The notes beneath the pieces were generated by a model. It was not told the origin of the DNA and did not search any database. It saw only the letters and a program-made list of their open reading frames with translations. A program made the position numbers and the translations under genes. A stretch of 64,000 nt of DNA, from contig NW_021832379.1 of NCBI RefSeq assembly GCF_006345805.1, positions 62,001 to 126,000 on the forward strand, read 5' to 3'. Each line of letters starts with the position of its first letter. The first letter of the stretch is position 1. The DNA is from Octopus sinensis. Its lineage: Eukaryota. Positions 1-64,000 of this stretch are shown here, one piece after another.

Positions 1-430
1 CAGGACACCGAGACGTTTGGAGATATGCTGTGATTGAGAAGACTCGGCAACTAAAGTGAGATCACAGCCATGGCCAATGCCAGTGTTGCATGTCTGGCCC
101 ATTTAAAAGTACACTTGATGCATTGGGTGATATATGCTTGAGAAGACCTGTTCAGTCAAGTAAAACCAAAATTGTAGCTGTGGCCAGTGCCTCTTGATTG
201 GCTTCTGTTCCGGTGGCACATAAAATGCATTATCCAAACGTGGCCGATGCCAGTGTCCCCTGACTGGCTTCTGTGCTGGTGACACATAAAAATCACCCAC
301 TACACTCTCAGAGTGGTTGATGTTAGAAAGGGCATACAGTTGTAGAAATATTGCCAGATCAGTTTGGAGCCTGGTGCAACTGCAGGCTCTCCAGACCTCA
401 GTCAAGAATGGAAAATGGACATGATGTCAG
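1..430 (+). mobile_element. RTE-clade LINE 3' end (ORF2 C-terminus plus 3' UTR)
   Basis: Reads DVWRYAVIEKTRQLK* (stop near 58), the same C-terminus as the copy at 27.8 kb, followed by the family 3' UTR core (cacccactacactctcagagtggttgatgttagaaagggcatacagttgtagaaa) and a decayed GAT tail. Confidence 0.75.
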
Positions 431-462
431 AGCCAGAAGGTTTGCCATTGATGGAAATAGAC

Positions 463-649
463 CAGTGCTCCACAACCTTTTTTTTCCTTGCGGTATACTT
501 ATATTCTTTTCAAAACTCAGCAGCATACCTGAACTAAAAATATAACTAAATATATAGGGAAAAAAATTATATTCAGGTTACACTGTGGCACACATAGCAT
601 CATCTCACGGCACACCAATGTACCACAGCATACCAGTTATGGAGTACTG
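463..649. mobile_element. Degenerate hAT (Charlie-like) MITE
   Basis: Termini CAGTGCTCCACAAC...GTTATGGAGTACTG; flanks AAATAGAC and GAATAGAA match at 6/8, consistent with a decayed 8-bp TSD. Confidence 0.5.
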
Positions 650-1189
650 GAATAGAACACACTGCAGCATGTTTCCAGAATTCAGGACATATCTCTAGTT
701 AGGGAAGTAGATTAAAAACCAAAGAAGATGAATAGGAGTAACATTGTTATTGCCATCTTAACTGTTCCAAAATCTTCATCTCAGCTCTCAAATTACAAAA
801 CAAAATCAACTTACTTAAATAGCTTGTTTTTGGAGCATTATCCAATTGAATTAGTTGCCTTCGGCGACCAGGCATTCCACGACGCCCCATGTTTTCAAAA
901 TTTTCTGAAATAAAACATAAAATTTTAGAAACTTTGAAAGGCAGGCAATAAATTGTTTTTAATGGTGGAACTGCAAGTGGATAAAGCTATAAATAACAGC
1001 TTGTGAGTATTGTGTTAAAAAGTCTTTAGGATGGAAACAGTCAAATTAATTCACTGGTAAGAACAATGCTTCTAAAATTGACAAAGAAGTTCAGAGGATT
1101 GTTTTGGTCCAATGGTAAAACATCTGTCATGTTTACAGAAGATGGAGATTCAAGTCCCACTGGCAACATTTGACTTTTCCTACCCAAAT

Positions 1190-1360
1190 GGAATCGCTGT
1201 GTGGTAAGAGGTTTGCTTCTCAACAACATGGTTCTGGATTCAGTCCCATCGTGTAACACCTTTGGACAAGTGTCTTCTACTTTGCCTTGAGTCAACCAAA
1301 GCCTTTTGAGTGGATTTAGTAGAGGGAAACTGAAAATGGCTCGTCATACAGATATATATA
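1190..1360 (+). mobile_element. tRNA-derived SINE
   Basis: tRNA-like head (gtggtaagaggtttgc...ggattcagtccc), then the core caagtgtcttctac...ccaaagcctt.tgagtggattt shared with many copies in the window, then a TA-rich tail. Confidence 0.7.
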
Positions 1361-1405
1361 TTGTTACAAACCTGCCGTCACTCAACTCGAACTCGGGACC
1401 CAACT

Positions 1406-2781
1406 AAAACATAAAGAAAAATATATCTGTTGTGTTAGATCACTTTTAACAGTTGAACTCAGTAGATAAAGCTATAAATAATAGCATTTAAGTATTTGAT
1501 TTAAAAAGAAACACCTGTTATCTCTTATTTGTTTGTCTGATTGTGGTCATGCTGGGGCATTGCCTTGAAAAATTTTACTCAAACCATTCCCAGATCTTTT
1601 CTTATTTATTTAAAAAAAATTTTAAAGCCTTATTCTGTTTCTTTTGCTGATCTCCCATGTTATGGGGATGTAAACACACCAGCACTGGATGTCAAGCAGT
1701 GTTGGGAGATACACGTGCACACACGGTGCAATGGGTAAATTGTCGCCATTTTATATTTCTAATTTCGCGCATGTGCATTGTTTTTGATTTTGTCGACTAC
1801 TCAGTATGGTAGGGTCAGTTGGGTACTGTCTGAGAAAAACAGCACCATGACACAATTCACTCTGCCAGAAATTTGAAAATAACATACTGTACTGCTTGGC
1901 ATTCATGCTGGAAGCTCTGAAATGAACATTTAAGATTGTTTGGGTGTCAATCTGAGGACATGTACCAATTGTGATAAAAATCAAACATCCAGTCAACATC
2001 ATGCTGTTTATAGTGATCACTAGTGATGGGTGACGTTATACCGCCATTCATCTTCCCCCATATCCTCATACTTAACATGGAGGCCTACATCAAGTACCTG
2101 GAGGAGATAGTGCTGCTTTGGGTCAAGAGGGTGGCTGCTGGAAGACCCTATGTCTGGCAACAGGACTCTGCACCATGCCACACAAGCAAGAGAACCCAGT
2201 CATGGCTGTCAGACAATTTCTGCAGTTACATCACCTCTAACATCTAGCCACCTAACTCCCTTGATTATTATGTGTGGAGCACAGTTGAGCGAGAGACCAA
2301 CAAAACTCCTTGTAACACCAAAGATGAACTGAAGGCAAGGATTGTGGCAACATTCACCAACTTAAACAAGGAAGCTGTTCAGTAGAGCTGCCGGAGATTC
2401 TGAAGTCATCTGGAGGCTGTGGTTGAAGCCAATGGCGATTTTATTGAATAAATTTACTCTTTAGTATTTCAAGATATTTTTATGTAATATTGGTAAATAT
2501 ATCTGTTAAAATGAGAAGTCAGTCTTATTTTCATTTTTGTGTAATTCAGATGACTTGTTTACTCACCACACCCTGTATATATTGATATGGAGGTCAGTTG
2601 AGAAAAAAAGTGGTATGACCCAGTTTCGTGGTTTGGTGCCGGTCAGACTGTTATTGGTTTTTGTCCTGTCATTTTTGTAGGAAAATTAAGGAGTTTGGAA
2701 TGCTATTATTTATAGCTTTATCTACTGAGTTCAACTGTTAAAAGTGATCTAACACAACAGATATATTTTTCTTTATGTTTT
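1406..2781. repeat. Perfect 83-bp inverted repeat pair (1406-1488 and 2699-2781)
   Basis: The two arms are exact reverse complements by direct comparison. Confidence 0.9.
1722..2575 (+). mobile_element. Internally deleted Tc1/mariner (maT/DD37D-like) transposon
   Basis: Broken transposase: MTQFTLPEI... N-terminus joined to KHPVNIM...GDVIPPFIFP...VWQQDSAPCHT...LDYYVW...VVEANGDFIE*; diverged TIRs cacggtgcaatgggtaaat and gtttactcaccacaccctg followed by TA. Confidence 0.8.
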
Positions 2782-3682
2782 TTCTAATCAATCAAAGTAG
2801 TTAGTTCTAAAATCTCTAAACAAGATGCAAGTAGTAACAATACAAGATGCTAATGTCTTTTTTTGCCACAATAACATGGCTGTTCTATAAAGAATTAGGT
2901 TACTACATTTTTACCCCAAGAAAACATCTTTCCCAGCTGGTTAACAACACACAACCTGTGTCCAATATATTGTGAGTAAGGGAGCAAATCACTCCTCCTC
3001 CAGCTTGGTAAGACCAGTTGGCCATGGTTTCTGGGCCCTTACCCATCATTGGTACTGGACACCAGCCTGCCAGAGATGGCAGTCAATTGCCCCTACTCAC
3101 AATATATAAATAGATAAGTGGCAGACAACCACTGATCTCATAACAAGTGAAATAGATAGTTCTAAAACCTCTAAAAGAGATATAAGTAGTAAAACTAACA
3201 CCCACAACTCCTACATTAGAGGTCAACTTTCCATCAAAAGTTTAACTCTTTAAATATGGAGACTTCTCTCGCAAATGTAATGCTTATTATTCACATTGTT
3301 TTGAATTAATCAGGCATAATCTCATAGCTACAAGAGTCCGATGATACAGATGTTTATTTTTAGAATGGCAATGTAAGGTAAGTGCAAGAAGCCAGATCTG
3401 GCAGTTGTAGGCATAAAACGGGTAGAATATTTGGCCTGGATATGACTGGTTTAAATGCTGGAGCTTCATCAAAATTCATTGCATTCTTTAATTTTGCACA
3501 ACACATCATCAAACATTTAACATTCACTTTTCCATACCTGCATGGGTCAGAAAGAAATTACTGAACCCTTTTTTCCTACTGATAGATGCTCTTCCTGTCA
3601 TCAACCCTCAACCGTTTCCAACCAAATAAGGTCATATTTCACCATAACCAGACACAGAAGATTAGAAAATAACAACCTCTGT

Positions 3683-4034
3683 TCATCATCATCATCTTCT
3701 TGTCTTGAGACAGCATCCACCCGGGGTGGGTTGAGCTGGCTTCATTCACCCTCAATGCTGCATCTCTCACAAACGCCGACTAGGCCTGGCGATTTGAGGC
3801 TAACGACTGCGTGATCAACCACTCCTTATTCCAGCGGCAAACGCCATAGCCATGGGGGCCTAGGTTGGGTTCCAGATCAGCCTTGACTGTCATCAGCCAG
3901 GTTTTTCGTTGTCCACCATATCGTTTTTGCCAACCTTGAAGGGGAGCTGGGGCAATTGCTTCGTAGATAAATTCTCTTGCTTGACGATGGAGGGCATGAC
4001 CCAGCCAACGCAGACGTCTCGTTAGGATGACTTG
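3683..4034 (-). mobile_element. RTE-type LINE ORF2 C-terminal remnant (distinct subfamily)
   Basis: Minus strand translates RRLRWLGHALHR...GWQKRYGGQRKTWLMTVKADLE...RWNKEW and ends in a (GAT)n tail. Confidence 0.75.
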
Positions 4035-4260
4035 TCATCATCATCATTTAATGTCCGCTTTCCATGCTAGCATGGGTTGGACGATTTGACTGAGGACTGG
4101 CAAACCAGATGGCTGCACCAGGCTCCAATCTTGATCTGGCAGAGTTTCTACAGCTGGATGCCCTTCCTAACGCCAATCACTCCAAGAGTGTAGTGAGTGC
4201 TTTTACATGCCACCGGCACAAGGGCCAGTCAGGCAGTACAGGCAACGGCCACGCCCAAAT
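4035..4260 (-). mobile_element. RTE 3' UTR fragment
   Basis: (CAT)n-tttaatgtccgctttccatgctagcatggg...ctacagctggatgcccttcctaacgcca, the reverse complement of the family tail. Confidence 0.8.
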
Positions 4261-4302
4261 ATAACAAAGATGCTCAGTTACAACCATCAAGCCATTTCTA
4301 GA

Positions 4303-4478
4303 CCACACACACACACCTGATAGGCTTCTTTCAGTTTCTATCTACCAAATCAACTCTTAAGGCTTTGGTCAGCAAAAAGCTACAATAGAAGACACTTGCC
4401 AAAGGTGCCACTCAGTGGGACTGAACCCAAGACCACATGATTAGAATCAAGCCTCTAAACCGCTCAGTCAAGCCTAAG
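4303..4478 (-). mobile_element. tRNA-derived SINE
   Basis: Reverse complement of the SINE type at 1190: (CA)n, ggcttctttcagtttc, gaagacacttgcc, gggactgaacc. Further copies near 5270-5456, 13260-13435, 16440-16545, 46620-46770 and 61010-61160. Confidence 0.7.
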
Positions 4479-5599
4479 CCTATAACTAAATATATTAAAG
4501 AATCACATAGATGTACTTCGTGCTGATTTATATAATTTTCCCATACAATCATTGTTAACCACCAGATGTTTAAGTCCAGTTCTCTCAACAAAAGAAAGTA
4601 TACATGGTCCCGACTGTAGTGAATTTGAATAGAATCAATTCTGTTAATTTATTTCAGTTATCACGCTCATATGCTCTTTCTATGGATTTTATAATAATGA
4701 AGTCATGAAAGAAACATATTCTACTGATATTTATATAAAACCTTTTTTTTTATTGTCTTGCAAGATACTTGGTGACCCTGTCAGAGCAGGTGCCACTTAA
4801 ATGCACCCAGTTCACACTGTAAACTGGTTGGTGCTCGGAAGGGCATCCAGCTGTAAAAACCTTGCCTATGCTTGTGCCATGTAAAAAGCAATAAGTCCAC
4901 TCTGCTGAGTGGTTGGTGTTAAGAAGAGCATCCAACTGTAAAAATCCTGGTGCAGGCTTGGGGGCCTGGCTGGCTCTTGTGAAGCCACCCATGCTAGCAC
5001 GGAAGACAGACATATGATGATGTTTGCAGTCCTATTTACACTGATGCAGACGCAATCGTCATTTAACATCTGCTTTACCATGCTTCCATGGATCAGATGG
5101 GATTTGTTAAGGCAGATTTTCTATGACCAGATGTGCTTCCTGTTACCAACTTTCACCTGTTTCCAGATCAGGTAATATTTCCCTATGACTAACCATGGTT
5201 TTCATGGATGACCAGAAATGAACCAACATGCTTGTTTGCAACTATCATGTAATGTCAAGACAATGATATATACACATACACACACACACACACACAATGG
5301 GCTTCTTTCAGTTTCCATCTACCAAATCTACTCACAAGGCTTTGGTTGGCTCAAGGTTATAGAAGACACCTATCCAAGGTACTACGCAATGGGACTGAAC
5401 TCCAAACCATCTGGTTACAAAGCAAACTTCTTAACCACACAGCCACACCTACACCTAGTGTCAAAAAGGAAGTCATTCAAGCATCTGCTTCTCTCAGACC
5501 CATCCAACCCTAACTACTTACAAAAATTTACTCTCTAATCTTCGCATTCCTCAGGCACAAGTATTCACCCACCCACTGAATAGTGTAGCTCTTCACAAG

Positions 5600-5940
5600 C
5601 AGGAAGTAAAAATAACACTTCAAAATCTATTGGAAGGTGATGGCTGCAACAAACGAAGTTTTCTTCTTCCTCGTTGATATGAGTAATTACAATTAATGAG
5701 ATAGGACGCAGAGGGTTTGCAAGCCAATTCCTCTGCAGAGCTTCCAGCATACTTGACATCAAAGACAGCAAAGGTTGCCTCAAGGTGGCTGTGGAGCAAA
5801 AGGTATGAGCTCTGGAAGGAGGAGTGCTAACAGGGCACAAACTAGGGTTTGGTCAACCCTGACTGAGTTGCCTGGATGAGGATGTTGGATGTTAAAAGAG
5901 CTGAAACAATGACCCCAGGAAACCATGACGTCTCCAGGGG
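5600..5940 (+). mobile_element. Hero-like (R2 group, RLE endonuclease) non-LTR retrotransposon 3' remnant
   Basis: EIGRRGFASQFLCRASSIL (from 5698) then, after a frameshift, KVASRWLWSKR; matches my recollection of the Hero C-terminus (EVGCRGFAGQSLCRA...ASRWLW.KR) and is followed by a Hero-like 3' UTR. Confidence 0.6.
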
Positions 5941-6069
5941 CATTACAGGGTGATGCATGGAAAATTTTTTTCTGAAAACAATCAGCTCATTTACTCATGC
6001 AATATGGTTCCTAAGAAATGCCAAGGCAAACCACGTAAAACAAAGATCCACCATTATCCTTATACTTTA

Positions 6070-6525
6070 AAGTCTGTTTTCCAAGCTGGTATGGGTTGGA
6101 CGGTTTGACTAAGGTCTAGAAAGCCAGCAGCTGCACCAGACTCTAATCTGATGTGGCGATGTTACTACAGCTGGATGTCCTTCCTAACACCAACCACTGC
6201 GAGAGTTTAGTGAGTGCTTTTTACGTGCCACTGGCACAGGAGCCAGTCAGTGGGGGCACTGGCATCAATCACGTTTGGATAGTCTTTTTACGTGCCACCA
6301 GCACAAGAGCCAGTCAGTGGGGGCACTGGCATCAATCACGTTTGGATAGTGCTTTTTACATGCCACTGGCACAAGAGCCAGTCAGTGGGGGCACTGGCAT
6401 CAATCACATTTGGATAGTGCTTTTTATGTGCCACCAGCACAAGAGCCAGTCAGTGGGGGCACTGGCATCGATCACGTTTGGATAGTGCTTTTTACATGCC
6501 ACTGGCACAGGAGCCAGTCAGGCGA
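6070..6525 (-). mobile_element. RTE 3' UTR fragment containing a 68-bp tandem array (about 4.5 copies, 6214-6522)
   Basis: Family core motif plus units starting near 6214, 6282, 6349, 6417 and 6485. Confidence 0.8.
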
Positions 6526-7036
6526 AATTGCAATAAATGTTTTAACTATGCAAAGAGTTTTAAAAACTAATCCTCATTAAAAGGGATTTAGGATAGATTA
6601 TTATGAAATCTAACAATTTTTTTTTTCATTTTCTTGCATGTCATTGGACTGTGGCCACGCTGGAGCACCACCTTGATGACCAAGATATTTTTACGTCTAG
6701 TACACATACTTATATCCATATACATTTATAAATATGCACTTTCTCTCCCATAACTATAAGAAATCAACTTTCACAAAAATAAATATCTTTAATACATAAG
6801 ATTGGTGAGGAGCGTCAGATTAGTCATTCAATGAGCTAGAAAGAGCAAATTTGCCTCCAGCCATACTGTACTATCTGGAAAAAGAAAAGGAGAGGTTGGA
6901 CAATGCAATAATACATATACAAAAAGGCAGGATGGTCATAAATGAAATGTCTCTGGTCATTCATCTGCCTAATGAGGGCTGATGTGAGCTAAACAACAAC
7001 ACCAAAACAAAGATATGATGAAAAAATAATATATAC

Positions 7037-7287
7037 TGTTATGTGTAGTTTCGTTGTAATGGGAAAGACAACTCAATACGAAGCATAGTTATTCTTTTAC
7101 GTGTTTATTTACTTTTCCATGTTACACGAACTGCGCTACTTTCGGCACAGCGACACCTATATATCATTAGACACAGTGTAGTAATACTGTTTACTTTAAA
7201 ACACAGTTCGTACTGTTCACTAACAAACAGTGCCAAAAGTGGGGATGTATTCTACACACGTATACACATGGATATGAATGTGTAACA
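7037..7287 (-). repeat. 3' LTR of Gypsy element
   Basis: Direct repeat of 11771-12021 with 11 mismatches in 251 bp by manual alignment; short PPT (AAGAAGGGA on the minus strand) at 7288-7296. Confidence 0.95.
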
Positions 7288-7472
7288 TCCCTTCTTGAAA
7301 AAAAAAAAGGGGGTCTTTTGGCAGTGAAGACAAATATAGTAGTCTCCCTTACTCTAATGGATTGTCAGCGCGAGGTGGCAATCCTGCAGCAGAAACCGTG
7401 AGATTATTCTGCCTCTGCTTTGTAATCTAGCAGAATTAGTTACTTATCTTTTCATTTTCTTTCTTTTTTTCT

Positions 7473-8460
7473 TTAACGGTATCGAACCGGTGGCAGAATG
7501 TTCGAACTCCATTTGGTGGATCTTGTGCTTCGCACTGGTGTCTGAGGTGTGTTGTTGGGCTGCTGATGGGTGGTTGGTGCCCGTTGGGGTGATGATTCTG
7601 TGGGTGTTGTCACTGATGCAGCAGGTGTTGTACACGTTGTCTGCTGATGGGTGGTTGGTGCCCGTTGGGGTGATGATCCTGTGGGTGTTGTCATTGATGC
7701 AGCAGGTGTTGTACACGTTGTCTGCTGATGGGTGGTTGGTGCCCGTTGGGGTGATGATTCTGTGGGTGTTGTCACTGATGCAGCAGGTGTTGTACACGTT
7801 GTCCTTGACACCTTTGGTGTTGGGTGGATGTGGGCTCTGTTGCGTCTCAGCTGCCTACCAGATTCCGTTTCTATTATATACGATCTTGGAGTTTCAGCTC
7901 TACTGACAACCTGTGCTGGGATCCATGTTTTAGTTACGGGATCTTGAGTATGCACATGTTGTCCTCCAAGTATCTCAGGTAAGTATTGTGCATGTTTGTT
8001 GTAATATTTCTGTGATTGTTCTTGAGTGGCTGCTAGCTTTGCCCTTGTCTCTTCCTGGTCAATAGGAGGTTGGATCTTACTTGGCAGGGTAGTTTTGTAC
8101 TTCCTGCCATTCAGCAATTCTGCAGGGGATTTCATATCAGCTCTCAGTGGTGTCGCTCGTAGGGACAGAAGTGCCAGGTGTGGGTCTTCCTTAGTCTCTC
8201 GGCATTTGACTAGTGTTCTCTTCACTGTCTGCACCTGTCTTTCTATAAATCCATGACCTTTGGGGTAGTGTAGATATGAAGTTATAATATTGAACCCATA
8301 CTCATCGGCTAGCTTTTTGAATTCTTGTGATGTGAACTGGGTTCCATTGTCACATATGATCTGCTCTGGTATTCCTTGCTCTGCTAGAAGTCCTCGAGCC
8401 ACTGTAGTGATTGTTTTGGCTCTCAGGTCCTTCACTTTTCTCACAAATGGAATTTGGAGT
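7473..8460 (-). pseudogene. pol: Gypsy integrase core and Thr/Pro-rich C-terminal tail (frameshifted part of pol)
   Basis: QGIPEQIICDNGTQFTSQEF...GFIERQVQTVK (DDE core); the frame changes near 8455 (YYSKF/PFVRKV); ends RSTRSTK...PPVRYR. Confidence 0.9.
7561..7803 (-). repeat. 81-bp x3 in-frame tandem repeat in the integrase tail
   Basis: Units start at 7561, 7642 and 7723 and encode TTCTTPAASVTTPTESSPQRAPTTHQQ (27 aa). Confidence 0.92.
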
Positions 8461-11240
8461 AGTAGCAGGCCATTATCAAATACCATTCTTGGATCTCTGT
8501 GAACAGATCTGCTCCAATAGTTTGCCATGGCCTTCTTGGGATGTCACTAGATATCATTTCCTCCTTTTGTTGTGAGTTTCTGTACTTCTGACAGATGTGG
8601 CATGTAGAAACTGTCTTCTCTATGTCTTTGTACATGCTTACCCAATATACTGCTGACTTGACTCGGAGCTTGCATTTCTCCATTCCGAGATGCCCTTGGT
8701 GGATCTTGTCAAGAATCTCTTTTTGCATTGACTTGGGTATAATTATTCGGGATCCAGCCATCAGGATTCCATTCTCCACTGATATATCATCATGGATGGC
8801 CAAATATTCATGAATGAGGGGCTGCACCTGACGTCTCTTTTCTGGCCACCCCTGAATCACCATCTGAGTAAGGAGCTGGAGTTCTTCATCTTTGCTGGTC
8901 TCCTCTTTGGCTTCTGCTAGCTTTGTAGTTGTTACATTTACAATGTGGTGGACCTTTATGCTTAGTCCTTCCATCTCCTGTTTATCATGTGAGGATAGTC
9001 TGGAAAGAGCATCCGCCAATATCAGGTCTTTTCCTGACTTGAACCTGATATCGTAGTCGTATGTTTGAAGCCTTAACAGTAATCTTTGCAGTCTGGCTGG
9101 TGCTTTCATGAGGTTTTTTCTATGTATTTGTTCTAGCGGGCGATGGTCTGTTTTAATATTGAAGTGTCTGCCATACAGGTATGTATGGAACTTTTCCCAT
9201 CCATATACTACTGCCAAGAGTTCCCTTTCAGTATTTGCGTACCTTGTCTCTGTGGGTGAGAGAGCTTTCGAGGCATATGCAATGGGTTTACCTTCCTGTA
9301 TCAGTGCTGCGCCAACTCCTCTCATAGAAGCATCGACTTGCAGTGTTACTGGTTTGCGTCTGTCATAGTACTGCAGAGTTGTCTCCTTACTGATGAGCTT
9401 TTTGATTGCTTCGAAATCCTGTGTGTGTGAAGCACACCAATCAAACTCTACGTCATCTTTGTTTAGTTCTCGGAGATTTGCAGTGTGATCAGCCAGCTTA
9501 GGTATGAAGGCTCCCATGTAGTGGATGAGTCCCAGGAAGCTCCTGAGTTCCTTGTCTTTGGGTTCTTTAATGTCTCTGATGGCTTCCACTTTAGCGGGGT
9601 CTGGTTTCACTCCCTCTGCAGAGTATATAATTCCAAAGAATTTGCACTCCTTTGCTTTTACCACACACTTGTTTGCATTGAGTTTGATGCCTGCTTGTCG
9701 GGTTTTCTCCATAGCTTCATGTAAATTGAAGTCATGTGTGGTCTCATCCTTGCCATGCACTTGGATGTCATCTGCTATTCCGATTGCTCCCTTGCAGCCT
9801 TGGTAGGTCTCATCTATTTGACACTGGAAAAGATCTTGGCTCACCTTCAATCCAAATGGGAGTCGGTTGAATCGATATCTGCCAAGTGGTGTGTTGAAGG
9901 TAGTGAGCATGGATGACTCTTTGTCTATCTTTACATTCCAGTACCCATTACTGGCATCCAGTTTGCTGAATAATTTAGATCCAGCCAATGATGGTGTGAT
10001 TTCTTCAAGGGTTGGAATTGGATGGTGCTCTCTTTTTAATGCCTTGTTCAGGTCCCTTGGATCGAGGCATATCCGTAGGGTACCATTGGGTTTTTCCTTG
10101 ATTATGATTGAATTTACCCAGTCTGTTGGTCGTGTCACTTTGGTGATTATTTCTTTTTTTTCCATTTTGTCCAACTCTGTCTTCAGCTTCTCTTTTAGCT
10201 CCAGAGGGACGCGGCGAGGTGGGTGAACAATTGGTTTGATATTTGGGTCGACTGTTATATGGTATCGACATTTCACAAAGCACCCAAATGTATCGTCAAA
10301 GCATTCAGGGTACATGCTTATCAATTCATCTTTGTTTGTGATGGGTGGTCGGTCTTTGATAGGCATATCTCTGTCAATCCTGCCCGGAGTTGCCTTCACT
10401 TCACCATTGATTGACACAATATTTAGCTTTTTGCAGGTATCGAGTCTAAGAATTGCTGGTCCCTCTGTTCTTGTGACATAAAAAGAACACTTGATTATTT
10501 TTCCTTTGTGTGTCCCTGTAATTGTTGTTTTGCCCAGTTGTGGAATCCTTTTACCTCCATACGCAGTGAGGATTACATCACTTGGTGTGAGGATTCCTTC
10601 TTTGATTTTATCCTCTTCTGTCATGTGTTCTGGGAACATCTTCTTGTAAAGGTTGACAGGCAAGATATCACTCTGGGCTCCAGTGTCAATCTTCAGCCTT
10701 AAGTCAATGTTCATTCGTTTCTTGCCAGACTTCTTTTGAATTCTTATTGTTGTGTATGCCTCATTTTTTTTCTGGTCGTCATTTCCCATCTCATGCACAT
10801 TTATTGTGCCGACTGCCAAGAATTCCTCCTCTGAGGTGTTTTGTTCCTGTTGTTGTGCATGTATATCTCTTCTTCTATTTCCGCTCCTCTTTGAAAATTG
10901 GGGATTGTATTTCTGGGATTTTGTCAACCTACGCATTTTTTTCCAGTGGTTAAGTTTTCCACATGCTTTGCAGTGTGTACCGAATGCTGGACGTTTCTTC
11001 CAGTTATTGAACTCATGCTCCATACCACAGTACTGGCATGTTCTTTGTTTGCGGGTATGTTTCGTCCTGTGCCTAGATACAATATCTACACTGCTGCCTA
11101 GTGAGCTTGTTTGTAAAGTAAGTGAGGCCATTTGTTTGGTAGTGGCTTCGAATGCTCTTGCAGTGTCTACTGCTTCTATCAACTGGAGAGCGTCCTTACC
11201 TATGAGGGATTTCTGAACTTCTTTATGAGCACACCCCCAT
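8441..11240 (-). pseudogene. pol: Gypsy gag C-terminus (zinc knuckles), protease, RT, RNase H and integrase Zn finger
   Basis: 913-aa ORF: CKACGKLNHW knuckle, LKIDTGAQ protease, LRICLDPRDLNKA/LPFGL/IADD RT, LQVDAS...YANTERELLAVV RNase H, HQGHLG...CHICQ HHCC. Confidence 0.93.
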
Positions 11241-11241
11241 A

Positions 11242-11646
11242 TTAATTGATCTTATCTTTGAATTTGCATTTTTCGGCAACATTTTTTATTCTGGACAGGA
11301 AATTGTCAATCGTTTCTTGTGGGCCTTGTTTCAGGCCCTGGAATTCGTATCTGTGAATTCTATGGTTCGACCTGGGCTCTAGGTGCCTTTCAAATTTCTC
11401 TTGAAGTGTGTCTGGGTTATTGCAATCCGATTCTGACATGTCCCAGCTGTTGAATAGGTCAAGACCTTTTTCGCCCATCCATAAAAGGATATAGCTTACC
11501 TTTTCTTCTTCAGTTGTGCCTTTCAGGAAACTTCTGAAAACTAGTTGAGTTTTCTGTTTGAATTTCTTAAACGCTTCTACGATATCACCGGAGTCCCAAT
11601 TCATGGTTGGATGTAGATTCATCTGTACGGCGACGGGGGTCGCCAT
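11242..11646 (-). pseudogene. gag: Gypsy gag N-terminus
   Basis: MATPVAVQ...FKKFKQK...ILLWMGEKGLDLFNSW...LKQGPQETIDNFLSRIKNVAEKCKF; a small deletion shifts the frame (DQLIWGCAHKE continues in another frame). Confidence 0.88.
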
Positions 11647-11757
11647 TTTGGATTCTTGTGTATGTGTGTCCGAAGACGAAGCGATGTTTTGTTTATTAAT
11701 TTCTGGTTCGTTGTGTTTCTGTTTTGTTGTAAAGGCACAGTTTCCAATTAATTATTT

Positions 11758-11770
11758 ACCGCTGCCACCA
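11758..11770 (-). promoter_or_regulatory. Primer-binding site complementary to the tRNA-Leu 3' end
   Basis: Minus-strand TGGTGGCAGCGGT directly abuts the 5' LTR and is complementary to ...ACCGCUGCCACCA of metazoan tRNA-Leu(AAG/UAG). Confidence 0.85.
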
Positions 11771-12021
11771 TGTTATGTGTTATTTCGTTCTAATGGGAAA
11801 GACAACTCAATACGAAGCATAGTTATTCTTTTACGTGTTTATTTACTTTTCCATGTTACACGAACTGCGCTACTTTCGGCACAGCGACATCTAGATATCG
11901 TTAGACACAGCGTAGTAATACTATTTACTTTAAAACACAGTTCATACTGTTCACTAACAAATAGTGCCAAAAGTGGGGATGTATTCTACACACGTATACA
12001 CATAGATATGAATGTGTAACA
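11771..12021 (-). repeat. 5' LTR of Gypsy element
   Basis: Pairs with 7037-7287; TG...CA ends. Confidence 0.95.
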
Positions 12022-12799
12022 TATACTATCCAATCACAGAGATTAAGATTTACAATGGGATTATTATGGTGTTGTGGTATATACTACAATATGCAATGAA
12101 TAGAATATAAAAGTCATTTCAGAAAGAAAATCAATAACTAGCCAAAGGAAAAGATATACTGTTAATCAATAGATAATAAAATGTTAACGAAATAGCTGAA
12201 TAATTTAGACTTAGTTTTCAGTCTGTTTTATTGCAGTTATCATCATCATCATCATTTAAAATCTGTTTTCCAAGCTGGTATGGGCTGGACAGTTTGGGCA
12301 GAACTAGAAAGCAGGAGAAATGCACCAAGTTCCAATCGTCTGTTCATCAGTTGGGTGCTTTTTACATGGCATTGACACAGGTACTTTTAGGAAAGAGAAA
12401 TACAATAAGGTGTTGAAAGCATTTGTCAGTTAAATGCTTTTGATAACAAGTTAATCTGCATCTGGTGTTACAATATTACAGATTATTAACAACCTAAGTG
12501 CTCAAATCATCGCACTTAATGTGCTGTAATAGTGTAGGGTAATAATGAAGCAACACTTTCTTTATAACTGCTACATCATTATCATTTGATATCAACTTTT
12601 CAATGCTTGCATGGGTCAGACAGAATTTCAGGAGGCAGGTCATCTATGGCTGGATGCCCTTCCTGTTGCCAACCAAGGTAATATTTTCTCATAGACACAT
12701 TCTTCACAGAAGACTGGAAACAAACACCGCCACTAGTATAATGAACGTTCACACAACCATCACGTATCAGGACAAAGGTACATACACATGTATGTATAT

Positions 12800-13040
12800 A
12801 TATCATCATCATCGTTTATCGTCCGCTTTCCATGCTAGCATGGGTTGGACAGTTCAACTGGGGCCTGGGAAGCCAGGAAGCTGCACCAGGCCCAGTCTGA
12901 TCTGGTAATGTTTCTACGGCTGGATGCCCTTCCTAATGCCAACCACTCCGTGAGTGTAGTGGGTGCTTTTTATGAGCCAGACAGATGGCACTGGCACCAG
13001 CCACCGACTGACTTCACTTGGTTCAACAGGTCTTCACAAG
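12800..13040 (-). mobile_element. RTE 3' UTR fragment
   Basis: (CAT)n-cgtttatcgtccgctttccatgctagcatggg...ggatgcccttcctaatgccaacc. Confidence 0.75.
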
Positions 13041-13932
13041 CACAGCATATCACCCAACAATTGAAAGGTGCTTTTACTGGGTTGGTTAGATGACACTGGA
13101 ATAGCCTCCACCCCACTTCGGTCACGAATGACCATGGGATTGCACCTAGAATGTTCCTGCTCCGAAGCACAAGTCCAGGCAAGGTTGTTTATGGAAGACC
13201 AGCAGCCACCCATGCATAGTAGCCACCCCTTTCCACACCCCCAATGTTGTCCACCTGTGTATGTATATACATATGCAATGGAATTCTTTCAGTTGCACCT
13301 TTCCACTTATGAATCCACTTCCAAGGCTTTGGTCAGACAAGAGCAGCAGTAGAAGACACTTGCTCAAGGTGCTGTGCAGTGGAACTGAACCCATGACCTC
13401 ATGTTTGGGAAGCAAACTACACAGCCACATATGCACCTATATCATGCTTAGGATAAAATAAATGACTTCTAACAGACACAAAGCCAGAACTTTATGAAGT
13501 GGGGGGGGGGGTAGTTGGTTAAATTGGCTCCTGTATTTGACTAGCACCTTATCAACCTGAGAGGGGTTAAAAAAAACAAAGTTGACCTTGGCAGGATTTG
13601 AACTCAGAACATAAAGAGGTGAGACAAATACTGCAAATATCACTAACAAGTTTGCCAATTCACTGTTTTTAGCTTAGTTAATAATGAAGAAATTTGAGAA
13701 GATATTGTTACAGTAGAAATATGAAACTGCTGTTATGAATAAACTCCATTTTACACAGGAAATGCACACACACACACACACACGTATATTTATATATATA
13801 TCAGTTATGTAACTTGTGGAAACAAGGACCACAGCTTTTAACGTTATTAAAACATTTCTTGTCAAACTTATTATCTAAATAGGGTCAAGATTGGTGCTGA
13901 TTAATACTGACTTTGCTGAAGTGTAGTTTTAA

Positions 13933-14364
13933 CCCTTTTGTTACTATATTTCTGTGGAAATACATTGCCTTTGTTTCAATTAACGTTGAAAATAACGAAG
14001 AATTTTGTAAAATAACAGTCATTAATGAAGCTGGTAGAAATAAGCTTGCTAGGCAAAATGCTTAGCAAACATTTCATTTGGTTTTATGTTCCGAGTTCAA
14101 ATTCCACCAAGGTCAATTCTGACTCTCAACCTTTCGCAGTCAATAAAATAAGTAGCAGTTGAACAGCAGGGATAAGGTTATCAACTTACCCTCTCTCCAT
14201 CCTGAAATTACCGGCCTTGTGCCAAAATTTGAAACTATTAAGCCGGAGTTTGGAATAAAAATAAACACAAAATGTTGACGGTAGGTTCATTTTGGATCAC
14301 TTTAAAACAAAGAATTTGTATAATAGAGCCAAGGCTGGTTTCAGGTGGGTAGATATCAAAAGGG
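13933..14364. mobile_element. piggyBac-like MITE with a nested SINE fragment (about 14080-14240)
   Basis: TTAA|CCCTTTTG...CAAAAGGG|TTAA termini; internal gttcaaattccaccaaggtc SINE B-box region. Confidence 0.7.
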
Positions 14365-14934
14365 TTAAATGGTTTGCAGTCACCTCAAGAACTGGAAAAT
14401 TCACATAGTTATAAACCTGGTGGTTCAAACAAGATGCAGAGGCCATTGAGAAGATGTTGCCAATGGTTAAGTTGCAGGAGGACATGCATCAGCAAGAACA
14501 TGAAACTATAATGAAAGGGAGTCTTAAAAAAAAGTTGATTCCTGGTGAAACTTCGTTGTTGTTGGTGCCATGTAAAAAGCACCCAGGGCTCACTGTAAAG
14601 TGGTTGGCATTACGAAGGGCATCCAGCTGTAGAAACCATGCCAAAACAGACAGCAGAGCTTCGTGTAGCTTTCTGATTTGCCTGTTCCTGCCAAACCGTC
14701 CAACCCATGCCAGCATGGAAAATGAATGTGCAATGATGACGTATCTTTCACTTGTTTCAGTCACTGGACTGTGGCCATGCTGGGGCACAACCTCAAACAG
14801 CTTTAGTTAAATAAATAGGCCTCAGTACTTATTTTTCAAGTCTGATAAATGTTCTATTACAGAGACAAAAATAAAACAATAGTTGTCAAGCAATGGGGGA
14901 AGGGGGGGGGGGGGCTAATCAAAGATATACATAC

Positions 14935-14938
<4 letters not shown>

Positions 14939-14974
<36 letters not shown>
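14939..14974. repeat. (TA)n microsatellite
   Basis: Direct observation; another long (TA)n at about 33358-33432. Confidence 0.95.
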
Positions 14975-14977
<3 letters not shown>

Positions 14978-15082
14978 GTTGTACAGACAGAACACAACAA
15001 GGAAAAAAGTTAGATGAAAGCAGAGCAAACGAAAAATTAGACGAAAACTTAACAGACAGGAAATACAAAGACAAAAAAGACC

Positions 15083-15345
15083 CCCTTCGGTCATGAATGA
15101 CCATGGGATTGCACCTAGAAAGTTACCCTCCTAGACACAAGTCCGGGCAAGGTTGTTTATGGAAGACCAGCAGTCGCCCATGCATACCGGCCTCCCCTCT
15201 CCACGCCACCAGTGTTATCCAAGGGAAAGACAAATGTCGATACAGCTTGGCACCAGTGACATTGCAACTCATTTCTACAGCTGAGTGAACTGGAGCAACG
15301 TGAAATAAAGTGCTTTGCTCAAGAACACAACACACAACAAAGACA
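15083..15345 (-). mobile_element. SINE (second family), truncated
   Basis: ccttcggtcatgaatgaccatgggattgcacctagaa...gaactggagcaacgtgaaataaagtg; a diverged copy lies at about 13110-13240. Confidence 0.65.
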
Positions 15346-15532
15346 CGATACCGGAATATTCACAGTTGAATTTTCCTCATCAGTCAATGAGCCAAAATAT
15401 CATTGTAGTTTCATGCCATTATCATTGAGACCACTCAATCTTGGAGGTTCCAGTGCTGTTATTAAACTACTGGGAAAAAACTAGCAAATGTATACAGAGA
15501 AAGAAACAAACAAGACATTGTATATGCAGAGT

Positions 15533-15865
15533 GGAGGCGCAATGGCCCAGTGGTTAGGGCAGCAAACTTGCAGTCATAGGATCACGGTTTTGATTCCCAG
15601 AACAAGTGTTGTGAGTGTTTATTGAGCAAAACACCTAAAAGCTCCGGCAGGGGGTGGTGGCAACAACTTTCTCTCACTTATTCTTCTTGTTCCTGGTGTA
15701 CCTGTATTTCAAAGGGCCAGCCTTGTCACACTGAATCTCCCCGAGAACTACGTTAAGGGTACGTGTCTGTAGAGTGCTCAACCACTTGCGCATTAATTTC
15801 ACGAGCTGGATGATCTGCTGATCAGATCAACTAGAACCCTCGCTGTCATAACTGACAGAGTGCCG
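15533..15865 (+). mobile_element. tRNA-derived SINE (third family)
   Basis: Head GGAGGCGCAATGGCCCAGTGGTTAGGGC with an A-box and a decayed B-box GGTTTTGATTCCC; no acceptor stem, so not a tRNA gene. Confidence 0.7.
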
Positions 15866-16040
15866 TGATATATAAATACAACAGATGATGAATTATGCAT
15901 ATATAACAGCACAAAGCCTCATGACTATATACAACAGAAGAAAAAATAACATATATATTTATATATAATTATTTATTATGTATGGTTAAAATCCTAGCAG
16001 CATCCTCTTTAGGCATATCTGCTCATTCCTTATGTAGTTC

Positions 16041-16352
16041 CATTTAATGTGAGGTATGCATTGGATTTGAAAATTCTGGAAATATTGTTTGCAGAGTTAT
16101 AAACAGAAAGTTCAAAACATTTTTGGTATTATTTTCCACCATTACACATGTTTCATTTGGTAATAGCTATTACAAAATTGTACATATTTATCCAATATGT
16201 ACAATTTTGTGATTCCTATTAGCAAATGAAACAGGTGTAATGGTGAATAAATATTACCAAAAAACTTTCTAGATTCCCGTTTTGTTATATATTAATTCTG
16301 CAAACAATATTTCCAGAACTTTCAACTCTAATATGTGCCTCACATCAAAACA
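16041..16352. repeat. About 310-bp imperfect palindrome (foldback/MITE-like)
   Basis: Arms pair along their full length around a 5-nt loop (acatatt-tatcc-aatatgt, 16182-16200); e.g. 16067-16095 vs 16297-16325 has 1 mismatch. Confidence 0.85.
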
Positions 16353-18380
16353 ACAACGACAGCAACTACATAGTGAATTGTAATACTGGAATAAGCAGAT
16401 TTGCTCGAAGAGGACACAGCTTGGATTCCCCCCCCCCCTACAAACATAAGACACACACACACAGAAAACGGGCTTCCACACAGTTTCCGTGTACCAAACT
16501 CGCTTATAAAACATCGGTCGGCCCGAGGCTACAGAAGGCCCCTAGCAGCTGGACAGACGGGCAAACATACACATAATTATTGGCAAGAAGACATATACCC
16601 CGAGGAGTCTCTATACCCCTTAAAAGAAACTTATTTTGATATACACTATATTAAACCTCTGAATATGTATCATTTTTATTCACTACAAGAAAAGAAAAGA
16701 AAAACGCTCCTTGTCGAACTATTGTTCTATCAAATATTTTCGTCTTGGTAAATTACTTTGCCACATAAATATTCCCACGTAGCCATTAATGTGAAGTGAA
16801 AATAAAAATTAAAAAAAAAGCTCTCACGCCAATCGTTTGAAATGGAAAGAGTTAATGAAGAATTTTTTAGGAAAATTTAGTAAAGGTTTAAATAAAACCA
16901 AATGAGAAATCAACCAATTTATTAGATAATTTAATATTACACATATCAAATCACATAAATGCCAGACTATTTCGTATTTGCTTGAATTATCGACACTGCA
17001 TCGGTTGTTATTTAATCTTGTAATCCACCATGGCAGACAAGATTATTAATTTAGAGTCTATAAGAGGAGGGGGGCATTAATAGCTTGATTTTTAAATAAG
17101 GAATCACAAAATAAAATACTTACAGGGATGAGTACAGCATAATGGATTTATTGGAGTATATTTTGACTAAAATACATTTTTTAAGAACACAGAATGCCCA
17201 ATCCTTTCCATTTGTCACGATCAGAACCTCACTCAACCTTCATGTTTGCATATATGAATGAAGAAGTAAGGAATGCAAGGACTTCGCATTATTTTGTTAT
17301 TGAGTTCAAATACTGCCGAGGACGACTTTCATCCTTTCAGGGGTTAATAAAATAAAGTACCAACGTGTGAAAGTACTAAGGTCGATGTAATTGATTTGCC
17401 CCCCTCTTCTCTCAAAATTCTTGGCTTTGTGCCAAAATGACAATAATTTCATTATTTCGAGAAAGAAAAAAAACATTGAACCAAATAATGCTGAAATTTA
17501 TAAGAAAACCCTTTCTTTTAAGATACGCTTATTTGAAATATGAAAATCTGTTGAGGTTTTAACTATATAAAAAGCAGAAACCTGAAAGAAGACACATCAC
17601 AGGAAGAAGGAATACAAATATTTTAGTGTAAAATAATGATTCCTGTCCATAATGACTCACCAAGACTGAAACTAATAATTGACCCGGCGGAATTTGAACT
17701 AAGGTATCAAATTACGGTAAATAATGCTCTTCGGTATAAGGTACAAAAAATAAAGGACTTTTGAAGTTCATACAATTTTATTTTTCCTTCTAAATAGAAG
17801 CAGAACAAACAACGTGTAAATTATTATTAAAGAAAGAAGATTAATGTTTAAAGATAATCTCTAATCCGGTCGACAAAATCCGGTGATGTATTTAATGAGG
17901 CATTTCAAGCGACAGAAGCCACAAATGACCGGATTTTCTCTTTCTTCTTAGTTCTGTAATAAACCTTCATAAACAGAGGCGAAGTATTTCATTTAGCTTG
18001 TATTAAATAATTTTACCTTACGTGAAATAAACCTTTATTTCACCTCAGGTAAAATCATTTAAAATACTACAACTGCTTTTTGTCTTTTAATTTTTTAAAA
18101 ACATATTACGATTGTTTCAGTCTTTCCACTCATTACAGACACACACACATATATTCCATGTAGACATACGAAGACGATGTATTCCGTAAACGCCAACACA
18201 CACACAGATACATATATGTGTGTGTTAGTTACAAGAACTGTAGTATTCTACGTGTGCCCCCCCAAAAACAAAATCCTCGACCGGTTGAGTATTTAATGGA
18301 GCGTCCAGCAAATGAGTTTCTCTCTCGTCTTCCACGAAAAATCAAAACACAAATACAATAAAATAATCTAAGTTTCATTT

Positions 18381-18612
18381 ACTTACAGCTCCTCTATGCA
18401 ACTTCAGAAAATTATATATATATATATATACAGATGGAAATTATTCTTTGGGGGTTCTTCTATTGTTCTTTTTTTTTTTCATAAAAATCCCCAATAAAAT
18501 CGTTTTAAATGATTAAATGACATTCAATAATGGCCAAAAATACCGGAAGAATGTTTACACACGCCATTATGGCTCACTCCTGACACCTATACAAGGCTTC
18601 ATTTGATTGGTC
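18381..18612 (-). promoter_or_regulatory. Putative promoter and non-coding first exon of a leftward-transcribed gene
   Basis: Minus-strand order: CCAAT (18606-10), YY1-like AATGGCG (18562-68), ETS CTTCCGG (18543-49), GGCCATT, then a GTAAGT donor at 18386-18381. Motif-only inference. Confidence 0.35.
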
Positions 18613-19484
18613 GAAATAAAGGACATATGGACAAATCAAATTTATTATAACATCTGCACATGAATAGATTTCGCTTCATATTAGCATTAACCCTTGTTCT
18701 TGTTTATTTGTTGTTTTTTTTCATGGCTTAGCAGATATCTTGTCTGAGAATCAATCCTGTAGAGTGTTCTGTATTTGTACCTGATCATATAGAAACGAAT
18801 AATGTTAGGGATTCAACTAAAATGAATAACTGTTTTCTCTTTTTATATATTCCCAGTTAAATTTATGCTTTCAGTGCTTTATCCTCTTATTTCTAAAAGT
18901 ATCCCTAGAATAGGTTCTAGTGATGGGATCTTTTCGGTTTGAACGGCAGTTTTTAACATAATTTCTAGGTAACTAAAAAATTTTAAACTTCGTATACTGG
19001 TAGAATGTGTTTATAAAACATCTTTTTCTCTTGGCTTTCTTGAGAAAATTTTGTAGTTTGTAACATATTTCGTCTTTAATTTCTTGCATTTCGGCAATTT
19101 TAACCAATTACTGGTATCTAATGAGTTAAAAAGCATTCTGTGCCGTATGAATATGTCCCTCGTTTAAGAAACACATTGGGTTTATTTACAATTGTGAAGA
19201 AAAACAAATACCCTTCCCCCACCCCTAATCCTAACCCTAATTAACCCTAAATCTAAAACAGATTGAAATGCAATAGATCGATTCTAGGGTCATAATTATG
19301 GGTGACAATTTCGTATGACACCGCTAGAAAACGCGTAGGTATCTTTTTTTTTCTTCACAAATGTAAATAAACCCAATGTGTTTCTTAAATGAGGGACATA
19401 TTCATACGGCACAGAATGCTTTTTAACTCAATAGACGCCAGTGATTGGTTAAAATTGCCGAAATGCAAGAAATTAAAGGCGAAA

Positions 19485-20995
19485 TCTCTCTATATATAAA
19501 ACTGAGAATGTGTGTCTGTCTGTGTGTTTCCCTAAAACTTGAGAACTACACAACCAATTTCATTCAAATTTTACACATGCCTTACTTAGGGTCCAGGGAG
19601 TGTCATCGGCAAAAACATCTTGAACTTTTTGCCAAGGGCGAGCCCACAGCAATATCATATCTTCTCCACTACGATTCCCTAAAACTTGAGAACTACACAG
19701 CCAATTTCATTCAAATTTTACACATACCTTACTTAGGGTCCATGTAGTTTCATGAGCATAAAAAATGTTCAACTTTTTGCCTAGGGCGAGCCCATAGCAA
19801 TATCATGTCTTCTCCACTATTTCAGTATTACGTGTTAAAAGTGAAACAAAAACATTTCTCTATTTTATGTCAGATACTTTCACTTTAACAATAAAAATTA
19901 GAGATAATAATAACAATTGAATTATATGTAGTAAGTACTAATTAAAATCAAACTAAAGTATAATATAATCGTAACATAACAAAAGTAAAAATAGCAATTG
20001 GTATAAAATTGCATCACTGACTTGAACTTGAATAAGTGGTTTCACATGAATGGGAATAAATCAAAAATATAATTAGCGTGCTAAACTGGAATAGTCCAGA
20101 TGGAGCCGTGCACATACCGTTTGTTGTGCACAACGTTGTTGTGTTGCATTTGTTAAATAATTGTAAAATGTAACCCTCCACCTTTGGGTGAAGGAGCTTT
20201 GGTTATTGTTTAAAAATTGAATTGTGTCCCTGTTTGGGGAAATTGACAATATTTTCACCGTATATACGGAAGCATTTTTGTTAGAATGCCTTCGATAGAA
20301 GAAAGTCCAAAAAATAATTTCGCTGCAGCAGTCGGCGGGCGCGAACTCATTAAAATTAAAATGGAAGAAATACAAACCTATTTCGGATTGATCACCGACA
20401 AAGATGGTGAATCTAGGATAACACCACCAAACGAAATGAAAAATTAAATTAAAGAAAAGACTATTGTCTATAAAGTATACAATGTAAAGGGAAAAAAAAG
20501 ATTTGAACACCTGGAGGAAAGCACCATCAAAAAGTATCTTGGTGCGACTATGAAAGATATCTAACCAGAGGCGGTAAATTCGCCACAATAGAAGCAAGGT
20601 TCGAGTCAATGGAGCGTGCAAGGGAGTACTCGACTCGAACCTCGCAAAGTGGAAATATTTTATTTTTACCTTTATATCTGGGACGTAGGACGTCCCAGAT
20701 AAAAATTTAAAATGTTAACCCAGAAGTAGAGGTAGGCTGGATTGTAGCCACACTTCTATACAAGAGGGAGGACAAGATACAATTGATCGAAATTGCAAGA
20801 GACGGGCCTACAATTCCAGTCTGTTATATATTTTGAGTATTGTTATCACTAGCGATATCAAGATATAACTTTGTATTTTGTATTTTATGTGTAGATGTAT
20901 ATATATATAGATGTACATGTAATGTGTACACATATATATACACATATATACATGCACTAGCACTATGACCCGGCAACGACAGGTCATAATGCTAG
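19485..20995 (+). mobile_element. Non-autonomous Helitron inserted in the Merlin-like element
   Basis: 5' TCTCTCTATATATAAAA with GTCT microsatellite, 3' hairpin (tatgacccggcaacgacaggtcata) plus CTAG; inserted at A|T with no TSD (removal restores gcgaaa|tatgttataaac seen in the sister arm); internal ~145-bp duplication (19531/19678). Confidence 0.85.
20085..20810 (+). pseudogene. Tx1/L1-like LINE 5' UTR and ORF1 N-terminal fragment inside the Helitron
   Basis: Diverged paralog of 21620-22320 (aatttcgctgcagc..ggcgg, acaatagaagcaaggttcgagtcaa, tatatctggg); encodes MPSIEESPKNNFAAAVGGRELIKIKMEEIQ. Confidence 0.8.
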
Positions 20996-21554
20996 TATGT
21001 TATAAACTACAGAATTTTCTCAAGAAAGCCAAGAGAAAATGATGTTTTATAAACACATTCTACCATTATACAAAGTTTAAAATATTTTTAGTTACCTAGA
21101 AATTATGTTAAAAACTGCCGTTCAAACCGAAAAGATCCTAGTGATGTACTGGAATCAATTCAATTGATTATAATGATGTAACATTTATGGTAACCAGGGC
21201 TAGTGTGTGAGTGTACGTATGCATAGAATTCAGTTGCTCCTACCACTCTTCTTACCTGAATATTAGCATTGAAAGAAGATCTCAGTCACTCTGGCTTGCA
21301 ATCTCTCTTGTAGCCATATTGATATCCTCAATGTTTGAGAAACACATTAAGAATGATCTCGTTTGAGATTACAACCATCTTTGGCTAGTTTGACCCTGAT
21401 TGGTTGGCATCTAGCACAGTCTGTCTCTCTACTTATTTCGTGCCAGAGTGTAAAGCGAACCAATCACGGCCTTCGGATAAGGCCTACCTAAGATGCCCGT
21501 CTTTGAGCCAGTTTAACTCCTTAAATAAGCCTGTTTTCACTATTCTTTGTCTTT

Positions 21555-24500
21555 CGACTTCAGCCCACACACGCGTCTACGGAGTATTGCTTCTTGTTTA
21601 ACCGCAAGGTTTGTTACTATTATTACTGTTGTTATCACGTTTGTTGGTTTCCCGTAAGGGAAGCGTTGTTGTATTGCATTTGGTTAAATATTGTAAACCG
21701 TAACCCTCCCCCTTTGAAGGAACTTTTTTGTGTAAAAATTGAACTGTGTCCCTGTTTGGGAAATTGCCATTTTTACGGAAAAAATTGTGTTAAAATGTCT
21801 TCAATGGAAGGAAACCAAAAAATGAATTTCGCTGCAGCCATTGGCGGTCGTAAACAAATAAGCATAAAAATAGAAGAAATCCAAACATGCTTCGGAATGA
21901 TAAGCGAAAGTAATGGCGTATCAAAAATAACACCACCCAACAAACTCAAAAACAAAATCAAAGAGAGAACCATAATATATAAAAGTTATAACGCAGAAAG
22001 TAACAGATTTGAACACCCGGAAGAGAGCACTATAGAGAGATGTCTTGGTGCGACATTAAAAGAAATAAAATATCTAACAAGAGGTAATAAATTCACCACA
22101 ATAGAAGCAAGGTTCGAGTCAACGGAACGTGCAAGAGAATATTCGACTCGAACCTTGCAAAGTTGCAATATTTTGTTGTTGCCCCTATATCTGGGGCGAA
22201 GGATGTCCCGAATTAAAATTTAAAATATCCCTCCTGTGATGGAGGTGGGATGGATTGTGGCCATGCTGTTGTATAAGAGAGAAGATAAAATTAGAATAAT
22301 TGAAATAACAAGAGACGGACCACAAAATTAGCGAGACGAGACCAGACCCTCGAGATCCTGGTCCAAGCTACCACAAATGACCTCGAAGAACTATCTGGGG
22401 TAATTGTCATGGATGATATAAATATCTCCATCAATGTAGAGGGCAGGAAGCCACGTTGTTATAAATGTGGAAAAAAAAGGCACATAAAAGAAAAGTGTCC
22501 AGAAAACAAAAAAGAAATGAACCAGCCCACCACTACCATCTCCAAGGAAGCCGACCCCCATGAGGGGAGCTTTATAACTAAAACAGGCAAAATCCTTTCA
22601 GAAAAGAGGTGTTACTTGTGGACAAGGAGGAGGCAAAACGAAAAACAAACTCAGCTAAAACCAAAGATGGTGCACTCCCAGCCACGGAGGCCATTACTAG
22701 GAGGGCACTCCCGGCCAAAGAGGCTATCAACGAGGGAGCAACCACCTCTCACCAGCCAACACACGAACAGATTACAGACCGTGAAGAAGAAACAAGTTTG
22801 CAGGATACAAACGAAGGGTTTCATACAGTCTCTAGGAAAAGAACTAAGAATGCAGATTCTCCAACAAAGACACTGGCCCCGAAAACAAAGGTACCAAAAC
22901 TGGAAAGAAAAAAAAAAGAAAAAAGGACAATCATTCATAGATATACCTATAGATATCCCCCAGAACAAAGACTCGGTGACAGTGGCATACAAAACTAAAA
23001 CATCTATCTAGATGGGGGTCATTAGACCCCATCGAGGTACATCGATATACTTTAACAATCATAAAACCAGCCCCATGACCATAGCAAAGATTCCTAAAAC
23101 TTTATTTTTTGACTTAACAAAACTACATCCTAACGATATCGGGGCACTAAAAGATTTTTAAAAAGTGTTTGACCCGCCGGATGAACCCACCCTGGAAGAA
23201 AAGGACGAAAGCCGGAAAATGGTCTCAAATATTTTGAGAACCATTCCCCTTGAAAGATAAAATAATACAAAGGAATGGTAAGTGTCTTTCCTTTTCCCGC
23301 ATAACGTAGGATGACCATGTTAAGGATCGCATGTTTGAATGTTCGTGGCCTGGACTTGAAGAGGAAGCAGGCTTGCCTCGTCGACAATCTCAGGTCACAC
23401 AGAATAGATGTGATGGTTGCTACAGAGACCAGGTTGGGCAAGCTGCAGGCCTTCTCGACCCTCCTGAACGACTACGAGAAAATAATTTCTTCTAGCCAGG
23501 AGGGAGGGAGTAGAGGCGTGGCAGTCTTGATCCAGAAAAGCCTGGCTCTGCAGACACGTACAATCTTCGCGGACCTGGAAGGCGAGTCAGTCGTTCTGGA
23601 TCTAACGTACAGTGGTGAGGCCTTCAGGTTGGTTGGCATCTACGCGCCTGGAAATGCAGAAAAACAAGTTGACTTCTTTCGACGCCTGGAGAACTTTCTG
23701 GTGACATCGAGGACAGTAGTTGTGTTAGGCGACTTTAACACTATACTGGATGCACGCTTGGATAGCGTTAGCTCGAAAGATAGAAAGGGTAACTCATGCC
23801 TCATCATGAAGCGATTCAGGCTGGCAGATCGATATAGACTTGATCATCCGAGTGTTCCAATGTGGACTTGGGCAAGAAACAATGGATTGATCAGGTCTTA
23901 TATAAACAGGATAGTGGTGAGTATTAGAGATAAGTCTAGTTTTACTTGTCCACAATTTACCTATGTACCCTACACGGATCACAAATTAGTGACATGTGGA
24001 GTGCATATAGATAAGGTACATAGACAGGGATCTGGTTATTGGAAGCTAAACAAGACACTATTGGATTGTGAGGCATGCTGTAGCAAGTTTAAGGTATTAG
24101 TTAAGAGGGCACTAACCAGCGCGGTGATTAACAACCGGTGGTGGAGTGCCCTCAAAAGAGCCTTTTGAATTGAGTCAATTAGATTTAGCAAGTAGTTAAG
24201 TCTAGAGCAGACTAGAGTAGAAAGGGATCTAGTTAAGACATTAGAAGAGGCACTGAGATCGGGCCCTGTATCACAAGTGTTGGCAGCGAGAGCGGCTTTG
24301 GACCGACAATTCAATGCCAAGCACGAGGGATGCAGAGTCTGGGCTAGGATACGTGCAATGGGCCGTGAAGGTATCAATGTTGCCAGATGGGCTCGCTCGG
24401 AAGAAACCCGACGTGGCATCGATGCTACGATTGGGTCTTTGGCAGATGAGTCCGGACAGGAGATCCAAGGACAAGAAGAGATATGCAAGGCCTTTCACAA

Positions 24501-24968
24501 GCACTTTGCCGCGTTGTTCAGGAGGAGCGGGACGTTGGACCATGAAGATGCCTTACGGCATATTCTGGCTGGCGGCCTGAGTCTTTCGGCCCATGATGCT
24601 GAGTGCTGCGAAGGACCAATCACGGCCAAGGAGGTCAGAGAGGTGTCCGAGTGCCCTGGGGACAAGTCGCCGGGTCTGGATGGTCTTCCTTACGAATTTT
24701 TTAGTAGCATGCCAGACTTGTTCAAGAACGTACTGGCCAGTATGTACACGAATTACCAGCAGAATGGGAGGATTCCCAAAGCTGTAAGCCGAAGAGTGGT
24801 GACACTGATCAGGAAGGACCCGAGCAAGGGGGATAACGTCGATAACTTTAGGCCCATAACTCTGTTAAACACAGAGTTAAAATCTGGCCAAGGTGCTTGC
24901 GAAGAGAGTTAGGGTTGTCGTGGGTGACCTGGTGGGAGAAGCACAGACATGTGCCATCCCAGGAAGGA
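21555..24968 (+). mobile_element. Tx1/L1-clade LINE with intact 5' end, broken off at the start of RT
   Basis: ORF1 (from about 21797) with CCHC knuckle CYKCGKKRHIKEKC; ORF2 from 23311 with APE endonuclease (LNVRGL, ETRL, GDFN, TDHKLV) and RT N-terminus (KSPGLDGLPYEFF, RPITLLNTELK, QTCAIPGRT); several stops and frameshifts. Confidence 0.88.
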
Positions 24969-27745
24969 CGGATTTGTGCAATTTGTATTCCTGTTCAGCA
25001 TTACGGCGTCCTTTCCTGGCAAGTCGGACTGCTGCAGTCTCCCAAATTGCACTATTTGGTGGTTTTTTGTGCTTGTGTGGTACTGATGCTGCACATGCCG
25101 CCCATATTGAATTCAGAATGTTCTGGAGTATAGTGTCCACATCTCCAGAGGCATAAAATTCGAGCCAGTTTGGGCGTTGCAGCTCAGTACAATAAGAGTT
25201 CCAGTCTGCTTTATTCCAGCCGAAGCAGGCAGTTTGAAGATGGTTGTGGTTTTTGTTATAACCAATCAGAGACAAGTCGGCCATGATCAGAGTCACCTAA
25301 AGGTTCTTCAGTAGTGACACTGATAATTGTTTCAGGAGAAGTGGTAAGTAGCAGATCCAAAGTGTTGTTACCCCTTGTGGGGGAGGTAATGACTTGGGAC
25401 CAATTTGAATTCAGCACCAGTTCAAGGAAATCGTCTGCACTTTGCGACCAACGGAAGGCCTCCCATTCAATCTCAGGGAAATTGAAGTCTCCTGCAATAT
25501 AAACATAAGTGGCTGTTTTCAAAGCAGCAGCTCTGAGGATATCAAAAAGTCGTGTGTCTTGATGATAATTGGGGGTGGGGGTGGGTAAACAACTCCAAGC
25601 AGAAGTGTTGACATGGTCATGTGTATATTGCAGAAAAATACTTCCTGCTGAGATTGGTTCAAATCATCACAAGGAATTGCCGATAGATTTGATCGAACAT
25701 AAACCATCACACCCCTTCCACAGAGATCAATGCGGTCTTTGCGGAACAGGTTGTAGCTGGATATGCTGAAAACCCCATACAGAGTGCAGAATGTGCCCAT
25801 GTTTCTGTGACTGTGATGAAATCTGGGTCGATACTTTTGACGTAAGAGTCAAAAAGATGTATCTTGTTGCATAAAGTACGGGCATTCAAGGACAGCAGTT
25901 TGTATTTGGATTTCAGATGGCGATGATATACAGGAGATGGCTGATTGTTCTTGGTTAGTTTCCCAAGATTTTTGTATTGCCAGTTGTTGTTGTGGGTGCA
26001 GTCTGGTCAGTCCAACTGGTATCCCTTATCCACGACTCACTAGACTTGATAAATTTCCATATTTGCCCATCACCGCGTAGGTTAAAGCTTTCCTGTGGCA
26101 CAGAGTTGCAATTTAGGAAAGCTACAGATCTTAGCTTTGGGCGTACATCAGGTGGTAGGCCAGGACATGTCCTTAGGTGATTCTGTTTTCGCGCCGAGCC
26201 CTATCAGCAGTCAGATGGTATGCCCGTGCCTCAGTAGAGTTTGAAAACATCAGCCTGATCAGTCGGGGTTTGGATCCTGGTCGGCCAAGGCGGAAAGCAC
26301 TTTTTGGAGGAACACAGCTGAGGTCCTTAGATGTGTTTCCAGTGAATGCCTGCAGATCAACCACATCTTCCGGCACTCCGATGGCAATTAACTCATGAGG
26401 TAATTGCCATTGGAGTCTAGTGAGTCGTGGATAAGGGATACCAGTTGGACTGACCAGACTGCACCCACAACAACAACTGGCAATACAAAAATCTTGGGAA
26501 ACTAACCAAGAACAATCAGCCATCTCCTGTATATCATCGCCATCTGAAATCCAAATACAAACTGCTGTCCTTGAATGCCCCGTACTTCTTCAACAGGAAT
26601 GGCTGATTTTTGTTGCTGTTGTTGAAGAGTGACAGGGGAGGAAGATACGGGCGGCGGCTTTAATTTTTGCTGTTGTTCTTCATCAACAGGACTGGTTTTG
26701 GGAGACAAAGTAGTCGGTTTTTGCTGTTCAGCAGCAATGGTAGCAGGGGACACACAAGTCAGGCACTGAAATGACCAGTTTGGTAGCTGGACCATTTCCC
26801 AGAGTTTATCCATCATAGAAGTATGGTGTCCTTTCTTTTGACCTGGGATCTTTTGAAAGTTTGTGGCACATTGAAAGCAGATTGAAACACGACATTTTCT
26901 GCATTCAACCTATCTATTTTGAAAGGAATTTTCGAGTTTTGTGCATAGATGACAGATGTGATTTGCCGGACAACATTCTATTTTAGGACAGCGACCAGTT
27001 TTGTCGCACGGCTCATCCACGGATGATACCGTGGCAGTTTTGTTATGTCTGCTCATCCGTACCGTAGTATAAGGTAAACAAAGTAAAAAAAAGTGAAGAT
27101 ATAGCACACTTGTTAGGGAGATAAATAAGATGTTTTTATTTTTTGTTGTTATTGTTTTCGCTTTCCTCATTGTATGTGTGTATACAAGATGCAATTATAT
27201 GTGTAATCAAGAGATGTAAGGAGTCAATGGTTGGTGTGTTTATAATGCGCGCACTTGGTAGGGCGATAAATAAATAATATCTTATTTTTTGTTGTTGTTG
27301 TTAACTGTTCCCACTTTCCTCATTGCATGTGTGTATACAAAAAGATACAATTATATGTACAATCAAGAGATGTAAGAATACAATGGTTGGTGAAGAAGAA
27401 AGTATGATTTAAATTCGGTTTGTGTATATATTTGTGTGTGGTGCGTGCTGGTATATAAAACTGTGTGTATGGATTTTCTAGAATTCGGGATGTACCTACA
27501 GTTATCTTCATGAAGTAGAATGGTGTGTTTTCAACTGTGGTTGCTACACATGGTAACACACAGATTTACGACAAGGAGACACACAGCTATTTTCATTTTG
27601 TAAAATCATTAAAGGTACTCTTCCATTAACCAAGGAATGTGTTGTGTACTTACTTATTAAGTTTTGTCAGAGGGTATTACAATTATCTTTACGAAGTAGA
27701 ATGGCGTGTTTTCGATCGTGGTTGCTACACACGGTAACACATAAC
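24969..27745 (-). mobile_element. CR1-clade LINE 5' half (5' UTR repeats, Cys-rich ORF1, APE domain), RT missing
   Basis: ORF1 from about 27056 with PHD-like CHLC...CRKC...CFQC...CLTC and AFRLGRPGSKPRLIRLMF; ORF2 LNARTLCNK...VTETW...AGDFNFPEIEW...PTRGNNTLDLLLT...SDH; duplicated upstream modules at 27100-27410 and 27497/27677. Confidence 0.82.
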
Positions 27746-27782
27746 ATAAATGAATAACTGAGGACAGCTGTGTGAAAAAGTG

Positions 27783-28632
27783 TCACACCCTAGCAGTTGA
27801 GGGAACCTGTGGAAGAGGTTGACCCAGGAAAACCTGGGACGAGGTGGTGAAGCACGACTTTTGAACATTAGGCCTCACCGAGGCAATGACTAGTGACTGA
27901 GACCTTTGGAAATTTGCTGTGCGTGAGAAGACCCAGCAGGACAAGTGAGACCATAATCCATGGCCTTTACCAGGATGTAGCCAGCCCACTTATGCATATC
28001 TTTCCTTCTTTGGACACAAAACTCTGCTTGTGATGACCTGCTGAGGCAAGTGAAATCGAACCAAATTCGACGACTGGCACCCATGCCAACCTCTCTTCAC
28101 TAGATACTAAACTCTGCTTGCGAAGACCTGTTGGGGCAAGTGAAATCGAAACTGAACCAAATTCGATGACTGGCACCCATGCCAGTGGAGCGCTAACAAC
28201 TCCATCCAAGCGGGATCACTGCCAGAGCGGCTGTCTGGCTTCCGTACCGGTGGACATGTAAAAAACACCATTTGAGCGTGATCGTTACCAGCATCGCCTT
28301 ACTAGCATTTGTGCCGGTGGCATGTGAACATTCGAGTGAGGTCATTGCCAGTGCCGCTGGACTGACTCCTGTGCAGGTGGCACATAAAAAACACCATTTG
28401 AGTGCGGTCGTTGCCAGTGCCGCAAGACTGGCCCTTATCACAGTGGCACATAAAAGCACCCACTACACTCTCAGAGTGGTTGGCGTTAGGAAGGGCATCC
28501 AGCTGTAGAAATTCTGTCAGATCAGATTGGAGCCTGGCGCAGCCATCTGGTTTCCCAGTCCTCAGTCAAATCGTTCAACCCATGGTAGCATGGAAAGTGG
28601 ACGTTAAACGAAGATGATAATGATGACGATGT
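27783..28632 (+). mobile_element. RTE LINE 3' end with modular 3' UTR and (GAT)n tail
   Basis: VEGTCGRG*PRKTWDEVVKHD...DLWKFAVREKTQQDK*, then tandem UTR modules and the core motif. Confidence 0.85.
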
Positions 28633-30299
28633 GAGTCATTGTAAAGTTAATATGGTGATTTGGTTTTATATGGGAACATTGCACAGCCTAGCCACAAAAT
28701 TTTGCAGCCAGCTGCCATAGTTCTACAGGTCTGTCAATCTAACAAATTCCCTTTGAGATTTTTCATTGACTACAACTGGCCTATCAGCTCTCAGCAAGTT
28801 CTCACGGAACTATTCCCAAGAGCATCCTATTAGAAATAAAACAAAACCCATTAGTTCAATTTCATTAGATTAGCTGCCTTAATTAACACTCAGATTTACC
28901 AGCCTTGATTAATGCTCAGATTTACCAGTCTGACTGCCCCCTCCTCACCACCACCACGCATTAGCTCGGTATCAGTGCCTTCAAGCAACCGCAACAACAC
29001 TCAAACTCTGTGTCTCTCTCATTTTAGCTTAATTCTGTGAAGTAACATAAACCAATGCACAGAAACATTCACATTAGGATTAGAACAAGAGAGATTATAT
29101 CTTCTTTACACTTAAAACCATTTTCGAATCATAAACTCCTTCCAGTATTGAAATAATATACAACTCCCCACCACCACAAAGAATAAGCAAAGAACAAAAA
29201 TTCTGTCCATTTCCTGAGTATTTTGTTGGCCTGATGTACTTGTTATAATGTGTTTTTAATAAAAATACATTATTAATTTACAATAGCAACACATTGTCCC
29301 TGTTTCTGCCAGATCTCTTCCTCCTCCTCCTTCTAATTATCATTTTAACATCCATTTTTTTATATTTGCAGGAGTCAGAATCCATTGATGCTTTTCCTTT
29401 CACCCATCCTTTGCTTGTTTCCAAGCAAGGTCATATTTTCTTTTGGCCAAACTTGGTTTTCACGGAAGACTAGAAATGAAATTTGTTGTTTCTGTGATGG
29501 TGATGCTTGTTTACAATATTCATGTGATGTAACAAATGCACACACAAACATACACAGTCATCCTCATCAGCATCGTTTTAACATCCACTTTCCCAGGCTC
29601 TCATGAGTTGGATGGAATTTGTTGAGGCAGCATTGCAATGGAAATTGTAGTGGAGTAAAATCACCATTTGTATCAATGTATACACCCTGTTAGAAGGTAT
29701 GATGCCATGGAATTGTTGAAGATAAAATCCCTTCATAGAACTGTGTTAGAATGCAATATATATCAGTAAGATGAACACTGTTGCTGCATGACTCATGAGA
29801 AAAACCAATGCAGTTCACCTTTGTTGAGGCTTGTCAATGCCATACACTCAATTTTTACCCACCTAAATGAAATTTTTACCTTGATATACAGGAATCCTTC
29901 CCCACCCACCAAAAACAGAAAAAAAAAAATTCACTGGTATTGCAGGAGCTTGCCAGTCTGTAGAAAGACTCACTTTATGCAACTGAGCATTAAGTTAAAA
30001 TTGCCAATTGTGTATCACACTAAATGTATACCTATTGTTAGAAAACATGCTGTGTTGAAAAGACTCAGCAAAGTTGAAACATCTGTTTGTTTTTCATGAG
30101 CCACTGAAGTGATGATGTTCATCTCATTCCACTATAATGTATTTAACTCAAGTTTATGAGGAGATTTATCTCAGAATTCCACAGTACTATACCTATGGTG
30201 TCTAATTATTTAATATGATACTCAGATGCCAATATTTCTTGAATGGACTAAAGAGTGGGCATTTAAATTACATATATTATAATTATTATTTTGTCAGTT

Positions 30300-30960
30300 G
30301 TTAACGATGACCAAGGACATTAATGAGAGAAGATAGGACATGGTGAGCCTGGCTGTGGCCAATCAGTCCAATGCATAGTACTTAGAAGGCTCTGCCACAG
30401 GCCAGGCACTGGTGGTCTGTCAGGGCTGAAGGCAAGGAGTCAGGTCTGGACTCATGTAGTTTGTGTTTTCTTTGTGCCCCTGAAATCCCGTTCTGGCTGT
30501 AGGAGGTGACACCTCTATTGATGCAGTTTTGCCTGGCAGGGCAGTTTGGTGCTTGTGCTTCCCAAGTTTTGGGGTTGGTCTCAAAGAACTTCAGTAAGGC
30601 TTTGAGTGTGTTCTTGAAGCACTTTTTCTCTCCTCCTTGCATGCACTTGACTCCTTCCAGATTACTGTAAAACAGTCTTTTGGGGAGTTGTATGTCAGGC
30701 ATAAAAAAACAAGGTAGCCTGCCCGTCTGACTTGGCAGTGTGTAAATGCTTGGAAGATCAGTTCAGGAGAGGACCTCTATATCTGAGACTCTGCCTTGCC
30801 AGATGACTTTCAACAGCTTTCCCAGGTAGTTCGTGTGGGAGCAGTTTAGCTTTCTGGCATACTGTTTGTAAACCATCCAAGTCTCACATGTATCAGTAAT
30901 GCTACTGCCATGCAGGCTGCACCACTGCTTAGTACAGCCCAATGTGAGATATTTTCACTA
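30300..30960 (-). mobile_element. RTE-BovB-like LINE ORF2 C-terminal remnant
   Basis: MPDIQLPKRLFY...GGEKKCFKNTLKA...WEAQA...CLACGRAF resembles the BovB C-terminus with its terminal Zn knuckle. Confidence 0.7.
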
Positions 30961-31435
30961 TGTAAAATGCATTTTTGATATATTTTACTAGTAATGCAAC
31001 AGTAGTAAAATATATTATTGATAATATTTTACTAGTTATACTCAGTACTGGATTAACCATTGAGCATATGCTTAGGTCATCAAGGGAAGAGGGGAGGGAG
31101 CAGCACTAAAAAATGACTTTAAATTTGCTATAATAATATTCGGAGTGGTTTATGTGATCGGAAATATAATTTCGGTGTTCAAGGTGTCACGGTGAGGAAT
31201 TTATCAGGACTTTGCTATTAAAAAAAAAAAAAACACAGAAAACTTTACAAATATAAATAAAGTGAAAGTATACAAAAATAAACATCATTTTCCATCTAAC
31301 TGTTAGTTTTGTTTCATTTTGAATTAAATGTATTTGGGGTAACCAAAATGTTTTAAGAGCTTTTAGTCCGGCCCCACATCAACCAGGCTGTCTGCTTCCT
31401 CACTGATAGACATGTGGGAGTGTAAACTATGTCTA

Positions 31436-31655
31436 GTCACATGACCAAAACTGACCAATAGAAATGCAATACTTCAACTTCCGTTGTAGCTCTCACCACT
31501 TTCGTTTATGGAATTCGTCGTCATCGTTATTTATAAATAATTGCACAACTTATTACCCTATATTAATTAATTATTACCCTATATTAATTAATCTGTATGA
31601 ACACGACGGCACCTCACCAAGTTTCCATTCACCAAATTCCACTTCTCAGGTAAAT
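31436..31655 (+). promoter_or_regulatory. Putative promoter and non-coding exon 1 of ZNF gene 1
   Basis: E-box GTCACATGAC (31436-45), CCAAT (31455-59), ETS-like ACTTCCG (31477-83), locally CpG-rich, donor AG|GTAAAT at 31649/31650; motif-based inference. Confidence 0.5.
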
Positions 31656-33360
31656 ATTTCGCTTTTATGTCTTATCCATTACGTCGGCCGACCACTGTCA
31701 ACGAATTTCTCTGAAGTAGATTTTGGCAACATATTTATTGCTAACAATTGGTTTTGCAGTAATAAATTGCTTTCTGTTTTGGTACTACATGAGAACAGTG
31801 GTCCCGGTGCGCGCACTCGCGTCGTCGCGCTTCCACGCTAGCTAGTCGTGACTAGTCGATCCTACAACGACTAAATATATATATATAGTAAATAAATATA
31901 TATATAGCAAAGTAAATAAAACACAAAATAGATAATTTTGGATCTTTTCGGATTTGAACTGCAGTGTTTTTTCTAGCGGTGTCATATGAAATTGTCACCC
32001 ATAATTATGACCCTAGTATCGATCTATTGCATTTCAATCTCTGTTAGGGTTAAGGGTGGGGGGAAGGGTATCTTTTTTTTCTTCACAAATGTAAATAACC
32101 AACCCGGTAAAATTACAGATTAACACCCGCACGATTTTCACTAAGAAAAAAAAAAAAAAAACTCGGATTTTTTGCGTGGAATCAAGTACCCTGACCGCAA
32201 AAACAAAAAACGAATTTTTTAGATACCTTTCTGCTTTTTAAGACAATAAAGTGTTATTGGAGGGAAATCTGGCTGCTATTTCTAGCTGCCTTAATGACAA
32301 CATAGCGATTTACAGATAAATGAATTAATTACTATTTTACAGAATAAAATTAATGAATTAATTATATAAATTAAATAATTCTTGAAAATTAATTAATATT
32401 AATAATATTTTTTGAACAAAGTAAATAATTTATAAAACTTAAATAATAATTTTTTTTACACAAACGCGAACGTATATAATTTGTGAAACTTTTTTTTTTT
32501 TACAGACGTATATAATTTGGTAAACTTAATGAATTAATTTCTTCACATCATCATCATCGTTTAACGTCCGTTCTCCATGGACGGTTCAACCGGGGATCTG
32601 GGAAGCCAGAAGGCTGCACCAGACTCCAGTCTTATCTGGCAATGTTTCTACAGCTGGATGCCCTTCCTAACGCCAACCACTCCGAGAGTGTAGTGGGTGG
32701 TTTTTACATGCCACCCGCACAGGTGCCAGGCGAGGCTGGCAACGGCCACGGTCGGATTGGTGCCAGTCGAGGCGGCTCTGGCATCGGCCACGATTCGGAT
32801 AGTGCTTTTTACGTACCACCAGTCAAGGGGTCCTGGCATCTGCTGGGTGCCACACTTGCCCCAACATGTCTTTGCAAGCAAAGGGGGTTGGCATGGGTGC
32901 CTGTCGTTGGATGAGGTTCGATATCAACTTCGCTTGCCTCAACAGGTCTTTGTGTATAAATGTATAAATTTTTCGCACTAAATTCTTTCCGTAGAATTTA
33001 TCAAAAAACGCGCAAAATTATTCCGTAGAATTTATCAAATTAAAAAACGCAAAATTAATATATTTTTTGAAATTGCAAATTATTTAGAATATAAAACAAA
33101 TGAAGTTAAATTTTTAAAATAAATGTCATATACTTATACTCTGTAAGGTGCTGTGTTCACACTTCAATTTACTATTTTCTAGAAATGTTGCTTTTCTAAT
33201 TGAAACCATTTTTCTCAAGCTCCATTTAAAAGTCCATCATGTCTCTTGAACCAATTAATGTTTCTGATCTCTCTCTCTGCCCCCCTCTCTATCTCAAACT
33301 AATTTTGTGTAGATGGAGGTGTGGGTGGGAGACAGATGAACGATGTCTCATTCTCTGATA

Positions 33361-33426
<66 letters not shown>

Positions 33427-33432
33427 TATATA

Positions 33433-34279
33433 CTAGCAGAATTGCCCGGCGTTGCTCGGGGCTGAATTGCTTGAAAGTACTGTTAATGATTGCACTGAAT
33501 TATGATGATTATTCAGGCAAATATTGATATAAGTTTACGGTGGGAGATAAGGACTTAACGATCAAACGTGTTCCATTGCATTGTTTTGGGGGAACCAAAT
33601 TTCTGATGATCATTATAGGAGCACCAACTTTAAGTTTGAGAAAGTGTGGTGGTAGTCCGGGATGCTCAAAGGAATTGAGTACCTCTATTGGATAGTTGAT
33701 GACGTCCTCTGGGTCAGGAGTTGTATCGATAGACTGATATACATAGACTTCCCCAGGAATGAGTTTTAGCATTTCATCATTAATATGGTGAACAGTTTTA
33801 TTCCTCGGGGCCAGTATAGCCTTTTTGCCAATCCAATCCATATTCTGATAATTAGCTTGTAGATCTGGGAACACTGCATCTCTGAGATCAGAAGGCGTCT
33901 TAACAATGGTACAAATGGAATCGATGGCAATATTACCATTTTCATCCCCTGGTATTTTGCCTTCACCAAGTGCAAGGAGGGTGTGAGGAAATGCTGCTGA
34001 TGTGATATTACGTTGCATATGAGCACGCATATTGGTGTGAAGTTTGAGAGTTACTTCCCTTTATTAAAAAAAATATGCATTAAAATGGAAAAAAATGATG
34101 GTAAATTATTTGTAAAATCATAGACTCATCGTAGACGCGCGCTAATACCCAGAAGGGCTCAATATGAATCACGACTATAAGATACCCGGTTTTGGTTAAA
34201 CTGCATTGCAAAATGTGGGAGTAGTTAGGAATCTAAATCGGAGTAGACAGACACACAACCTTTCTTTTATATATAAATA
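33433..34279 (-). mobile_element. Helitron derivative carrying a PIF1-like helicase fragment (33509-34060)
   Basis: Minus-strand 3' hairpin (cccgagcaacgccgggc) plus CTAG; helicase peptide KAILAPRNKTVHHINDEML...LNSFEHPGLPPHFLKLKVGAPIMIIRNLVPPKQCNGTRLIVKSL. Confidence 0.88.
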
Positions 34280-34281
34280 TT

Positions 34282-34950
34282 TTCGTCCTAAAAAACTTTG
34301 TATGGATTGAATGGTTACCTCTATGGAAATATATACACGCACATTATACATACATGTGTGTATAGATGAATATATAAATACATTTAAATATCTATATACA
34401 CTTTTGGGCGATCTTTGTGCTACTTAGAGATAACTTTAGATCTTATTTTCGTCCTAAAAAACTTTGTGCAGAGTGAATGGTTACCTCTATGGAAATATAT
34501 ACACACACATTATACATACATCTGTGTATAGATGAATATATAAATACATTTAAATATCTATATACACTTTTGGGCGATCTTTCTGCTACTTGTATATACT
34601 TTAGATCTTATATTCGTCCTAAAAAACTTTGTATGGAGTGAAAGGTTACCTCTATGGAAATATATACACACACATTATACATATATCTGTGTATAGATGA
34701 ATATATAAATACATTTAAATATATATATACACTTTTGGGCGATCTTTCTGCTACTTGGATATAGGTCTTATATTCGTCCTAAAAAACTTTGTATGGAGTG
34801 AAAGGTTACCTCTATGGAAATATATACACACACATTATACATACATCTGTGTATAGATGAATATATAAATACATTTAAATATCTATATACACTTTCGGGC
34901 GATCTTTCTGCTACTTGGATATAGGTCTTATATTCGTCCTAAAAAACTTT
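34282..34950. repeat. 160-166-bp tandem array (4 copies plus a partial)
   Basis: Units begin TTCGTCCTAAAAAACTTT at 34282, 34448, 34613, 34773 and 34933. Confidence 0.92.
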
Positions 34951-35385
34951 CCTGTCACACAGTCACGCACACACACCCTCACACACACACACACGCACAC
35001 ACACTCACACATACACGTTAGCTTACAATTTTATTTATATATTTGCGTGTCTATGTGTGTAAAGTGGAAGTGGGAATGTAGAGTGAAATAGTCACTCACT
35101 ACAGAAAGTGAATTAGTTTCACTTTATTCGTTGCACACTGTGTGTGTGTGCGTTTGCGTGTGCTGTATCCCACACTAAGAGAAGCATTTGACTCATACAC
35201 CACAATGTGAGTTTTCTCTAAATTTTGCTTAATTGGGGTTGAAATTTTAAAAAGTGGACCTGTCACGACCCGATGCATTCTACTCTTAAAAATGCTAGGT
35301 AAATTGTAATTGAAGAAATCCTATATTGTAGATTTCTATAAGATACAAAGGGAGGCAGATAAAATCTGCCTTTTATAATAAGAGA
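34951..35385 (-). mobile_element. Helitron-type 5' terminal segment
   Basis: Minus-strand 5' TCTCTTATTATAAAA next to the hairpin GGCAGAT-AAA-ATCTGCC (35354-70); (CA)n/(GT)n microsatellites. Confidence 0.65.
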
Positions 35386-35390
35386 TATAT

Positions 35391-36385
35391 CGTGGCCCCT
35401 ACCTGGGACGTAGTCGGTCCACCTGTGCATACCTTCAATCTTGTGACACTTGTGAAGACCTGCTGAGGCAAGTGAAAATTAAAACAAATCAAAATAGATG
35501 AACATCAATGGAATTTGTATCTTTGTGGTACCAGTGCCGGTGGCACACAAGAAAACCATCCGAACGTGGCCGTAGCCAGTACCGCATCGACTGGCCTCCG
35601 TGCTGTGGGCACATGACAAACACCATCCGATCGTGGCCGTTCGCCAGCCTCATATGGCACCTCCGCATCGACTGGTCTCCGTGCTGTGGGCATATGACAA
35701 ACACCATCCGATCGTGGCCGTTCGCCAGCCTCATATGGCACCTGTGTTGGTGGCACATAAAAACACCATCCGAAGACCTGGCAAGACTAGTCAGGTCATA
35801 ACCCGTGGCCCCTACCTGGGACGTGGTCAGTCCACCTGTGTATACCTTCCTTCTTGTGACACTTGTGAAGACCTGTTGAGGCAAGTGAAAATCAAAATCA
35901 AAATAGATGAACATCAATGGAATTTGTATCTTTGTGGTACCAGTGCCGGTGGCACACAAGAAAACCATCCGAACGTGGCCGTAGCCAGTACCGCATCGAC
36001 TGGCCTCCGTGCTGTGGGCACGTAACAAACACCATCCGATCGTGGCCGTTCGCCAGCCTCATCTGGCACCTGTGTCGGTGGCACATAAAAACACCATCCG
36101 AGCGTGGCCGTCTGCCAGCCTCTTCTGGCACCTGTGTCGGTGGCACATAAAAAACACCATCCGAGTGTGGCCGTTCGCCAGCCTCGTCTGGCACCTGTGT
36201 AGGTGGCACATAAAATCACCCACTACACTCTCGGAGTGGTTGGCGTTAGGAAGGGCATCCAGCTGTAGAAACACTGCCAGATCTGACTGGCCTGGTGCAG
36301 CCTTCGGGCTCCCCAGACCCCAGTTGAACCGTCCAACCCATGCTAGCATGGAAAGCGGACGTTAAATGATGATGATGATGATGAT
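35391..36385 (+). mobile_element. RTE 3' UTR with a ~410-bp internal direct duplication and ~55-bp modules
   Basis: 35391-35773 is repeated from about 35804; ends in the core motif and a (GAT)n tail. Confidence 0.85.
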
Positions 36386-38629
36386 ATATATAATGAACCA
36401 TTTCTTAAACCTACACGATATAGTCTATAAATTTGGGATGTTTTTGAAAGATAATATATTTTGTCATCAGAATATATATACTTTCTCACACTACAATTAA
36501 GATATATTTATTTTAAATCGTTCATCTTTTCCCGCCACAACAAAAATTGGGCACGAAAATTTTTCTAAATATCAGCGGAATGAACAACTGAGATAAAGAG
36601 GGGGGCAAAGAGAGATCAGAAAAAAAAATTAGAACCTCACACCACCACCACCACCACCGCCGCCACGTAATTCAAAGTTGTTCATTTTGATATGGCTCAA
36701 GAGACATGGACTTTTAAATGGAGCTTGAGAAAAATGGTTTCAATTAGAAAAGCAACATTTCTAGAAAATAGTAAATTGAAGTGTGAACACAGCACCTTAC
36801 AGAGTATAAGTATATGACATTTATTTTAAAAATTTAACTTCATTTGTTTTATATTCTAAATAATTTGCAATTTCAAAAAATATATTAATTTTGTGTTTTT
36901 TAATTTGATAAATTCTACGGAATAATTTTGCGCGTTTTTTGATAAATTCTACGGAAAGAATTTAGTGCGAAAAATTTATACATTTATACACAAAGACCTG
37001 TTGAAGCAAGCGAAGTTGATATCGAACCTCATCCGACGACAGGCACCCATGCCAACCCCCTTTGCTTGCGAAGACATGTTGGGGCAAGTGTGGCACCCGG
37101 CAGATGCCAGGACCCCTTGACTGGTGGTATGTAAAAAGCACTATCCAAATCGTGGCCGATGCCAGAGCCGCCTCGACTGGCACCAATCTGACCGTGGCCG
37201 TTGCCAGCCTCGCCTGGCACCTGTGCGGGTGGCATGTAAAAACCACCCACTACACTCTCGGAGTGGTTGGCGTTAGGAAGGGCATCCAGCTGTAGAAACA
37301 TTGCCAGATAAGACTGGAGTCTGGTGCAGCCTTCTGGCTTCCCAGATCCCCGGTCGAACCGTCCATGGAGAACGGACGTTAAACGATGATGATGATGTGA
37401 AGAAATTAATTCATTAAGTTTACCAAATTATATACGTCTGTAAAAAAAAAAAAGTTTCACAAATTATATACGTTCGCGTTTGTGTAAAAAAAATTATTAT
37501 TTAAGTTTTATAAATTATTTACTTTGTTCAAAAAATATTATTAATATTAATTAATTTTCAAGAATTATTTAATTTATATAATTAATTCATTAATTTTATT
37601 CTGTAAAATAGTAATTAATTCATTTATCTGTAAATCGCTATGTTGTCATTAAGGCAGCTAGAAATAGCAGCCAGATTTCCCTCCAATAACACTTTATTGT
37701 CTTAAAAAGCAGAAAGGTATCTAAAAAATCCGTTTTTTTTTTTGTTTTTGCGGTCAGGTTACTTGATTCCACGCAAAAAATCTGATTTTTTTTTCCATGT
37801 GAAAATTCCGGGGGGGGGGGTATTGTTACTCCCCCCCACCTTTCCGGACCAAAATATGGGATTTGCAGCATATTAGGAGGTCAGGGTACTTGATTCCACG
37901 CAAAAAATTTGAGTTTTTTTTTTTTTTATTATTGAAAAGCGTGCGGGTGTTAATCTGTAATTTTACCATAAACCCAATCTCTTTCTTAAACAAGGAACAT
38001 ATTCGTATGGCACAGAATGTTTTCACCTCAATAGATGCCATTGATTGGATGAAATTGCCGAAATGCAAGAAATTAAAGAACAAATATCTTACAAACTATA
38101 GAATTTTCTCAATAAAGCCAAGAGAAAAAGATATTTTATAAACACATTCTACCAGTATACGAAGTTTAAAAGTGTTTAGTTACGTGGAAATTATTTTAAA
38201 AAGCTGCCGTTCAAACCGAAAAGATCCATAATTTTTTACACAAAGTAAATAAAACACAAAGTAAAGATCGACTAGTCACGACTAGCTAACGCGAGTGCGC
38301 GCACGGGGATCACTGTTCACTAGTAGTAACTTCTGTTTCACATTGAAAATGAAATTTTACCGAAGAAGCAGTAATGGTTAATGTTTACATTATTATAATT
38401 TCCGAAGGATTTGAATGCAAGATTCATTCAAAACATCAAAAACAATTGAAAGGATAAAAAAATCCATCTTCGAAGAGATTGGAATTATAAAATTTACTTT
38501 ATTTTCATGTGCAGCATTCAATAGACTTTAATTAATGTTTCTTTTGGGTTTTCTAATGTATCAGAAAATGTTAAACCGAAACAAAACCGACGAAATAACT
38601 TGCATATATTTATATGATCCTACTAGAAC

Positions 38630-40130
38630 ATAATAATAAATAATGAAATTATTGTATGCAATGCTCAGTGCGTATAAAGCATATACAGTAATGTACAAAT
38701 GTCTGGGAAGTGAACAGTGTATAACTCAGATACATGCTTGTGTGTGTATGGAGGGGAGAAAATCAGGTGTAGTGAAGGCGAATCTCAGGAAGCATGGAAG
38801 TTTTGAAGGATGCAGTGTTCCGACAACTAACAACTGATGCCGGCAGTTTGTTCCATGCATCAGCGTGTGTATGGAGGGGAGAAAATCAGGTGTAGTGAAG
38901 GCGAATCTCAGGAAGCATGGAAGTTTTGAAGGATGCAGTGCTCCGACAACTAACAACTGATGCCGGCAGTTTGTTCCATGCATCAGCGTGTGTATGGAGG
39001 GGAGAAAATCAGGTGTAGTGAAGGCGAATCTCAGGAAGCATGGAAGTTTTGAAGGATGCAGTGCTCCGACATCTAACAACTGATGCCGGCAGTTTGTTCC
39101 ATGCTTCAGCAACTCTCAGCGTGAACAAGTGTTTCCTAAAGGCATGGGAGCTGTGCTGTTTTCTGACTTTGTAAATATGTCCACGGGTGTTAGACGGGTG
39201 GAGTTTGAAAAGTTGCTCAGAGTTATTGTTTGTAAGATGGTTTATACTTTTATGGTGTCTGCCAAGTCAGCTGCCAGACGGCGGAGTTTCAATGTGTCCA
39301 TGCCCAGGGAAGTAAGGCATTCAGAATATGGCAAATGCCTGATGGTGGGTATTCTCTTGGTTGCACGTCGCTGAACAGCTTCCAGATGATTAATATCCTG
39401 GGCGAGATTGGGGTTCCAGACCGGTGATGCAAATTCCAGGTGAGGTTGCACCATAGCTATATAAAGCCGCAGATAGGTAGCCGGAGAGCGGCTCACAAAG
39501 GACTTGGTGAGTGATGCCAAGACACCCTCAGCCTTCTTGGCAATTTTAGCAATGTGTTTTGTCCAACACAAATCACTGTCGACAATAACACCCAGGTCAC
39601 GTTCACAAGAAGACTTTTTGAAATTAGTGTTGTGGAAGGAGTAAGTAGACGCTGGGTTTTCCTCCCAAAATGCATGGTGGTACATTTGTCCACAGCCAGC
39701 TTGAGTTGCCAGTGCATGATCCACTGCTGGATTGTGTCCTGTTCTGATTGCAATGAAGATCCATAGTGTGTAGGATCTGACCTCTTTATTTCAAGGTACA
39801 GCTTGATGTCATCTGCATATTTCAGCACTGTGGCATTCTTTAAGTTGGCATCTATGTCATTAACATATGCAACAAATAAAAGGGGGCCAAGAACAGATCC
39901 CTGTGGTACACCAGATGTCATCTCATAGGGTGATGAGTGTTGTCCTAGAACTGTGACAACCTCTTTTCGGCCGATAATAAAGGACTTCAACCAGTTATAG
40001 AGTTCGTCTCTTACGCCCAACGCAGAAAGTTTCACCATAAGTCTTTTGTGTGGCACAGAATTAAAAGCCTTAGCAAAGTCCAGGTAAACAACATCCACCC
40101 AGTATCAGTGATTCGGGTTCCTGTGAAATA
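38630..40130 (-). mobile_element. 5'-truncated CR1 LINE (RT C-terminal half) with a triplicated 3' end
   Basis: DVVYLDFAKAFNSVPH...GVPQGSVLGPLLF...KYADDIKL...LEAVQRRATK; 123-bp x3 repeat at 38742-39110; (ATT)n tail. Confidence 0.9.
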
Positions 40131-40832
40131 ACCATATTTTAGTCGTGACCAACTTGTCAATAGTTTTAGATAGTCATCCTATATTGTTTAATAAAATGAA
40201 ATACTTTTTATATAGATTAAATATGTTACACGATATATTGATTGGAGATCCACAGTTAGGAATGGCTTCAAGTTATTTCTTATTGCAACACTTATAACAA
40301 AACAGAAACTAAAGTTGTAGTCTATAAAGTATGTAGATGTCATTTTGTTGTGAGGTTTAATTTTAACAACATTTAAAAGGTAAAATTTAATTGTCCACAT
40401 AAATGTTTTATATTTACACTTTATCCTGATGGAATGTAGTAAAATATTGAATCTCTTTTTAAATACCACTTACATCTTATAATGTCTCTATTATTTCAGC
40501 GAATCTAATGCAAATGGCATACTTGAAGTACATCATGAGTTTTTATAAAGTTTTAAAGACTAAAAGAAGATGTCACACAGAATAAATATCACGTTGCGTA
40601 TATAAATCTACGGTAGAATTCTAAAATATTTCCTCTGGATGTCATTGGGAAAATTTCTCTCCCTTACTGTCTGAAACATATACAAGACAATTTTGTATAT
40701 GTGGTTATTTACAAGTTTGAAGATCTTTGGATATTGAGAAGAAATTATAGTTGATGGAAATATTGCAGTGGATATATTTGTTAAAAATATTGGGAAAACA
40801 TATCTGTATATTGTGATGAGAGAATAAAAATT

Positions 40833-42263
40833 ATGGAAAATAAATTATGTGAAATCCAGTGTAAAACAGTTGATTTTCCTGATGGAATACTGAAAGAAAT
40901 TGGAAAAACATACCCCTGTGATATATGCAAGAAGTCATTCACTCAAAAAGGTCACCTAACTACTCATAAACGTATTCATACTGGAGAGAAGCCATATCAT
41001 TGTGATATCTGTGGTAAATCATTCTCTCGAAATGGTGATGTAACTATACACAAACGTATTCATACAGGAGAAAAACCATATCACTGTGATATTTGTGATA
41101 AATCGTTTTCTCAAAGTGGTAAATTGACTATACACAAACAGATTCATACAGGAGAGAAACCTTATCACTGTGATATTTGTGGTAAATCATTTGCTCAAAG
41201 AAATGGCTTGACTGGCCACAAACAAATTCATTCAGGAGAGAAGCCATATTGCTGCGATATTTGTGGTAAATCGTTCTCTCGGAATGATCACTTAACTGTA
41301 CACAAACTCATTCATACAGGAGAGAAACCTTTCCACTGTGATATTTGTGGTAAATCATTCTCTCGAAATGAGCACTTAACAGATCACAAATACACTCATA
41401 CAGGAGAGAAACCATATCACTGTGATATTTGTGGAAAATCATTCTATCGAAATTATCATTTAACTAAACACAAGCACATTCATACTGGAGAGAAGTCCTG
41501 TCGCTGTGAAATCTGTGGTAAAGCATTCTTTCGAAATGGTGACTTAACTACTCATATACGCATTCATACAGGTGAGAAGCCATATTCTTGTGATATCTGT
41601 GGTAAGTCATTCTCTGGAAATGGTGACTTAACTATTCACACACGCATTCATACAGGGGACAAACCATATTCTTGTGATATCTGCAGTAAATCATTCTCTC
41701 GAAATCATGACTTAACAACTCACAAACGTGTTCACACAGGAGAAAAGCCGTATTGCTGTGATATTTGTGGTAAATCTTTCTCTGAGGGAAGTGTCTTAAC
41801 TACTCACAAACGCATTCATACAGGAGAAAAGCCATATCACTGTGATATATGTGATAAATCATTCTCTCAAAGATCTACTTTAACAAGCCACATACAGATT
41901 CATACAGGGGAGAAGCCACATCACTGTGATATCTGTGGTAAATCATTTTCCCGAAATGGTGATTTAACTACTCATATACGCATACATACAGGAGATAAAC
42001 CATATTCTTGTGATATCTGTGGTAAATCATTCTCTCGAAATCATGACTTAACTGCTCACAAACGCATTCACACAGGAGAGAAACCATATTGCTGTGATAT
42101 CTGTGGTAAATCTTTTTCTCAAAGATCTAACTTAACTAACCACATACATATTCACACAGGAGAGAAACCATATCACTGTGATATCTGTGGTGTATCATTC
42201 TCTCGAAATGGCGATTTAACTAAACACAAACTCATTCATACAAAGGGAAATCCTTATAACTGA
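40833..42263 (+). CDS. C2H2 zinc-finger protein, 476 aa, 16 tandem fingers, no recognisable effector domain
   Basis: Uninterrupted ORF of CxxC-x12-HxxxH units with TGEKP linkers; acceptor TTATTTCAG at 40499 upstream. Confidence 0.95.
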
Positions 42264-43093
42264 TTTGTGGTAAATCATTCTCTTAAAAATGTCTCTGTAT
42301 GTGCATGAAAGTAAGCTTATGAATGAGAAAAACCATTCTGTAGGGAATGTCTTCATCATCATCTGAGGAAGTGTTGAATGGAATTTATTGAGACAGATTT
42401 TCTAAGGCCAGATGTCCTTCATGACCAATCGTCATTTGTTTCAGAGCAAGGTAATATTTCCCCATAGCCAGTCTTGTTTGCACAGAATATTGGTAATAAA
42501 TGATGCTTGTTTGACTGACATCATTTACAACTATCACACAAGGTCAAGACAAAGCAACAACTATACACTTACATCTATTTGTAATAATGAAGCCAAAGGA
42601 CTATTTTGAAAGCATTTAATGTGTTTATATCTGCATAATATATAACAGAAGCTACATCCCATTGTGCAAGAGATTCCTTTTTCAAGTGTATTAACTGAGG
42701 AAGGCCGTGTGTAACGGCAGGTATTATATTTTATGCAGATCTGAAACATGCATATCAAATGCCTTCAAAATATGAACACATTATGTTTGACTTCATTGTT
42801 ACAATTTCTACACCTTGGTGCCAGTTTAAACTCACCTGTCCTGACTCCAATTACATGCATTTGAAATAGTTTGTTACGTTGAAAATTCTGGCACTGTGCA
42901 TCACTCCTAAGTATAACAAACACACACATATGTCAAGTATTAACAAAGAGAATGGAACACTGCATTCTATTACACACTACGACAATTGTTTCAGTACCAT
43001 TTTACTAGAAGATATGCAGTAATACATCATATCAATATTATTCCAGCAATTGTTCGGGTATGTCAAGAAGGTTAATACATAAATTTTTATATA

Positions 43094-44100
43094 CAGGAAT
43101 CCCTCACTTTATGGAAGCAATGCATTCCTGAAAATTTGGCTATAACACAAATTTTTCCTATTGATTTATATATTGAGATTGTGTTCCTACAGACTTTATT
43201 TTTAGCAAAATAAAAAACAAGAAAACAGAACAAGCAACATTATCACATTTATACATGAAAATTACAATTACTAAACACAGATACAACATCGATACAGAAG
43301 AATACAAAAACATTTCAAGAAGAATATGTGAAGAAATTAATAAGAATCAATATTATAAGAGTCCATTCTTACCACAAAAGCTGTTAGCTACTGTGTGAGG
43401 GGTGGTGGTAGGATGAGCGTTACTAGGAGGATGAGGAACACCATTTACCATCTTACAGTTCATTGTCATAAATGTCAGCTTGAGGGATGAAGAACTTATC
43501 CAAAGTTGTTTGTTGTTGATGATGTATCATCTCTTTGTACAGCTCAGTATAGGATCTGAGCTTATTGTATATTCTTCTTGTAGTTTTTATGTTACATTCA
43601 CAATTAGGGCCATTAGCAGCAAAAACCTGTAGACCCTCCTCCAGTGCCAACTCATTAGCCAATTTAAATGGCAATGGTGGAACTTTGTCTTATCTGTATT
43701 CCCAGTTTTTTTCTAACAACATCAACTCATTCGATAAACTTTCTGGAACACTTGTAACACAGTTACATCATCCACTATGACTTCTTCAAATCCTATATCC
43801 TTTTCAAGTGCAAAATATCTTTTTGAATTTGATGTATACTTACTGCTTGAGGAAAAATTTTAATGTCATGGATACAACCTGGCCATATTTACTATTCAAA
43901 GTTTAGCCATAATTTTTGTTGCCATTATTCACCTGTATTCATGTTGAATTTCTTTTAGAAATCTCTAACTATAGGTTTATCCTTCCTGTGAATTGCTTTC
44001 ATAAGTTGTTTGAAAGTTCTCATAATGTCTTGAAGTCAGCTGTCACACCTTGATCCATTGGCTGGGGCAAAGAAGTTGTATCTTGGGTAGACATTCTATA
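43094..44100 (-). mobile_element. pogo/Tigger-like transposon remnant
   Basis: TTSLPQPMDQGVTADFK (DDE_1 motif) near 44050-44090; C-terminal YKEMIHHQQQTTLDKFF; TA|CAGG terminus at 43094. Confidence 0.65.
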
Positions 44101-44496
44101 ATGCATACATAAGAATAGATTTAAATATGAAATAGATGTGGCACAAGTGTAATAAATGTTATTCACTGCACATGCTTAACGCTTATTCCATGTGTGTTTG
44201 CTTGTAGGCTGTGATTTGGTGTGGTGGTGTCACCATGTTTGTCTATGATTTTCAAGTGTTTTCGCAAATTAATCTCCACCATGCTAAATTGCAACCTACC
44301 AGCAAGTACACACAGTGTATACATTAAATACATATGCTGTGGTTGATAATGTTTATTATGCAACTACTGATTCTGTTTCATATTTCAGCCAATCAGGCAT
44401 CTCTGCATTCACACACTATCAATAGTGTTGCTATTCCTACTGCCTCATGTAGAGTTGAATGTATCTAAGAATTGGGTGTATATATATATATATATA

Positions 44497-45068
44497 CTAG
44501 CAGTATTGCCCGGCTCAACGGGGATTTCAGGGAGTCGCTGGTGATGCATCGTGATGATCAAAAATCTGGCCTGCTAAAATTTGGTTAAAGTGATTCAAAC
44601 TGCAGACTCAACGCAAAATGGTCACATTTAATTCAAAGCGTTAAAAATGTTATGAAAACAATTGGTATGTGTTCACAAAGTCCAAACGATTAATACGAAA
44701 AACCCCTCCAAGCTACATCCCGAAAACTCGTTTCTTTGCCGAATTTCTACAATGTTTACGGCGATTCGTTTTTATATCTTGATTTTTTATTTTTCATGCA
44801 ATTTACACATGCTTGCACGCGTGGTAAACACAGTTCACGTCAAACAGCTGACTGAGTAAAGTTCACTATTCAATGCATGGGATAAGGCTTAAATAAACAC
44901 ATTATCGATTTTTGCACTTGCGAGATGAATTTTGGAACAGAAATAGCGCAGTTCAATTTTCATTCGCCTAAACTTTAAGTGACCCATTTTGGTGGTTCTA
45001 CGATTTATTGGCTAGGAGGAGATGTGCCTGGAAGTAAAACACACACATACACACAAGTTGAGTTTTAT
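44497..45068 (-). mobile_element. Non-autonomous Helitron
   Basis: a|CTAGCAGTATTGCCCGG end like the copy at 33433, and a ...acacacaagttgagttttata opposite end. Confidence 0.6.
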
Positions 45069-45091
45069 ATGCACACACACACACACACATA

Positions 45092-46573
45092 TCTGGTCCT
45101 CCCATAAGTAATGTCATTTTTTGTAGCAGGCTTTTAAGAAATCAAAAAACGAGTAAGGCACCAATCTAATCAACAATATATTCCCCATCTGAATCAATGA
45201 CATCTTTTCAATGATATAAAAAGTTTTTTATGCTATTTGTATAGAAACCAGCTAGCTGAGAAGAGAAAAACTCTTGAAGGTCCATTTCAAGTGCTTTTAG
45301 CGAATTGTATTCTTTTCTATCATGAAAATTTTGCAAGATTTGGAATAAATGATAATGTAAAGGAGCAAGGGTAGGAGAATATGGAAGATGTGGAAGCCTT
45401 TCCCAGCCTATCTCTTCAATCTTGGTACAGGTTGTGAGATCTGACATAGTCATGATGGAAAAGGACACCTTTTCAATTGACCAGAAGTCACCTTTTTTCT
45501 GTAAGTTTTTTTTTTCATTCATCTTATCAATTTGTTCACATTACACTTGAGCTGTAATTGTCTGGTTTTGTGGTCAGGTTTCAAAGTGTATTACACCAAA
45601 TGTGTTCCACCAAATGCTTATCAAAACTTTCCGAGTGCTGGTGGCACGTGAAAGACCACATTCGAGTGAGGTCGTTGCCAGTGCCGCTGGACTGGCTCCT
45701 GTGCTGGTGGCACGTGAAAGACCACATTCGAGTGAGGTCGTTGCCAGTGCCGCTGGACTGGCTCCTGTGCTGGTGGCACATGAAAGACCACATTCGAGTG
45801 AGGTCGTTGCCAGTGCCGCAGAATTGGCTCCTGTGCTGGTGGCACGTAAAAAACACCATTTGAGTGTGGCTGCTGCCAGTACCACCTGACTGGCCCTCAT
45901 GCCGGTGGCACGTAAAAGCACCCACTACACTCTCGGAGTGGTTGGCATTAGGAAGGGCATCCAGCTGTAGAAACACTGCCAGATCAGATTGGAGCCTGGC
46001 GCAGGTATCTGGCTCGCCAGTGCTCAGTCAAACCGTGCAACCGATGTCACCATGGAAAGCGGACGTTAAACGATGATGTTTGTTCTGGTTCAACCGATTG
46101 ATGTTGGCGATACTAAAGGGTGTCCACTTTTGATCACCAGTCACTTGGCAGTTCAAAAAAAAGAAAGAGCAGTGCAGATATTGACACATTCTCTTTGATT
46201 GTTTTCATCCAGTTCTTGTGAAGCCCACTTACCAAGCTTAGACACAATTCCAAGTTCTTGAAAATGACAATGGACAGTTGATGGCATTGAAATAACCTCT
46301 TCTGTTAACTCCTCAACAGTTGCATATGGATTTCTTCCAGTAGCAGCTTTCAACACATCATTATGAAAAGAGACAGGCATCTTCCAAGCTAAAGTCCTCT
46401 TGTTGAAATTTATATGGAACCATTGTTGAATATTCAAAATACCTTCACCACACTTTTTGCACATTTATTACAGCATTTGTTGCATAATTGCCATGACATG
46501 TCTAATGTGCTCTTCCGTGACCTCCATTTTCACGTACAGTCTGAAAAACAACATTATTTATGGGATGACCATG
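45092..46573 (-). mobile_element. Mariner (DD34D-like) remnant interrupted by an RTE 3' UTR insertion (45633-46078, + strand, 65-bp modules)
   Basis: TA-flanked TIRs (tctggtcctcccataagtaatg and cattatttatgggatgaccatg); peptides NPYATVEEL...SKLGKW, KVLISIWWNTFGVIHFE, GWERLPHLPYSPTLAPLHYHLF. Confidence 0.85.
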
Positions 46574-47549
46574 TATGTATATTTACACTCCCACACACAC
46601 ATATATATATAATGGCTTTCTGTCAATTTTCATTTGTTAAATCAGCTCACAAAGTTTTTGGTCAGCCTAGGACTGGCAGAATACACTTACCCAAGATGCT
46701 ATGCAGTGGGACTAAACCCAAAACCCTGTGGTTGGGGTGCAAACTTTATAGCCATACAGCCGCACCTATGCCTAGGAGCCATAATATGTAACCATAAATG
46801 TATGTAGATAGAAAAGCTGTAACAATGTGATGATAATCTCCCAACATGTTATATTAATCTTAACTACATCTATGGAATACATGTTTAACGTGCTTTTAGC
46901 CCATTTGCATAAGATAGTATTGGTCTATTTTACCATTGTGAAATGTAATCTCACATAACCTCACTAATGTATAAGTAACAAATCATAAGAAAATATTTCC
47001 TCATTCCATAATAGGATGGATATATATCTGTGTTCTGCAAACTTTCTTGCATCAGGGTTTATTTTTATTAGGTATCCCATCAAGGCAAATTATTTTGTGG
47101 CTAGCAAGATATTTTTAAAAATTATTTCTTTATGGTTTGATTGTTTAAGTGAATGTTAATTTGTCTCAACGTAGCCTTAAGTTTAATTTAAATACAATGT
47201 AATATAATAATTTGTGAATCATCATCAATGTTTTAATGTCTACTGTGCTTGCTGGCTTGTGTTGTACGTGTCTGTTGTATATGATATTATTACAGTTTCT
47301 TGAATCTCTTTTCCTATTCATCTGTGATGGCCAAAACCTCAAGCTCTGCTCTCGTCACTCCTTTGTAAATATTCTTAACAACCTGAAATGTTAATAAATC
47401 TGAATTGTTCTCAAATTATTGTTTTCCTCTTTTTTTTTTATGTTGAACATCTGATGAAAATTTGTGCTGATCTAATCCTAAACTTAGGAATTCCTTAACT
47501 TGATCCATGGATATTAGAAGTTACTCTAAATTGGTCAAGTTGTTGGGAT

Positions 47550-48250
47550 TTTAGTTTTGATCACGTGATTTTGATTGTCTCGATTGCTGTCACATGCCTG
47601 CAGTGCGACTGCGCGGAGTTCTGTTCTGTTTGCGGCACAACGTGTTCAGCGTTGATTTTAGTTAGTTGAGAATGTAGAAATTTGCTACGTAAAAAATGAT
47701 ATTGCGTTGAAGTTTGGTTTTGCTTACAATTTAGCAATCTTTATTTGTATTGTATATTGCTGTATTTTTAGTCGATTAAATTGTTATAAACCCAAACTCG
47801 AATATCAAAGTTTAAAAGGTTTCACATACAGTCTCTCCAGAGTTTGAATTGCTTCCGAGTAATTCTCACATTCACTTATGAGTTTGTAAACTTTGATATT
47901 CGAGTTTGGGTTTATAACAATTTAATCAACTAAAAAAAATACAGCTAGAGCAAGAGAGAGAATGCACAGCAAATTTATAAAACCAAATTTGTTCACTGCT
48001 GATCCAAGTTTGAGTCAAGCTTCGAAAGAATGGAAATATTGGTTCAGAACTTTTAAACATTTTTTAGAATCATTTCCTGCAGAACTGCCAATCACTGATG
48101 AAAGCAAACTTAGGTGTTTAATAGCGCATGTAGATAAAGACGTTTATGAACTCATAAGTGAATGTGAGAATTACTCAGAAGCAATTCAAACTCTGGACAG
48201 ACTGTATGTGAACCTTTTAAACTTTGATATCCGAGTTTGGGTTTATAACA
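47550..48250 (+). mobile_element. Rearranged Gypsy-type LTR/gag remnant
   Basis: 47962-48215 encodes a gag N-terminus (FIKPNLFTADP...ASKEWKYWFRTFKHFLE...YELISECENYSEAIQTLDRLY); LTR-end-like ...GGGTTTATAACA present three times. Confidence 0.65.
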
Positions 48251-49769
48251 GAAGTTATATAATTTTAAACTAAATTTTAGAGGTTATTAAGTTGTTAATG
48301 AAAGGAATAGCAGGATAATGTGGTATTGAATTTTAATGATGATTGATATTCTGTGAACATATGTAATCAGTCAGTTGATTAGTAAGCAAATCAAATACCC
48401 CTGGAGAATGTTTTCCCAGTCACTGATTGCTGTTAAAAACTGATACCATTTTTGAACAAAAGCATGTGTGTGTGATACTTTATTTGTAATATCTGAAACA
48501 ACCAACTCTGCAGCATAAGCTATTTTTATGTTGCCTTGTGTTGTGTAAAAAAAATAAGTATTGATATTTGCACATAAATAACATTCCTCATTCTGCACAT
48601 CTTTGCTTCTACAGCTGTAAACAAGAAATATTTGGGCTAAAATTTCCTGAATTAGAATATTAAGTAAGGTTAGCTATTTCTCTAAACCTTTGTGTCTATT
48701 GTCGGGAGTAAGTGGTTAAAACTATAAAACCATCTTTGTTATTTTACCTCATGTAGTTTGGGAAATCCTTATGAGTTGGATTTATACCAAACTGGCATTG
48801 TCTTTCATTTTTTGTTAAGATGATAGAAAATAATTACCAGTGATCTACTTGGGTGAGTTCATCTCATACCTTAACAAAATTGACATTGTGGTTAGGATCA
48901 AGGAATTCAGTTTAAGAACAAAGCTAAATTTCTATGATGAATTTCTGATCATTAGCACAATGTCAATTTTCCTAAGGTGTGGTATTAAGAATGAAAGAAA
49001 GAAAATTTTTGTTTTTACTTGAGTAAAATGAAATAAAAATATTAGGGGTGAGACATGGCTTAACCTCATTTTATTAATGCCGGGTGAATGAAAACCCTAT
49101 CAACTGTTGCAGAAATACAAAGAACGAGAAAGTGGATGCTTCTGCTAATTTGATGTACTCTGTCAGGATTGATTAATAAACCTCAATTTCTAACATTGGT
49201 AACAAGCAAGAAATTTTGATGGCTGCCTTGAGAATTGAACATAAACCAGCATTAAACTTAAATAATTCTTGATCAAGCCAAGAATAATATAAGATAAAGA
49301 TTAATTTATTGGGATTTGAATTCAGATTATAAAGCTGTAACTAAATTACCAATTCTGTTATTACTATTATCATATGGCCATTTTCCATTCTGGCATGGGT
49401 TGGATGATTTGACTGGAACTGTCCAGACTCCAATTCTGTTTTGGCGTGATTTCTATGGCTGGATGCCCTTCATAATGCAAACCACACCACAGAGTGTGCC
49501 AGGTGCTTTTTATGTGCATTTATATAGCTCCAGTATGAATTCATTTTACTTGGCACCTGCAAGACAAAGACTTCATCTAGGAGAGGGAGTGCGGGGCCAT
49601 TGACATAAAGGATGTCATACTTATGGATGACTGCAATTTTACTTAGCTTCAAGTAATTTCCACCAAATTTCCACCACTCACAGTCCCTTATTATCTCAGT
49701 GAGGTCCAGGCTACATCAATCTCAGTGTATATCTTCTATCCTAGACCTGGAAGCACGTCTCCCAAGGTA

Positions 49770-51420
49770 TATAGTTAGTTAGTTAGTTAGTTAATTTTTT
49801 GGCTCAAAAAGCAAAAAGCAAGGCCATGTAGGGGGACATGGAGTTAAGTACAGGGTGGTGTTCATATAAAGAGTTCAGGCCACTTGAGGTCAAGGGAGAC
49901 TTTGAACAAAGCGGTCGTCGGCATCTTCACCATCTCGTCCGGCAGCTTGTTCCACGGATCCGCAACCCGGACAGAAAGCTCCTCTCCTTCGATTGAGATG
50001 AAATCGTCGCAGGTAGAGCTTTTCGGAATGACCCTGCAGCCAACGCTCTGGAGCAGGAGTGAAGAACAGCTCTTTCGAGAGGTTACACTTTCCGCTTATG
50101 ATGTTGTGAGCAAGAATGAGATCACCATGGCGGCGGCGTTTTTCTAGAGAATAAAGGTCGAGCGTCCTCAGCCTTTCTTCATAGGACAAATTTTTGAGAC
50201 CATGAACGATGCGGGTAGCCAGCTTCTGGACTCTTTCGAGATGCTGTATGTCTTTGAGGAGATAAGGAGAAGAGGCTTGAATCCCGTACTCCAATATGGG
50301 TCTCACCAGCGTGACATAGAGTGGTAGGAATATGGCTGCTGTGAGCATTCCGAATGACCGTCGAATCAAGAACTGAATTCCGCGTGATTTGTTAGCAGCA
50401 TGGATGCACTGGGCCGAAGGCGAAAAGGAGGAATCCACCAAGATACCCAGGTCCTTTACCTGATCGGTCATCTCCAGCAGCAGACGACCTGGCTCGAAAT
50501 CAAGTTGAGTTGCAGGAGGAGAGCCAACAGGCAGATGACAGCACTTTGACACGTTCAGACACAGGTCCCATTCGTTAGACCACCTCCAAATTTGGTGGAG
50601 GCATCGATGAAGATCCTCTATATCACCGTGAGGAGCGACCAGTTTGACATCATCGGCAAATAGAAGGGTGTGTTGTGTGAGGTCGTCGGGCAAGTCATTT
50701 ATGAAGACTAAGAACAATAAGGGCCCAAGCACTGAACCTTGAGGCATGCCACTGCTCGCACTGGAGACGTCGGACCACGAACCATTAACTTGGACTTGGA
50801 AGGAGTGATCTGAGAGGAAGGCACCAACCCATCATACAATATCCGGATGGAAACTATATGCTTGAAGCTTGACAAGTAATAGGCGGTGGTTAACCGAGTC
50901 AAAAGCTTTGGCAAAGTCCAATAAAACGATGTCAACAGCATCACTATCATCGAGGATGCGCGTCACCAATTCTTCCATTACCAGTAAGTTGGTCAAGCAT
51001 GATCTCTTCGGCACGAAGCCGTGTTGGGAATCAGAGATAGAGGCTGTGTTTTGGAGGTGGAGCATCATACTTTTCTTAAGGATGGTTTCGAACATCTTGC
51101 TGATTATTGATGTAAGGGAAGCCGGTCGATAGTTAAGCGGGTCTTTGCGGCTCCCTTTCTTGAAAATTGGGCAGATTATCGCTGTTCTCCAGTCCGCAGG
51201 TATAACACCCGTCGCCAATGACATATTTTAAGAGAAGTGTTAAAGGTTCGCAGATGACCTGAGCCAACGCTTTGATAACCTGTGGGTGTATGCCATCAGG
51301 GCCGTGACCCTTGTTGACATCGAGGCCTTGAATAACACGTTTGACTTCGTCCCGCGTGATGACCAATCGAAGCATTGGAGGTACCGATCTATCAAATGGA
51401 GGGGGTTCATGACCATCATC
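49770..51420 (-). mobile_element. 5'-truncated CR1 LINE (RT domain) with (TAAC)n tail
   Basis: GPDGIHP...WRTAIICPIFKKG...NYRPASLTS...QHGF...DFAKAFDSV...PQGSVLGPLLFLVFINDL...FADDVKL; frameshifted. Confidence 0.9.
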
Positions 51421-51429
51421 TTGTTTGAA

Positions 51430-51960
51430 AATGGGTAGAAGTAACCCTTCTCCCGTCTTTCAGGCTTCTTAGAAGCACACCTCTACCATTCCAAACTTCC
51501 TTCCTCTGGCAAGGTAAGAAATCCCTTGCCAGATTAGTTTTAAAGCTTTTTTGACTTGGATGGTCAAAATAATTTCTATTTTCTTTGTTTTTACAGAGCA
51601 TATCCTGTATATGATAGTTCTCTCCTTGGTTGCTTTTAAAACTTCTTTGGGAGGGGACATCTATGCATCGCACCCTTCCCTACAAAACATGTTCGTATAT
51701 TTGCTTAGTTCTGATAATTCAATTTCGTTGCTGTGACTCTTAGCCATTGCAACACAATTTCTTTTCTTCTCCATTTGTTCCTCCATTATTTTTACAAACC
51801 TCAGTAGTTCCTCTTTGGAATACGTAAGCTCCGAGGGGCTGAGGTTTTCATGCTCCATCCTTAACACCAATGCTACCCCCTTTGAAGAAGGGGGAAAGCA
51901 TCAACAAACTGCCATAAGACAATAAAACAAAGTGTAAGACGTGTTTAGAAAACATGAAAC
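51430..51960 (-). pseudogene. Distant Tx1/L1-like ORF1 N-terminal fragment
   Basis: KERTIIY...ISYLARGRKFGMVEVCF aligns with KERTIIY...IKYLTRGNKFTTIEARF of ORF1 at about 21960-22120. Confidence 0.65.
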
Positions 51961-52955
51961 CAGCAACAATTATCAACTTTCGACTTTCATCACTTCTACT
52001 GTAGTGCGTGAATATAAGTAATCCATAAATATAAAAACTTCTTTATTACCGACAAGGGTCAACATAGAGGAGACAATACAAGGTGGGAACAAAAACAAAA
52101 CAATGTAAGGGATGACTAAAATAATGGACGAAAAATGAAATGAAGCTGTTCGGCCCCCACCTCCGAGCGACTTTAAAACACTGTTAATCTTCATCCTTCT
52201 GAAGAATCTGTTTATTATAATCATCGTGAAGGTCATGATAATCTACTTAAGTAATTGGCTGGTACTAATTTTCTTGACCCTGTATCCATAGTCCTCATCG
52301 TAGTCATTTATTCTTGATAATTGTTTGGCACCACACAATTATATCACCATGGTAATTCGGATTTACTTTTATCATATTTGTCCCATGTGTCCATTTTTCC
52401 ATAATGTTCTCTATTTGTCCTGTCATATATTTATGTATTTTTTCTCATAGAACGGTGGAGAGGCAGTTTCAGGGCTCCTGTGTGTTTGTCTTTGTGTCGG
52501 TAGGGTGTGCAGAGGGTTGGTGCATGTAGGGGGAGGATAGGGGCAGAGTGAGAGTCGGGTGGGGTCGGGATGGGGGTCGACTTTCACAGGGTGTGCTTTC
52601 TTTCTCTTCCTATATATGTGTGTGTGTATTTGCAAATGGACTCTTCCCAACTGAACTATCTTCGAAAAAGCTTTCTCAAAAAGATAATATTTATTAAGAT
52701 TTAACTCTACATCAAATCCTTAAAATTTCGCTGTTTGTTTTATATTAAGACAGTATTTGTATTAGTCCTTGCAATGTCCTAAATGTAAATTAATAAGATA
52801 AGCCTAGATAAAGCTCAGTCGAAAAAGGTTTTTGCATATGGGAGATAACTCAAGTTTTTAGTGGGGAGGTAATCCCATTTTTTAATTGCAATTTTTTTAA
52901 CGAGGGTGAAAAGACAAAACAAAACGTACCCAACTATGGTTACTGCTACATTATT

Positions 52956-53123
52956 TACATCTGACGGGTATTTGTCCTCATCTTATTTGTTGTTAACACA
53001 ACGTTTCGGCTGATATACCCTCCAGCCTTCATCCAGTGTCTTGGGGAAACTTCGAACCTGGCTTCTCAGCCGAAACGTTGTATTAACAACAAACAAGATG
53101 AGGACAAATATCCGTCAAATGTA
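52956..53123. mobile_element. Penelope-derived palindromic element with a degenerate hammerhead ribozyme
   Basis: About 58-bp inverted arms; minus strand reads GACAC-tggatga-a-GGCTG-gagggtatat-CAGCC-GAA-ACGT-T-GTGTT. Confidence 0.7.
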
Positions 53124-54019
53124 CCTAATTCCTCATCTCTTAAATATAGAACTACCATTACTACTGCTAATACTACTCTAACATACGACAGTCCAGAGAG
53201 CAACTCCGTAAAACCTTCAGTCCTCCGACCAACATTGTATTCTACGAATAATAGGGCCGGAAGAAATGAGAATGAATATATATATATATATAAAACCCCC
53301 AGCTGATACCAAAAGTCATCATGTTTCATTAATAACTGAGCCGCTATGGGCAACCAACAAAAACAAAACACCAAGAGAAACATCCCAAGCCATCTTACCA
53401 CAGTATTTTCAAGAATTTTCAGATGCAGCAAGATTCTTTGTCAGTTTCAAGCGACGAAAGTTTTGACACCTTATTACACATAAATATATACGTGAGGTTG
53501 ACAGGCATTGTGTGTTTCTGAATGGCTAACCTGTGTCTTGTACGCTGCAATCGCTTTACTTTCAGCACATAAACTCAGATCGAAACACTTGCTATGTAAG
53601 TTCATCTCTGTCACTTTTGTTATAGTGTTTCGAGAAAGAAGCTATCCACTAATAACATTCTCGTTACACACAGGGAAAAAAATCTACCTTTGTCCGTTTA
53701 ATTGTTTCCCTTAATTTACTTCCAATATCAAAACAACCAACTTCTGAACAGCTGATTAACATAGGTGGTGCGTCCCTTTATGCGAAATGTAGAATAGACT
53801 GACATTGGAATTTTGGTGACACCCACAAAAAAAAGTCCCAAATAAAAAGAATCCAATTTTATCATCAAAGGCCGATCAAAGTAACCCCTCAGAATCAATT
53901 TAATATTCCTATAAAACATCCTAGTGAATAAATGGAATCCAATTACATGACCAAATACGATAGAAACAATTAGCTGTGATAGAAATTAATGGAAATTAAA
54001 TGAAAGTAGAATAATAGAT

Positions 54020-54214
54020 ACGCATGCGCTGTAAGAGTAGCTTTCACTTCCGTCCTGTTTCCCGGAAACGAAAATATTGATCAAATGTGAAAATAACGTC
54101 TTTTTAAAAATATTTCTCATTTCTCAAATGCCAGACAAAGTTCGAATAATATCTTGCATAAAATATTTTCTCTACAACGAGAGAAACCGTCATTTATGAA
54201 ATATTGCCGTAAGT
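54020..54214 (+). promoter_or_regulatory. Putative promoter and non-coding exon 1 of ZNF gene 2
   Basis: NRF1-like ACGCATGCGC (54020-29), ETS ACTTCCG (54046-52), TTCCCGGAA, donor |GTAAGT at 54209; motif-based inference. Confidence 0.5.
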
Positions 54215-57200
54215 ATTAAGAGCCTAAAGTGTCATTTGTAGCGGAACTCTTAACCATTCCTGATGTTTTTTGTTATTTTGAGAATATCAAAATATCGTTA
54301 TTTACTGATTGTTTAATAAGAATTTATTATAAAAGTATTACAAAACGTATCAAACAGGATACTACATACTATATATTTTGTCAACTACATTATATCCATT
54401 CTGTCGCCACATAAATCACTTTATAAACATTTTTTAATGAGGGACATCAAATTGTCTGCAAGGAATATTGTTTGGTCAATGCCATTTGGCGGAAACAAAC
54501 TTGACAGGGAGGATTCCCATTTGTTTAAATTATTATTTTTTTTCTCTTTTAAATGTCAAATGATGTCTCAGAGTCTTCCCCACGCCGTGTTAAAATCAAC
54601 ACCAATGTTGTAAATAAAGTTAAAATGTAATTTAAATAATAATGAATCGGAAGTTCATTCAAATCGACAGCAAATAAGGACGAATATTGTATAAAAAAAT
54701 CAGTTATACCCAGAAACCACCGAAAGCTATTAGATTTACAAAATAAATCCACTTTCACTATTTCGTATTTGTATTTGGTTTGCAAGATTTTTGGTGTGAA
54801 CTCGTATGTTAGAACAACCCATATTTTTGTATCTCAGGACGGTCATTACGTCAATAATAAACGCGTTGGTTCTATTTCACTTCTTTTATTATCGTCATCA
54901 TTATTATTATTATTATTAATCAACTAGTTAACTACTTAAATAATTGATTGTTTGATTAATCATTTAGTCAATCAATCAGCTATATTCGTCAAAGTCCTTT
55001 TAGCATCATTTACGACCTCAATGACTTGCCCAGTCTGCACCAGATCTGTTTGTCTCGCAAGTTTACAAGCTCTGAATGTGTATGGCTGTAAATAAGAATG
55101 TCAGATGTAACAGAATATATACAAAAAAAAAAACAAAAACCGCAGAATTTATTTACATCTCTTTATGTACTTAGTTCAAATCTTGCTGAAGACAACTGGT
55201 TTCTTTTCCTTTCACTAATTTTTAAAAAGGCGTGGCTATGTAGTATGGAAACTCGCTTTCTAACCATGTGGTCTTAGGACAGCACCTTAGGCAAGTGTCT
55301 TCTGTTGTCCCCAACCATGAGTGAATTTGGTAGATGAAAATTAAAAGCCTGTATGTGAAATGATGATACCATCATTTAACGTCCGTGTTGCATGAATTGA
55401 ACAGTTTGACTGGATCTGATGAATCAAAGGACTGCACTGTTCCCTGCTGCAAACCCTTTCTAATGCTAACCAGTGCTTTTTCATGTCACTAGTACTACTG
55501 AGGTTACCATGCAGCTCACAAGTCTACAAAATCCAAGGAGAGGAGTGCATCCTTGTTTTAGATGGGTTTTGAGAGTTGAGGTTGGGGTAGAGCAGGTTCT
55601 TGTAGCGGAGCTACACGGTGACTCATATTTAAGGGGAAGAAAGATGATGAATCAGAAGTATTTTATATAACCCTAATCTTAACCCTGCAAAATATATATG
55701 CACAAAACTGTTACTCAGAATTTCACATTCTCATTCATCACAATTCTGAGAAATGGGAACTTGAAACTTTCTCAACCACAAGGTTTTGATTTCAGTCTCA
55801 CTACATGACACCTTGGGCAAGTCTCTTCTACTATCGGCTGAGGCTGTATTTGGTTGACAAAAACTGAAAGACGTTCATCTTTTATATATCATCATCATCA
55901 CTTAAGATCAAATTTTCCATCATGCTGGCATGGGTTGGATGGTTGACAGGAGCTGACAAGGCTAGGAGCCCCAACAGGCTTCATTGTTTGTTTTGGCATG
56001 GTTTCTACAGCTGGATGTCCTTCCTAATGCCAACCATTTTACAGGGTGTGGACTGGGTGCTTTTTATGTGGCACCGGCACTAACAAGATCACCAAATACC
56101 TCAAGACAAAATCCCATCAATTGGTAGTGGGGAGTAGTATTGAGAGGGTGTCACTTTGTGCCAGTTGAAAAATTAGATGTACAGGGGGACAGATAAGTGT
56201 TTTGTTGTGGTGTAGATACAGGGATACTCCTACTGGAAAAGAAAGAAGATTGAGTTAGAGAATAAGATAAAGAGAATGATAGTGAGGGAGATGATTGCAA
56301 AGATGTGCCAGGACATGACCTTCAGGGACATTGAGAATGGTGAGAATAGGTGAGGTGATACCAAGGTTTGGTCTGAGTGAATGGGCAGGATTAAGGTGAC
56401 TGTAGCAAATGATGGAGAGAAATATATGGTGGAGGGCATATCTTGTTATGGGAAATATTACCTTGCTTTGGAAACAAGTAAGAGTTGGTGACAAGAACAT
56501 CCGGTCATAGAAAAACTACCTTGACAAATTCCATCTAACCTATGTAAGCCTGGAAAACTGGATGCTAAAACATTGATGATGTTACACAGTCTGAAAATGT
56601 AGCTGCAGTCTTTAAATATATCAACTTCACACAAGGTTGTATGATGGAATTTTAACATCCAATTAGAAATTAAAAGTCATTTGTTTAGGTAAATGTTTCT
56701 TCTCCCATCATCATTTAGCAGCCATTTTCCATTCCGATATAGATTGGATGGTTTGAGAGCACGCATCAAGCTGCCCAGCTTGGCTGAGCTTCAACATGGC
56801 TTCTACAGCTAGATACCCTTCCTAATGCCAACCACTTTTCAGCAGGTGCTGGGAGCCTCTTCATGTCACTGGCTCTAGTGGCTGTGAGCAGTTGGGAGGG
56901 GATAAAGATGGTAGTGATGGAATGCCAGAGCTGACTCCCAGGGCATAGAAAAGTGAGTGTAAAAGAGGATACAGACAGTGGGTCAGGAAATGGTAGAAAG
57001 TAGTGGGTATTTTTATAAGTGTGTGAGGGAAGAGTAACAGATGATTGGAGATGGGAGTTGGAGGAGATATGAGTGATGGGAAACAGCTATATGGAGAGAG
57101 AGGGTATGGTGAGCGATAGAAGTGGCTTAAGAGGGGGTAGATCAGAAGGATGAGGGGCAGAGTATGATGTACAATGTATAGTAGTGGAAAGGAGAGAAGT

Positions 57201-57360
57201 GTAGCAGTATATAAGGGTGGCTATAGTAAGTAAGATGTGATAGCATATATAAGAGGGTGCTGAGGGTGAAAGCAGATATGTGAAATAGGAGAGTATTGTA
57301 GCTTGCTTGAAGCATTGTATATTGTTTATAAAGAATAAATTGTTCTGAATGGTACAACAA

Positions 57361-57603
57361 TGGACTATAATAACTGTTGTAATTTAATCATCCATAGTCT
57401 GATATGATATTTTGGAACATAAAATTCTTTCTTCAGATATTACATGCTGAAAAGTGGTTGGCATTAGGAAAGGTATCTAGCTGTAGAAGCTGATTATAGC
57501 AGCAGCTCCATCAATTCCTAGGGATATCTGAAGAAGGAATTTTATATTCTGAAATATCACATCAGACTAAGGATGATTAAATTACAGCAGTTCTTATAGT
57601 CCA
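57361..57603. repeat. MITE-like inverted repeat (about 80-bp arms)
   Basis: 57361-57440 is an imperfect inverse of 57524-57603; the centre carries the RTE core motif. Confidence 0.7.
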
Positions 57604-57779
57604 TATGTGAAATATTTTAATGGTGTGTTACATAGGAGAGAGATAACTGAGAGTGTAGAAATATAAATAGGGGAGGGAGGGGTAATATGTGGAGTGATGA
57701 AGGTACACAGAAAGAGGAAGGGATAATCTGCAAAGTGATGGAAAGCTGGGTGTTAGAGGAAGGAGATGTGAGGAATGGT

Positions 57780-59030
57780 TGACAGGGCAAAATCAGTTAC
57801 AAGCATAATCAGAATGCTTTTATTTAAGATATCTTTTTTGCTGTGTTGGACAGGTCTTCTCAAGCATAGTGAATTGCCATTCATATTGGGCCCTTCTTAT
57901 CTTCTGCTCAGCCTTCACTACTTCATCCCACGTCTTCCTCTTCCACAAGTTCCCATCCACATTAAACAACCAGCATTTCTTTGTACAGCTGATCTCAGCC
58001 ATACACATCACATGACCAAACCAGTGCAGTTGTCTGTCTTGCACACTACAACTCATTCCTTTTATGTCTTATTTTTGAAAGATCAAAACCATGGCACTTT
58101 GTCATGTATGCACATCCAGCAGAGTGTACTAGCTTCAGTCCTCTCTAGTCCTTGCATTTCCTCTATATTCATGGTCTACATCACACTACAATGTAGCTTT
58201 GCTTTTAGTACCAAAGCATCATACAGTCTGCCTTTGTTCAGAGAGAGAGAAACCTTTTGTAACCAACAAAGTAATACCTCCTTATTCTAGCAACTATATT
58301 TTCAGAATGTCATCCATTATTTCTAAGGAGCCTCCAAGGCGTTCAAGAAAATCTATATTCCCTGTCTCCTTAGTCCTTATGGCTCCTATGCTTCTTCCAC
58401 ATACACACTACTTTCTCAGTTAATTTTCCTGCGATTCCACTGCATCACTTTTGCGTCCGTAGCTTGCACCACGTACATTATATTGAATTCCTGCCTTAAC
58501 CTCTCCTACATATCAAGCAGGGCCATTTACCTGAGCAGGTTGGGGGTGGGTCTATTTTTCTGCTTACTAGAACTTTTGTCTTTGCTTAGTTAACTTTAAG
58601 GCCCTTCAATTCCAGGTTTGCTTCCATTACCAAGAATTTCTTTTCAAATTCTACTATAGATTCTGCTTTAAGAATGAGGTCATTGACATATAATAGTTCC
58701 CAAAGCAGCAAGTTATAAATTCCACTATTATGATCTGGAGAACAAGGATGAATAAGAAGGGATAAGAACTGAGCCCCAGTACACACCTACCTGTACCCTA
58801 CTTTATTGTAGTACTCATGCCCAACTGTCACTTTACTGACTGCATCCCTATACGTGGCTTGTACAACCCTCATAAACCATTCATCAACTCCTAGCTTCCT
58901 CAGAGATCACCATGTCATAGAGCGGGGGAACCCTGTCAAAGACATTCTCCAGGTCAGTGAATGCCAGGTACAATGGCCTACTTTTAACTAGATACTTCTC
59001 TCGACAGTTCATCACCATAGAAATCGAGAA
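57780..59030 (-). mobile_element. Degraded RTE LINE ORF2 (RT C-terminal half)
   Basis: LWELLYVNDLILKAES...GLKVN, RQLHWFGHVMCM, RKTWDEVVK. Confidence 0.75.
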
Positions 59031-59455
59031 AAATGTTCATTGTTATATTTACATTTTATGTATCGTCTACATCTTATATTGTTTCTCTCTGTTATTTCAG
59101 AATATCAGATGGTATTGGCTAAAAAGAAAATGTTTACATCAGATGCATCATCAACTTTTTATCATCTTTTAAAGACTTAAGGAAAATATACAGAAATTAT
59201 ATAACCCTGTTTGTATAAATCTGATAGAATTACTGTCTGGAATCTGTTTAAGATGATCTTTTCATTCTCCTTCAACCTGGACAAATTTACAAAAGAGGTT
59301 GCAGCTTCTTCAGACATTGACAAAGAGCTCAGTTGATGAGAAGATAACAGTAAAAATATTTCTTATGAGTCAAATATACAAAAAAAGACAAGAAATATTT
59401 ATATATATATATATACATATATATATTGTGGTGGAAGAAAATAAACTTATAGAAA

Positions 59456-60838
59456 ATGAATTATGTGAGCAGTAGGTTAAATGTAATTAATGATGGGATA
59501 CTGAAAGCAATAAGAAAATCATCACATCACTGTGATATCTGTAAAAAGTCATTCGCTAAAAAAGGCAACCTAAACACTCACAAACGTATTCATACAGGTG
59601 AAAAACCATACGATTGCAATATCTGTGGTAAATCATTCTCTGAAAAAAGTAACTTATCAAAACACAGACACATTCATACAGGAGAGAAGCCATATCACTG
59701 TGAAGTCTGTGATAAATCATTCTCTCAAAGTGGTCACTTAACTACTCACAGACATACTCATACAGGAGAAAAACCATATCACTGTAATATCTGTGGTAAA
59801 TCATTCTCTGTAGGAAGTAACTTAACTAAACACCAACGCATTCATACAGGAGAGAAGCCATATCACTGTGATATCTGTGGCAAATCTTTCTCAGCAACAA
59901 GTAACCTAAATGTACATAGACATATTCATACAGGAGAGAAACCTTATCATTGTGATATCTGTGGTAAATCATTTTCTGCAGCGAGTAACTTAACTACACA
60001 TAAGTACATTCATACAGGAGAGAAACCACATCAGTGTGATATCTGTGATAAATCATTCTCTGCAACAAGTAACTTAACTATGCATAGACGTATTCATACA
60101 GGAGGGAAACCATACCGCTGTGATATGTGTGATATATCCTTCTCTCATGGAAGTACTCTAACCATACATCACAGCTATATTCATAAAAGAAAGAAGCCAT
60201 ATTTCTGTGAGATCTGTGGTAAATCATTCTTTGCTAGAAGTAAATTAACTATACACAGACATATTCATACAGGAGAGAAGCCATACCAGTGTGATATCTG
60301 TGGTATATCATTTTCTCAAAGAAGTCACCTAACTACACATAAACATATTCATACAGGAGACAAACCATATCATTGTGATATCTGTGGCAAATCATTTTCT
60401 CAAACAAGTCATTTAATTATTCACAAACGTATTCATACAGGAGAGAAGCCATATCACTGTGATATCTGTGGTAATTCGTTCTCTCAAAATAGTGACGTAA
60501 CTAAACACAAACGCATCCATATAGGAGAGAAACCATATCACTGTGATATTTGTGGTATACCATTTTCTCACAATAGGTACTTAACTAAACACAAACACCT
60601 TCATTTAACTGAGAAATCATTCCCTGTAAATAGTAAGTTGACTGATCACAAACACATTCGTAGAGGAGAAAGGCAATATCACTGTGACATCTGTGGGAAA
60701 CCATTCTCTGTAACAAGTCACTTAATTACTCACAAACGTATTCACACAGGAGAGAAGCCATATCAATGTAATATCTGTGGTAGATCATTCTCTCATGCTG
60801 GTAACTTAAAAAGACACAAGTATACTCATACAGCATAA
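59456..60838 (+). CDS. C2H2 zinc-finger protein, 460 aa, 15 intact fingers plus one half finger
   Basis: Uninterrupted ORF with TGEKP linkers; acceptor GTTATTTCAG at 59100; finger 8 is HX4H with a KRKKP linker. Confidence 0.93.
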
Positions 60839-61447
60839 AAGGCATATGACTGTGATAAATCATTCTTCCAAAACAATTACCTACCTACATATGAATATCT
60901 TAATACAGAATACTGTTGTCATCGTTGTTTTAACATTCACATTTCCTTGCTTGCATGGGTCAGACAGATAATTGAGGCAAATTTTCTGTGGCCTACTCTT
61001 TCTCTCGCTCACACACACACAATGGACTTCTTTTAGTTTTTGTCTACCAAATCAATTCCCAAGGCTTTGATCAGCCTGGAGTTAAAGTGGAAGACACTTG
61101 CCCAAGGTGTTACATCGTGGGATGGAACCCAACCAGTTGGCTATGAAACAATCTTTTTAATTACACACCACACTTGCTGTCTAAATTCATTCTATGTAAA
61201 GCAATAACCATAGAACATATTCACACAGGAAAGAAGTTGTGTGATAACAACCTCAATTTTATATTTTATATAACCTCTACACCTATAACTTACCACTGTG
61301 ATATGCTTAAAAGAGGCATTCTTTTCAATCTTTTCAAATAGTAATATTCTAAGAGAGAAAATATAAAATTAATTTATTAGACATTGTCTGTGAATAGCTG
61401 TGAATTGTGTTCTCATATATCCAACCTGAAAGTTACTGTTACAAATA

Positions 61448-62236
61448 TGAAGTGCATTCAAAAGGTATCTGACTTTATTTTTTCCTGGGCAAAAGCCTTT
61501 TGGTGGCAAGTGATACCACTCTTCCTGCTCATGTATGAACATTTTTTTCATGCTGGTAGGCCACATCAGTTCCTGGCAGTTACGCCTAGATTACACACGT
61601 GTAGTGTGCACTCATCAGATTTTGCCAAACGCTTGGTGATACTCAAGCTCAAACCATGGGCTAAACTCAGATCAAGGAGTGATACAGCTGCTTCAGACAG
61701 CAAGGCACGCTCAGGTAGACTATCCACTAACCAAAATGAGGAGCCAATTGAGAAGGTTCAGCAAAAAGTCATGGATGACTGTTGTAACAATCCAAAAAAT
61801 CTCTCTCAAAGTGGGAATAAGCACAAGATCAGTGCTTTTTATTTTAATGGAGGATTTGTGCATGCAAAGTGTGAGTGGGAAAATAAAGTCAGACACTTTT
61901 TGAACACACCTTGTAATCCAGCCTTTCCTGGTCAAGAACAACACACCACTTGTCCAACAAGCACCCTACTCTCCCGACTTAGCACCATGAGACTTCTAAT
62001 CTTCTCGAAACTGAAAACCATACTGAAAGGAAAGTGATTAGAGCCACAAGAGAAAATTATGAGGAAAGTGATAGCAAAGCTCTGCAGCATTCCAGAGGTG
62101 TTACCAGCAGGAGCAGAACTGCTACGAGAAATATGTGAACTCCCAAGGGAAGTGTTTTGAAGGTGATTACATAAAATTTGTAAAACATACATTTTTTTTT
62201 ACACCCAGTGGTCAGATACTTTTTCAATACACCTCA
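61448..62236 (+). mobile_element. Internally deleted mariner
   Basis: TA-flanked TIRs tgaagtgcattcaaaaggtatctgac and gtcagatacttttcaatacacctca; decayed HPPYSPDLAP-region peptide (...LLIFSKLKTILKGK). Confidence 0.7.
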
Positions 62237-62265
62237 TACATAAACAATAAAGAAATATTTCATTA

Positions 62266-62945
62266 TATCCCTGACCATCCTGACTCTGGCCCCTTCTCCC
62301 TTTGCCTCATTCTGTCTCTCAGTTTCGATTACCACTTGCTTCGCCAGTACTTCCCCATCCTCCACCATCCAACCCTATATAAACTAGCACACACATTCGG
62401 ATTCCCCTACTCCATTTTAATAACTCTGCCGAAACAAGTCCAGGAGATGCTCAGATAAGAAAAAAAACACCTTTTTTTTCAACCTTGTTCATCTACTTCT
62501 CTATTTCTGCGCAGATCATAAACCCCTTATTAGTCCCTTTCATTATTCTATCTGTTTCATTACCATGTAAACATAGTTTCATTTCCTCGCTTTTGTCTTA
62601 AAGCAAACCTAAGTTCCTTCATTATTTGTCGCTTATTCGTTTATTCAAGTTTCTCACTTGTTTCTCACAGATTGGCTGACCAAAAATTCTAAGATTTTTC
62701 AATTCTATTTCACTATTATCAGCATTTGCTGTTTCATTAAATTTTGTTATCCAAAATCCCAACAGAGTATTTTTCTCCCTCATGTTCTATCCCTGACCAC
62801 CCTAATTCTGGTCTCCCTCCCCTCTCTGTTTCGATTACCACTTGCTTCGCCAATACTTCCCCATCTTCCACCACCCAACCCTATATAAACTAGCACATAC
62901 ACTCGGACTCCCCTACTCCATTTTAATGACTCCACCGAAAGAGTA
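62266..62945 (+). repeat. Dispersed ~170-bp direct repeat pair (about 62266-62450 and 62790-62945)
   Basis: Shared tttcgattaccacttgcttcgcca...ccaaccctatataaactagcaca...cccctactccattttaa. Confidence 0.8.
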
Positions 62946-63044
62946 CGAATCCAGATGCTCTTGTCTAATTTTGCTATTTCGCAGCAGGTTGAAGGCTATT
63001 GTTTGTTTATGAATTCTGCCAAATGCGAGCTTTCTTTTCAGGTA

Positions 63045-64000
63045 CATGACACTGCTGCCCCCCATCTCAGGGTCTCACAGGCCCACACCTCCCATACCCT
63101 CAGAGTGAGTTGTTACACTCAACGTGGGCCCACTGAAAGGTAGGTCTGGTGAGATTGTTGAGATGCTTCAACACAGACGTGTAGATTTGTGCTGCATCCA
63201 AGAAGTAAGGTGGAGAGGAGGTTCCGCTAGGTACCTCTCAGACAAAGAATGCAGATACAAGACTTTCTGGGCAGGGAACAATGACGGGGTTGGGGGCATG
63301 GGTATACTTGTTGCAGAGAAATGGATTGATAAGGTAATCGAGGTAGTCAGAGTATGCGATAAAATACTTAAGATTAGATTAGTGCTACATCATGGGTTAG
63401 CAACCATTATCTCAGCCTATGCCCCTCAGCCGGGGCTACCTGATGGGCAGAAAGACTGATTTTATGACATATCTTGCAGACTACCTCATTGACGAATGAC
63501 AGGGACCTTCTCTTTGTGGCTGGTGACTTCAATGGACATGTTGGACAACATGCAGGGGGCTTCCATAGCATACATGGAGGCTATGGTTTTGGTTCCTGCA
63601 ATGAGGAGAGAACCAGGTTGCTGGAGTTCTGCAATGCAAATGATCTTATGGTTTGCAATTCTACCATCAGAAAACCTGCCAGCCAGCTAGTCACCTACTG
63701 TTCTGGCAGACACACTAGCCAAACTGACTACATCCTCGCCAGAAAAAGGAAAAGATGGCTGCTTATAAATGCTAAAACCTTCCCAGGCAAAGAATGTACC
63801 CCACAACATAGACTGGTAGTTAGTGACTTTAGGATCAGGGCTAAGTGGATGCCCAGAAGACAACCAGCATGGAGGAGAAGGGTCTGGAAGCTTAAAGATC
63901 CTGCAAATGGACAGAGATTTAGATGTATTAATTAAAGCCTTTGGCGATATAGAGGGGGATATAGCATCACATGATGTGGAAGACAACTGGAGGTTTCTAT
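63045..64000 (+). mobile_element. RTE LINE APE endonuclease region (continues past the window end)
   Basis: TLNVG..KGRSGEIVEML...CIQEVRWRG...IISAYAPQ...AGDFNGHVG...DYIL...PQHRLVV; stops and frameshifts present. Confidence 0.88.

What the first reader, a model, noticed from the sequence alone, without database searches (positions are those of the whole stretch)
32160..37790. 1.1-kb near-identical inverted arms, each holding the same RTE fragment, in a ZNF intron: candidate dsRNA/TE-silencing hairpin
Seen: both arms share the RTE 3' UTR insertion and its private deletion (ccatg^gacgg), so they derive from one copy. Most differences are transitions at CpG sites, which fits real divergence in the genome better than an assembly echo. 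The inversion extends into the host TIR, and weaker similarity continues inward to about 33295/36590, suggesting fold-back duplication or arm-to-arm conversion. Inference: if 31650-40499 is intron 1, each ZNF pre-mRNA forms a ~1.1-kb duplex. That could be an ADAR hyper-editing substrate (coleoids edit extensively) or a source of hairpin siRNAs against the most abundant local LINE, coupling a ZNF gene to an RNA-based TE trap.
Basis: partly seen in the sequence, partly recalled or inferred. Interest (0 to 1): 0.75.

Follow-up and report, generated by a model that had tools for sequence, protein, structure and literature searches.

The report
Fold-back transposon carcass upstream of ZNF exon
The 1.1-kb near-identical inverted arms are real, but they are the two ends of one 5.9-kb non-autonomous DNA transposon nested inside two smaller transposons; it could form a long RNA hairpin if transcribed, as many repeat pairs in animal genomes can, and nothing here shows a special function.

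Summary
Observation confirmed. Arms 32153-33253 and 36693-37794 align in inverted orientation over about 1.1 kb (98% with gaps). The 1,057-bp core has 11 substitutions, all transitions, 8 at CpG, 4 lost per arm. Both arms carry the same retroposon 3'-tail fragment with a shared 13-nt deletion that six other copies in the window lack.

New: the arms are not a free-standing duplication. They lie inside a discrete 5,862-bp insertion (32106-37967). It has identical 28-nt termini and an 8-bp target-site duplication (ATAAACCC). Two other copies of the host MITE in the window show the empty site. That MITE has its own 8-bp duplication and sits inside a third element, so the outward patches of inverted similarity are nested terminal repeats.

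The spacer holds only junk: a Helitron helicase fragment, tandem repeats and a third retroposon copy. No transposase was found. Identity drops at both arm edges, which fits an older inverted repeat homogenised recently.

The splice acceptor at 40499 is conserved in the paralogous ZNF gene, but the proposed exon 1 has no support, so "intronic" is plausible and unproven. The dsRNA, editing and siRNA roles are untestable here and would be ordinary. Copy number elsewhere could not be tested. Interest is low.

The parts
32153..33253 (+). Left near-identical arm (core of the inverted repeat)
   Evidence: 98-99% identical to the reverse complement of 36693-37794.
36693..37794 (-). Right near-identical arm
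32106..37967 (.). Element 'I': a 5,862-bp non-autonomous fold-back-like class II insertion that contains both arms and the spacer
   Evidence: The termini are 28/28 identical in inverted orientation and occur nowhere else in the window. Its flanks are contiguous in two other copies of the host MITE, which gives the empty site.
32106..32196 (+). Left terminal inverted repeat (T) of element I, continuous with the left arm
   Evidence: 84 matches, 5 mismatches and 2 gap columns against the reverse complement of 37879-37967.
37879..37967 (-). Right terminal inverted repeat (T') of element I
37795..37878 (-). 84-nt segment found only on the right side, between T' and the right arm. Its inner part, together with 37752-37794, is a second and more diverged T-like copy (T'').
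32095..32105 (+). Left target-site duplication of element I (ATAA[CCA]ACCC, with a 3-nt insertion)
   Evidence: the empty site in the paralogous MITE copies reads TGTAAATAAACCCAATG. Also.
37968..37975 (+). Right target-site duplication of element I (ATAAACCC)
32546..32950 (-). Retroposon 3'-tail fragment in the left arm. The (ATG)n tail is on the minus strand, and the fragment carries the private 13-nt deletion.
   Evidence: A link to a LINE 3' end is suggested. The RTE clade was not tested.
36993..37397 (+). The same retroposon fragment in the right arm, with the same 13-nt deletion
33254..33296 (+). Inner edge of the left arm, with weaker similarity to 36589-36630
36589..36692 (-). Inner edge of the right arm: a weaker-similarity block (36589-36630) plus a 62-nt segment present only on the right (36631-36692)
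33512..34060 (-). Internal fragment of a Helitron-type Pif1 helicase (motif IV to the 2B domain), truncated on both sides
   Evidence: PF21530, E = 1e-14.; the best named relatives are cephalopod PIF1-like proteins at 51-71% identity.
34278..34950 (.). Tandem repeat of about 160 bp, 4 copies, in the spacer. (TA)n lies at 33358-33432 and a CA-rich run at 34955-35016.
35868..36380 (+). Third, independent copy of the same retroposon family in the spacer. It is about 84% identical to the arm copy, keeps the 13 nt, and has an expanded 63-81-bp internal tandem.
31940..32094 (.). Left half of host MITE 'M'. TIR GGATCTTTTCGGATTTGAACTGCAG; target-site duplication ATAATTTT at 31932-31939.
   Evidence: Other M copies lie at 18926-19331, 19338-19478 and 20996-21138.
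37976..38227 (.). Right half of host MITE 'M'. Target-site duplication ATAATTTT at 38228-38235.
31780..31931 (.). Left half of the outermost element 'P'. TIR ...TACTAC..GAACAGTG.TCCC.GTGCGCGCACTCGCGT; candidate target-site duplication TTCTGTTT at 31772-31779.
   Evidence: An 8-bp match with +-4 nt slack is expected by chance 0.2% of the time.
38236..38330 (.). Right half of the outermost element 'P'. Candidate target-site duplication TTCTGTTT at 38331-38338.
40500..42263 (+). ZNF exon: untranslated leader plus a 476-aa C2H2 array (ATG at 40833). The acceptor ...TTATTTCAG ends at 40499.
   Evidence: The acceptor block is conserved with the second ZNF gene.

Best explanation
The arms are the two long inverted ends of a single dead, non-autonomous class II (cut-and-paste type) transposon. 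This fold-back-like element, 'I', spans 32106-37967.

Shown:
- Element I inserted, with an 8-bp target-site duplication, into the middle of a roughly 430-bp MITE. That MITE has its own 8-bp duplication and lies inside a third small TIR element.
- Before or after that insertion, one end of the element became represented on both sides. This end already carried a 5'-truncated retroposon tail with a 13-nt deletion.

Inferred:
- The 1.06-kb core is 99% identical, but both edges are clearly more diverged. The most likely history is an older inverted repeat whose central tract was recently homogenised, either by arm-to-arm gene conversion or by re-copying during double-strand-break or gap repair with a strand switch.
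- Since then each arm has decayed independently by methyl-CpG deamination.
- At the DNA level the structure is a passive carcass. It can still recombine arm to arm, either converting sequence or flipping the 3.4-kb spacer.
- If the region is transcribed through, which is plausible because a conserved splice acceptor lies 2.5 kb downstream, the RNA would fold into a duplex of about 1.16 kb. That duplex would be an incidental ADAR substrate like other nearby inverted repeat pairs. It is not a dedicated silencing device.
For: - Arms, identity and mutation spectrum.
- Shared 13-nt deletion against six other copies.
- Discrete insertion: termini 28/28 identical and unique in the window. The flanks 31969-32098 and 37968-38227 are contiguous in two other MITE copies (19331->18926 and 19338->19478), with the junction at TGTAAATAAACCCAATG, giving the duplication ATAAACCC.
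- Nested elements: perfect duplication ATAATTTT around M and TTCTGTTT around P.
- No transposase: Pfam finds only a Pif1 2B fragment in the spacer.
- Identity heterogeneity: 6 mismatches in 84 bases at the edges against 11 in 1057 in the core, Fisher p = 0.0009. The outer T'' copy is more diverged still.
- Folding: cofold gives -2096 kcal/mol, 1164 inter-arm pairs and helices up to 374 bp.
- Acceptor conserved with the paralogous ZNF gene.
- Nearby inverted repeats are the conventional source of ADAR substrates across Metazoa, octopus included: PMC9989829, PMC5625713.
- hAT, MITE, Helitron, LINE and SINE families are abundant in Octopus: PMC13282606.
Against: - No second copy of element I could be found, either in the window or in any reachable collection. 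Mobility as a family therefore rests on the target-site duplication and empty site alone.
- The left copy of the duplication carries a 3-nt insertion.
- The termini (GGTAAAATTAC...) do not match the usual hAT consensus, so the superfamily is open.
- The edge-versus-core difference rests on short, partly low-complexity edges.
- Transcription of the region is not shown.
- The right end has an unexplained doubled terminus (T' - 84 nt - T'').
Confidence: 0.7

Rival explanations
1. Functional hairpin-RNA locus. The ZNF pre-mRNA intron folds into a 1.1-kb duplex that has been retained because it yields endo-siRNAs or piRNA triggers against the retroposon family, or because it acts as an ADAR sink.
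For: The predicted duplex is very stable. About 37% of each arm is retroposon tail, present in both orientations. The 57-nt conserved core shares exact 21-mers with up to 5 other copies in the window. The high arm identity could reflect conversion.
Against: There is no evidence of transcription, and the proposed exon 1 is unsupported. Outside the 57-nt core the arms are only 75-89% identical to other copies, so few siRNAs would match. About 63% of the arm is AT-rich transposon sequence with no target. The structure is fully explained as a transposon insertion. Arm differences show neutral CpG decay.
Confidence: 0.04
2. In-situ inverted duplication after insertion. Element I originally had only the 90-nt terminal repeats. 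A replication or repair fold-back at this locus later copied about 1.1 kb of its left end to the right side. The arms would then be unique to this locus.
For: The right side has an extra T-like copy (T'') internal to the true terminus T'. This looks like a copied left end placed inside the original right end. The core is much more identical (99%) than T versus T' (92%). No other copy is seen in the window.
Against: A single recent copying event predicts uniform identity and sharp borders. Instead, both edges of the copied tract are significantly more diverged, and weak homology continues inward past a 62-nt indel.
Confidence: 0.2
3. Assembly artefact: an inverted false duplication, or a haplotig placed in inverted orientation.
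For: Arm divergence of about 1% is in the range of heterozygosity, and polymorphisms would also be rich in CpG transitions. Reads cannot be inspected here.
Against: The window has no gaps or Ns. The arms are separated by 3.4 kb of unique sequence and have different, structured borders (T/T'/T'', a 62-nt inner indel, decaying homology at both edges). The whole structure sits symmetrically inside two nested elements, each with matching target-site duplications. An artefact would not reproduce that.
Confidence: 0.03
4. Two independent insertions, in opposite orientation, of a 1.2-kb multicopy composite element.
For: Inverted pairs of TE copies are common; several weaker pairs occur in this window.
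Against: Neither arm has its own pair of termini or its own target-site duplication. A single duplication flanks the whole 5.86-kb unit. There is no T-like sequence at the inner arm ends.
Confidence: 0.03

Closest known systems
Fold-back / long-TIR class II elements (Drosophila FB; Galileo of the P superfamily, with TIRs up to about 1.2 kb). Cited from general knowledge, not tested against their sequences.
   Same: The element is bounded by a target-site duplication and has no transposase. The inverted arms exceed 1 kb and make up about 44% of the element. The central spacer is unrelated junk. Arm homogeneity suggests exchange between the arms.
   Different: The duplication is 8 bp (FB 9 bp, Galileo 7 bp). 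The arms are not built of tandem sub-repeats. They contain a captured retroposon fragment. The right end has a doubled terminus. The family's copy number is unknown.
hAT-type non-autonomous elements and MITEs
   Same: The target-site duplication is 8 bp for element I and for both host elements. Insertions are nested in AT-rich targets. hAT and MITE families are reported as abundant and recently active in Octopus vulgaris (PMC13282606).
   Different: The termini (GGTAAAATTACAG...) do not show the usual YARNG start. No hAT transposase or dimerisation-domain remnant was found.
Intramolecular dsRNA from nearby inverted repeats as ADAR hyper-editing substrates (inverted Alu pairs in humans; repeat-derived dsRNA across Metazoa, including octopus)
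   Same: Two inverted TE-derived copies lie within a few kb on what may be one transcript. The predicted near-perfect duplex is far longer than the roughly 50-bp criterion used in surveys (PMC9989829; PMC5625713).
   Different: Transcription is not shown here. The arms are 3.4 kb apart, beyond the +-2-kb window used in the PMC9989829 screen. The duplex is unusually long and perfect compared with typical repeat pairs.
Hairpin-RNA (hpRNA) endo-siRNA loci of Drosophila and inverted-repeat siRNA sources in mouse oocytes. Cited from general knowledge.
   Same: A long inverted repeat with a loop that could be processed by Dicer.
   Different: No small-RNA evidence. No defined target with extended perfect complementarity; only a 57-nt conserved core is shared. 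The origin is evidently a transposon insertion.
Arm-to-arm gene conversion in large genomic palindromes (for example on the human Y chromosome). Cited from general knowledge.
   Same: A near-identical core with lower identity toward the boundaries, and independent point decay in both arms.
   Different: The scale is 1 kb rather than tens to thousands of kb, and there are no genes in the arms.

Membership tests
Class II (TIR) transposon insertion | Target-site duplication flanking the element, with an empty site available for comparison | tested here: met
   ATAAACCC occurs on both sides (the left copy has a 3-nt insertion). Two paralogous MITE copies show the uninterrupted target TGTAAATAAACCCAATG.
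Class II (TIR) transposon insertion | Terminal inverted repeats | tested here: met
   The termini are 28/28 identical, with 92% identity over 90 nt. None are expected by chance.
Class II (TIR) transposon insertion | Multiple copies in the genome (a family) | not testable with these tools
   There is no other copy in the 64-kb window. The source genome is not in any reachable collection.
Fold-back / long-TIR element | Inverted arms forming a large part of the element, with no transposase | tested here: met
   The arms are 1.19 kb and 1.38 kb of 5.86 kb. Pfam finds only a Pif1 fragment in the spacer.
Fold-back / long-TIR element | Arms composed of tandem sub-repeats (classical FB) | tested here: not met
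   TRF finds no array spanning the arms. There are only short two-copy direct repeats and the retroposon's own 63-bp units.
hAT superfamily | 8-bp target-site duplication | tested here: met
hAT superfamily | hAT-type terminal consensus and transposase relationship | tested here: inconclusive
   The termini start GGTAAAATTAC, which is not the usual YARNG. No transposase remnant is available to classify. An 8-bp duplication is also produced by other superfamilies.
   Many copies share the (CAT)n-side terminus. One diverged copy sits about 370 nt 3' of an RT ORF, consistent with a LINE 3' tail or a partner SINE. Clade assignment needs a TE reference library, which is not available here.
ADAR substrate formed by an intragenic inverted repeat | Long, near-perfect intramolecular duplex | tested here: met
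   1164 inter-arm pairs, helices up to 374 bp, -2096 kcal/mol.
ADAR substrate formed by an intragenic inverted repeat | Both arms lie on one transcript, with A-to-G clusters in the RNA | not testable with these tools
   The acceptor at 40499 is conserved with the paralog, but the upstream exon is not located. No RNA data are available.
hpRNA / endo-siRNA locus | Arm-derived small RNAs of about 21-22 nt, with targets | not testable with these tools
   Indirect only: exact 21-mers shared with other retroposon copies are confined to 32643-32699.

The most novel reading that the evidence does not exclude
The hairpin is transcribed within the ZNF pre-mRNA and is processed into small RNAs. Through the 57-nt conserved core of the LINE-tail/SINE family, these repress that family in trans. 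The near-identity of the arms would then be maintained by conversion under selection. This would be a cephalopod hpRNA-type TE trap hosted by a ZNF gene.
Probability: 0.04. Interest if true: 0.6.

Novelty: new member of a known kind. Interest (0 to 1): 0.22.

Why it matters
The main value is as a worked example. An eye-catching 1.1-kb hairpin resolves into three nested 8-bp-duplication transposon insertions, and in-window empty sites prove the innermost one.

For cephalopod genomics it gives one well-delimited fold-back element with a captured retroposon tail, arm homogenisation, and a strong methyl-CpG decay signature (about 11% of CpGs lost per arm against about 0.15% of other sites). That signature would be consistent with germline methylation of this region.

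If the locus is transcribed it would be a clean natural substrate for measuring ADAR hyper-editing on a long perfect duplex. Such substrates are already known to be common, so this would not change current understanding.

Tried and rejected
- **Homolog search with the 476-aa ZNF ORF, meant to fetch the orthologous locus.** It was swamped by generic vertebrate ZNFs and returned no close relative.
- **Exact-sequence look-ups.** The Pif1 ORF, the ZNF ORF and two arm ORFs are not on record. An independent assembly of the locus could not be obtained.
- **Homolog search with the Pif1 fragment.** The best hits are 51-71% identical (Octopus bimaculoides, Acanthosepion) and none is near-identical. This supports a cephalopod source. 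It also shows that neither this locus nor a young family of this fragment is in the collection. I therefore did not spend the last homolog search on an arm ORF.
- **Exact scan of JGI metagenome contigs with the 28-nt terminus.** No matches.
- **Rfam at a permissive threshold over 31000-40800.** Only sub-threshold low-complexity 'miRNA' matches on the (TA)n and tandem repeats. Rejected.
- **Search for a paralogous exon 1 upstream of the second ZNF gene.** Nothing but repeats.
- **Helitron as the identity of the whole unit.** Rejected. The helicase piece is a 183-aa internal fragment truncated on both sides, and the unit has TIRs and a target-site duplication, which Helitrons lack.
- **Initial idea that 31783-38328 is one 6.5-kb element with 1.5-kb diverged arms.** Replaced by the nested P > M > I model once the empty sites were found.

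Full report

Yes. The repeat finder reports arms 32200-33237 / 36706-37743 at 1038 nt and 99% complementarity, with 3.47 kb between them. BLAST extends this to 32153-33253 / 37794-36693, 98.0% over 1106 columns.

In the 1,057-bp core (32197-33253) there are 11 substitutions. All are transitions. Eight are CpG<->TpG/CpA changes, four decayed in each arm, with 33 CpGs left per arm. There are also 8 gap columns in an A-run and a CAT repeat.

That spectrum is what methyl-CpG deamination produces in two real paralogous copies. It is not what an assembly echo would give.

All six other copies of the same retroposon in the window retain these bases. The arms therefore descend from one copy.

It is a 43-nt block (37 matches, 4 mismatches) lying beyond a 62-nt segment present only on the right.

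**2. What the arms belong to**

Inverted similarity also continues outward in co-linear patches: 32106-32196 / 37967-37879, about 31929-31970 / 38238-38198, and 31783-31822 / 38328-38289. I first read this as one 6.5-kb element with decayed long arms. Self-comparison of the window showed otherwise.

The sequences immediately left of 32099 and right of 37967 are contiguous in two other places. These are 19331->18926 on the minus strand and 19338->19478 on the plus strand, at 87-92% identity, with a partial third copy at 20996-21138. They are copies of a roughly 430-bp MITE, called 'M' here. Their uninterrupted sequence reads ...CACAAATGTAAATAAACCCAATGTG....

In the window locus the same sequence is split:
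- left side: ...TGTAA-ATAA[CCA]ACCC|GGTAAAATTACAG...
- right side: ...CTGTAATTTTACC|ATAAACCC-AATC...

So 32106-37967 (5,862 bp, element 'I') is a discrete insertion. It has an 8-bp target-site duplication, ATAAACCC; the left copy has since gained 3 nt. Its termini are identical for 28/28 nt, with none expected by chance and no other copy in the window.

M itself has 24-nt TIRs and a perfect 8-bp duplication, ATAATTTT (31932-31939 / 38228-38235). M in turn sits inside a third small TIR element 'P' (31780-38330), which is flanked by TTCTGTTT. An 8-bp match with that much positional slack occurs in 0.2% of random trials.

**3. Content of element I**

- **Arms.** The left arm (T terminus plus arm) runs 32106-33296. 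The right arm runs 36589-37967.
- **Retroposon fragment.** About 37% of each arm (32546-32950 and 36993-37397) is a 5'-truncated retroposon tail ending in (CAT)n/(ATG)n. It has a 57-nt core that is almost invariant among otherwise 75-89% identical copies.
- **Rest of the arm.** It is AT-rich with short two-copy direct repeats.
- **Is the fragment RTE?** One diverged copy of the tail lies about 370 nt downstream of a reverse-transcriptase ORF on the same strand (49890-50747; RVT_1). A LINE 3'-tail origin is therefore plausible, and so is a partner SINE. The RTE clade was not tested.
- **Spacer (33297-36588).** It holds (TA)n; a 183-aa internal fragment of a Helitron-type Pif1 helicase (PF21530, E = 1e-14; cephalopod relatives at 51-71%); a 160-bp tandem repeat x4; and a third, independent copy of the retroposon that keeps the 13 nt.
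- **Transposase.** None of the other stop-to-stop pieces submitted to Pfam gave a significant match (one marginal hit at E = 0.05), and there is no transposase. Element I is non-autonomous.

**4. How the arms arose**

Identity is not uniform. The core has 11 mismatches in 1057. The unambiguous edges have 6 in 84 (Fisher p = 0.0009). The outermost part of the right arm is a still more diverged copy of the terminus, T''. It is separated by a partly unique 84-nt segment from the perfect terminus T', which abuts the target-site duplication. T versus T' is 92% identical and includes transversions, unlike the core.

A single recent copying event would give uniform identity with sharp ends. A high-identity tract embedded in older, decaying homology is the expected footprint of two things: arm-to-arm gene conversion, or re-copying of the central tract during break repair.

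I therefore favour an older fold-back element whose centre, including the retroposon fragment, was homogenised recently. On the clock used for Octopus vulgaris TEs (JC 0.09 is roughly 25 My; PMC13282606), about 0.5% per arm would be of the order of 1-1.5 My. This assumes a similar rate in the source species, which is only known to be a cephalopod.

Whether homogenisation happened before or after insertion at this site cannot be decided without other genomic copies.

**5. Gene context**

The 476-aa ORF at 40833-42263 is a 16-finger C2H2 array. A second array lies at 59456-60838.

The two genes are paralogous from about 40 nt upstream of the proposed acceptor onward. The block ACATCTTATA.TG..TCTCT.TTATTTCAG| is conserved. 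This supports a real acceptor at 40499 and hence an upstream exon.

'Intronic' is plausible but unproven. If the upstream exon lies between 37968 and 40499, the hairpin is outside the transcript.

**6. Function**

If both arms are on one RNA, they are predicted to form about 1,164 inter-arm pairs with uninterrupted helices up to 374 bp, at -2096 kcal/mol. Several of the transition differences would become G-U pairs.

Such intramolecular duplexes from nearby inverted repeats are the conventional and dominant ADAR substrates across Metazoa, octopus included (PMC9989829; PMC5625713). Editing here would be expected and unremarkable.

For the siRNA 'TE trap' idea, only 32643-32699 shares exact 21-mers with other copies in the window, up to 5 of them. 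The rest of the duplex has no target. Nothing in the DNA indicates selection for the structure; the arm differences look neutral.

I conclude that this is a transposon carcass, with at most incidental dsRNA formation.

**7. Alternatives**

- **Assembly artefact.** Unlikely. There are no Ns. The arms are separated by unique spacer and have structured, asymmetric borders. The whole structure has perfect symmetry inside two nested elements with matching duplications.
- **Two independent insertions.** Excluded by the single target-site duplication and the absence of termini at the inner arm ends.
- **In-situ duplication after insertion.** This remains a live variant (about 0.2).

**8. Limits**

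The source genome and its relatives could not be reached. Four exact look-ups, two homolog searches and a metagenome scan failed. As a result, copy number, orthologous empty sites, read support, transcription, editing and small RNAs are all untested.

**Verdict**

The functional interpretation is speculative and, even if true in its modest form (an ADAR substrate), ordinary.

Noticed in passing
window 18926-19478 and 20996-21138: Two copies of the roughly 430-bp MITE 'M' lie head-to-head (minus copy 19331->18926, plus copy 19338->19478), and a partial third copy lies at 20996-21138. They served as empty sites for element I. The head-to-head pair is itself a small inverted structure.
   Followed up: partly
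window 25874-26046 / 26414-26587: A second near-perfect inverted repeat: 174 bp, 99.4% identical, 368-bp spacer. It lies inside a degraded LINE region and may be a small fold-back or MITE insertion.
   Followed up: no
window 31772-38338: Three class II elements are nested one inside the centre of the next (P > M > I). Each has an 8-bp target-site duplication. This suggests a preference of this kind of element for AT-rich or palindromic MITE centres.
   Followed up: partly
window 32643-32699 and copies at about 4130, 6150, 12900, 28520, 36250, 45960: A roughly 57-nt core (TTTCTACAGCTGGATGCCCTTCCTAACGCCAACCACTCCGAGAGTGTAGTGGGTG) is almost invariant among retroposon copies that are otherwise only 75-89% identical. 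This resembles a conserved SINE/LINE 'core domain'.
   Followed up: partly
window 7473-11182 (-): Ty3/gypsy-like LTR-retrotransposon pol: a 913-aa ORF with RT, RNase H and an integrase zinc domain, plus a 351-aa integrase-core ORF.
   Followed up: no
window 21525-24909 (+): A LINE with a CCHC-knuckle ORF1-like region, an APE domain (23305-24165) and the start of RT. It is degraded after about 24909. It has an ORF1, so it is probably not the RTE-type partner of the arm fragment.
   Followed up: no
window 38742-39110 and 39242-40098 (-): A 123-bp tandem repeat x3 (98% identical) lies next to a LINE RT fragment, between the nested transposons and the ZNF acceptor.
   Followed up: no
window 40305-40408 vs 56593-56698; 40457-40950 vs 59054-59564: The two ZNF genes are paralogs whose similarity includes the acceptor region and a short upstream intronic block. 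In the second gene that block lies 2.4 kb further from the acceptor, implying later insertions there.
   Followed up: partly
whole window vs arms: CpG observed/expected is 0.49 for the window but about 1.0 in the arms. The arms have lost about 11% of their CpGs each, against about 0.15% change at other sites. This suggests strong germline CpG methylation acting on a young sequence.
   Followed up: partly
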